Shown here piece by piece: positions 1-64,000 of a DNA stretch of 64,000 bases. This DNA is from Balanoglossus misakiensis (lineage: Eukaryota > Animalia > Hemichordata): assembly GCA_040954595.2 (NCBI GenBank), contig CM082576.2:11721129-11785128 (forward strand), in the 5' to 3' direction. Position numbers and translations under genes: made by a program. The stretch's first letter is position 1. Each line of letters opens with the position of its first letter. The notes under the pieces were generated by a model. It saw only the letters and a list, made by a program, of their open reading frames with translations, did not search any database and had not been told where the DNA came from.

Positions 1-1119
1 TGTGATATGTTTAAACTGTGCATGTGGTTGTTCTCAATAAGTGGGTGCAATATTTTAAACTTCGGTGGTGGTTGTCAGTGGTTTATAGAGACAGTTTTTA
101 AGTATGAAATGGACGTTTCAGTTTGGTAGTCATTCGAGGTCAGCCATGCCGATTGACTGGTGTCCTTTGAATTTTATGTCTGAAATGTGTTCAGATAACT
201 CATTGTACTACAGTTACTATTACATTTTATTTCAGTCTTGACGCTGGGAATAATTTGTGAAAGAAAAATCTAAATTGGCCTCCTAACCTGAGGAGGTTTG
301 GCCAGCAATTTGGTGGGTGAGTGAACTGACATGTGCATCAATAGAGTACAAGTAAGGTGTAGGTTTTTGAGTTTTAATCCCATAAAGTACAAGTCTATTA
401 TATATCTATTAATTGATATCAGCCTCTGTGTGTCTTTATACTTAATGGAGGCTAAATTTATTTGCAACCACTGGTGGCCCAAGCAAGTGGTGGGGATGTA
501 GTGAAAAACAAGTCAGTTTATATTGTGATAATGTCTTTCATGACTGACTGATTTAGTCCACTGATTGGTTTTAACTTTAAAACATTTGCAGAGGAGTCTG
601 CTTGCTTCTCCTCAGCGCAATCATCTTCCTGGCTCCTTACTTTCGTCTTGATCCTTTTGATGGGATATGCAGTCTTTCTATGGAAATTGGCACATTTTCA
701 GGGAACTGAACAATAACTACGCATATTATGTTTTGTTTAACAAAACCCACGTTCATTTTTGCTTGGGTTAAAAATTTAACTAATAATCAGGCCTATTACT
801 CAATATCATCATGATTCCAAATGCCTTTGATTCAGACTGAGAAACATTTGTGCTGTTCAAATGAACGTGTGTTTTTAGTCGCGTGAACCTGAATTGTGTT
901 TCTGTTAACCATGTTGCATCGTCATCGTAACAGAAACTGTCAATACACCACGCCGACATCAAGACTCGGTCGTAATTTCTCTAGTTCAAGTTGAGCGTTC
1001 CTGTCGAATGAGGGCGCAAACCGTGCCTGATCCAGACCGGACATGATTGGTTTAAAGTTTAGTGACGTCACACGATTGTCTCTAGAACGTCACGATAGCA
1101 ACGACTGCCACTGTATCCA

Positions 1120-3463
1120 TCAATGCACAACCGACGAGCCATTGCATTTCGTCCGTAATCTTCTGATCACCCATATCAACGGAAACATGGCAGATGCGAT
1201 CAGCAGGAGTGTGCCAGCAAAGTAGAAGGACAGGTCGTAGGATCCGGTCAAATCCAGGAAAAGCCCTGGAAGAATAAGAGGAAGGATATTGCCTGTGTTC
1301 ACTGCATGCAAGCAACGTTTTCCCGTGATGTTAAGAAGATGTTTATATTTACTCTATATTACCATAAACCTAGGATGTTCATCAAAATACGGGGCGTATT
1401 GCTACTAACGACGTGTGTGTGTGTGGAATACTAGTTACATTGGCAAATATCTCACCAGACAGCGGTGGCCCAATGAGAAATCCAGTTCCTGTGCTCAACA
1501 TTATTGTACCAATTCCTTCGACCATTCGTTCCACGCCGACCACCTGTTTGATGACAACCATGTCCAGCGCACAGTACACACCGCGCGACATCCCCATGAC
1601 TACCGAGACGGCCATCAGCTGGCCGTACGTGCTCGTGAAATTAGTAAATGCGGTGCCCAATCCGTACACGCCAGCTGCTAGACCGTGAATACAGGCTTGG
1701 CTTTTGTTGACACCAGCGAAATCGAGAAGGACTCCAGTTGCCAGAGATGTCACACAGCCGGTTATCCCTAAGACGGACATGATGAAAGACGCTCTGACGT
1801 CATCAATGCCCATGTGAACTGTTTTATCGACTAGGTGAGACATGGGAATGCTGTTTCCGACATTCAGAACGAACCTGTAAACCCAGAGGAGTATGAATAA
1901 TGGACGTTCTCGAAACAGCGCAACGAAGCCGCATAGAAGTGTCGCCAGTTGTGTTCGTTGTTTTTCATCGCTGTTTGCCTCAGTTTCACCAATTTCACTA
2001 ATTCTCCTATCGTCCTCCGAATCCGAATTCGACGCCGTGCCAGTAGGCCTACGTCTGGCGTCGGACTCATTCGCGATCTTGTCATAATTTGTGACCGGCC
2101 CAGTACCAGTGTCGCGGTTAACCTCTATATCAGACAGTGGTATCATTTTACCATCCTCTTCCCGGGTGACCCCGGAATCTGAGTTCAGGTGAATGGGTCT
2201 CAACAGAGCTGCACCGACACAGAGATGCGAGGACAGCGCCGCCACTATCACGAGGGCGCCTCTCCAGCCGTATACGTCGATCAGAATCTGGCAAAGTGGC
2301 GGCATGGCAAAGCTGGCGAGACCCACTCCGGCCAGGGCTATCCCGTTGGCCGTCGTGTACCGTGATTTGAAGTAACGTCCAAGGGAGGCAGACGAGGCAA
2401 CATAGCACAGTCCAAATGAGACACCTGAAGAAACAAGTATTAACTATTAATTTTAATTTTTTTTAATGCCTTCTGGACAAACGAAATAGCTTTATATTAA
2501 ACCTTTATACAATATGATCCTCAGGCGCACGATAACGATATGTGATGAATGAACATACCTGTGCAGGTGCCGAGACTTATGACCAGAAATAGCCAGTTGG
2601 TTGCGAACGAACTCACCAATATCGATAAACTCGACAGTATACCGCCGAACATTGCCATTTGACGAAAACCGTACCTCTTGCAGAGAATCGCTGAAAATGG
2701 ACCTGGAATTGTGGTTGAAATGAATGAACGATCGTCGAAACGCACAGCTGTAACTTACGTACAATTAATTTGTTTACATTGACAGCTACCAAATTTGATT
2801 TGATTATAACAGACTCGATGTAATTATTGGAAAGTTCACAGCTTTCAAAACAGTTACACCAACACTAAACAGCAGACATGATTATTAAAGGTCAGCGCGG
2901 GCAAGCCCTTTGACTCATTGTGCAAAGTGATAAATCACGCGAAAAAAAGACGTATTCATTGATTTTGTGCTGTGATGGAGAGGGGGAAGGGTCGAAGTTG
3001 TTAGATTACATTTATTTTTGTTCGTGAGCAATTTTTCTAGACCTCCGTATATGCGTATAGACTTACACGGATCGACCGCTTCGATGTGGGAACTCCGAGA
3101 CATGTACAAAAAGTACATTGTACCCGGCGTGCACTGTGAAGGTCACCCTGCCACTGATGCTGTAAAGTGCATGTCAACATTGATGACGGCGTTTTCCTGA
3201 AAACTATATACGGTGGAGCGCTTGCATGTTTACTTACCCGTCAGGTACGTGGCAGCCACGAATATCGACAGAATCAAGGAAGTTCGAGCGGCGCTTTCGC
3301 CGAAGAACGCAAGAAACTCGACGTAAAACACCGACATGGCTATTCCAATCCCCCGAACCAAAAACATCATGATCAAAGTCGCCACCATGACGAACCAGCC
3401 CCAACCCCCGTCGGGAGGATCGTCGGGTCCAGAGCTCAACTTCATATCTTTCGTTTGTGGCAT
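1120..3463 (-). CDS. Monocarboxylate transporter family (SLC16/MCT, MFS) protein, 4 exons, ~494 aa
   Basis: Exons 3238-3463, 2559-2702, 1456-2424 and 1120-1265 have GT-AG junctions and consistent phase (1485 nt). The N-terminus has the MCT signature PPDGGWGW. Other family-typical segments are GPFSAILCKRYG, YFKSRYTTANG and GPPLSG|LFLDLTGSYDLSFYFAG, with a long charged loop between TM6 and TM7. Confidence 0.93.
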
Positions 3464-5204
3464 TGTTTTTAGCGCTGATGACGTCAGTTGTTGCAGGCCC
3501 CGGCGATGACAGCGGATGCGACACGTGACATTTGTGCAATACGTGTATCCACTCTCAAGCCCTCTTTATTTTAAGAAGTGGCAAAACTGAAACATTGTAG
3601 AGACATTACTTGTTTTCTACAAATACAAATGAATACACGAAATTGCGTCCGTGTGGTTTCAATTAATGGTCTGTACTTATATACATACAATAGGCCTACA
3701 AGTATTTGTTATTGATGTCATCACGTATAACAGTTGTAATATGACCACTTTAGAATTGCGTCCTTGTCCTTTCAAGGGTCAAAATTGAGGGCAGTCGCCC
3801 ATCAACAACTTGAAGACAAATGCTTGTAATTCCTTTTGATGGATATGCCTATTGGGTGTCAGATTGTAAGTTTGGCTTCTATATGACCCTACGTGAGTCA
3901 GTATATACGGACACTGAAAACACGAAGCGAAGTTTCTTGCATTTTGTACACAACTATGTGCAATGCAATATCCTTGTACTGGCCAGTCCCCTGCCTCAGA
4001 ATAGCAGCCACACTATGTTGCCGACATTCTATCACACACTGACACAGACAGACAGACAGACACACGCACATACATGGCACAGACGGTATCACGGCCACGC
4101 CCGGACACTTCGCCCTTGTCCGGACACTTCCCACCAAACAGATAGTGTTAGAGATAGTTAGGCCGCAGCCCCTCTATTGCAGGTTTGGGATAACAGTCGG
4201 ATGTGTAAATGCCCCGGCCGGGGGGGGGGGGGTAACTGTCCTATAACTCTCGCAAACACGGGGGATAGGAAAAGAAGCAGACGAAGCAACCAGTAAAGTT
4301 CTTGTTTAAAAGTTCAGATTACAAACTTTACTTCGAATATAAATATTTACAACTATCTACGAATCTCATTTTTGAAAGCAAAATCAACGTGCATCAGGTA
4401 AGGAATGGTTACAATACATTCGGTGATATTTGATGAGATGCAAATGGTACAGTTAAACAGAAAGTTTTTTTACGTATGTAAATCTAACATTTGATATTTT
4501 AATTATGAATGCTGGAATTTAAATGATACAATGGTAGATGTATTACATGGCACGTGTGGTTCAAGCACGACGGACAAGCTATGCGATTGCTACGCACTTG
4601 TGTGTGGGGGAACAAATCGCGTTTTTCTTCCAACTACTGGTATAATGTGATAAAGAAATCCAAACAACGAAATTTTCTTCGCACGTGCCTCCACGACATT
4701 GATTAAAATGCGGTCGGAGATCTCTGGTCGGTGGTGAATGGCCAAAAGAAATAGGTCACTTAGACTAATATGCAGATGTGCTAGATCGATATGCGTGAGA
4801 ATGGTCAACTTTCATTGATATCATGTGGGGAAATTGGGCCCAGGTTCAATTGGTACAAGGCAAAAAAGCAAAAAATTGGCCCGAAATATAAGGCTTTTAT
4901 AGAGACAGCACGAATTCAATTTTGCGATTCGTAAAATACTAGCTAAAGTGGACGGCAATGTGATTATAGTATGCCATTTGATTCAATATTTGTTAAAGTG
5001 TCACGTACGTATGTTGAAATTCCTCGCCAACCATTGTTCTTATTGACTGGGGTCTTCTAGAGAAACGTACGCATGGCATGATCCAAGTCGAGTTGCCGTT
5101 TCCCAAAATATTACACGCCACTCTCATCTTTCGATCTTCTAAAAAAGGCAGAGCTGGTATTAAATATAAAAAAGAATTTGGCGAACAGCCCGTTGATGGC
5201 GCCT

Positions 5205-6974
5205 TCACTTGGTGTATGACGTGATAAGTTTGACAAAATCTGAAGAGAAAGATAAATCAAAAGCAAAAAGTTATAAGTTGTCTGCAAAATTATGATGGTT
5301 TGATTTTCTGACACTTTAACAGTGTGAGCGAGCGAAAATCTACTACAAAACGGATGTGTCTTGAAAAATCAAATACTGAGTAATTCTTCATTTTACAGAG
5401 TAGAGAAGTTGGAGTTACTGGGGCTTGGAGTAGTTGACTGTTGGCTATATGTTTTGATCGTTTCTGCAGGACAGATCGAGAAGAGCCATAATCTCGTAAA
5501 ACACGAGACGGTAAGATTCGTGTGTGCTCCTGCGCTGACATACGATGAAACCATTACACGACTTACCCACATAATTCACTTTGCCGTCTTCGCCGACGTT
5601 GGCGTCCTTCACCATTTCGTCCATCTCGTCGGCCGACAGCTTCTCGCCCATCGTCGTCATGAGATGTCTCAGCTCGGTCACGGTGATGAAACCCGTGTCG
5701 TCGGTGTCGAACACCCTGAAGGCGTCGCGCAGTTCGTCCTCGCCGTCCACGGCGTTGAACTTGGTCGCCATCATCATGAGAAACTCCGGGAACTCGATGG
5801 TTCCGCTGCCTGTTGAGGACGAGTTTTGTATAGAGTGTCACTGATGATGAGTGGGGAAGACAGCTAATAAAGGTCGTTGAATGCGCAGGACACACAGCAT
5901 AATCACACATTTTTCATTCTAAAAAGTATAAATTCACTGCTTGATATATATGCCCACATCACCAAGAAGACGCATGACATTTGGCTATCGTCGCTGTATT
6001 AACATTTTTGTTCGACTTTTGTCGATGATGGCGTACTCACCGTCGATATCGACCTCCTGGATCATGTCTTCAACCTCTTTCTCGGTCGGGTTTTGACCGA
6101 GCGACCGGAGAACGATGACCAATTCCTTGTTGTTGATCGTGCCATCTCCATCGATGTCAAACAAGGAGAAGGCCTCCTTTAGTTCTGCAAGAGGTGAAAT
6201 TATTAAAATTCACTGTGTCAATTCCGGTGTTCTAATAAGAAAACAATTCTTAATGTGCAATTAATTATCATTTAAATGTGCACGCAATATATACATTAAA
6301 ATTCTACGCAACGAAAAATTCAAACGCGCGTATACCGTCACGCGTCCCACTTTTTCATTGCATGCTGTTCGCTGTTTGACCCGAGGTGTTTGTTACCTGT
6401 TACTAACAGTTGCTATGGCAACACGTCGTTTTGCATGCATGTTCAACAGCGCTTCATGCTTGATCAGTAGAGACTCAACACAGCAGCAATTAGGCTTTTG
6501 TGGAGTCAACTGTTCTGTTCTCCTAACCACCGCTTCCATGATAATAAGCACTTGCTCAATGCAGAATGTATTTTTTACAGGATTTCGACGCAAAAAAGTC
6601 GTAAATCTATCCTTTCTGGATCACTGCCCTTATCATAACTAGGTGACATCGGCAACTTTGTCTATAACGCCGTCAAAACCCCGCGGTTTTTATGTTGCAT
6701 GAGCGGCCATTTTAAGTGAGTTCAGCAATATTGTTAACGTTTGGGGAGGAGGTATAAAACTCAATTATCTACTATGCATGATTTAGCATAATCTACCAAA
6801 AGATCCCGGAGTATTTATGATCCTGTTTCTGCCTGGAGAAACGTTCTTGTGTTAAACACCGCCACAAATTGCTCATTATCTCTCAGTTCAGTCACGTGAT
6901 ATCACTCATAAGCAATATATGTAAACTCACTTAATTTCTTCAGGCGTAGGAGCGAGACTGTCTACATGCGCCAT
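5205..6974 (-). CDS. Calmodulin-like protein with four EF-hands (divergent; first exon uncertain)
   Basis: Exons 6041-6184 ([35 protein letters not shown]...DIDG), 5567-5809 ([10 protein letters not shown]...[18 protein letters not shown]...GEKLS...) and 5205-5239 ([11 protein letters not shown]) join in frame. Candidate exon 1 at 6931-6974 ([14 protein letters not shown]) has a good donor but ends in phase 2, while exon 2 needs phase 1. Confidence 0.88.
6409..6422. promoter_or_regulatory. RFX X-box in the first intron of the calmodulin-like gene
   Basis: GTTGCTATGGCAAC fits the palindromic X-box consensus GTTNCYATRGNAAC. Confidence 0.55.
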
Positions 6975-9900
6975 CCCAATTATATTTTAATTTCTAATTA
7001 TCTTTTTGGAGAAGGGGTGTTGAAATGTTATATAGTTTGAACGCTTTCCACCACGCGAATATCACTACATTAATAGTTAATGAGCAATTTCCTGTTGCAA
7101 CGTTATATGTTTCTCTTTGCGTCTACAAGAGCTTCTCTATTCGCCTTTACGAACGAGGTGGCCATGTTTTCGTCTCAGACAGAGAAAAGGTTAGCAACCT
7201 GAGTGGGCAGACTAATGCCGGTCACGTACCGCGTATAGTGCGGTGTCACGACAGCGATCAGTGCGCGCGCGTAAAAGATGTCGATCTCAAATGAGGGCAA
7301 TCCGACACACGCAGCGAAGGATTTCCTATCAATTTCGTCCGAAGCCGCCCGTGGATAAATTTAAGGTGATCCTGCGTGAAAATGCTGCAAGCAGTGCCCG
7401 TCCGCGGGAAAATAGTTAGAAAACTACGGACACACTGAACACATTGCAGTGCCCGGCCCGGACGAAAAAGTGGCCATGCCCCATCGTGGCATTCTGGTGA
7501 AATTGCGTGCGCAGATATCAGCAGACGAACTGCAAGAATAACCGGCGAATGGAAACTAGCAAAAAATAGTTTCTTTTAATTATTCAGAGGACTGTCGGAT
7601 GGGGGCGAAATGGAAGAAGCGAGCCGCGAAAATAATTCCGTCAAATGTCTAAATATCGACATTCGTTCATTTGAGTGAAGTGTTCTGACTGTTGTTTGCT
7701 TTGGTTAGAGAATCGGACGAACAGGTGGTTGTGTAAAAGTTGTCATATCACGATAATTTCAAAGTCGTGTGAAACATTGTCTGATCTGACTCGTCTGCCT
7801 GGCCTGCATTTGTCGTGGCAGAATAGAAAAAAGATCGTCCAGAAATGTTGAACATTCGCCACTATGCTCACCCCATCCGAAAACATCTATTCTAGGCGAG
7901 AGGAGTTTACGACTGACAGTCCTATCTATTTCGAATAGCTCGGAAGTCCATCGACGCTTTGCAAAATAAATGCTCTCAGAAACCTAACAGGGGATATTTA
8001 AGAATATCTTGGGCCATGAAGACTTATATAAACATTGGAATTCGAAGGCTTGCAAAACAATCGAACTCAGAATCCTAACATATGTATGATTTAAAAAAAA
8101 ATCCCAGATGCATTATCGGCCCCGCGCAAATGGCAATGGTACTGCAGGAGATTTGGCTACTAATCACAGAATCCATTTGTATAATGATGAATCGTTTGTT
8201 ACTTAATTTCAGTAAGTCGAAAGGCGGGATTTCCGTGTTCTTTATTGCATCACGAGGGATGATGATCGATCGCGTTGGATGTTTGATGGCGCGGAATCAA
8301 TGCTCATCCGTGCAGGAAAACATCCTCACGATGCTAATCCCCGGCCAGCCGAGTGACAAAACAAAACAACGTGTGACGTCATTCCATAACACACCGTTGT
8401 TATGGAATACTCCGTACTAACCGATCTCCTGCTTACATTTCTATTCACTTACTTATCAGCGCATGAGCCCCTTGATTAAAAAAAAATAGCAATAAAATCC
8501 CGGGGAGTTTTGTACCGTACTGAGGAGGAGATAAGCGCTTGCTTGTGCCATACTGTCTGTTTTTGACGAGCGATTTTTAATTCAACGTGTGTATTCTATC
8601 TCATATGCGATGCATTGTGGACTCGCATCCATTGTGCGTTACAACAAAGGGTCACTTTGTGTCGTTCCCTCGAAGAAAGAAAGGGTCTTAAATTGATCGC
8701 CGTCACAAAAAACACGAGAGCTTGAGCACAGGAAGAAATATTGACTGGAATCGGAAACACAGCCTATCTCGTGGCACGCCATTAGGTAAACGAAACGTGT
8801 GGCCGTGCAGATGGTCGAAGAAAAATCACCCACTCCCGCCCGCTGGCAGAAATACTATTAAACAGTCTATTAGCAATAATGTCCTTAAACCTATAAAGTC
8901 TCATAACGCTTAATTTGTGATTAATCACGGAGACAGTTGGCTGTATAATTAATCATGCGGGGTTGGAAACCAACATGACTCGATCAATATTTGACATCAC
9001 ACATATTTCAACTCAAAATTCGTCGTAGACACGACGGGTTTACCGGCGTTCTTTGCTTATGTTGCTGACTATAGCGGGTGTCTATATGCATGGTGGAACT
9101 GTGGTCATGACGTTAATAATGTGTCAATATGTCAATTGCAAATGTTTCGACCGCAATTCACGTGATGACTTTTGTTCTTACCTGCGATCTGGTCTTCTGT
9201 TAAATTATCAATCTTTCAGAGTATCGTGGAAAAGAGCGAAAAAAACAAAAACGCAAATTAATTAACGTAATATATTTAGAGTCGACACTGGAAACATCGG
9301 CAGGTCAAAGAATACAGAAAGGGTGGTAACGACAACGTCTCAAGAATGTCTGGTTATTAAGTGAACGTGTAAATCTACCAGTCGATATCAATTGTCACCA
9401 TCAAGACTCTTAACTACGGTATATGTCAGTCAGCACACAAAATGGCGAATGTAAGTTGACAAAAGCAGTCGACATAATCAGCATACTGAGCTGTTACCTT
9501 GCCGGTAGAGTGTATTCATCACGGCTAGGGTATTCAACGCTTAACAATAGCCAAGCTTGGCGTATACGGTAGACCACCAGTCCGTGTCATGGCGAATGCG
9601 TTTACATCACAACAAGCTTTACCTATCATAACCGTGACGGCCTTCTAAATGAAAGTACGGCAATGATCAATTTTGTTCTGTCAATTTTCGCCACGAACTA
9701 CAGTCGATCTATTTCGTTTCAGTTCATATAATTCATCCCTATCGCAAATTGGATCACAAGCTGAGCACAGATCATTCATTTTTAAAATCGACATGAGCCC
9801 ACGCTCCATGCATAACGGAGGCTTTTCATTCCCGTATATTATGTCGCATATACATCATTTCTCTCTGTAAAACTCTTTTCGCCGAGAGTCACGATACATC

Positions 9901-10770
9901 AAGAGATAAAGGAGGTTGCACTCACCACTGCCGACATAGCGGTCTTACGATTGATAAACAGCAAACCACCACAGCGCACTGCTCAACGTACAACGGTGAC
10001 GTGTGCCTAATGTATGTGTCGTCTCCGTCAATACCTTCTCAGTGATAGTGAATGAGGCTGTCGGCGCGCGCAACAAAGACGGCGTCTTTCCAAGCTGCGT
10101 GTCCTTGCGCGCAAATTGGCGATATTAACGCGTGCGCAAAGTCGCGCGCTGCAACGACACCGCACCCGTTTCGCGAGTGTGAAGTAGGCCTAAAACAGCT
10201 TTGTTTTTGGCGGAGTACTGGAAACCAAACAAACAACAGCAATGACGTAAGAGAATAAACAACTATGTGTTCATTGACTTCTAATTATCTGAACGATTGT
10301 TAACGGGATAACCAGATAACTGTAAAATGTGTGAACCGGTTTGAGTAGTTTCCCCGTCTTTCCCATCTACAAAATATTTTCGTTCGGTTTATCTATCGCG
10401 CTACAGGCCCCAGCAGTATCACATTGGCATAATTATCAACGCTTCCTTGTATGATAATTTTATTGGGATATTAAATTCGGAGAATGTAAAGTTCATTGAC
10501 AGCATTAACGTGTAATTAATAAACTTTTGAGGATTCGAACTCGGAACCTGCAAGGAAGCCAGCGCACAACAAGACAACCCGTGAATTTAGAAATCACCAG
10601 AGGAAAAACTCAACTGTTTCATTTATTCACTTCTTCAAGTTCGGTGCAGTCTGTAGTTGGCCAGGCAACTTGCTAGTAATATTATAAAAATCAGCATTCT
10701 GGTTCCGTTCAGTGGTGTGCACACTGTGTTATCTCATTATGACAAACCACTTTTGATTTTTTTTATAAAA

Positions 10771-10850
10771 CCCTTTTGTCCCGCTTCACTCAATAAAAGT
10801 CCAATTTTACCATAGAAATTAATTTGGACCAAACCATGGCGATGAAAGGA
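10771..10850. mobile_element. Degenerate copy of the 14.0-kb TTAA MITE
   Basis: CCCTTT...TTACCATAGAAA...AACCATGGCGATGAAAGG is collinear with 14023-14106. Confidence 0.45.
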
Positions 10851-13645
10851 TTTTTATCGCAAGTATATATCTTCTCCAAATCTCACGCGTCAGTGATTCA
10901 CATAAATCCTCATTTTTGTTACGCTTGTGGATTTCAGTATAGTTAGAGCGCCACCATCAGTGTGAAGAAGTAGGCGTTCTGCATTCTAGCAGGTTAGAGA
11001 CATGCGCGTGTGTGTGTGTCTGTCGTTTAATTACAAGACAGTCAAAAGTAATGAACCTAGGTTTTTTGGGGGTCGCAATTTACAGCTGTTGATCGCCGAA
11101 AATATCGTCTTTTTCATGTGCTAAATCATGTTTCCAAGAAAATAATTTCTTAATAGTATCATGATGGATATTGAACTTATCTGTGGAAGAAAAATCACAT
11201 CAACTCTCAATATGCTTTATATGCGGCAATTAAAATTCACGATTTATGGCACAAATCGTCATCTTCACCGGAATTACGAACTTCACTCACGATCACAAAC
11301 AGATTATGTCATTATTAGATCATACAAAAATGCAGCGATCTGTTTGTAAGTCCAAACTCACATATATGCACTGCGTTTACGATGATACAATCTATCAAGA
11401 GGGAGCCCTCTAAAGGCCAACATACGGTGAAACTCAAACACTCGAAAGGCGACCATATGTCAAAGATATATCCTCAGTCATGCAGGTGTAGTTTGGAAGT
11501 TTTTTTATTTCACAAAAGTGCCTCTCACGGTTTACTGCACTGATAGGTATGCCAGGCGACTGAGTTATCTGAAGTTTAAACTTCCCCTTCTGAAAGCGTG
11601 CAGTTAAGGTATGAGGAAGTGTATCACAGTACCCAAAAATATGTGAACACCACAGCAACCCATACATGTACATGTACTAGTAATGTAGTACCGTAAATCA
11701 ATTTAATAAATTGATAATAAGACAGTTTGTCACCGGATAGGGTTGTCAGTTTTAATAGTTACTGCTATACACAAACTACAATCACAGCCCAAGTTCAATG
11801 TTATACTGCAGCAAAATAAAACCCAAATAATTTGAAAGCACATCTTCAAAATACAGTAAAAATGGAATGTTGGTTGTTTTATTTGACAATAAGTTCCTGC
11901 ATTTGATAGACTTTTATTAAAAATTACAAATTTAATTTACAGTTTTCATAATGCAATGGCACTGCCTTAAAGGAAGGAAGGAAGGAATGAACGAATGAAT
12001 AATTCACTTGAAATTGCAAAAACAGCAGGCTGTTGAAATCAGATATGTGCCTTCCTGTGTGGGATTCTCTGTGTTACATGACCCGACTGATCATTAGCAA
12101 TCTAACACAGCTTTGACTGATAACCTTACAACCTTATTCAAATCGAGTGTAAACAATCCACTTTTCACAAATGTCTTTAATGATAAGCTTTTATTCAAAA
12201 GTGACCCCTAACAGAGAAATACCCTTTTCTTCAAAAATGCATGGGTTATCTTTTGACTTAGTCAAGTTATATTTTATAATTTATTTATTCATTAATAAAT
12301 GTAAATATATAATTTGCTGATTTTCGCACTTTGAATATAATTAAGAGAATTTTTATTATAAACTCATTATTAAATGTAAATGTACAATTTTCTGAATTTC
12401 ACAAGGTTTATTAGAAATCATTTAGAGAAATACACAATCGATGACATCATGAAAATACAACATAATTGCCAAACACTATAGCTGTTATCACTAACCTTAC
12501 TAATTTCAGATACATACGAACATAAATTTCGTGTTGTAAGTAATGCCCAGGAGTAGTTGGTTTTATCGAAGGTTGTCGAAATATTGACATCAATTGGGAA
12601 ATACTGAAGAAACTTTGTTTTTCAACACAATTCACAAAAACGCATTTACATGTATGAAACATGAAACAGAACGTAAACTTGTCTGCCTCTTCAAGCATTA
12701 CAAAAATAATTCAAAGACTTCTGAAATAGTATTACAAACATGAAAATGGGGTTGAAAAATGGATTATATGAAAATAAGTAGTTTTAATTATTGGCCGAGT
12801 TGTTAATGTCAGCTGCAGGGTGGAGGTATTTACTTAAAAAACATTTTGAAAAACATGTCAGAGTTCTTAAGTACCAGCAAGTCTTGTACTACAAATACAT
12901 GTGTTGCAGAAACTCACAGTAACACAGCAAACAGATTTTCTGCTACACCAAAGAATGCCGTTCAACTAAATGCCTTGAATGTCCCTGTGCATTGAAACAT
13001 GCAGAGGGTCATTTCTTTGTAAAACAGGTTTAAAATGTATCGATCAGAGCAATAAATTCTCACATCAAGTAGGCAAATTAGCGTTTTAAAATTAGAGAAT
13101 GCATACAAAAATAGAATAGATATACATGTACCCCGCGGTACATGTAACTGTATTCTGACAATACTCTTAAAAGAAAAACAAAACTGGACTGCAACACAAA
13201 ACGCATAAACAGAATTAATGCAAAATCACTTTCACATCAAAATGTGGGAAAAACTCCCACAACCATTCGCAGTAAGAAAGTGACTGTGACTTTTGAAAAT
13301 ATAATCACTAAGAACCTCATAATTTGTTACGTGAAGAACGCCTACATTTTTTTACTATCTTCAACATACAGTGAAGATTTTGTTACTACCGAAAAATATC
13401 AAATCTCTGCAAAATAACTTGAGAATTTGTTTTCTGGGCACGTTTATCAAAACCTGTAGGTATAGTGTTTGGAACACATTTCTTCTCTGTGGCAGGTTTT
13501 CAGTTAAAAAAACAACATGCAATCCTCCGCTGATGTCCAATTCTTGGAAATTGTTTTCATCCCAACGCCCGGCCATATCAGCTTTCATGTACCTCGACAT
13601 CAACCCACCACCCTTGCTGCATCAGAGTGGGACACCCAGCCACGT

Positions 13646-15699
13646 TTACTGTCCCCACCACCAGTTGCCGCTGTCCGGAGTGACCATGTCTGATGCGGCA
13701 TCAATGGCCGCCTGGATGTCCCGCAGCTGATCAGCTGCTGCTGTGCAGTTCCAGCCGTTCTCATCTTCACTCTGCATTTCTGCAATCGCTGGGAATGTGT
13801 CGTAAATTCGTTTGCTGTATAACAGGTGTCTGGAGACGTAATAATTAGGCATAATTACGGTAATTGCAATGTGGTAAATCAGTTTATGCTAGATAGTTGA
13901 ATAGTGGGCTAGATAAAGGTGGTCTGATGTAAAATCAAGGACCGTTTATTTTTTTAGTACAATCCATGAAATCTATTCACACAAGTTAGATGTACATATA
14001 GAACATATCAAGGCAAATTAAACCCTTTCACCCCCAGTTCCTGCTATGGAGGCCCAACATTACCATAGAAAACAATGGGTTTAGATCGAACTATGGTGGT
14101 GAAAGGTTTAAAATACTCAGACCTCCCAGGGCTGTTTGAACCCAAAACTAAAACTGCACATGGCAGGGTTATGAGATAGTCATACACACAGTCATTCTAC
14201 AATATTCCCTAAACTGCTAAGACCCTATATCAAAGCGTAACTCAAAATTCACCATCTACCTGTATGAAGTGTCTGTTGCGCCCGGCAACAGGAAGCTCCT
14301 CTCCAGCAACATGAGAATGTCATTGACCATTTTCAGTTTGATGGCATTGTCGTGGATTTCCCCGGTCAGTGTCACGTCTATCTCGAAGGAGGTGGCTTTT
14401 TGGTCAAAGTTGTCAGACGCTGTCACCAGCTGGTCTGCAATGTAACATTTATGTATAAATTACAACATGTTCAACAAATTGTTTATCTTATGCAGTCATC
14501 TGATTACAATCAATCTATCAAAAGTTTATGGACACTCTGTAAAAATCTAACAGGTTGGAAAGATGTTGAGAACATTACTTTTGGTTCTCAGTCGAGCCAT
14601 TCAATATTCAGGCCAATGTCAATTGAAACAGTCCTGTAGGTTTGACTATGGCTTTAATAATTATGTACATGTAGTATACATGTACACATGTCATGCAGCA
14701 ATGTGAGACTTGGTGACATGTATGCCAATTTAGTCATCAACATTATCTAAAGCCCTCTGATCTGGGTTGGTCCAGACTGGGAGTGAGGTCCACGAACAGT
14801 ATATAAAAAATCTGATGAATGAATTACAACACACCCTGCAAGCACACACACACACACACCATCGATGACTCATGCTAATGAAGAATGAAAATTTTCAAGT
14901 ACGGGTGGCGATCGCTACTATCGCAAAAAAAAAATCCCCACCCTGTTTGGAGTGACATAATATGATTGCTCAGACCCTACCTGTATAATCTGTTGAAAGA
15001 TAAGATTTAGGTCAGACAAAAATTTAAACAAAGTGCTCTTTAGAAATGCCACGTCTCCGTTTTCCAATTTTTATTTCTTTATTGAGTATAATAAGATAAC
15101 CTTCCAATTGTTTATTGGACTGACTAAATGACTAATTGTCATTTTCAAATCTAACTAAATTAGGGAGTTTGTTACCATAAAGCTGGGGGTCCTCGGCGCA
15201 CTGCTCCCTAAGTGTCTCAAGATATTCCTGGATGAGCGTACTGGTGTATCTGTAGTCAAACTGTAATGTGGTGGCATCGCACAGAGAGAGGATAGCCTGA
15301 GCCGTGAGCTGAGCCATCAGTTTGTGGTAGACGAAGTTCTCATCAGAGAACATCGGTGGCACATAGGTCTCTGTCGTCTGCAAGATATGATCATTGGGAC
15401 TTGTAATACCATGGAAACTATATAACCACTTATCCTGGGTTTTTTTAATCCTAGCATTGAATTACACTTGTAAGGAAAAGATAGTAAATCTTTAATTACC
15501 ACGAAAGAAAGGAAATGAATACTTTCAATCTTTTCTTTCGCTTTTAGAGTACGGTACACGCGAACTTGCTCCTTCCAAGAGTTTCAGCCAACGCTAATCT
15601 TAGAACCAGCTGGGCTGACCACAGGGAACTCAGGCTCATAGTTGTGGTAAAATGAATAATATTATTATTATGAATAAAAAATGGAAAAAAATATTAAAA

Positions 15700-15775
<76 letters not shown>

Positions 15776-15973
15776 TTGTAGTAGTTCTTGTTATCTATCA
15801 TGTGTTAAAATCCAACATACCTATGCATGCTGTCTTCTCCCGGCCCCTAACACGTACTGTACTGGCCGACCTATATAGGTCGGCCAGTACAGTACGTGTT
15901 AGGGGCCGGGAGAAGACAGCATGCATAGGTATGTTGGATTTTAACACATGATAGATAACAAGAACTACTACAA

Positions 15974-16043
<70 letters not shown>

Positions 16044-19000
16044 TTTTAATATTTTTTCCATTTTTTATTCATAATGATAATATTATTCATTTTACCACAA
16101 CTATGAGCCTGAGTTCCCTGTGGGCTGACATGAAAGAACTGAATCATGTTGCAGCAGTTGTGTGATAATAACAAGTCAGGTCACCAAAGATTTTAGTTAC
16201 AATTGTCACCCAGACAGTTCAACCCGGGGTAAACACCAACAATGGTACATGTATATCAGACAGCTCAGCATTTGATTTGGAAAATAAATCTTTCCTTTAA
16301 CCAGCTGCTGTTTATAAGAACAGCTAAATTTCGCTCAGATTACATTATATCGAAAGAAAAGCTACATTTAATACTTAACATTACCAGTACTGTGTTTTAA
16401 AATGTCAAGGCTAAAGTAGAAGTTGATTTTGTTAAATTCTACCTGGCCTCTTCACTCTGCGCTACATGTACCTGCCACATTGTTGACCCGAACATGGCAC
16501 ATTTATCAAAAAGTATCGAACATGACAGATTCCCTCGCCGCTGATGACCCATTTAGTTATGAGGTGCACAAACAATGCAGCAAACCTACAATGTTGACTG
16601 AAGCTATCAAATTATACATTGGCAAAGCTAAATGCTCTCTGAAGCATGGAACATGTCCTGAATATCAACAAGGGTGCACAATGAATAACTGCAATGTAGA
16701 AATTCATATAAAGTGCTAAGGAAGTCGTGTTAATTGGATGTAGAGAAAAAAATGCATATCCGCTTTCATATCCATTATTTTCCTGGAATACTAGCTACAT
16801 TGCTGTCCATTCTAATTCTGCTGGGGTTACATCTATGATTGACCTCATTGATACTCACAGCAGCCTGCTTCCTTTAAGGAAAACGTGCACAGCTACAAAT
16901 ATAACCAGTTAGCGTAATTCACCTACATGTACACTCTATCCGAGCTACCAGCACAGATCAACAAGGAATTATAATTTTAGGCTTACCTGCGAATAGTTGT
17001 ATGCAACATACTGCATATTGAGCGTGGTGATCCCCAACTGATGGGGGAATGGGAGATAATCACTTGATGGTCCCAGCGGGTGGACGTATCTCGTCTCTCG
17101 GGAGAGACCCAGCTTTTCCATCCAACTTCCGTAGACTGTTGCATTTTCTCGCCGACTGGTGGGATCCGGGGTCTGTTCACAGAAAGGGCTCAAAGTCAGC
17201 GCAGACCAGGAATATAACAACTCCAACTTCTACAAAATTGAATAATGTGGGCATACACTATGCTAAGTAGAAAGCCCCTTACCAACGTGGCAGATGTAGT
17301 AATGATGGGAGACAGCGAGGCAGTAGCTTCCACCCTTGGCATATAGCCCCCCTGTACCATCATGTCCATGTCGATGTACACCACAGCTTTCTGCGTCAGT
17401 TTGAACCTGTGCTCCTGTGGGGAGAAGAAGAGGGCGAGGGGGAAGAAAAAATGATTAATTTTGACAATATACTGTATATGTATGAAAAATGTCATTCGAT
17501 TTCAAAGTATTCAATAAGTGGTCTTCATGCATATAACATCGAAACACTGGTGCCCATCAAAGATAAAGACTTTTTTTTAAATACTGTATGCCATCTCATA
17601 CAATGTCTTCCGTGAATTCTATGTAAGTTATACACATTCATTTTTAGACTAAACCTGCTGTTTCAAACTCAGTTCACATATACATGTACTACACACATCC
17701 TTCTCCAAATGGATTCACACATAAACACACATACACCATGCAAACCTCCAAGGGCTGTCTATACAACACCCACCACAGCCCACACCATGCACCCAAAGAC
17801 ACCCAGACCCCACCCCATCAAACACCCACCTCTGCCCACTCCACCGATCCCAAAACACCATGGACACTTCCCCACGAGCAGAACTTGATAGTTCTCTTCG
17901 GCTTCCAGTTGAGTTTCCGGATGATTCCCAGGTTGCGGGCGATTTCCATCATCATGGCCGTGCCATTGTAGTTGTCCATGTTGCCACGGTGACTGCCGAC
18001 CAAAATGAAGCGATCTGAAAGAACGGGATGCACAGTGACAGCTCACATCTGTATGATTACCAAGGAAATTAAAGATAATACATTTAAAACATTCTTTTTT
18101 TAAAACATGGATGTGTTGATTAACTGTATTTATCGTAAAATTCAAGAGTGATGAAATCTATTATTATATTTCAACTTGAAAAACAATTTTCATTTCTGTG
18201 CAGGATGTCTTAAAATCACAAACTGCAAGAAGGCTACTATAAATAAATCATGAATGAAGAGGATGTCCGTGTTCAAAGGTGTACAACCTACACGTTCTTC
18301 TGTGAATGAAAAATGAAAGGGAAAGTGGACAATGGGAGTGACATACCTCGCCCACCGGCGGAGTCCAAGCCTTCTATTGTACCGATCACATTATATAATG
18401 TCTTTCTGGTCTTCTGGTTGACCACTTTCAGGCGCACCATCCAAGGCACAGATTCTGTGACAATAAGGCAACAAAAAGTTGACTATACAAAATAACTGAT
18501 CAACTGACAATCAACTATTTGATAAAATGGACGTCACAGAATAAGGAGTGTCGGTACAAGTTTTGTTGGACGTCGATGAATCATCGCAAGAAAATCCAAG
18601 TGACATTCATGCATCTGTGAACTTTTTCAAAGTCTTCATCACACATTAATTATGTGTTCATTCCATACAGTCTCAAGTGGCCACTAATATACACAACCAC
18701 AATAAGAATGCATCCACATACAATGTAATTCCTGAAAAGACCGTGCCCGGATAGAAATTCAGAAAAGCAAATGTTGTTAGTTTGTGACATGTCAACCACT
18801 CAAATCCCTTTGTTTCATTTAAACCTTTAATTGATTACACTCTAAGGTAGTACACACTTGAGATTGGTAGCATTATTGGCAAACTGCAGTTCTTACTTTG
18901 ACTTTTCCTGCCAATGTAGTAAGTCAGATTCATGGAGCCTTGCCATTGGTCAGGAGCAGCCTTCCCTGTCATGTTTACCATCAGCTGGTGGGCATCCTCT

Positions 19001-21171
19001 TCACTGATTGGCTGAGCAGGGATAGATGGAAGACGATTGGTTGATGCTCCAGACAGATACTCGGCTGAAAGAAGTTGGAGAAACAGTTTAGTGAGCTAAT
19101 GAATTAGGTTTACAATTTAGTCACTACTTTGTCAGATGGGTAGAATTAGTTCAATGAGATTGGGTTTCTTTTAAAACACTTTCTGGCCATTTAGGAATGA
19201 CTATCCTGTGAAAGAACATTTCTGAATAATTTACGTTTTGCTGGAAATCCTGGTGAGTGAGGATCTGCCATGTTCTGTGATGTGATGTACCAATCCTTGG
19301 TGTACAGGTGCTTGTCAGCCGGATCCAAGTAAAACAGGATGCCATTTGCTCCAAATTTTTCAGCAAGTTCAACCTTCATGGGAGAATATACAGAATGATC
19401 TTAGGGTGGAATGCACTGCTGTAGGAGTAAAATAATTGTAGACTGAAAATGTTCCTGTGAAAATTGTGATTTATTTTGACCAAGATTGCGACGGGCCAAC
19501 CACTACTGGCCAACCAAGAAACGGCTACTATTCAGGAAATCAGTCGATGAGACCAGTACCTTTTCATGCAGTCTGTTTTTACCATATCTCAACAGGACAA
19601 TCTTGCCACTGACGGTGACACCCATCTTCTCAACTTTTTCAAAATCTTCCCTTTCTCCATAGTGCGCATAAACCAACTCACCCTGAAAAAGGTAAATGTA
19701 AATATTTAGTAATGCATATCTGATTGTCGACCAAGGTAATCCTTGAAGATTTGTTTGGATTTCTGGCAACACAGACAAACAAGGGAAAATCATGAAACAT
19801 TGAAACTTCTTTGATAATTGGATCAACTCTAAAATCTCGGTGGTCATAATGAGGCTATCAAAATGTTTTCAGACTTCCTCAGATTAATAATATATGTCGA
19901 ATCAAAGGCGAAGTGTTCATGTTTTTTTTTCTCAGAACACCATATTACTCTCCAGTCATTTTGTAATGGTAACAAGAGTTAACATAAGAATCTGTCATGA
20001 TTAAGGGGTCCCATAGTCATACCTCTGCAGACCCCTCAGCTGAGTGCGCATAAAACATCGGCAGTGCCATTTCTGAGCCCTGCCCATTTTCTCTGCCAGG
20101 CTTGGTATTCTCCGTGGCAACTGCTTTTCCATTGCCGGCGCCATCTGACAAACCGGCAGACCCTGTTGGCGGTGCTTGTGATGATGACGATGATGATGCG
20201 CCAGCCTTATGGCCATAGCTGAACACCCTGGAGGAGAGCACTCTGTCCTCCGGGTCGATAAGTTGCACTGAGCTAGGGTGTCCTGGGACTGGGTAGGCTA
20301 GTGTTATTTCATAAGGTACAATCTCCACATCATTGAAGCCGTATGACTTGAACCTCACAGCGGTTTCGTCTGCTACCTGTTCGTCTTTATCCGAATTCCG
20401 TGCTGATGCAAAGTAACTGCAGGGAGGGGGGGAAGTGTAAAAAGAACATTAAATAATCAAAATATATATTTTTTGACATTTTAAAATACAAACACCTTGA
20501 AATGATTTGCCTGCGTGAGTATTATGACTTATGTAGTTCACTGCATTTTTGAAATCAAATTATATTTTGTAAACTTTAATTTCTACAAACCATAATATTT
20601 TCCCTACAGAGTACTTTGAATAGTGGTTCTTTATATTGTTATCCTATCTGTCTTAAGATTAAGAGACGGAGTCAGACAAGGGTCAGATTTAACCAGTACA
20701 GACGGGTACGGCAGACGACGTGAACATGTGAAACCATGTATCAGCTGACAAAGATATATAACGAGGCTATTTTTAAACGCTTTCCACTCACCCTGCGTCT
20801 GCAGAGATGTGATCGGAGGAGACGTTGCCGGTCACCGTTCGGTGGAAGGCTATGAGTCTCTCCAGATCCGTCTTGTAGTCCCTCCTGCCCGACGCGCTGT
20901 CGCACGGCGGCTGGCTGCCTTGCTCGAAAGCGGCCTCGTGGCTGAAAAACCCGGCGAAGGCTCCCAGGAGGAAGAGCACCACGAAGAGGAGGATCTGGCC
21001 ACACACCCGCCGGGTGCTGTAGTAGTTCTCGAAGAACTGCTCCGTCTCGGGGTCGGTCGTTCTTCTCGCGTATTTCCTTTCGTTCAGAAAGCGGTCGCTT
21101 TCGCGCTGGCCGTTCTCTTCCGCCGAACGCAAATTGTAATGCTGGTCGTGGGATGAAATATTGTAGGCCAT
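13646..21171 (-). CDS. Type II membrane M28B-family protein (GCPII/NAALADase/transferrin receptor-like), probably catalytically inactive (NAALADL2-like); 12 exons, ~791 aa
   Basis: Exons 20792-21171, 20023-20416, 19560-19682, 19235-19373, 18897-19064, 18347-18454, 17830-18014, 17283-17414, 16987-17172, 15176-15377, 14260-14434 and 13646-13829 are phase-consistent (2376 nt). The protein has an N-terminal TM helix, a PA domain (GELVYAHYGEREDF, GKIVLLRYG), LPSIPAQPI, WKPKRTIKFCSW, SSDYLPF, and a TfR dimerisation region (MVNDILMLLERSFL...YRHLLY). Confidence 0.9.
14018..14111. mobile_element. Small TTAA-flanked MITE (piggyBac-like termini)
   Basis: TTAAACCCTTTCACC...GGTGAAAGGTTTAA form inverted ends. 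A degenerate second copy at ~10771-10850 shares TTACCATAGAAA and ATGG..TGAAAGG. Confidence 0.6.
15620..16122. mobile_element. 503-bp spacerless palindromic (foldback/MITE-type) DNA element with 7-bp TSD, in intron 9 of the M28B gene
   Basis: Arms 15620-15874 and 15875-16122 are reverse complements, with the axis in CTATATAG. They differ only by two TTA units, one A and one substitution. Termini are CACAGGG...CCCTGTG, and GGCTGAC is duplicated at 15613-15619 and 16123-16129. Confidence 0.9.
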
Positions 21172-23354
21172 CTTGGAGACGCCTCAGTCCAGAAATAATT
21201 GTACTATTTATAAAATGTGTATGACACTGCCTTCCTCAAGTTGCGAATTCCTCGACTTGTTTGTGTATAAACTTGGCTTGAATGTATGGGTTGTTTTCCC
21301 ACTATGACAAGCAGCGAGCTCTCTTCAGCAGAGACTAGTACACCAGGAGTAAATAAATAGCAAAATGTAAATACTATGACATCATAACTTCCTCTTCAAG
21401 TGCCATCGCCACACACCTGAAAAACCAACCGGAACTCTGGAGGAGGGGAAAATGAAACAGAAAGCGGGAATCAATAAATCATAAATGAAGAAAAGTTCAG
21501 CCTTCTGCCTGGTGTCTCAGGTGTACACGTTATTTACCTTGGGACATGATTCATTGCCGATTGTGGGGTGGTACATGATAAAACTAATGTCGGAACAAAA
21601 ACTATGCAAATTAACGTCTGCACCTCTTTACCAAGTCTTTGTTATTTACCGTGTCTGATTGATCGCATAGTACTTGTACTGGCATTTGTGAGAGGTGGGA
21701 GTACGTGTGTATACACTTGCGACCAACTCCCCTCCGCCCCCACACTGGCACAAGACTCCACCAACGCATTCCTTGTCAACCGGATTGGATTCAAAACAAT
21801 GGCCTCGCCGTCGGAATGATCATCTTGCTTTTAGCGAGTGAGTAAAAGAAAACTCGACACGGATGAGTGATTTTGATCGTGTCGGTCATGTCCCTGTTCA
21901 GGGTAGCCGATTGTTTGGCCGTAGGACGGGTCATGGCGTTAGGGTCACTCGATTTGTAAAATCACCACTTCGGTCAGGCGACGTCCGTATCGCAGATCGA
22001 CATTCACAACATTCACAAACTTCACAGAAGGAAAAGACGCTCGCCAAGACATGTACAGCAGACGCACCATGAATGTGCCTGTACTTACCGCTCTCTTCCA
22101 ACACAAGATCGTCATTTGACGAAGCTCTCCGTTCGCGTTCGGCTTCTAACCCTTTGCCGCACCGTCACCGATGTCCGCCAGGCGAAAAATGTTTGACATG
22201 ACCCCAGTCCCGTCGTGAACGCCCTCAATCAACAGGTGATCACCGCCGCGTGAAGTGTCACCCTTTCTTGGGGGCGTGCTGCCAAACAAAACACAATCTA
22301 CACATTTCATCCACCTATACCACAGAAATATTGAACACATCACATGTATACACTATACAAATCACTTCCTGTGCTTTATTCTGAACTTCGTATGGACCGG
22401 GCACATTGACATTACATAAAAGTTTACTAAGAGAGACACAAGTAAGACCATCAGTTCAGAGTTGATAGGCGTGCAACGTCCCATGAAAGTATTTACATGT
22501 ACATGAAAGTCTTGTCAAGACTTCGGCTCAATCACTGAATCACAATGAAGCGGTTCCCCAACTGGTAATTTTTAGAGTTAAAACAAGTTGTTGTTTCTCG
22601 GGGTAAATCGGGGCCACACAGCGCATTCTCAGCAAAACAATTACATGTGAATGCCCTGGTACTCCGTGTCTTGCATGAAGAACTCCCGTTTTCTCAAGTA
22701 ACGAAAACAAGCAGTATACCGGAAATCAACCGGCATAACCTTTATACACAGTCCCTCCGTCAATGTGATCATGGTGTCAGTGACCATTGTCGTCAAGGCT
22801 GACAGAATTGATTTTTTTCCTGAAAACGATGAAAGGAGAAGGTTACTCACCGAAACCTCATCTTATAAGATCAATATTTCGATGAAAAACACACACAATG
22901 CCATTGCCTGTTCAGACGATTATATCGTCACGTTTAGCGCATGAAACTGGTCGAAGGACTATTATTTTGTCAAAATCTATTATAAGCAATGAAAAATTCA
23001 ATCAATTGCAAATGTAATATATTTGGTGTATTTCAGTAAAGTAAATTCTCTATAGACGCTAGTTTTCCGATTATTTTTATTTTCATCCACCTCAGGGATT
23101 CCAATTACGTGTGTAAGGTGTTTTGACGGTCGTGTCACGGACGTGTTTTGTTGGAATGTCACTGTGTGAGGTGTCACGGGCGATCGGGACGCCCCACGGT
23201 TTTGTTTTTCGTTAACTGTCGAGGTCGATCGATCGATCGTTCGTTTCCAGAAAATATAAAGATCTTGCCGAAAACATTGTCACATCAGAGAAAGTCTGGA
23301 CAGCTCACGCGAAGGACCGGCTGCGAAAAGGGTATGAACCACCCGCATACGAGA

Positions 23355-26950
<3,596 letters not shown>

Positions 26951-27795
26951 GTAACAAGACATCGAAGGTTTCCGTGAGAAGTTTCCTTTTGTACTGCTGC
27001 TCATGTGGGAACGGCCACTATGGTCAGTAAAGGAGGGAAGCTTGACCATATAATTTTCATGAGAAGGCAAAAATCATTTATTACTGCCAAATTTACATGT
27101 TATCACACAATCAGCAAGGCGTGTTTAAATATATACAAAGAAAGAAAAAAAACGAAACACTTTCACAAATACAATATCCCATTTATGACGAATTAAGTAA
27201 AATCTGAAAATACTCATTTTCTAACAGAGTAACGATAGACGTAAAACAAATCGTAGGACCTACAATAAATAAAAATTGGGATTGGTCTCAGAGAAAAGAG
27301 GTATATTCCTGGACAGAACAGGATTTTCGGAAACGAAGCAAAAAAAAAAAAAAAAACTATCCAGATTAAATGATACCCAGGTTCTGCGCACTTGACTTCA
27401 TAAATAACATCGAACTGCAGGTATCGCTCACATCCATCGAATAATGCTAGTAATGTCCTTGCAAATTCTCGATATGCAACTGCACATAACTTTAGGAATT
27501 AAAAAACACACACACTTAACCGCAAACTCTTTAAATTAAGGAGCATTTTATCGAAAGTCACCCATTGTTGGGTCTCTGCAATGTAATCTTTGACTTTCTT
27601 ATTTCGGAAAACTTGTAATCGTTTACTGTTTTGCTAACTACAAAGTTGAGAAACAGGGTTTGCGCGTCGCAAAAGACACTGACACGTCATTCCTGTACGT
27701 CGAGGCGATAACCTGACTAAAAACTACCGTAGCTCACTACCGTAGCCATAATTGTCTGTTTGCTTCTAATGAAAATCTTGCAGTAGTATACAGGG

Positions 27796-28161
27796 TCATT
27801 GATATTTCTTTAATTTGGAGACTCTGAAATTCTGATGCACGACGGGTTTAATATCAAAGACGGCAGTCATGAATGCGTCCAAGACGCTGTCCTTATTTTG
27901 TCTCACAAGATCATTAAGAGCTTTGATGTGGCCGCGCGTTTCAACTTCCAGCTCGCGCGCTCTCATGTCAACGTGCACGTGGTTTCTCTCCATCGCCTGG
28001 AGGCGCTGTTTCCTCGCCTTCGTGTAGGCGACGACCTCGCTCTGCGCCTCCGTGTGCGCCGTTCGCATTTTCGTCGCTTTCTTCTTGCGGGCCTCTGCGA
28101 TGATCTCCTTGGCCTTCTCGCCAGCCTGCGCCAACAATTTCTCCACTTCCTCCAGTGACAT
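27796..28161 (-). CDS. ATP6V1G: V-type proton ATPase subunit G-like ORF (121 aa, intronless, divergent); possibly the terminal exon of the upstream SLC5 gene
   Basis: EKLLAQAGEKAKEIIAEARKKKATKMRTAHTEAQSEV..Y matches the subunit G N-terminal helix (LL.AEK.A...V.EARK.K...K.A..EA..EI..Y). The C-terminal VFDIKPVVHQNFR matches V.DI.PE.H.NYR. Confidence 0.85.
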   Translation of the reverse strand: MSLEEVEKLLAQAGEKAKEIIAEARKKKATKMRTAHTEAQSEVVAYTKARKQRLQAMERNHVHVDMRARELEVETRGHIKALNDLVRQNKDSVLDAFMTAVFDIKPVVHQNFRVSKLKKYQ

Positions 28162-28402
28162 GATTACTTTCACCTCTAGAAGTTCGTAGTTCTTTTTCCT
28201 GCGTGGGAGAGAGATCAATATAAAGCCGGGCTTTCACCAGAAACAGAAAACAATTTACATGCACAGTACATGTTTTGGGGGTGCTCAGTATTGCTCGACG
28301 AGACAGATTGCTCTCGGAGATGGTGGTGTCGCCCTCAAGCAACGAATCTTTTAGGTCCACAAGTGGTGAAATAATTTGCAAAGTTGTAATTGTAGAATTC
28401 GT

Positions 28403-31400
28403 TCATACATACATAGAGTTAAGAAGTTGATCTAAGTTAGCTTTTGTGCTCGGAAAATTGTCAAAACCACAAAAAGTATACCTGAGGAAACGAGCTACCA
28501 GCTGTGAGTCGAGGTTGTCCGATAACTCCCTCTCTTCCTTCGAAAAACAACGGTGAATCTCGCTGCAAATGATCGCCACGATCAAGGTGATGAAGAAGGT
28601 CCACACACCGTACCACATAAACGACATCTGCAGTAGGTTAAAAAAACAGAGACAGCGCGTTTGCGTTTAGATTATGTTCAAAGCCTTCCGTTACGGCGTA
28701 GTGAGCCTATAAGTTAGATCGACCTACCGCCACCAACCGCCACCAGACTGCCATGTAAATGTTCGTCAATCAGCACAATGTAAGACTGCACACTTACCGA
28801 GTAGATGGGCAAACCCTCATCGAGGCTGCCGGAATACACAGTGGCACCTATGGCAATCCACAGTCCCATGCTAAGGCCTACTATTATGCCAATTATCACT
28901 CCCCTAGTAAAAATAAATGCCAATAGTTAAGGATCGCACATGATTGGAAGTCGCACCAATTCTCCCTGCCTTAAATAGGTTTTTGGCTACCTAGGTGGGT
29001 GATTAAAATCTCATATGGTCGACACAATTTCAAGATGGCCGATTTTTGCAATGTTTAAGGAATAGGAGTTCATAAGCCAAAGTGATGATGGGTCATTCTG
29101 AAACTGTTTAACAGAAAAAATAACAAAATGTGAAAAAGGTTTAATGAGTTTAATATGGTAACTACAAAGACAGACATGTTTGACCTAAGGAAGACATTTC
29201 TGGCAAGGGGTATTGTGTCATAACCAACCAACCAACCAACCAACCATGCATGCAATAATCCACCACATTTGCTTTCTTAAATTACGTCACTTCGTGCTAT
29301 ACTCAGTTTTAATTTGCTTTCATAGAGTGGCATTTAAACTAACCCTTGAGTTGACCTCCTGTAGAGCACACCAATCGTTGTTGCTGCCAACAGAGGGCCA
29401 CCAAAAACACCGAGTATGGCATTACTTGTAACCAGCATCGAGCCCATGTTACTCACAGCGAAAGAAACGCCGATCGCGATGAAACCAAATGTGATCACTG
29501 AAACGAGAAAGAGTTCGTACATGTATCTGTCAAGTCACTTACAAGGAACGTTAGAAGCATTCGGTGTATTGTCACACCAGCTTCAACTGTGGTTTTCACG
29601 ACCTAAGCGTAAAGGTTTGATATACAATTTGCTATTATGATATTTCGCACTCCATCGCTGCGATGGAGTGGGAAATAAATATGCTTCTTTTAGGGGGAGA
29701 GGTAATCGGTAAGAAATTTAAATGGCAAAGAAGCCGGGTGTTTTACCGGCTGTCGACCCTTTGTTGAGACAAACAGTCTATACATACCGAGAAGCTGGGA
29801 TAACATGTAATCGACGGCCTCATTGTGCACAACTTCGCGACCTCTAGACTTCCACCTTCTGTAGGGTCTGACGTAGTCTTGGATGACGATGGCAGACATG
29901 GCGCTGAGTGCCGACGACACTAAACTGAAATTGGGGGGGGGGGGGAGAGAAAAGAAGTGGGAGATAAGAATCAACAAAGACGGAAGAGAAGAAAGTATAG
30001 TTGGAATAACACGAATGGGTGTAGGTATACGAAGAGATGACGTTCATTAAAGCCAGTCTGGTCGACGAGAAAACTCTCTTGTAGCACGGGCGAAGGAGTA
30101 TTGAACGAGAATGGTCCTGAAAATAGAACGATGGCCGCTTACCTCAAAGTACCAGCAAACACTACGGAGAAGAAGAGACCCTGAAATCCTGGCATGTGAC
30201 TGAAGTTTTCTTTGACAAAGAAAACAAAAACCTGTAGAGTTAAAAAACAAAAGATAACGGGCGTATTATATGTGCACGTGGTTACCTGAAACATCATGTT
30301 TTATTTTGGCCAAGATGCCTGGTCAAAGATGTGCAGGAGCATGAGGAGGATATTGCCAGTGTAGTGTGACGTCATGTGCGCGCGAACGTTATAAAGATGT
30401 GAACACAATCAAAGAGCCAAAGGCCCAACAAACAAAACGAAATGGTACTTTGAATTGAAAATTTACCTCGTCGGGCGAGTAATAGTCCGGTTCTGGGCGT
30501 GGCGTTGGAGTAAGTGTTGACTGTGGCTTTTCTGTAAATAGTGACCAGGTGTCTGACGTCATAGTAGACGTTTCGCTGTTCATTGCTGTTGCCTCCATTT
30601 GAACCTCATCGCCTGGAGAAAAACGGTGTTAGAAACACATAATATTTTAATTTTAAATTCATCTCAGTTCAGTTCAGTTATATTCAATTCAATTTTGCTT
30701 TATTCAATCCTAAAACTATCAGTTGCTTCTCATGTAGGTCGAGTTATATTTTACCAAGATGGCGGAGTCTGTAAGCATTTGTAACTTATATTAGCAGTAT
30801 CTTCATTCTCTACATTAACTACAGTAATTTTCAACAGTAATTGAGCTGACTCTGCACATACTGGCTGCATTGATAGTGTGAGTACTTCACCATGCCATAG
30901 GTGACACACAGAACGAAACACCGCAAAATTGGCAACCAATGACAGCTGGCGAGTTTTAGAGTATAGTGTCCATTCCAATTGTCGTCGGGGGCGCTGTGGC
31001 TGCATGGCAAGGGCACTTACCGTGATAGTATACAAACATCATCGCTCCGATCGAGAAGAGGATTGGTTGGAAAACACACTGATATGGCAGATTCAGCATG
31101 ATAGCCCTGAAATGGTGGGAATAAAATGCTTGTCAGTTATTGTCAGACTTGTCGTTCTCGCTCTGACCATATTTGGTATGAACATCCTAACACTACATCA
31201 ATACTGTAATTGCTGTACTAGAATATGATTCAATATTTATCTGTTCAACAATGATACTTTCGTGTTTTTTCACTTCATTATTCCATCTTGCTAAGAGGCA
31301 TACGATGTGAGACAAAAAAGAAAACAGTTGCCTTGAGGTGACGACCCCGGCCAACTGGGCTTACATTTTGGTTTTCTTGATAGATTTGGTCGATATGGCT

Positions 31401-31765
31401 CTCTGCATCACAATCTGTGTGATCAGCAGAGCCAAGAAGTTAAGACCGCCACCGAAGAAAGCGTTGATGAAAGTGACTCTCTCGGATCCATCTATGGGGA
31501 AGCTGTAAACGAAAGGCAAAAGTGTGACCGATCAAGAAGGGTTCAAATTCGGATGCTAGTGTCAGCTGTCTATCGCAATATATTTTAATACTTCTTCCAG
31601 TAAGAAGGGGAAAACATCAGAAGAAGCGATGAAGCTAGAAGAAACCGGCTGCTCAACCCTTCGATTTACATGTGGTTACATCATCGTGTTCATTTGTTTG
31701 GTTACTTGGATTTATTGCGTTTTGTGTGGAAGAGTATTGAGAGAGGATGACAAACAGAGAGGCAT

Positions 31766-31796
<31 letters not shown>

Positions 31797-32848
31797 TACA
31801 GACAGACAGACAGACAGACAGACAGATAGGGAGATTGAAGAGCATAGAGGATTTATACTTGTTCAATATTCCGCTTACTTAAACACACCGACGCGCTCTG
31901 CATCTTCCATGACCCTCCATATATAGGCCGATCCACCGGTATTGATTGATCCAACGATGATGACGATAAGCAAAGCGATTAACATCAGCAGAAAGAAGAT
32001 GACATCAGTCCACACTATGGCCAAGATACCTCCCTAAATATATTCACACAAGTGGAGAAATATGTTGAAAAAATACCGTTGCCAAAGAACTAGATACTGC
32101 GGATGTCTAAGATAATTTAAAACAAATTCGGTGAAATTTGCTTGCATTTCTCAAATAACAACCAACATAAAAAGACTGATGCACAGCAACTGATTTTTTA
32201 TCCATAAAATTTACACTTACCATGCACGTGTACACTATGCTTATTATAGCCATTGCAAATACACACTGCCACGCCGCAAGCCCATATGCTGCAGAGGGAG
32301 ATATAGAAAGAGAGAGGGATAGGGAGAAAGAGAGAAGGAGGGAGAGAGGAGAAGAGAGGGGTGCAGAAGAAAGGGAGGAGAGAGAGAAAACGGGAGAGGA
32401 CAAATATTAGAATTACGTACAATTGTTTACAAAGAAAAACACACTTAACACTGAAGTGTTGCACAGTACCAATCTAATGCTCTCATATGTTCATACTGTG
32501 CGTCATCGGTACCTCAAACTCCACTGTTAATAAACGTTTTTGCATTGTCGTTCACCTAAAATATTCTCCAGTTGCCTTCGTTATGCTTTGGAACTCCGGG
32601 CATAGCCTGGCAAACATGACTGCATTGGTGATCAGAAAAATAAATGTTTTGTACCATAAGGTTTCAAAGTATACTAGTAAACCAATTTCAACACAAAAGT
32701 GAAAAAAAGTTTAGTCTCTAGGCAGACCTGCTTCAAATGCCTTTGCTGGTCCAATGAGAGCCACGCCGGTGTAGAACAAGCAAAGCGTTAGGAATAATAC
32801 AGAACAGATCAGTTGAGACCCGTACCTAAACCTCAGCCCCATGTACTG

Positions 32849-32945
<97 letters not shown>

Positions 32946-33748
32946 GGGGGGGAGGGATTACATAATTAGTGAAATCTAGTGACATAAATACGCGTTCTGA
33001 TAAGGATGTTTCAAACCGAATACTATTGTGTATCTCCGTCTTCTTGCTAGTTTTTTTGGGGTTAACATTTCTCAGCGATGATATTTATACTATGTCGAGA
33101 GTATCGTATCTGTACAAAATCAAGTTATGTTGACCTTGACCATGGCTAGACCCTTGCAGATGTAGCCTCGATTGAAACCGCAATAAAGATACACCTTGAA
33201 AACTCACCTCATAAACGCTGGTGATACGAATGCTTCGATACACCGATGAGAAAAGACAGGCGGCAACTGGGTAGACCCAGAACATGGAGAGGAAGAAGGC
33301 GGCGAAGCCCATGCCATACTCGTACGTCTCCCCGGGGTAGCCCAGCAGGACTATCGCTGACGAGCATGACACGAAAATGGATAGCGATAGCGGGATCTGC
33401 TTCAGCGACCTGTCTCCCAGGAAGTACCTGTGGGCGAAGAGGCGTTCCACGGCGGTAAAAAAAAATGCTTTTTCGCGATTGTGTGTGCAATTGAGAAAAT
33501 CACTCAGTGACATTTCTACTGTGCGGGTGTGCAAAAGCTGGCGACGACAAACACCCACAAGAGAAACCTCGACAAAACAACACACTGTCCACGAGAAAGG
33601 AATTTGAGTAAAGATTCAACCAAACAAGAACTGTGGAAACTCACCGAGACACTGTTTTCTGCCTTCCCCGCATGAAGGCCTGATAAACACCATGGCAAAT
33701 TACAAAGAGGACCACCAGAAGAAAGATTACGTAATCGACGAAATTCAT
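28403..33748 (-). CDS. Sodium:solute symporter family protein (SLC5A8/SLC5A12/SLC5A6/NIS clade), 13 exons, ~581 aa if the last exon is unspliced
   Basis: Exons 33645-33748, 33208-33427, 32728-32845, 32221-32288, 31879-32033, 31365-31502, 31021-31106, 30467-30612, 30143-30231, 29788-29924, 29344-29497, 28798-28903 and 28403-28627 are phase-consistent. Motifs: [52 protein letters not shown] and SFMWY. Confidence 0.92.
31766..31824. repeat. (GACA)n microsatellite
   Basis: Tetranucleotide run with one interruption in SLC5 intron 5. Confidence 0.93.
32851..32942. repeat. (GA)n microsatellite, ~46 units
   Basis: Pure GA dinucleotide run directly adjacent to the acceptor of SLC5 exon 3. Confidence 0.97.
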
Positions 33749-34822
33749 CTTAGCAGCCTTCACCGGTGTATACCATCTGAACTAAGGGAACAAATCCAAC
33801 AGTCCGAGCTCTGCCTGCAAAAGTGTAACATTAACAAAGAATAAGGACACTATGGGCATGGAAAACGCAACACCCGAAAGAAGTACGCTGGTAAAAGGAC
33901 TGTTTCAAATTTCCCCTTTTCTTCAAGTTATCTTAAAGAAATAACTTTGGAGATTCGAGTTTGCGCGAGACCTATATATTATGCAGATGGCGTGCCCTGC
34001 GAGCTCATTAATAGTTTTTCAATTCACGGTGTCCAGGTGTTGTGACTTGGTGTAATGAATCGCTTTTCAACTTGCAAACGAACACAAACAAACACAAGAA
34101 AGATGATAATACATTATGACTGTATACCTATCTTCAAAGGTGTTAGGCAGTCAAACTAAAATGGTTTCATGCTAGTTGTTGGCTAGAATTGGTAACATAC
34201 ATATCACACGCCCATGAGCTGCACACGTTTCGAACCCCTCGCCGGCGGCGAGTAAAATATTGAAATACAACCCCGGAGTTGATGATCCGCGCCGAAGGTG
34301 AAAATACCTCAGTCTCCAGAAAGGCATGGGTATATCGTGGCGTGAAAATGTGGGAATCATTTGAAGAAAGAAAATAATGTACCAGGGGTTTCTAAAACAA
34401 AGGGCAATTAGGCAAGGGAAGTCACGAGATGGTTGGTGGTTAGTAACATCACGTGATAAGACCCAAAGCATGGTATGATCGCGAATAGAGCCCCAACAAC
34501 GCGGGTTGCCGGTAATGTAAAGGCCCATTTACTACGTGACGTCATGTAATGACATGAATGAATGCCTGTAAATGATACCGCGTACTGTTCTAGTTCGTAG
34601 AGACAATTCGGTTAATATCACCCGAGCCAAACCCAGAGGTTATTAGGGGCGGGTCGACGCCGACATATCCTCCGGGCCTGTAAACACATCAATTTGTAAT
34701 TTCAAGGTAAGGGGCGGAATTGATTTTTAAACGTTTTTGTTACTTTGTAAAGGCGCATTTGAATATAATGTGACCAGAATGAAAATTCTTTCGTGAGTAA
34801 TGGAATCCACTATGATATTTTT

Positions 34823-34836
34823 GTTACCATAGTAAC
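34823..34836. promoter_or_regulatory. RFX X-box ~1.1 kb upstream of the SLC5 start
   Basis: GTTACCATAGTAAC fits the X-box consensus. Confidence 0.45.
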
Positions 34837-34925
34837 ATGCAATAAATGTTTTGTTAATAAATTGGTCAATATGAATCATGATGCAAAGAAGTCAGTTCTT
34901 TTACATTTGTGTAATTAAAGTCATA

Positions 34926-34951
34926 ACAACAACAACAACAACAACAACAAC
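34926..34951. repeat. (AAC)n microsatellite
   Basis: Seen directly in the sequence. Confidence 0.85.
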
Positions 34952-37900
34952 TCACTCACTCATTCAGTCAATCTAGATTTGCAAGGACTGCAAAGCATCA
35001 TGCGATACACATATGAATAAACTTATACATCTAAATTGCCCATACTTTATTTTTTCCGAGTTTTATGTCCGACCTATCCAGAATTTTGTGCTCTGTAATA
35101 ACGGAACACCAAATTGTTAAAGAACCAAGCCCGCTCTTCCATTTAAAGATAACCGTTCGATGTCCGATCGCCGACCTCTTGACTCGGCTGTCGGAGTTGG
35201 CACGCTTATCCCGGGTCGTAAAATTAGTATTTATTTGTTTCGGAGCGCAGGTCAACCAAATAGTTTTGACTAGCATGATTTTAATCGTTTGTCTGTTTGT
35301 TGCAATAGAAAGGTGGAGATAAAGAAACTAACTGTATTGGCCGTTTTACATGCTATCGACAAATATAGCAAAAAGCGTGCAAATAGATTATACTAGGTAA
35401 TAAGTAGCGACGGTTCAATTCAGTGCCGCTGAATATTGATTTCACGTACGAGACCGGCAGTCTGCCGGCAAAGTATACGTGTACTTGACCAACTATCTAA
35501 AACCACCCTATATCCCCAACCGCGTGGACTAGAACAGGTATAGCTATTTTAATTTACAGCCAGCAGCCCGGCCCCAAATTAAACCCCGACAACAGGCAAT
35601 TTTATTTCTATTTTTAAACCGGCGGTGGTGGTGTGACCCAAGGGCCGGTGCAGGTGGCGTGATAGGGATCGGCGGAATCTTCTTTGTCCACTGTGTACAG
35701 ACTGACACTGCGCAGCGACGGTCCAGAGTTCCCATATTGTCTCTGGCGCGGTGTGTACATATACGAATGCGGTTAATACTAGTATTTTGGTCCAAAGTAT
35801 TGGTGCCACCCCCACGCAGGTTAGCACCCGCTATCTCTCTCGCACCTTCACACCATAACCTTCCACACAGATGCGCAGGCCGCGTCCCCCACAACCGACA
35901 AATGTCGACCCGGCAATGACACTTCTGTGTCCCGGTAAAGCTTTCAAAATAGAACCGGCGTGGAAAACTACTGATCACGCGACCGACCGTGTTCTCGGAC
36001 AGAGGTGTCATAAACATTACGTCAGTCTCACAAAACACAGACAGAGCACGTATAAAATGACAAAACTATTTCAAATATATCGCATATGAGAAGCAGAAAA
36101 AAATGCTTAATTAGACTTAATCAAACACAGTGTTATGTTGCTAGGCATGTCCATAATAATGGCGTGGAAACCCACTTCAAATAAACGCTATAGCGGTATA
36201 CCTTGATAGTTGTTCGGGGTAAAATTCAAAAGTTTGCTGATGAACCCGTGTGAATTTCGCATGTATTCTATTTTGAATTTTTATTCAAAGGATCCGCTTC
36301 GTTAAATTATGCCTTTTGCGAACTTCTCTTTTCTCAAAGGTCGGAAAAAAAATTACATTGCATCGGCGAAAAGCGATCAGTGGGTAAAGGCCGTCCATTA
36401 ACTTTGTTTAGTCGGTCATTACACTCCTTCGAATTCTTCCACGCCCGTATCTTCTGCCAGATCGTATCTAGTAGAGTTTACTTTGGGTGATTAATAAGGA
36501 GATTGTGTAAATTACAACTTCTGTGGGTCTATTTTAGAATGGGTGACATAGTTCACAGACGGCGTTCGAAAGTCTACCTGAGTATAGACGCCAGGTTGGA
36601 CAAACTTTGGATAAATGCCGGTCCGGTCCAGAGATCTGATCCCAAATTAATCTCTTTCGATTGATAAAGGAGGACACCCGTGACTTTGTACAGGCAGTGG
36701 TAACAGAAACCGGTTTGGATAAATTATTCATGTTTGTGATGTGGAGTCGTCCAAATCTGGGGAGAAAACCTGTTCGTTTCCCTTCATAATCAAGATAACG
36801 GTGTGCTGTGTAAACTGCGATGGAGTTTACAGAGGTTTCACGATGCACGCATATGGGGCTGGCGAAATATTTTAAATACGCCGAAAAAAATGGGCACAGT
36901 GTTTCTTCGGGGAAAGAAAATCCCCCACTTGGTTCACTCTACTTCGTTCAAATTAAAGAAATGATAATTCTGATATCATTAATCTTCAAATATTTTCTGA
37001 GAATGGATAATGTTTTGGTTATTATGTATCCTGTACGGCAAACAGATATCTTGAGTTTAAAAATGCCCCTCGTCGGGACTTAGTAGCAGACGACATGCCG
37101 TGCATATTTGTTGGTGCGTGGAGGCTCTTCTCCAAGTTGGCGCTAAAAATATATCATTGGTGACCGACGGGTTCATTAGTAAAGCCGTGCTTGTAGTTCG
37201 CTCGCAAATAGTCGTTTGGATATTTGGATCGGCAATGGCACGATAACCGACCAACTGTATTAATTTTTTTTGATAAATCTGTGATAATGATTTACGGGTA
37301 ACAAATCGTATACACAAACGGAGGGAGTCATTTGCTTTAGCAGTGGTTGGGACTGACAGATAAATAGAACAAGTACAGTCGAAACCTACTTCGGCAGCTG
37401 TTGAGTGATCGCCGGATGATTTAGCTTTGGGAATTCAAAATCAGAAGAAAATATTTAGAAAGCAATATTTTCCTTGGCTCATTTCATTCGTCCGCGTTTG
37501 AAATGGAACCGGGTACAGAAAAAGAAAAGAAAAGAAATAGTAAGATATGTTTCATAAACATTGGCAAAATTAATACGATGATAATTTACGACCTTCTGAC
37601 TTTGATCTTGAACAAATTGGGTGTTCAAAATCATGCAAAGAATTTCAAGTTTATAAAATATCGAAAAATAATTTTTTGTTCAAAGTCAGTGTTTTTGCTT
37701 AATAGTGTATTCCACAGACGCAATATGAGTCTGACTATGAGTTTACTAATGAAATTGATTATTTTGTCAGTTTTGAAGAACACCCATCCTGGCGAGCGGA
37801 TAGAGTATTTGCTGCGGAAAAAAAAACTTCATCGGTGAACACCGACGAAAGAGGCATTGCATTTAAATCTCCCGCGCTCTCTCGTCGCACACAATAATGT

Positions 37901-39640
37901 GTTCGTGAAAAACGACTTGCAGTGTGACAAATTAAAGTAGCGAAATGAAACAAATACAGCCGCAAAAAATAGTCGTGGCCATAAACTTACGCTTTTAAAC
38001 CTCCCTGTTCAAGGGAAATTTTAGAATCCACAGACAGACGCGATCCGATCGTCCATGGCATAAAATCTGCGGCGCTTTCACCGAACAGGTACTTTGAAGA
38101 GTTCCTTGAACGCGCTGTGCTTGAAGATCATCGAAAAGTGGAAAGTGACCAAAACTCGTCGCGACGGAATTGTGGTGGCTGCAGCGGAGACGTCCTTCAA
38201 GTCAGCGTACTACATGAGTGTACGCTGTCCAGGCTGCGGGGGCCGGTGTGATAATGACTGAGCGTCGGACCAACTCCGGACGCGTTTTTGAGATTTTCTC
38301 GATACCACGTGAACGCACCCAGAGTAAATTAGTGCATTGTATTGACACGTGAACGTTCCGTGCTTCCGTTTCACATATCCCAAAGTCCAGCGAAGTGGCT
38401 TTAGATTCGAAAAGCTTCAAGGGTAAATTCTACGCCTTTTTTTTAGAATTTTACTCAACGAAGCTTACGTATTATATCGACGTTTAAATTCGACACTGTA
38501 ATTTAGTACTGATGAAACGTAGGTGTACTGGAACACAATCAGCGACTTTTGGACGACCGAATTCTGAGTACCCGACATATATATTGTTAGACCCATATAT
38601 CACCATCCTTCACCACAGCAACTTATTTTTTTTCATTCACCATGGCAACCTGTTGATGCCAGGACGTCGGCAGTTCTTGATGCACAATGTGACTTCTTTG
38701 CTATACATGTATTCACTATTTCTTTTTATAACCCCCCCCCCCCCCGCAATTTTTGACCATCGATTCATCGCGCCGTGGACTGGATCAATTATACAGCAGC
38801 AGCAGACGGCCTTTTTTACAGCTGCATCACTGGAGCCGGTCAGTTATGTTGCCGGTGATCTCTGTGATAAGATGGCGTATCGGTCTGTAGGGCAAGGTGA
38901 CCTCTCCCTCTGTGGAGGAACGAAACAACATGCAATACGCTGTGAGATAGATACACCGCGACTTCGTATACGGTCATTGTTAACGGTGTCACTGTCAACA
39001 AAATGTCGCGTCTCACACGGGACAAGACTAAGAAAATTGGTAGATTTGATATGGTTGATATGTATTTTTGCGTCAATATGACCAAACTACAGAACGCGGA
39101 GAACAAAAACCATTTCCGAGACACGTTTTTGGTCATTGTAAAGTTTAATTTTATTCAAATAAATACATGTATAAGTTTAGCTATACTTTGCATACCCATG
39201 TATAATAGCGTTTATCCTGATCAACTTTCTAAACTTCGAACCAAACCCAGCCGCACCTTTTAAAGGCCCTTTTTATGATCCCAGCGCCAACCCCGTGTCT
39301 TGTCTACATGTTGTGATGTAGGAGAAAGCTCTATGGAAACAACAGACCAGGTGCACCCACCCACAAACTACATAGCTAACTACTCAGTAAGAAAATGGGG
39401 GTGTACTGACTGTCATTAACTTCATGATTAGGTCACATTTTAATCTATACACACGTGGGCTATCTATTAGTAAATGTAATTGTGTGTAGCTCCCTCCATT
39501 GCTATTGGCACCAGTTTTTAGCCACCTCACACTAAAATTCGAAGTTTATCCAATCTTTCTCGGCTTCGGAAGGGGGCCTCGTTTCGTGGTACATGTATAT
39601 CTACCTGGTTTCAACTTAACATGCAATTAAACATTCTATA

Positions 39641-39802
39641 GTGGCCGGTTAATGGACGTTACTAAACTGTCCTTTACAGACACGTGGCTTTTATAGACCG
39701 GGTCAATTAATGCACATGGCAATTGCACAGGGACTGTAACAAAGTGGCCACTATATAAAGGTGACCGCTATATAGAGGTGGCCACTATCGCAGGTTTGAC
39801 TA
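39641..39802. mobile_element. Right end of a Tc1/mariner(pogo)-type MITE with subterminal repeats
   Basis: Repeated GTGGCCACTAT/GTGACCGCTAT units end in CAGGTTTGACTA, the typical layout of TA-flanked CAGT..ACTG MITE ends. The left end was not found. Confidence 0.5.
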
Positions 39803-41094
39803 TGTGTGATTTTGACTCTCCAATGTAGCTCAACTCTGCCATGAACTCTAACCTATATCCCTCGATATCGGCTCAACACCTCAAGTGGACATGTTGTAGT
39901 GCTCTTCTTCAAATGACCGGGCCGACGACGATGATACTTGAACTCGTGGTATAAAAACGGCCGGGGCCTTACGAAGTGACCCCGTACCCGTGTCTCCGAC
40001 ATACACCAACATGGCCGCATCAAGGGAGACACTGTAGTTCGTTTTCTTCGGGTCAGCCTTGTCGCAAGTCGTGCGAAATCGTGAAAGTGATGAATAAGTA
40101 TCCATATTTCCTTTAATCGGATCTTAACCCGACAACATCTTTATATGACTGTGTTCTCTTGCTCACAGCTATATATGGTATCACATTACATGTACATGTA
40201 TTGGGTGTTCTTTCCGGCACACGTCGACCACAATTTTATCTATGCTACCTAAAATGATGAAATACATGTACCCTGTTCTTGGCGCTGTTTCACAGAACCT
40301 CTGGCACATGAAGCGTAGCCGAAATAATAAAGATTACGATCTCGACCTGCCAATAAGTGGAAAATTTATGGCAGTTGATTACGATGTATGACACAAAATG
40401 CTTGGATATTCGTAACGGCTGGTGAATGGGGAACGGCCTATGAAAGGAACGAAGAGAAACAGCATCATTAATTTTATAAATAATTTATATGTAATTGATT
40501 ATATACAAAGTTGTATTGAACAGTTCATATAAATCGGTTGCAGGTCAGGTACCCCGCCACCTGTGGATGTTTTGACCCAAGTCAGTTCGACCCCCAATTT
40601 TTCAACTACCGGCCTCCTCGCTTCGACCCTGTACTGTACCCTACGCACTTTTAAATGTTTTTCAATAACATGCCGAAATAGTCTCATTCTTTTGTACACA
40701 GGCCTAGTTGAAATAATCTAGCATGTAGCCATGTTTTGCGTTCAATCATCACAGTCTGTGCAGCAACTGTGAAAGGGTGTGTAGGCCTATGCGTACGTGC
40801 CGCCTGACGGGCCCACTTTTCCATAACCATCTTGATTTGGCGTACTTTGGGGTTCTGGTTCGGTTGAGGAGCGGAAAGCACGTTCGGCCTCTTTTTTCTT
40901 TATTCGTGGGAAATATGTGCGACAGTTATTTGAAAGCGAGCCAACAGATTACAACAGAGCATGTGAATGGTTCTGGGACTGTGGTAGAACTGTTTCGGAG
41001 TGTTCGGAGGCATGTGTCACCCGGGATGTTTTGAAACGGCAGTTCCGATTATCGACGGGTAGGGCTACACTGAGTAGGTGTGCCCCTACAACGA

Positions 41095-41119
41095 CCAGTC
41101 TGATTAAAATCAGATGTAG
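41095..41119. mobile_element. Solo terminal fragment of the same MITE family as 50799-50955
   Basis: CCAGTCTGATTAAAATCAGATGTAG matches the TIR of the 50.8-kb element. No partner end was seen. Confidence 0.7.
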
Positions 41120-41573
41120 AGTTTATTAGGCGCTGTTCTGTTCTCGGTGTAGCATCCGTCATGCACCATGAAATGTAGTGCGCCCCCAAACATAACAAGT
41201 GGAAGTAACTTTAATCCAGCCCTACGCTCAAATTCGGTTCCAAATTTGTTTCTGTTTGGGTGGATGCCCTCTTCAAGAAGAATCCTATCAAAGAAAATCA
41301 AAAGGTTGCCTTCAACCGACAGATATAAAGTTGTTTCCCTGGCCGTTTGTAGTCGATATGCATGACCATGTCTTCTCGGTGACTTGGGACACGAGCTTCA
41401 CGTATCCGAAAACTAATTCACACCGAAAGGTGGCCTCATATTGCCCGGAAGTGAACTCACAAACTCGCAGCAACGATACAAACGCAAGTCTGCACGATAC
41501 TGTGCCTCACAGAGAGTATTTGGCTGAACATATCTGTAGTGTTTATTGCGAAGGAGTTACCTGAATAGTTGTG

Positions 41574-43528
41574 ATGGATTTCGGTGTCGAAAAAACGAGC
41601 GCTGGGCCTGGCTTTGTTGGTATCAAGTTTTGTCAAGAATGGTAAGTGTTGACTTGTTGTACACAATGCGGAGGCCACACTGCAGCCTCGTGTGTGTACA
41701 ATCCTCTCTAAGTGGACATTCTCTACAGTGGGAGAAAGACTTGGAATAGTGAAAACTTGTGGCATGATTTCAGTGTAGGGTAGCGAACGCATGTACATGT
41801 AAGATGGCGTGCGTCGAGCTCGAGCCACCCTCCACTTTTATATATGTTACTGTTTCTGGCAGTGTTAGTGCAGATACGCCATCTTGTTGAATGTTCTGAC
41901 AGTAGTACCAGCTGTAGCAATCACACCTAGGATCGGTACCACAGGCAGTTACTAGTACTTGATCCTCATTTACACGCAATGTCATTGTCAGTGATTTGCA
42001 TGAATTTTACATTACAATACAAATGCTGATCAGATGGTTTGGCAGTCGTGTATGCCACCATTTCTGTAGCCTGACTAACCTTGTGCCAAACACGTGAAAC
42101 TCATTGCAACATACATTTCTTTAACGGGATAACTTACCAGGGTTACACAAGGATTTTAATTTATTTATTGTTTTATTTTTGTAACAGTAACAATATGTTG
42201 TATCCAAAGGAAGATAAAGAAAATAAAGTCTTACTTTATGCGGTAAGTGACTCCAAAAGCACAACTTTTCTTTTTAAACATAAGATAACTTTCTTTAGTT
42301 TCTTGTAATATATATTATTTATATTGCTGTGCCTTAGTTAAATGTACTCAATGACCAGTTGTCATGACTTAACTATTAGACAACACATGAATAACTTTGT
42401 CTTCCATCACTTAATTTTGGTCAATACTAAACATTGTATCATAGTAATATTCAATGCCATGTTAAAGGCTATGAGTTGAGTAGTACCAACCGATGATTTG
42501 CCATATGTCAGTGTGCACAGAACAACGCAATTAAGCCTGAATTCAAAAGAAACTAGAATAACTGTTGTAATCTTGGCTATATATCACAGTCATTCTAGTT
42601 AATAAATGTCATCTGCATTTCAGTGTCGGAATTGTGACTACCAACAGCAAGCAGACAACACGTGTATATACGTCAATAAAATCCAGCATGAAGTAGAGTA
42701 AGTATCGCAAAGTCATCGTCAAACTGACCACTTTATTTTAAGACTCAGACATTTCACGTTATTCATCTTACAGCTGCATTGGCCTTACTTGTGCAACAAG
42801 GAGTTGGCTGAATCTGTACTATGTGACAAATATTCGTGAGGGGATACATGTAGAATCTTGGAGATTATCATGTATAGAAATTAAACCCATGTAGCTGGCT
42901 GCACTCATACACCTGTATCTTTTCTAGCTTGGGTAGTGTTGTTCATGGAAGCAATAGAGCTTCTTGTGCAGTGATCGTGGAGAGGGTCTTCTGAGTGCTG
43001 TACACAAAAGCTTGCTGGACACACAAACACACACACGTGAAAAATACTGAGCATCCATAGCTCTCATTTTAGAGTGCTTTTAGAGAATTCTGCGAATACT
43101 TATCTTGCAGTGAGTTGACGCAGATTGTCGCTGATGTGATAGCAGATCCAACCCTTCCACGAACAGAAGACCATCCGTGTCCGAGATGTGGGCAGAGAGA
43201 AGCAGTGTTTTTCCAGTCACAGTCCGCTAGGGCAGAGGTAAGTATTCTGCTGGTTACTGTCTTTTTGTACTCTGTCACTGACTGACTGACAGACCGAACA
43301 ACTCACTCACCTACTAATGGATACATCAGAAATTGACAGACAGACAGAAGATAGATCATACTTGTACATGTATTGTCACTGAAATGAGACTTAAATCTGC
43401 TTTTCGGACCTGTCTCTTGTTTTTCTTGGACAAAACTCACTGATATTGTGTCTATTTCATTTCAGGAGGGAATGAGACTTTACTATGTGTGTGCAGCGCC
43501 AAACTGTACACATCGATGGACAGAGTGA
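41574..43528 (+). CDS. POLR2I: DNA-directed RNA polymerase II subunit RPB9, 5 exons, 128 aa
   Basis: Exons 41574-41641, 42188-42242, 42624-42697, 43111-43237 and 43466-43528 translate to [49 protein letters not shown]...[51 protein letters not shown]. This closely matches metazoan RPB9 with both zinc ribbons. Confidence 0.98.
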
Positions 43529-45122
43529 AGTTGGATTTTGTCATTTTGACAACAGGTTTTGATCCGTGTCCTTTAACATTTTAAACTGACTTGACTTTTT
43601 GGTTCCAGTTTTAGAGTAAGAAAGTAAAGAAAATTAATTTATGGCTAGCCTTATTCCCTTTTTTTGCAAACACTGCCCTCTACGGCCAGATTGATACGAG
43701 TTTAGCGGTACATTGAGGGTGAAGTCACCATTTATTTCATAACAACAGGTCAAGGCATTTCATTTGGACAGTTTTCCATTTTTTCTCTGGAGCTTGGCCA
43801 TGTAAATTTGGAAAAAAAACACTTAAGTGTAACATTCTTTTTGGAAAACGTTCCATTTCACAAATATGTTATTGTCTGAGTTGGTGATTGATTGGAGACA
43901 TTGCCACCATGTTTGCACAAATTAATGTGAACTAAAGTCTGCACTTACTACGTTTTTGGCCTTGGAATTGTGTATTAGAGGACTGTCACTGCATGAAGAG
44001 GTGAGACATTATTGTTTCATGACGATATGGGGAGGGGGCGACCGAAATCACTATGGGTGTATGTGTATAGGCGACTTCAAGTTGTCTTCAGTGAATTGGT
44101 GTGTCCGGCGGGGTGTAGGCAGCAGTCTGAAAAAAACTCTTCTGCTCATAGTGTAAGCTTATTACCACGTTATTTTTCCACAACAAGGCACTTCTGGTCT
44201 ACATTACGTGCCTTTACAACACGATTTGCATGCTTCCCTCTCGGGGATACTATCCTTAGTGTCTTGAATCATGGGTAATCGGATTGTCTGAAGTTCTTAA
44301 ACTTATTTTGCATGTTTATAGTACAGTTAATTCGTATATTCTCACGAAGTATGTGCAAACAATTCGGTGAAGCCACCATTCATCAATATTTGTGTTTTCA
44401 CCTTTATCAATGGATCCTGCGAACTTCGATTTTTAGCTCGCGTATCACGCGTTGACGCGCCTTTGAAACAATCGATTTCTGAGTTGCCATGGGGACCACC
44501 ATCGATCGAACTTCCGTTTACCCTGCGAACAGACTGGTGCCCGAGGAGTCTCGCTGACCACGGCGATGTGATGTGAAAGTGTCGGGACTGTTTTGTTTGG
44601 TGTGTTTTGAACCAGCATGTCGGAAACACAAACACGGTGCCGCGGATTTCATCAGCCACGGGCGAGTTGGGTCTAATCGGATGTTGTCGGAGGCGCATGC
44701 AAGGAGGGCACAGCGTAATCCTATTGTCGTCGACTGCCCTGCAAAGTTCTTCTCGGCTGTTGCTGCCACTCGATCAAGCCAGAATAACACCGCGTGTTAT
44801 AGGCCCACTGAGTTGTGAACCTTTCCGGTAAAACGTCTTGCAATAGGATCTCGTTCTTTATAAATCAAGTTCGCCACGAAGTCTATAAAAATAATTAGCC
44901 GCGTTTGTCGACACTGCTTTGTGCAGGGATGTACAACTACGCTGCTACAGAAGTTTCATTAGGCGCCAGTCAGATGCAACTCGAGCAAATCGTCACCCTG
45001 CCTTCACAATCACTTTTAACCAAGTAAGTGCCCGGTAGAAACACATGAAGTTTTTGCCTATCAATCCGAAGAGGGTGTACATAACATAGACACTGAAGTG
45101 ACTCCGAAGTAAATCTTAAACA

Positions 45123-46667
45123 ATGGCGGAGTTTAGCCTGGTGCCCAAAGTATCACAGTGGGGGAAGAAACCAGTCCAGGAGAAAACGGTACTGGACGAG
45201 GACGGCAGACCGGTTCGCAGGAAGCCGATCACCAAGAAAGACCTGACGGAGCAAGCCGTGAAGGACAATCTGCTGGACACAAAGATATTGCAGAAACACC
45301 TGATCATGCTGGAGAACCACAAAAACAGGCGCTTGCACCAGATCGACCGGGAAGTGGTCGAGACGCAGCGGTTCCTCGAGCGCCTGGCGGCCGAGAAGCA
45401 GTCGCTGCGGGAACGGAGAGAATCGGCGGCGGAATTCGGCTACTCCCACGTCTTGCAGCAGATACTGAAATCGATGGGCCTGCCGACGGAAGCCCCGAAG
45501 TTCAAGCCACCGATTCAGCAGAACAAAAGCGGAGGTCGACGTACCGGTTCCGGCTCGAAGAGAGGGAGCGCGACTCCGGCGTCGCTGGTGGCATCGCAGG
45601 GGCGGAAATCTTCGGCGCCTGCAAGTTTGCGAGGCGTTTCCGCGGCGCATCTTACACCCTCAGCTGCCAATCACCAGTTCGAGGACAATATTCTCGGTAC
45701 GAACGTAATCGGTCTTGACTTTGATCTTGAAAGTGAATCGACCGCTCACACGAATGAGAGAGACGACGTTTCTGACGACACGAGTATACGGTTACCCGAC
45801 GATGACGACGATGGGGTAACTGATGGTAACGACGTGAGGAAATCGAAAAGCGAAAATAAGAAGGTGACGTTCGTGGGCGTCGGAAACGAAAGTGATGCAA
45901 ACGACGACAGCGTGACGGAAATCGCAAACGCGGCGAATTCCACTGCCCGGGACGAGGTGGTGGACGAGACCCACCTGCCCTGGGAACTGCGTCGCCTGCG
46001 GTGGGAATTGGCGAGGCGAGATCAGCCGAAATCACCCGAATTCCAAAGCCCGGCGATCCTAAAATGGAAGCAGATTCTCCAGGAGAAAAAGAAGTGTCCC
46101 GTACCGGAGTGCACTCTCCACGGCGAGCGGTACAGCCAGCTGAAGAGACGCGGCGACTCCGTCGGGAAGAGACTTTCGTCTGCCGCCGTCCAATCCGTGA
46201 ACAGCCACTTCTATCACTACGACGACGGGCGACCGTACCAGAGCACCGACTCGACCAGATTCCCGACCCTCTCGCCGGGATGGAAGAGCGCGAACAGCGA
46301 TCCCAGTCGCCGGAGTGAAACACCCGGCACGACGTTCTCCTCGCCGAGTCCGAACATATTCAGGGATTTAGACAGCGAAGAAGAAGAAGACGACGACGAA
46401 GCGAACACCGACCTGGGGAGCGTGGACGCCATATCGTCGGTGAGAAGGCCAATGAGGGGCTCAAACCGAGAAAAGATGGCGGTTTACAAAGAGGCGTCCC
46501 TGCGCAACGCCTTTGAGATCATGCGCAAGAGAGTGGCGTCGGAGGTACCCGAGCCGTTCAACAAAAATTACGGCGACCCTACCCCGAACTGGAAAATCTT
46601 GAACCCACTGAAATTACGCCTTCGCATCTTCCACAAGTCGCCGTTATATGTCAAATGGAAAATGTGA
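45123..46667 (+). CDS. Uncharacterised 514-aa single-exon protein (N-terminal coiled coil, long disordered Ser/acidic middle, basic C-terminal motif)
   Basis: A 1545-nt uninterrupted ORF with GC3-rich coding-like codon use, in sharp contrast to its AT-rich flanks, and a good start context (ACAATGG). I do not confidently recognise any domain. Confidence 0.8.
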   Translation: MAEFSLVPKVSQWGKKPVQEKTVLDEDGRPVRRKPITKKDLTEQAVKDNLLDTKILQKHLIMLENHKNRRLHQIDREVVETQRFLERLAAEKQSLRERRESAAEFGYSHVLQQILKSMGLPTEAPKFKPPIQQNKSGGRRTGSGSKRGSATPASLVASQGRKSSAPASLRGVSAAHLTPSAANHQFEDNILGTNVIGLDFDLESESTAHTNERDDVSDDTSIRLPDDDDDGVTDGNDVRKSKSENKKVTFVGVGNESDANDDSVTEIANAANSTARDEVVDETHLPWELRRLRWELARRDQPKSPEFQSPAILKWKQILQEKKKCPVPECTLHGERYSQLKRRGDSVGKRLSSAAVQSVNSHFYHYDDGRPYQSTDSTRFPTLSPGWKSANSDPSRRSETPGTTFSSPSPNIFRDLDSEEEEDDDEANTDLGSVDAISSVRRPMRGSNREKMAVYKEASLRNAFEIMRKRVASEVPEPFNKNYGDPTPNWKILNPLKLRLRIFHKSPLYVKWKM

Positions 46668-48757
46668 CGACAAAACTTTTTTTGGCCGGCCAGTACATTT
46701 TGATTTGTAGCACGCCCCAGAATTTGCAAGAAGCGAAAGTACCCGTATCTGGATTTGCCGTTTAAGATTGGTTTAAGATTGTGTACGTTTAATTTGACAC
46801 ATCGCAATGTGTACTTGTACTTAATATTGACTATAACATATAAAATGTCCATTCTTTTCCAAAAATCCGGAGAACTAGTGCGTAATAAGCAATTCACAGA
46901 CATGTTTTTCTACCACTTTCCCCGCTTGGCATATTGTTCAGCAGACCCGGTGAACCAGTTGCATAGAAGGACTAATACCTCTGATAATTCTCCGCTTAGA
47001 CTTGACAAATCGAGACATGACCATGTAGTAGTGACAGTTTTAAAACTTTATTCAATAAAAATTAGGGTTAAAATCTAAACAATGTCGTGCCGGTATGTTT
47101 CAGTAAAAAGAAAGAGGGAGAGAGAAAAAAACAATCGATACTTAGATTTGTTTGAAAAAAGAAACACAGTAACACCATGTACTATTAAAAAGTCCCACTG
47201 TTCATAAAGCGAATTAGACATATAGTCTGTGGGTACTTAACCCTTAGCCAGGTATAATTACAAATGTATATTGGCAAACTATGACATGGCAAAATTATAG
47301 CAGGACACAGTCACTACGCACATTGTGTGGAGTGACTGTGGCCACTGATTTTATCATGTAATATGTGATTATGGTTTGGCTACGGTCTATTACAACGTCG
47401 TCTTGTCGATCGGTGCTGTGGAATATTCCGATGATGACGTCACCGTTGTCGCAACTCGTTTTGAAATGAACACACGTCAAGAGTCTGTGAAAGTCACCAA
47501 GTGTCACTTTTATGAGTGGAAAAAGAAAAGAACTTGACATCAAAGTGCTAAAATTAAACCTACACTATATATTTGGCAATTACGTCACATTGTCTTCACT
47601 TGGCAGCGTTAGAAATGTATGTACAGACTTTTGAAGGAAAGCTACTTTAAGTTACAATCACGTGTTCTTCAGGCATTGAATTCACATCAGCGAAGTTGAA
47701 AAAAATACATGCGTATAATAACCAGCAACGAATGATGACGTGTATGTCTTCGTTGTGTTTCGTGCACATTTTTTTCTCCATTAGAGGGACATCGACGGAA
47801 TCATTGTGGATGTTAACCTTCCTATTCAAGATTCATCGAAAGAGCATTTACAAAAAATATGCACAAAATCATCACTTGTCTTGCATGTATCTCTTTCAGC
47901 TTCGAAGACATCAATGTTCGACGATAGTACATACGGAAGCATAGGAACTCAGCTTGCGCCATTCAGCGCGCGGTGTCGCAAATTACAGTTTCGCCCTCAA
48001 CGGCAACAGAATTGTGCTCTCTTCTGCAGCGTTTCAATCTGGGTTTACATCCGGGTTTATCAAGAGTCCCGCCAACAACGAATTGGAATGATAGCCACAG
48101 TTCAAGTTTGGCGAATGTGTGTAGAAAGTGGCGCGCTTTCAAAACCAGACCACCACACTACCGGTTTTTTTTTCGCGATTGAGAAAAATAATTCTGTTAC
48201 CGTTGGGATTATTTCAGTTGCTCCGTTACGTTACTTTATACTATAACTTCTAAAATGAACGCGATTATAATTTGTACTATTCTAATGAATATAATTCGCT
48301 TATCAAAAAAGCCCATGCCTAACATTTTACGGGGATATCTCTAGGGGAGAATAAACTATAATGCTTTGAAATTATACGAACTGAAAATTGCCCTTTAAAC
48401 TATGCAACAGCTCCAAAAAGACTAGTCTATGTCTGTTGAAAAAGACTGAATGGGAGCCGAAAAGCACTGGATGGGAAAGTATACAAAAAGTGTTGGTGTT
48501 TTGACTAGCTTTAATTTTCGTTGTTTTCTTTCTTTAAAAAGCACCGAGTAAAGGGGAGTTTTCAGTTTTACCTCATGAGTTTTAACTCGATACACCGAAA
48601 TGGTAGCATAGGGGAAAAAAGACCGTACACACGAGAAACACACTTATTTCAGGAGTGGCTCTTTCTTGACACACAAGGCGCGGGCCGTCAGGAGAGCGGG
48701 TCGTCGCGATGGTATTAAAAGCTTGTGGCAAGAAGAACATTCACCGGCCGCCGGCGC

Positions 48758-50525
48758 CTAGGCTGACACTTTACCCTTTTCGATGTTGTCGAGTTCGCGG
48801 GACATCTGGCACGCAACGCACGGACCGAAACACGACGCGGCGCAGCAGTCCTTCATGATCGAGCCCTGCACAAGCACAGAAGAAGAAGAAAAATGGAAAG
48901 AAAAATTACCAGCTTGAAACCACTGACATGCATACTCACGTCACCACTGGGGGGGGGGGGCAATCCTCACAGAAATAAACAAAGACGCCGGACCCTCAGT
49001 CAGGAGGATCTGGCAGGTTGAAAGGCTGATGACGACAATAAAAAGCACGAATGCTATTTTCACTGAACCACAGAACAGTATATGGTCTGTATACAGTCTA
49101 TGCTATTATTGCATGCCATTCTGCGTAGAAGTACTCTTTTCCAATTAAGTTCGCCTGTTTCTGGGTATATTTAGCAACTTTCCTCGCTATAGGCACGGTT
49201 TGCAGTCGATCGCACGCAGAGCAATCAAGAATACCTACCTCTATGTGGTGTTGGGTCCTGATTTTAGTACGCATGACCGTCAGTGCCCCAGGCACACAGA
49301 ATGGCACGCAGCAGTGTTCACCAAGACGGGTTGCCAACTGACACTGGAAACAAGGGAAACAAATCCAACCGCACACACCTGGCACGGAAACAAAGAATAT
49401 CGAACCGTTTCAGCGTCCAGTGACATACAACATATATAGCGACGCGGTTACGCGTAACGTATTAAGTTGCACATGTATATGTTATCTCGCTTGGGGAAGG
49501 GGGAAATATATTTTCCAACCGGGGAAAGAAGTACAGAATGTATAGGAATACATGTATTGCTTAATGTTTGTGTCGCCTGGTGGCGCACTTTCCCAGCAAG
49601 CTGCCCAGTCTCGATCGGTGGTCGCGATCGCCGGAGAAATGGTTTCAAAGAGCGCCACCGTGCGATACAAAAGTCACAAGATTATACCAAGCAGCTCAGT
49701 AGGCTAGCTTTGGAACAATTGCCAGCAAAGAGACGATTGGTAAATGGTCCGGCGGGTGTTCCGGGCCGGCCGAAGTACAGTGGGATTTTTGGTAATGGCA
49801 GCATCATCATGTTTTGCGCAAAACTAAAAGTGCTGACGTCACACCACGAGACTGTCTGATGTCAACTCACATGATTTGCAGTCTTCAAAGCAACCCAGTA
49901 AACCAGTCGTCCAGTCTCTCTCTTGAAACGTCACCTGTTCGAGGTAGAAAAACAAACAAACAAACAAACATGATATGCAAATGCAAATGTAAAACAGGAT
50001 GAAACGTGGTATATTTACAGGGTTTGGCGTTTACATGTATACCTTACATGGCCTGTGAATACACTTTCGTTTTGGATACAACATTAGTGTCACGTGGGAG
50101 ACAGTGTCCCATAACACACATCGTTATGCAGTCGCAATATATAGGTCCTTGTAATGTGCATCATGATGTGGACATGTGTCAATTATGGACCATGGCTTGA
50201 AAACGTGACCCTATCAACATTACATATTTTTACTGTAAATGTAATAAATACTTCATCACTATGGTGATTCATGGAGATAAATAGTACAGTACAATATCTG
50301 TGTGGTCACCTTCACCTTGACCGTGTACATTCACAGTGTCATTTTCTGCAAGAGGCCCCCCGCGGTGAAAATCACCCTTCCTCGAATGGCCGGCCCAACC
50401 CTCTCACATCACACGCGTTGAAGTTGAACCCCATTAAGAAAATGCGGTCACACACATACCGTGACGTGTTGAGTGGTGACGACGGCGGTTGAACCCGGTT
50501 GCGTGGTAACGATCTGCTGAGACAT
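48758..50525 (-). CDS. Cornifelin/PLAC8-family Cys-rich protein, 4 coding exons, 125 aa
   Basis: Exons 50460-50525 (MSQQIVTTQPG...), 49871-49934 (RDWTTGLLGCFEDCKS), 49239-49378 (CVCGWICFPCFQCQLATRLGEHCCVP...MRTKIRTQHHIE) and 48758-48865 (GSIMKDCCAASCFGPCVACQMSREL...) carry the canonical PLAC8 motifs. An acceptor at 50549 implies a further upstream non-coding exon. Confidence 0.93.
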
Positions 50526-50798
50526 TCTGATTGGTGGAATTGAAGATTATCTGAAAGAGAGAAAGGGGAATGATGTCAGATAATCGGTGACACAAAGCCG
50601 GGGCAGATGCAAATGCACGGGGCGTTAATGTGAGAAGTGTATAAAAAGTGCACCGGCTGTGAAATCGACAATCGGGTCTCTTATGCCGGTTTGACGTCAC
50701 CATGTATACACAATTACAAGACAGCCCAGGGTGTAACCCAGGTTTAAAATAGACAAACATTTGATATCAGTAAAAATTGAAAGGATGTAGGATGTCCC

Positions 50799-50955
50799 CA
50801 ATCTGATTAAAATCATATGTAGGGTACGGCGACTTCTTTAATCCTGCGCAGTGCGGTATTCTTATTCTCACTATGTGAGGCGACAGCATAAGAATACCGT
50901 ACCCTGCGCACGTAAAAGACGTCGCCGTACCCTACATCTGATTTTAATCAGATTG
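50799..50955. mobile_element. MITE with long terminal inverted repeats (TIRs) and TSD
   Basis: CAATCTGATTAAAATCA(T)ATGTAGGGTACGGCGAC pairs with GTCGCCGTACCCTACAT(C)TGATTTTAATCAGATTG. The element is flanked by a GGATGTCCC direct repeat (50790-50798 and 50956-50964), or by GATGTCC if the termini are CC..GG. Confidence 0.88.
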
Positions 50956-53379
50956 GGATGTCCCCACTTACAGTAGAGTCAACAATCCAATATTTCATCA
51001 AAATACTGTTTTTTAGCTATTTTCACATCTCTGATTTTCAGTTGTCAAATCACCTCTTAAACAAAACTTCGCCGTTTCATTAAAATGACTTAAAGATTCT
51101 TTCACACCCTATAGATAGATCATCTCTCAAACAAAACTCAGTCAAGTTTATGGTCAGTCAGACACAGCAAGAAAATAGGTATAACACGATTGCATCTTAT
51201 TCGGTACGCCAGCACTGCCCTGTATCAAGCTTTCGAAAAACGCTCACGGGTCAGTTTCAATTCAGCAGTTAGCTAGGGAATCCGTGTCATGGTTAATACA
51301 TTAGAGACTCCCTAGCGTTGCATTTCATGACCCCCACATTTCTAAAGTTTCTATAGGCTGTCATCGCGCTGTTTAACGCCTTTGAGACTAGACGTGTTTC
51401 CTTTCAACATCGCCCATATTTATCAAAAAGGGCCTGCAGCTTACAATATGAGTTAACATTACTACCATCAGAAATTCTTTTAGCGGGATTACATTCTGCA
51501 AACAATTTGCCGGTTAGAAAAAATGCAAAGAAGGCGGTGTTTTGTTGTCGGGCTGTTATCTACACCCCGTTGCACCTCTTATAATGTGCTGCGATGTGAG
51601 ATATGAGATGAGTTATTGTGCGACATGAAACTGAGCCCTGGAACATCTTATAGTTCCATTATCATGATTATCACAACGCAGATAGCAGATTAGCAGCAGT
51701 ATCACAGCACTTGTTTTGGTGGTTTGGCTACTTTTGGGTTAAGATGATGGTCACGGTTTTCCCCCTGCATTGTAATTTATGGACAAAGGACAAAAGTACA
51801 CGTAAACTATGAAGAATTGTGAAATTGCAATCAAGCACATTCGACGAAAAGCAATCACAAGCAATAACCGGGTCATAGCAGGTACATGTACACCATAAGT
51901 GTATAATATGATCGAGTCTTCAAACAAAACGGCGACTCCAAAAAAGAGACCCATGAAAACAATCCATCACGTCGCGCTATGCCGCGCCGCTGGTAATGTC
52001 ACACATGCTGGAGAGGCCCGCTCTGTCAGTTAATTGTCACTTCTGACCAATGCGACGTGACCGCTGGAGAGACGGCATGCACGTCGCGATAAAAACAAGA
52101 CATAAAACCCTGAAGTTGCAAAAACCGACCGGCCAATGGGGCATTGATAAAATACCGCAAAAAATGCCACCGCGCGCAGCTGTTTCTGATAAAGTGACCC
52201 GTGCCGCGATTTTAAAAATAACACACTACATGGTGAACGCTGGGCAGGGGATCAGGATCGGCGTGTATACATCTATCTACGTGCGAATCCCTTGAAAGAG
52301 GCTAAAATGCCGAGGGGTCATTCGGGGGTCAAATGTGTAACCATAGCTGTCGTTTTCGCGACCGATGCCCCTATATATAGACCTACATATAATGTGTGTA
52401 CCGTGCGTTGCAATTACCCCTAAAGGCTTTTCCACATTACATCAGAGGAAAGCGATCGTGCGGACTTGGTCGTCAGCCAAATCACGTGACCAAATCTGAC
52501 GGCGAGAAGGCCACGACCTGACCGCAATCCAACGTATTATGGTGAAGGCATGAGATAATATATCTATTTGGCGAACCACCTCTGACATTCCGAGCCTGTT
52601 TTTTGTAAGATTGATAATTTCTTTCATTATTTATCTATTTTAGGGGGTTATAATTAGAATGTTGCTGGTTGTATACGTCAACCAATTTGTTATTTCATTT
52701 TCCCCCCAAGCGACGCGGGTTAATTTGGAAAACCATACAGGGGCTTAGCATTGAAGACGACATAATTGCAAAAAGTTCGAAATAAGTGAAAAGGGTGAAC
52801 ATTCTATATTTAATGAAAATTAAAATGGAATAGTGGTGCGCCAGTTTCTCTCTTTTTTTAAAAACTAAAAAAAACGATGGAAGATGAGAGATAATTTAAT
52901 TTTGTCTCCATGGACCTTTCGACGATACGATTTGCATGACAAAAGGAAAAACTACTTCATTTAGATTCAGCAGAAATGCCAGGCGATAATTTAGTAACAC
53001 ACAAAGGATCCACATATTTACGAACAAAGGACTAACGACGATCACTCCACATTTTCTTAGTTGGCCGACCACGGGCTAATTACGCATGCAAAAGAAGTGG
53101 GTAGGCCATCTGGCGGCACCTATATAGCATGCATGTACTCACTGCTCCCCTCACGTGAAAAACTGACCCTCTAGAAATATGCCTGTTACCCATCGTCGTT
53201 AACCACGACCTCCTCCCGGCATCAGTCTCTCCGGGGAGCGGGGGTAGACTATTGCTCGCGAGAATGCACTTGTCTTTATAATTTTAAATGCATCAAGGGT
53301 CAAATGTCTAGTAACCATGATTAACAGCTCTGGTCTGCCTCTGCAAGGCGCCGATTGACATTACTACGTACTGGAGTTT

Positions 53380-53420
53380 TTGATTGATTGATTAATTAAT
53401 TTGATCGATTGATCGATTGG

Positions 53421-53503
<83 letters not shown>
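53380..53503. repeat. (TTGA)n microsatellite
   Basis: About 30 partly degenerate TTGA units. Confidence 0.95.
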
Positions 53504-53504
<1 letters not shown>

Positions 53505-54539
53505 AAAACACACGTAAAAGGCTGTGTACTAGAAACAATACGGGTTGGCGATCACGATCGGGTAACTGAAATTCTCGGCAGACTGACTCATACTGACTCA
53601 CATCAACTTGAACATCAGATCTCACTCAGCTGCAGTCATGCCTGAGATATGGCTTAATTGATAAAAAAAAACATTAGCAATGCAAATTAGTTTATAATTG
53701 ATTACCACACCGACCAAATACCATGATTTTAAAATGATATGCACACAGATAAGTCATATTTAATGGCGTTAACTGACTTGGTGTCCACTGACGTCAAAAT
53801 AATAATCGATTTGATTAAGCCATCATGGTTTTTTCCATATGAAAGACTAGTGAATCAGTCAGTTTGTGAATAAATTATGCATTAAATGCTGATATGGTCT
53901 ATTAACGAGGTTTGCTATGCAATTGAAATGGCATTAGTGACATTGTCATGGCCTGTTAAGCCAACTTGATTTCTGTTTTTTTACCCCAAGCCTGGCCTCC
54001 TGTTTATGTCTAAAACAACGGTCCAGCGTCAACTCTTCTAAAATGCGGCGTCACGACTGTACCGGCATGGGAAATCTTTAGTGTGATTCGCTCGTACACG
54101 CCCCATCAACCAAGGAACGGAATTCCCAAACATTTCTAAAGAAAGTTCATAATAATTTATCATTTACATCGTTGAAATGCAAAATATTATTCAAGCAAAA
54201 AGCAAAGTCGTGCTACTGTAACATTTAGTCACGAAATCTGAACGATTGGTATTTTTTATTGTAAAATATGATTGGAATCTGGAATCTGAAGTTGCAATGG
54301 CTGATCACAGAGTCTCACGGGCAGCCATGAGGCAAGAACGGAAGGCTTGGTATCCACACTATAGACCCAATAAAGTCCTGCTCCTTCGTTATGGAAAAGT
54401 TGCACCTCTATTAGAGGAAACTGGGCCACGGGGTAAAGGGGTTAAAATGCCACCGAGGTTGACAACGTACGTATGTGAACACAGACTATCAACCGCGCGA
54501 AAGCCTTCCCTACAGGGAATGCACTTTAGGAGCAGAAGA

Positions 54540-54553
54540 GTTGCCATGGAAAC
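54540..54553. promoter_or_regulatory. RFX X-box
   Basis: GTTGCCATGGAAAC fits the X-box consensus. The target gene is not identified. Confidence 0.45.
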
Positions 54554-57500
54554 CTCACAGCTATAGTAGGCTGCCAGCGGCATCTCGGCGTGTGGAGTCA
54601 ACGGTTCAATTTACTAAAACACCTTCGCACTGTGAATCGGGCAACTTGAAAACCGTTTGATAAGGAGGGGTGGTAGGCATGGGAATAACCTGTCAATCAT
54701 TTGTTTCAACTCACAATGCAAATGTCTGCGCCATTTTTTTTCTGAAAACGCAACACTTTTTCGGCGTCTACTATCTGTGGCCATTACTAACGTTTGGCCA
54801 TTACTAACTTTTTTTCAATATAATAATACATATCCGTCAACACAAGCGTTGGAAAGTTCCATCTCTGCCGGGTCGTGTGCAGGTCAAAAAGTATGTATGA
54901 ACCTCCGGGAGTACGCCAACCCAAAACAACAACGGAACTTTAGTTCTTTATCTTTGTAAAAATGCATGGATGCTAGACTGTCCCACTTCACGTGGTTTGA
55001 CAGATTCACATTAGTGTTTCCTCAAGGCTCGCCTGACCACACCCATGATCAACGCCTTCTGTTGTCAATCCATTTACTGGCGTTACCACAATACTTGCAC
55101 ATGAAAATATCACATCCAATGGAAAATAAATGCAAAACATGGCATTTTCACCCATAAAGACAAAATATTTATCGAAATGGGATATTTGAGTTACCAACAT
55201 TCAAACATCCAAGGCCCATTTTGCCATAGGGTTCCAAGAGTAATCTCTGTGATTTCTGTCTTCACTCAATTCACACAAAAGACCACTTTGTGGATTGCAA
55301 ATTTTCAAAACATTTTTAAGTAGAGGCAAAGAGGCATGTTTTCAATAATTTAAATATCAATTTGACTAAACCTGTCTATCTTGGCGTCCTAAAAAATCAG
55401 AACTTAGTCATGGTAACTTATGTCGATATCAAGAAAAGTTTTTTCCTTTACACGTGTAAGCAAAACAAAAAATATACCAACTTTGAAGGTGTTCCTGTCG
55501 ATTCTAAAAAAATACGTATGCAGGTGAGAGTAGAGCTACACAAAGAATAACTTTTCTTGTTTAATACCCCTCATAAATAATTAATATGAATAATATGTAG
55601 CCTAGATTGAACACCGGCCTTGTCAATCACTCAAAAATGTTTTAACTTTGCCTGCAGAATTCCTGCGGACGATCTTCCTGGGGAACATCCAGCTAACATT
55701 GAAATACCAGAAGCGATGGAATGTGGTGTTGCGTTATATTGGAATTACAAACTGTGCCGCCTGACAAAACATTTTGAACACTGTGAGATTTGCACCATAA
55801 GGAGCAGATGCCCAGAATGCAATGGACAGACGCTTGCCACCTACACATGTGCATCACGAAATCACGATGCGCGCGCACAAAGTGTAGAATACAAAATAAT
55901 ACTATTGATTTACCAGACTTGTATATAAACAAGATGTATTTTTTAGCGCTGTGTGTCTTTCGAGAGATGCACTTGAACCGAAACGGGACAAAATTCGCGA
56001 TTTCAGATAAGCATCTAACCCGGAACGAAGCTGGAAGTTCTCACGACCCGACCGAGGAAAACCTCCTGTTGCCACGCCCTGTTCGCAAAAAAAAACATAT
56101 CCGATAATCGTCTACTCTTGATTTCTGTCGGGTCGCCAGTGCGTATAAGTAGATCTGGAAAACGTCCTCGGTGCAGTATGAACAAAATGATTACAAAATT
56201 TACCTTTAGCCGAAGGATGATGATAAACAGCCGTTATTCGTTCCTTCATTCATTCACTCTCTCTCTCTCTCCGCCTGGATCGATGGATACTTTGATCACC
56301 GTGACAACGACAGCTGTTACCCGCTGTTGTCACAGTGTTCAGTTAGCGAAATTGTGCCCTCTTTCGATGAAAATTTTTCACTGGATGATGCGCGTCAGTG
56401 ACCTTTCCTTTAATGCGTGAACTATATAGTTCTCCATTCCCTTTGTGATGGGCTCTCGCTCTGCCAAGCACGCGATTGCTTTTACGGGCCTAAGTGTCCA
56501 TATGCCACGAGGGTAAATTTGCGAGTGTAGCGAATTCTCATAATGATATATAATAATTGAGATTACAACTGCCGCCGTGACGATAAACCCTCGGTCACTG
56601 ACCGTGATGAACATAAGCGTTCGCTGCTATAATTTGTCGGCAGTGGACGGGTGTCGTTTTCCGTGACGTGGTTTTGCGCACGTGCTGCAAGCTACATACG
56701 ACCGGCCTAGCTAGCCAAGTGAGTGCAAAAGGCGTGCGCCAGCTCCAACTTCGAACTTCCACCCTCTCACAATTGCATAAGCGAAACGATGACTCCAAAA
56801 GACAAAGGCGTCTGTTGTTATGAGCGGTGCACGTTTTCCACTTATGGAACTGCATCTGCCACAGCGCCATTGCAACTGATGCACTGACTGAGATTTTAGA
56901 TATTGTCGCGGTTTTGGAAAATGTCGATTTGATGGCGAACGGAGGGGGGGATAGAGGCCCTGTCTTGAGTTTCCGCATCAGCTTAATTTATGCGCGCAAA
57001 TACTGAGTATCAAGTCTGCGTCACGGCTAGCGGCCATGCATGTGAACCACCCTAGTCGTTTCCAGGGAAACGACCTAGAAAAATTGAAATCGGAAACAAG
57101 GGTCTCTGTCAGGAGTCCCTGATATGGCCTACCCAGGCCGTCATTTTTATTGATGATGTGCAGACGTGAACGTGTTCGATCGAGCGGACATGCAAACCGT
57201 CCCTTTTTTTTCGCTGACCTGGACAATGCAATGCCTCGCTGCATGAAGTGTATGATATTACTGGGTGCGAAGACGCCGACGCAGATTCCCAGGGTCAGTG
57301 TTATTAACACTGTATGGGAGCGGTTATTTTTATGTACACATCTGCGGTGACCTGTTTTGATGGCAGATAACTTGACCTGCGTAGCACGTCGAACGTGCGA
57401 CATGACAGGCTGCCAATAATTTAGTCCGATAAAAAGCTAAAAATAAAAAAAATGATTTAAAAAAAAAAATATATGACTTGAATTTATGCTGGAGGTCACC

Positions 57501-60500
57501 CGGAATAAATTATTTGAATGTATGCATATCGCGCGGTAGTCAAAGGTATGCAAACATGTTTACGCTACCCTAGATGAGAGTAAACTGATACGCTGTAATT
57601 TCTTATTACATCGAGTTTGGAATTCGGTAGTTTACTAAGTAACAATCAAGCCCAGACATTACATGTTGGTGTCGTTTGCTGCTAAGGCGTTTATCAGTCG
57701 AGTTTTGAAGGAAAAAAACGGGGATTTGGGGAGTGAGGGAAAAGGTCTGGTTGAGAAAAACGCACGTGTATGGCTGGGAAGATTGCAGTGTAATGGTGCA
57801 AAAAATACAAATACTTGATTACACAACGTGGAGAAATGCAATTTTAGCCATATGTGCTTTCCAAATTGAGAAACAAACAAACTAAAATGTGCCACCTATA
57901 TGCGATGAGGGCGCTTCAATGCGGGCGGGCTGACGAATATATGAGCGTCCACACGAGATATTTTGCTCAATGATACGTCAGTGGTAATTTGAAGCACGCG
58001 AGAGGCAATTGATATTTAGCGATGACTTTTGCACGCCTGGCCCGGATGAAAACATGATGATATGCTGACGAGATTCCACAGGGGCACAATTTATTCCCGT
58101 CAGGCAAGCCTAGATGAGCGGTTGATACGTTAATATGTTGATTTTTTTGTTGATCGTTGCAAATGCTACGCATCTGTACACATGCGTGCGTGCCTTCATT
58201 CATTCATTCTAATAAAAGAGCGGATGAAAATGGCGTGTAAGCTTAATACGTGATGGTTGCACTCCTTCTGTCCGGCTATAAATGAATTGGGCGGTCGTGT
58301 ACATGTAGCTGGGAGTCGCCCTACTAAAGCTAACCCCGCGGCCTCGATCATAACATTAACAAGCTACATGTTTGTAATAGCGAGTTTGGGCGTTGGCCTT
58401 CCTTGCAGGTGAACGATGGCAAGTTTCGCCGCATCACGGAAACAGACCCGTGCCCTACGTTAAACAGTGCATTGGGTTCAACGAGAAAAAAAACCTACAT
58501 GGCACTGCGGGCGAGTTGTTGTGGGCTCCGTTTTTGATGGAAAATCGTTGAAGCTCGTCGGTAAGCGCTACCTCTGTCACATGTAACGTTACAAAGAGGA
58601 TACAGTTGCTGGCAGTCGCTTTAAAACACTAAAATTAAACGCAATTTGACGTTGCATTTTTCAGACTTACCTTAATTAGAGACAGATACACACCAGATCG
58701 GTTTTGCTATCCTTGTAACAGTCTAAAAAACGGCCGAGAGGAGAAAGAGGAGGCAAAATACGCTCTCGCCTGTTGTTGGTCGTGTCAGTGAAAGTGTAAG
58801 TTGTACACACTGAATGCTGGGCGCTGTTACTCATCATTCCGTTTATGAGATCTGTTGATTACATATGCGAGGGGTGGCAGCTTATGGATTGCGCGGAGAG
58901 GGGAATGTTTCTTTGACAACGGAGAATCTCTGAAGTGATAGGCGGTGATGGCGACAGACAAGGGGCAATTTCCATTGACTTTAATTTCTAAAACATCGAT
59001 TTCAATCGCGAAATATCGTAAAGGTGACACGGTAGATTTTTGACCCTCCCCACCACAAAATGCGGTCCCCGACTTGAACTTTGGATCGTCTAACACGATG
59101 CCTGATTACTGTCACTGCAGAAGCGATTGTAGATGCTTGCCCCAGATCCTCGCAGAAAAGCGTCAACAGATACACGTCCAGTGGCAATTTTATTCCCACC
59201 GAAGCTTAAATTTAGTTAACACGAAATGAAAACGTTTGAAAACCATTGGCCTCTCCGACAAAGATGCACCATTGAATGTTCGTAGTCACGACCAACAAAA
59301 AATGCAGTAGGAGAGTAGCCATCAGAATTCCAATCATACTCTGGGATGATATCAATCATGATGCACAGAAAGCCCCTCTGCGGTTGGCTGTAAAGCGAAG
59401 CCGACCGTCAAACGCAGTTATTAATAATTTGCATCTATAATAAGTCATTAAAGATTGGAGATGAGAAAATTCCGACTCCTAAGAGCAGTGTTCCTTATGC
59501 ATGTGGGCAGCGCCGGCCAACCCCCTTCTTGGCGGCAATAACATTCTCGCTGATCGTTGTCATTTGCCCTGCCTCTCTTGTAGAATGCGGTTGAGTGTTC
59601 TGGCTTTGCTTGACCCGAGGTCATGATGCTGAGAAGTAGGAGGGACTATATTCCCTCATGCCCAACTTGGGTCTAGGTTTGTGCGTAGTGTATTATTCAG
59701 CAGATATGTACACTCGCGTCGGTTTAGAGGAGGTCACGCTGACATATTTGATACTGTGGTGTATTTTTGCCCACACATTCGTACATACACGCAAACGTCG
59801 TGACGTACATGTAACAGGACAGAAATAGCCGCCGAAAATTTCCGTTACACTTCTCACAATTATCTTGTATAAATGCAAATGTGTTCCAAATCAACCTTAC
59901 ATAATTAGTACGCTCAATATTTTTTTTTTAAAAGTGGTACGTCTGGAAACGATCGGTAAGACGTCAACGACCATATTTTAAACACTCTCAAATTGATGTC
60001 AACACATGACATTTCTCTCCCCATCCACGCTGTGGGTGGACCCCTTGTTGCTTGTTTTTTTTTATCTGGTCTAGCAACGGGGGCGTTCTTGATTTTTGCC
60101 CTGTTTCAAGAGAACCTTACTGTGCCCTTTTTTCGCCAATTGATCTGTTAAATAGTTGCTCCTTTGTTATATACACATAGAGTGTGTGGACTTGTTTTCA
60201 ATGAAACCATTGAGTGGCAGCGATTCATTTACAAATCCCTGTGACCCTGACAGCCCCGTGCCCCTATTTTCGCGCCAACATCTTCAGCTTCCTTTACAAG
60301 GGCTGGGTGAGAGCAATTTCAAGAAGAGGCCGGCCAGGCCCTCCGCTACCGGGCCTCTTCACTACAAGGCCACATCCCACTCCCCTCTCAGTGCCTTCCA
60401 AGGTCCCGCCCCCTAAAATATCACCCAGCTGGAATTATTGCAAAGCCACACAGACAGGCATCGGAGATGCAGTCAGTTTTTACTATAAACTTTTTTTACA

Positions 60501-60990
60501 AAAAGAAATCCTGATATGTGAGATTTTAGTACAAGTGTTAGAAATTAATTGACGATTTTGCGAAGGGTAGATTTTTCCATTAAAACGACTCGTGGGATTC
60601 CTTTCCCGATTTCCGCGCGTGCGCTATGCTTTCTTCTACTGACAGTGTACAGTCCATGATCCCATCTCTCAGTGACCGTAGACATGTGGTAGCTTGAATC
60701 GTAAACAAAATTATCAACTGAAAGTGATCACTCTCTTTCCCAACAAGCAATATCAAGTACAGTCTGATCGATGAGAAGCTTACATGTAAACACAAACAAC
60801 AAATCAGTTGACAATGGCATATTTTTTCAGCTTGAAAAACTTGGTGAGATAATGGTGCATGTGGATTGCACACAAAAAACACAAAAACGATGTCATTTCT
60901 ACAGATACTCATGAGCCAAGCAAGACCGAGATTTCCAACATCACATCACAGCATTACTTCGGGAGTACCCGGCATTTCTGTACTATATAT

Positions 60991-61859
60991 TGTTACGTAG
61001 GAGAAGTTTGCTCTTGTTTTGTGACCAGGTGTGCATATTTCTGGTAAAGAAAATGTCATCCGGATGCACTATCAAGAGTATAGGATTTTTTTTTGAAGTG
61101 ATTAACAAATGTAATTATTCTTGAAAAACGCCACTATTGTAACGTTTTTCTTTTCTGAGGGGGGAGGTGTTACGTATAGGAGAAGTTTGCTCTTGTTTTG
61201 TGACCAGGTGTGTTTTCGCTTACTTTCGTAATTTGAATTTTGCGTGACCAGGTGTGGTGCATTCATTATTTTCCCCATATAAAAAGCCCGCACGTTGTGT
61301 TGCGGCGGAGCTATTTTATTTGGACTTGCCCGTGTGAGCTGTTCTGTTCCTCGCCGGCTTGGAAGATGTGCCTTATTTCCTGATACACTGGTCTGGAAAC
61401 CGCGCCCAGAAACTGTGCTGTATTTCATGCTGTCCTGGTCTGGAAACCGCGCCCCGAAGTCGTGCTACCTCATGGGGAATTCGTCCGAAAGCCGTGCCGT
61501 CTACCGGGGAATTGTGCCAGAACGCTACTCGGACTGAACGTCGCTGTTGGGACTGCATGCCGTGGTGCTGGTCGCGTTCGTCGTGCGCTACGGAAGCTTG
61601 GACTTTAGTTTTTCATTTCCCACACCTGGTCACATTTAAGGTAGTCATTTATTTTACTGTGTTTTTTTCTCAGTGTACAGTTATTTTATATTTACCAATG
61701 TTTAGTTGTAGTAATTAGAAGTTCCCATAAGCAAGGAAATAACGTGTGCTGTGCCTATTGTTGACCGTTTTTGTTGCGTGCTGCGCTGGTTGGTTCACCA
61801 AAGCGAGCCTATTTGCTCACTGCCCTGTTTCGGAACTGAACGGCCAGCGTGTCGTAACA
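60991..61859 (+). mobile_element. Internally deleted LTR retrotransposon remnant (truncated 5' LTR, polypurine tract and complete 3' LTR), Gypsy-like
   Basis: The full LTR at 61168-61859 is bounded by TGTTACG...CGTAACA and directly preceded by the polypurine tract GAGGGGGGAGG (61157-61167). The first 43 bp of the LTR are repeated at 60991-61033. ATAT flanks both outer ends (4-bp TSD), and TATAAAAA lies at 61278. Confidence 0.82.
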
Positions 61860-62148
61860 ATATTTCTCCGTGGACTGCACATTCCGGATCACGTACAGAC
61901 TACCGCTCAAATCTTTAATAATATTGTGGATTGTGTATGCTAATTTTGATCATCGTCGTGCATACCGAGAGTTGGAAACCATTCTCGGGTTATCTGCCCG
62001 GAAACACGGTGTTCGAATTCGATTCGTGTCTTATTGCGCGTGGGCACATGTAAATCTAATCACGAACCGACGTAACACGTTTCCTGAAGATAAATTTGGA
62101 CTGCGAGAGACACTCGAATGCAGAATATGTGAAATACTGGACAGTAGT

Positions 62149-62182
<34 letters not shown>

Positions 62183-62191
62183 CACACACAC
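62149..62191. repeat. (AAC)n followed by (AC)n compound microsatellite
   Basis: Seen directly in the sequence. Confidence 0.9.
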
Positions 62192-64000
62192 AGCGAGGAT
62201 GTTAGATCGCTTCAAGTTTTAATATATTCATAGAAAGTTCGAATAAAGTCCACAGCGTCCGTGTGTGGCGACCCTGTCAAGCTAAAGACATCCACCGTGC
62301 TTAAAGGCATGGTTGCACGCTATATGCTGCAGATGTGTCACGCATTATTTCCCATGATTATTTGTTTCAAAGCCAATGGTAATGGATGAGATAATAATTT
62401 GTGTCCTCCCTCACATATACGTCCCATTCAGTACCAGAGACAAGATTTGATAAGGTGGGAAAAGTGACATTACATTTATGAAACATCAAAGATTATCATT
62501 AAATGATCTTAATGCCATCAACAATTGAGAGTAGTTCCTATCGCAGACAAAATGACTCCTAAAATAGGGAATAAAAAATGCAAAATCTTCCCAGAAATAT
62601 ATGGTGTGGTAACAAAACATGAATCCAATACAGTCTTTTTGAAATCTAACATATTAAGACCCGTGCACGTGGAAAGTAGCCTACCCGGGGTAATAAAAAA
62701 CACAAGTTACCCAACTCGGTTGATCAGAGTGGCTTATGCAAAAGAACACCCAATTGTAAATATATCATTCTCTTTCTCTCCTTATTATCAAACTTATTCA
62801 AAATTTAAAATGTGATACATGTATTTCAAAACCTCTCTTCTCTAAATTCTAAGCTATGTTCACCCCTTGTACCTCAGAAATGTACCGCGAGGCGCGTAAC
62901 GTGAATCGAAAAGCGTCATCAACGGTCTCAATCGACACTATTTCTTTCCTTCGTTTAGTCTAATACACCTAAGGTTAAATCTACGTCTATTATATTTTAC
63001 AAAACTTTTGTCGAGTGAAAAGTTCAACTCGAATGCATTAATTAAAGCAGGCGGGATAGTATGAATATGTACAAGAGGTTTATTCCGAGTTTGAACGCAT
63101 GCATTTATACTAGACAAGGGACTTCAGATCTGGTAGAGGTGGGCAGTAAATTACTGCTGCGTCTCACACACATTTTAAATAACGTTATTGTTTGTCTATA
63201 AACTCCATAGATATCGATTTTATCGAATGCGACGTGTGAAATATTTGGTTAATGTGAATGTAGAAAGAGAGACAGAGATTGGGTTTTTCGAGAATTTTCT
63301 GATCACGACTGCCGGTGGTTTCACAGAAAGGACTATATCGGGACAAAGTGAGATATGCAAATGTACAAAGAGGGTAAGCCACATGGTCTTCGAGGTCAGC
63401 CAAAAGACAGAACGCAGACGTAATCAGAGTCAGAAGAAAATTGGGATTATTCGACACAACTTGGTATATTTTCGTGTGTTTTTAAAACCCATGGAATTCC
63501 AATGCAATGATTTTTGTCCCTAACTGTCTGACTAATTCAATAACAAATTGAAGTGATGTACCTGTTTCGCATTATTCCTTCACCAAAATGACCAACCATA
63601 TTTATTAGCATTTTAAATGCGTTCGTTAAGCAGTAAAGCCGTGTCAGCCGAGCTCCTGCTTTGTGACACGTAATTAAATTATACTGTGCCCACCGGAGTT
63701 CTATTTATAGCGCCAGGTAAAATGTGCTCCCGATAATACGCTTTCAACCCTAGGGTAAGCGGTGACGGACATGCGGAACTTGTCTTGTCCGCAAACCTCT
63801 GATCTGTAGTCACGTGACGATTAGATATTACCATGGACGTACCACATGATATTACACGAGTTGATCGCAATAGGTATAACTTACACGCACCAGAGATACT
63901 CAGTTTTCAATAAAAAAATACATAAACGTACAAAAAGACAAAAAAGAAACTGCTGCGTGAAGGTATGGGCAGATCAACAAACAAAACGCGTTTGCACTAA

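What the first reader, a model, noticed from the sequence alone, without database searches (positions are those of the whole stretch)
27796..28627. In-frame splice would fuse the SLC5 transporter to a V-ATPase subunit G domain
Seen: the last SLC5 exon (from 28627) has a phase-2 donor after its final TM helix (...TTC CTC AG|gtatac, exon end 28482). A strong acceptor (tctctctcccacgcag|G, exon start 28198) lies 283 nt downstream. Joining them reads ...LVARFLR-KKNYELLEVKVI-MSLEEVEKLL... with no stop through the whole subunit G ORF, giving a 689-aa protein. Only 241 bp separate the unspliced SLC5 stop from the G ATG on the same strand, which leaves little room for a 3' UTR plus a separate promoter. 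Known: subunit G pairs with subunit E to form the cytosolic peripheral stalk of the V-ATPase, and SLC5 C-termini are cytosolic. I know of no described SLC5-subunit G fusion. Inference: a secondary transporter that could tether itself to the proton pump through a captured stalk helix, or alternatively a read-through or dicistronic unit.
Basis: partly seen in the sequence, partly recalled or inferred. Interest (0 to 1): 0.9.

Follow-up and report, generated by a model that had tools for sequence, protein, structure and literature searches.

The report
Transporter fused to proton-pump stalk subunit
This acorn-worm-like genome encodes, as gene models of three other acorn worms also do, a membrane transporter whose last exon is a copy of a stalk subunit of the cell's proton pump, so the transporter likely hooks itself onto the pump, a design I found described nowhere.

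Summary
Observation confirmed, and the fusion is conserved. A 14-exon SLC5 gene (minus strand, 33748-27796) reads open for 689 aa, with V-ATPase subunit G as its last exon. The best hit of the G domain among 1.84 billion proteins is a 692-aa SLC5+G protein of the acorn worm Glandiceps. Ptychodera and Saccoglossus have the same architecture. The four fusions form one clade (100/100), sister to unfused paralogs. The 13-residue linker is conserved (10 of 13 with Ptychodera), while the window's G methionine is L, V or F in the relatives; this argues against a separate G gene. The G helix keeps 11 of 13 putative coiled-coil core positions. The transporter has lost a Na2 ligand (NIS T354 is Leu in 4 of 4). 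Likely role: the tail pairs with subunit E and ties the carrier to the V-ATPase (inferred; binding untested). The relatives are database gene models, and no junction reads were seen.

The parts
33645..33748 (-). exon 1 of the SLC5-G fusion gene (ATG at 33748; TM1)
   Evidence: gene model; tblastn with Ptychodera ortholog residues 1-34, 74%
33208..33427 (-). exon 2 (TM2-TM3; Pfam SSF hit)
32728..32845 (-). exon 3
32221..32288 (-). exon 4
31879..32033 (-). exon 5 (TM6; Asp180 = NIS D191 kept, Phe183 in place of NIS Q194)
31365..31502 (-). exon 6
31021..31106 (-). exon 7
30467..30612 (-). exon 8 (Ser/Thr/Pro-rich loop)
30143..30231 (-). exon 9 (start of TM9)
29788..29924 (-). exon 10 (Leu376 in place of the Na2 ligand NIS T354)
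29344..29497 (-). exon 11
28798..28903 (-). exon 12
28482..28627 (-). exon 13 (TM13 and first part of the cytosolic tail; phase-2 donor at its end)
   Evidence: 40 of 48 residues identical to Ptychodera
28199..28481 (-). intron 13, 283 nt; holds the in-frame stop (28405-28403) of the unspliced form; no polyadenylation-like or TATA-like hexamer found
28162..28198 (-). 5' part of exon 14: coding linker, conserved in relatives
   Evidence: residues 556-568: 10 of 13 identical to Ptychodera, 7 of 12 to Glandiceps, 3 of 13 to Saccoglossus
27796..28161 (-). 3' part of exon 14: intron-free V-ATPase subunit G domain, stop at 27798-27796
   Evidence: Pfam PF03179 E 8e-15; human G1 E 1e-14; one predicted helix of 100 residues

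Best explanation
This is one chimeric gene, an SLC5 (SMVT/SMCT/NIS-like) transporter spliced in frame to a V-ATPase subunit G domain, and the G tail likely pairs with subunit E and would take the place of a free G in a peripheral stalk, holding the transporter beside the proton pump. Shown: the open 689-aa frame; the same architecture in protein models of Ptychodera, Glandiceps and Saccoglossus; one clade of fused carriers next to a clade of unfused paralogs; a conserved linker and an unconserved G methionine. Inferred origin: before the enteropneust families split (about 373 Ma), the SLC5 gene duplicated, and one copy took an intron-free G copy (probably a retrocopy) as its new last exon. Inferred function: the tail is cytosolic, about 40 residues separate the last membrane helix from the G helix, and the N-terminal end of the EG stalk is the end that meets the a and C subunits near the membrane, so the tether is geometrically possible. 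The carrier has lost one Na2 ligand, so its ion coupling has probably changed.
For: Best hit of the G ORF among 92 hits is a 692-aa SSF+V-ATPase_G protein of Glandiceps. 4 of 76 hits of the whole-protein search carry both Pfam families, all from acorn worms of 3 species. Careful tree of the SLC5 part, 21 rows: fused 4 rows 100/100, nested as Saccoglossus (Glandiceps (Ptychodera, window)). Quick tree of G domains, 36 rows: fused 4 rows 99. First Met in the last-exon product is at position 14 in the window but 70 in Ptychodera, 44 in Glandiceps, 22 in Saccoglossus. The spliced tail matches the three fused relatives at z 10.6, 8.2, 5.9; the unspliced tail at z 1.0, 0.7, 0.7. Of 11 hendecad registers, the one best conserved in 64 free G proteins is also the one best kept in the fusions; 11 of 13 core positions are kept by all four against 7 of 18 non-core (p 0.006). 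10 of 13 conserved C-terminal positions are kept. AlphaFold2 of the Ptychodera ortholog: pLDDT 88.8, NIS fold (TM 0.86 by target), one helix 571-669. Passages of PMC3470569: yeast EG and V1 are purified through N-terminal tags on G, and the N-terminal parts of EG1 and EG2 are predicted to bind the a subunit.
Against: The relatives are database gene models, and I saw no read across the junction. The 28482 donor is weak, with higher-scoring GT sites at 28609 and 28413. The window does have a Met with A at -3 at about the place where free G begins, so a free G isoform in this species is not excluded. The unspliced tail scored z 3.3 against one of three unfused paralogs, and a tblastn match of that paralog ran on to 28406. 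The G domain is only 34-38% identical to its best free relatives. Positions conserved in free G are lost in all four fusions (G7, Q9, E15, K16, K37, E45, E52), and K37 is Pro in two, in mid-helix. The core register was chosen from conservation, not from structure contacts, and the two registers best in free G were nearly tied (0.75, 0.74). A bulky membrane domain may clash with the a-subunit collar; this was not modelled.
Confidence: 0.52

Rival explanations
1. The fused protein is real and its tail binds subunit E or V1, but as a regulator rather than a working stalk: it would hold detached V1 or spare E at the membrane, or steer pump assembly. The SLC5 half would serve mainly as anchor or solute sensor (transceptor-like) and may transport little.
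For: NIS T354 is Leu in 4 of 4 fusions but Thr in 3 of 3 paralogs and Thr/Ser in 10 of 11 other rows and in 26 of 26 ungapped bacterial rows (8 more gapped). The equivalent Ser343Ala change abolishes transport in SiaT (PMC5931594 passages). Charged positions outside the putative core of G are lost while the core is kept. Schizocardium lists a separate gene named Vatg1 (PMC13554239 supplement file 5; sequence not seen), so a free G is probably still available.
Against: The membrane domain is well conserved (52-75% identity) and keeps S66, S69, Y144, D191, Q263, Q267, R268, S353 equivalents. Only 54% of SSF sequences have a canonical Na2 site, so its loss does not mean loss of transport.
Confidence: 0.22
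2. The fused protein is real, but the G helix has been re-used as a general coiled-coil tail (self-dimer, scaffold or sorting signal) and no longer binds subunit E.
For: Long branch of the fused G domains (0.68); Pro at position 37 in two orthologs and loss of E15 in all four; the G domain diverges faster than the transporter (38-60% against 52-75%). Purified free G tends to aggregate (PMC3470569 passage).
Against: The Ala-rich hendecad pattern and the C-terminal Asp-Ile-x-Pro-x-x-His-x-Asn motif are kept in all four over about 370 million years. The C-terminal part of G binds the globular head of E (passage, stated for the archaeal homolog), and a general coil would not need it.
Confidence: 0.18
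3. Two neighbouring genes, or a dicistronic or trans-spliced unit, that gene predictors merge: SLC5 ends at 28403 and G starts at its own ATG at 28161.
For: The window has an ATG where free G would start; weak donor; all relatives are predicted models.
Against: That Met is L, V, F in the three relatives, and two have no Met before position 44 or 70 of the exon product. The supposed untranslated leader is conserved as protein (10 of 13). The unspliced tail matches none of the fused relatives. No polyadenylation-like signal lies between the two ORFs.
Confidence: 0.06

Closest known systems
SLC5A6 (SMVT) / SLC5A8 (SMCT1) / SLC5A5 (NIS) subgroup of the solute:sodium symporters
   Same: Best solved relatives by sequence (SMVT E 3.5e-66, SMCT1 1e-56, NIS 4e-54) and by fold; 13 predicted membrane helices.
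   Different: C-terminal subunit G domain; Na2 ligands T354 and Q194 replaced by Leu and Phe/Leu; NIS F67 is Cys in 4 of 4; Q72, Q94, W255 not kept. Substrate unknown.
V-ATPase subunit G (ATP6V1G / Vma10; PF03179)
   Same: Pfam above cut-off, full-length match to human G1, long helix, hendecad core, C-terminal motif.
   Different: Not a free 13-kDa protein but the tail of a polytopic membrane protein; encoded by one exon; 34-38% identity to best free G proteins; several conserved charged residues lost.
SLC5/STAC sensor kinases (CbrA, CrbS, RpuS)
   Same: An SLC5 domain fused at its C-terminus to a cytosolic domain. CbrA lacks the TM9 sodium ligands and is probably proton-driven (PMC7096432 passages).
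   Different: Bacterial; partner is STAC plus histidine kinase. CbrA has a lysine in the Na2 site (PMC13022988 passages); the fused acorn-worm proteins show no lysine at the Na2 positions mapped.
F-ATP synthase subunit b (membrane-anchored peripheral stalk)
   Same: A stalk helix with an N-terminal membrane anchor (recalled); the G ORF has a weak match to PF00430 (E 0.003, below cut-off).
   Different: The anchor here is a whole 13-helix transporter, and the pump is a V-ATPase whose G is normally soluble.
Bacterial SSF-NanM (mutarotase) fusions
   Same: SSF domain fused to a second domain (Atlas clusters).
   Different: Enzyme partner for the substrate, not a subunit of the energising pump.

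Membership tests
SLC5 / SSF (PF00474) | SSF profile match | tested here: met
   exon 2 frame 35.7 bits, cut-off 22.8; Glandiceps ortholog 121.8 bits
SLC5 / SSF (PF00474) | LeuT-type fold with 13 membrane helices as in NIS/SMCT1 | tested here: met
   AlphaFold2 model of the Ptychodera ortholog, not of the window's protein; Foldseek top hits NIS and SMCT1, TM 0.86 by target
SLC5 / SSF (PF00474) | Canonical Na2 site (NIS S353 and T354; Q194) | tested here: not met
   S353 kept; T354 Leu in 4 of 4; Q194 Phe/Leu in 4 of 4 and Leu in 3 of 3 paralogs; site definition from passages of 10.1101/2025.10.07.681042. The feature is absent from 46% of the family, so it does not exclude membership.
SLC5 / SSF (PF00474) | Na3 side chains of SiaT (D182, S345, S346 = NIS D191, S356, T357) | tested here: met
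   Asp, Ser, Ser in 4 of 4 fusions; mapping from the table in PMC5931594 plus offset
SLC5 / SSF (PF00474) | Ion-coupled solute transport | not testable with these tools
   needs expression and uptake or current assays
V-ATPase subunit G (PF03179) | Profile match over the whole domain | tested here: met
   55.7 bits, profile 8-105 of 105; human G1 10-117, E 1e-14; Atlas features 30 of 30 hits V-ATPase_G
V-ATPase subunit G (PF03179) | Long helix with conserved hendecad core and C-terminal motif | tested here: met
   helix 15-114, pLDDT 90.8; 11 of 13 core and 10 of 13 C-terminal positions kept
V-ATPase subunit G (PF03179) | Free soluble polypeptide with its own start codon | tested here: not met
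   Met not conserved; L, V, F in relatives. The window's own Met leaves a free isoform open.
V-ATPase subunit G (PF03179) | 1:1 heterodimer with subunit E inside V1 | not tested
   needs co-expression, pull-down or a complex model
SLC5/STAC sensor kinases | STAC and histidine kinase domains behind the SLC5 domain | tested here: not met
   Pfam finds only SSF and V-ATPase_G in the ortholog
Dicistronic or trans-spliced eukaryotic operon | Downstream ORF with own conserved start; upstream ORF with own stop and 3' end signal | tested here: not met
   whether hemichordates trans-splice was not settled

The most novel reading that the evidence does not exclude
Acorn worms have a secondary transporter that is itself a subunit of the V-ATPase: its G tail forms one of the three stalks, giving the pump a membrane-anchored stator like F-ATPase subunit b, and the carrier, having lost its Na2 site, runs on the protons or voltage made by the pump to which it is bound.
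Probability: 0.25. Interest if true: 0.93.

Novelty: new variant of a known kind. Interest (0 to 1): 0.8.

Why it matters
Secondary transporters depend on gradients made by primary pumps, but the link is normally through the shared membrane only. A carrier with a covalently attached stalk subunit would hard-wire it to the pump, and would be a natural test of whether a V-ATPase with a membrane-anchored G can assemble and undergo reversible disassembly. The architecture has lasted about 370 million years in three acorn-worm families, yet sits in RefSeq under plain 'multivitamin' or 'monocarboxylate transporter' names. Each of the three species also has an unfused sister paralog, a ready control. 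Saccoglossus and Ptychodera are laboratory animals, so the idea can be tested directly.

Tried and rejected
RNA evidence: no RNA holder was listed for window 27500-30100; this is no evidence either way, and no reads could be laid. No whole genome is held, so the free G gene, subunit E and the unfused sister of this species could not be sought; none lies in the window. Word-index searches with the G ORF found nothing at near or longer lengths, although fused relatives exist; the index-free search found them. Foldseek with the lone G helix gave no match, as expected for a single helix. First gene models had wrong borders at exons 2-4, 6, 8, 9 and 11 and were corrected. No expression data could be tied to the ortholog: PMC12768270 main text has no 'SLC5' or 'ATP6V', and SLC5 rows in the Schizocardium marker table could not be matched to it (file cut when stored). 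A CbrA-type lysine in the Na2 site was looked for at the mapped positions and not found. NIS orthology, and with it an iodide role, was set aside because Q72, Q94 and W255 are not kept (their role in anion binding is partly recalled). The look-ups in the scan's earlier findings showed nothing on this DNA.
Full report
1. Observation. Exon 13 runs 28627-28482 and ends in phase 2 at a GT donor; an AG acceptor opens the next exon at 28198; the intron is 283 nt. After correcting several borders, a 14-exon model from the ATG at 33748 to the stop at 27796 is open for 689 aa, and the Ptychodera ortholog found later matches all 14 exons in order. Without the last splice the frame stops at 28403, giving 581 aa. 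The downstream ORF is V-ATPase subunit G by Pfam (55.7 bits, cut-off 28.6) and by its match to human G1 (E 1e-14). On a matrix from this gene's introns the acceptor ranks first of 59 AG sites; the donor is weak, third of 27 GT sites, but within the gene's range; intron 13 holds none of 12 polyadenylation-like hexamers and no TATA-like box.

2. Relatives. An index-free search of 1.84 billion representatives with the 121-aa G ORF gave 92 hits. The best (E 3e-17, 45% identity) is a 692-aa protein with the match at 578-688: XP_077989287.1 of the acorn worm Glandiceps talaboti, with Pfam SSF and V-ATPase_G. One other long hit (399 aa, a nematode model with a TPPC8-like piece) is unrelated to this architecture. 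Searching with the Glandiceps protein gave 76 hits among 7,999 scored candidates; 4 carry both families: the query, Ptychodera flava XP_070578316/7 (688 aa) and two models of one Saccoglossus kowalevskii gene, XP_002730727 and XP_077864267. Each of the three species also has an unfused SLC5 as next hit, on a contig of the same listed length, which suggests a neighbouring duplicate. The window's protein is 75% identical to Ptychodera over the transporter part, 62% to Glandiceps and 52% to Saccoglossus, so the window most likely comes from a ptychoderid acorn worm (inference). No fused form appeared outside acorn worms, but the search scored only the candidates sharing most words and returned no echinoderm or pterobranch row, so the range is a lower bound.

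3. One protein, not two genes. The relatives are database gene models, so I looked for evidence that does not depend on them being right. First, the stretch upstream of the window's G ATG is conserved as protein: 10 of 13 residues with Ptychodera, 7 of 12 with Glandiceps, 3 of 13 with Saccoglossus. Second, the ATG is not: the position is L, V and F in the relatives, whose first Met in that exon product lies at 70, 44 and 22, against 14 in the window. Third, the spliced tail matches the fused relatives (z 5.9-10.6) and the unspliced tail does not (z 0.7-1.0). Against this, the unspliced tail scored z 3.3 with one of three unfused paralogs, and the window's own Met leaves a free G isoform possible. 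I put the fusion itself at about 0.93.

4. History. In a careful tree of the transporter part (21 rows: 18 non-bacterial-set rows and 3 of 34 bacterial rows; G domains cut off, one of the two Saccoglossus models left out) the four fusions form a clade at 100/100, ordered Saccoglossus, Glandiceps, then Ptychodera with the window; fused and unfused acorn-worm rows together are 100/100, with a lancelet protein as sister. The G domains also group (99; 4 fused and 32 of 64 free G rows, quick tree) but their source among free G proteins is unresolved. Harrimaniid and ptychoderid lineages split about 373 Ma (PMC4729200, passages). Similarity to the unfused paralogs ends at the last junction, and the G domain lies in one exon. 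That fits capture of a retrocopy as a new last exon; that free animal G genes have introns is recalled, not tested.

5. The G tail. Against 64 of 91 free G hits (those of 108-135 aa), all four fusions keep L12, A14, A25, R26, K27, K29, A40, E43, Y47, T77, V95, D105, P108, H111 and N113 (G1 numbering), and lose G7, Q9, E15, K16, K37, E45 and E52. Retention follows an 11-residue register: the register best conserved in free G (0.75, next 0.74) is the best kept in the fusions, with 11 of 13 core against 7 of 18 other conserved positions (p 0.006). I read this core as the face that packs on subunit E; that is an inference from the pattern, not from measured contacts. K37 is Pro in two orthologs, which counts against a rigid stalk. 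AlphaFold2 predicts one 100-residue helix for the window's exon 14 and for the Ptychodera tail, after a poorly ordered linker. The spacer from the last membrane helix to the G helix is 39-43 residues. Passages of PMC3470569 say that G binds the N-terminal helix of E as a coiled coil and its head through the last 20 residues (archaeal homolog), that N-terminal parts of EG1 and EG2 are predicted to bind the a subunit, and that EG and V1 are purified through N-terminal tags on G; PMC8804929 passages place the EG2 N-termini at the a/C interface. So an N-terminal membrane anchor on G points the right way.

6. The transporter. The Ptychodera model has the NIS/SMCT1 fold (pLDDT 88.8; TM 0.86 by target). 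A cytosolic C-terminus follows from the 13-helix NIS topology (recalled). Mapping NIS positions through the alignment, with site definitions from passages of 10.1101/2025.10.07.681042 and PMC6316985: T354 is Leu in 4 of 4 fusions, Thr in 3 of 3 paralogs, Thr/Ser in 10 of 11 other rows and 26 of 26 ungapped bacterial rows (8 gapped); Q194 is lost in fusions and paralogs alike; F67 is Cys in 4 of 4; D191, S353, S356 and the T357 hydroxyl are kept. In SiaT the equivalent Ser343Ala change abolishes transport, but only 54% of SSF sequences have the canonical Na2 site (PMC5931594, passages). CbrA lacks these ligands and is probably proton-driven (PMC7096432, passages), through a lysine in the Na2 site (PMC13022988, passages) that the fusions do not show at the mapped positions. 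The coupling ion has therefore probably changed or weakened; proton coupling is possible but not indicated by a known hallmark. The substrate is unknown.

7. Mechanism and odds. Best reading (0.52): the tail pairs with E, replaces a free G in a stalk and holds the carrier beside the pump. Rivals: a binder of E or V1 that regulates rather than builds, with the SLC5 half as anchor or sensor (0.22); a re-used coiled coil with no link to E (0.18); separate genes (0.06). Binding and transport are untested.

8. Prior description. Searches for SLC5 + V-ATPase + subunit G + fusion (4 papers listed), hemichordate + SLC5 + V-ATPase (0), acorn worm and domain-fusion terms (93 papers, 20 listed), the five accession numbers (0) and V-ATPase/subunit G/fused-to terms (20 papers, 19 listed) showed no description, judged from listings and abstract starts. 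The hemichordate genome paper's main text has no 'SLC5' or 'ATPase'; its supplements were not read and may list domain combinations. Most subscription journals are outside the library. PMC3569449, PMC12768270, PMC13554239 and PMC7986045 were seen as term passages only, plus table rows of one supplement of PMC13554239. The proteins are in public databases with both Pfam families precomputed but are named as ordinary transporters.

9. Verdict. A real, old, lineage-limited chimeric gene joining two known families in an architecture I found undescribed: a new variant of a known kind, interest 0.8. If the tail works as a stalk and the carrier runs on the pump's protons (0.25), it would be a new kind of pump-carrier assembly (0.93).

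Noticed in passing
window 23360-26950 (+): Multi-exon cytochrome P450 gene, CYP4-like by eye, convergent with the fusion gene; its stop lies about 850 bases from the G stop (Pfam p450; sequence).
   Followed up: partly
window about 19000-21171 (-): Exons that look by eye like a NAALADase / transferrin-receptor-like type II membrane protein; no Pfam hit on the frames tested; label recalled.
   Followed up: no
window 1385-2443 (-): Open frame of 353 aa with a Major Facilitator domain (PF07690).
   Followed up: partly
window 5448-5837 (-): Frame with an EF-hand pair.
   Followed up: partly
window about 41500-43530 (+): Exons that read by eye like RNA polymerase II subunit RPB9; label recalled.
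   Followed up: no
window 45120-46667 (+): Uninterrupted 515-aa frame, low in complexity, without a Pfam match.
   Followed up: partly
P0096-P0098 (unfused acorn-worm paralogs): They keep T354 but 2 of 3 lose the D191 equivalent and all lose Q194, the mirror image of the fused clade, which keeps D191 and loses T354.
   Followed up: partly
P0094/P0095 (Saccoglossus): The G domain is followed by about 85 residues rich in Asp and His, in short repeats; the newer model also has a 58-residue insert that looks like a retained intron.
   Followed up: no
window 30467-30612 (-): Exon 8 encodes a Ser/Thr/Pro-rich loop that is longer in the fused clade than in the paralogs and poorly ordered in the model.
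   Followed up: no
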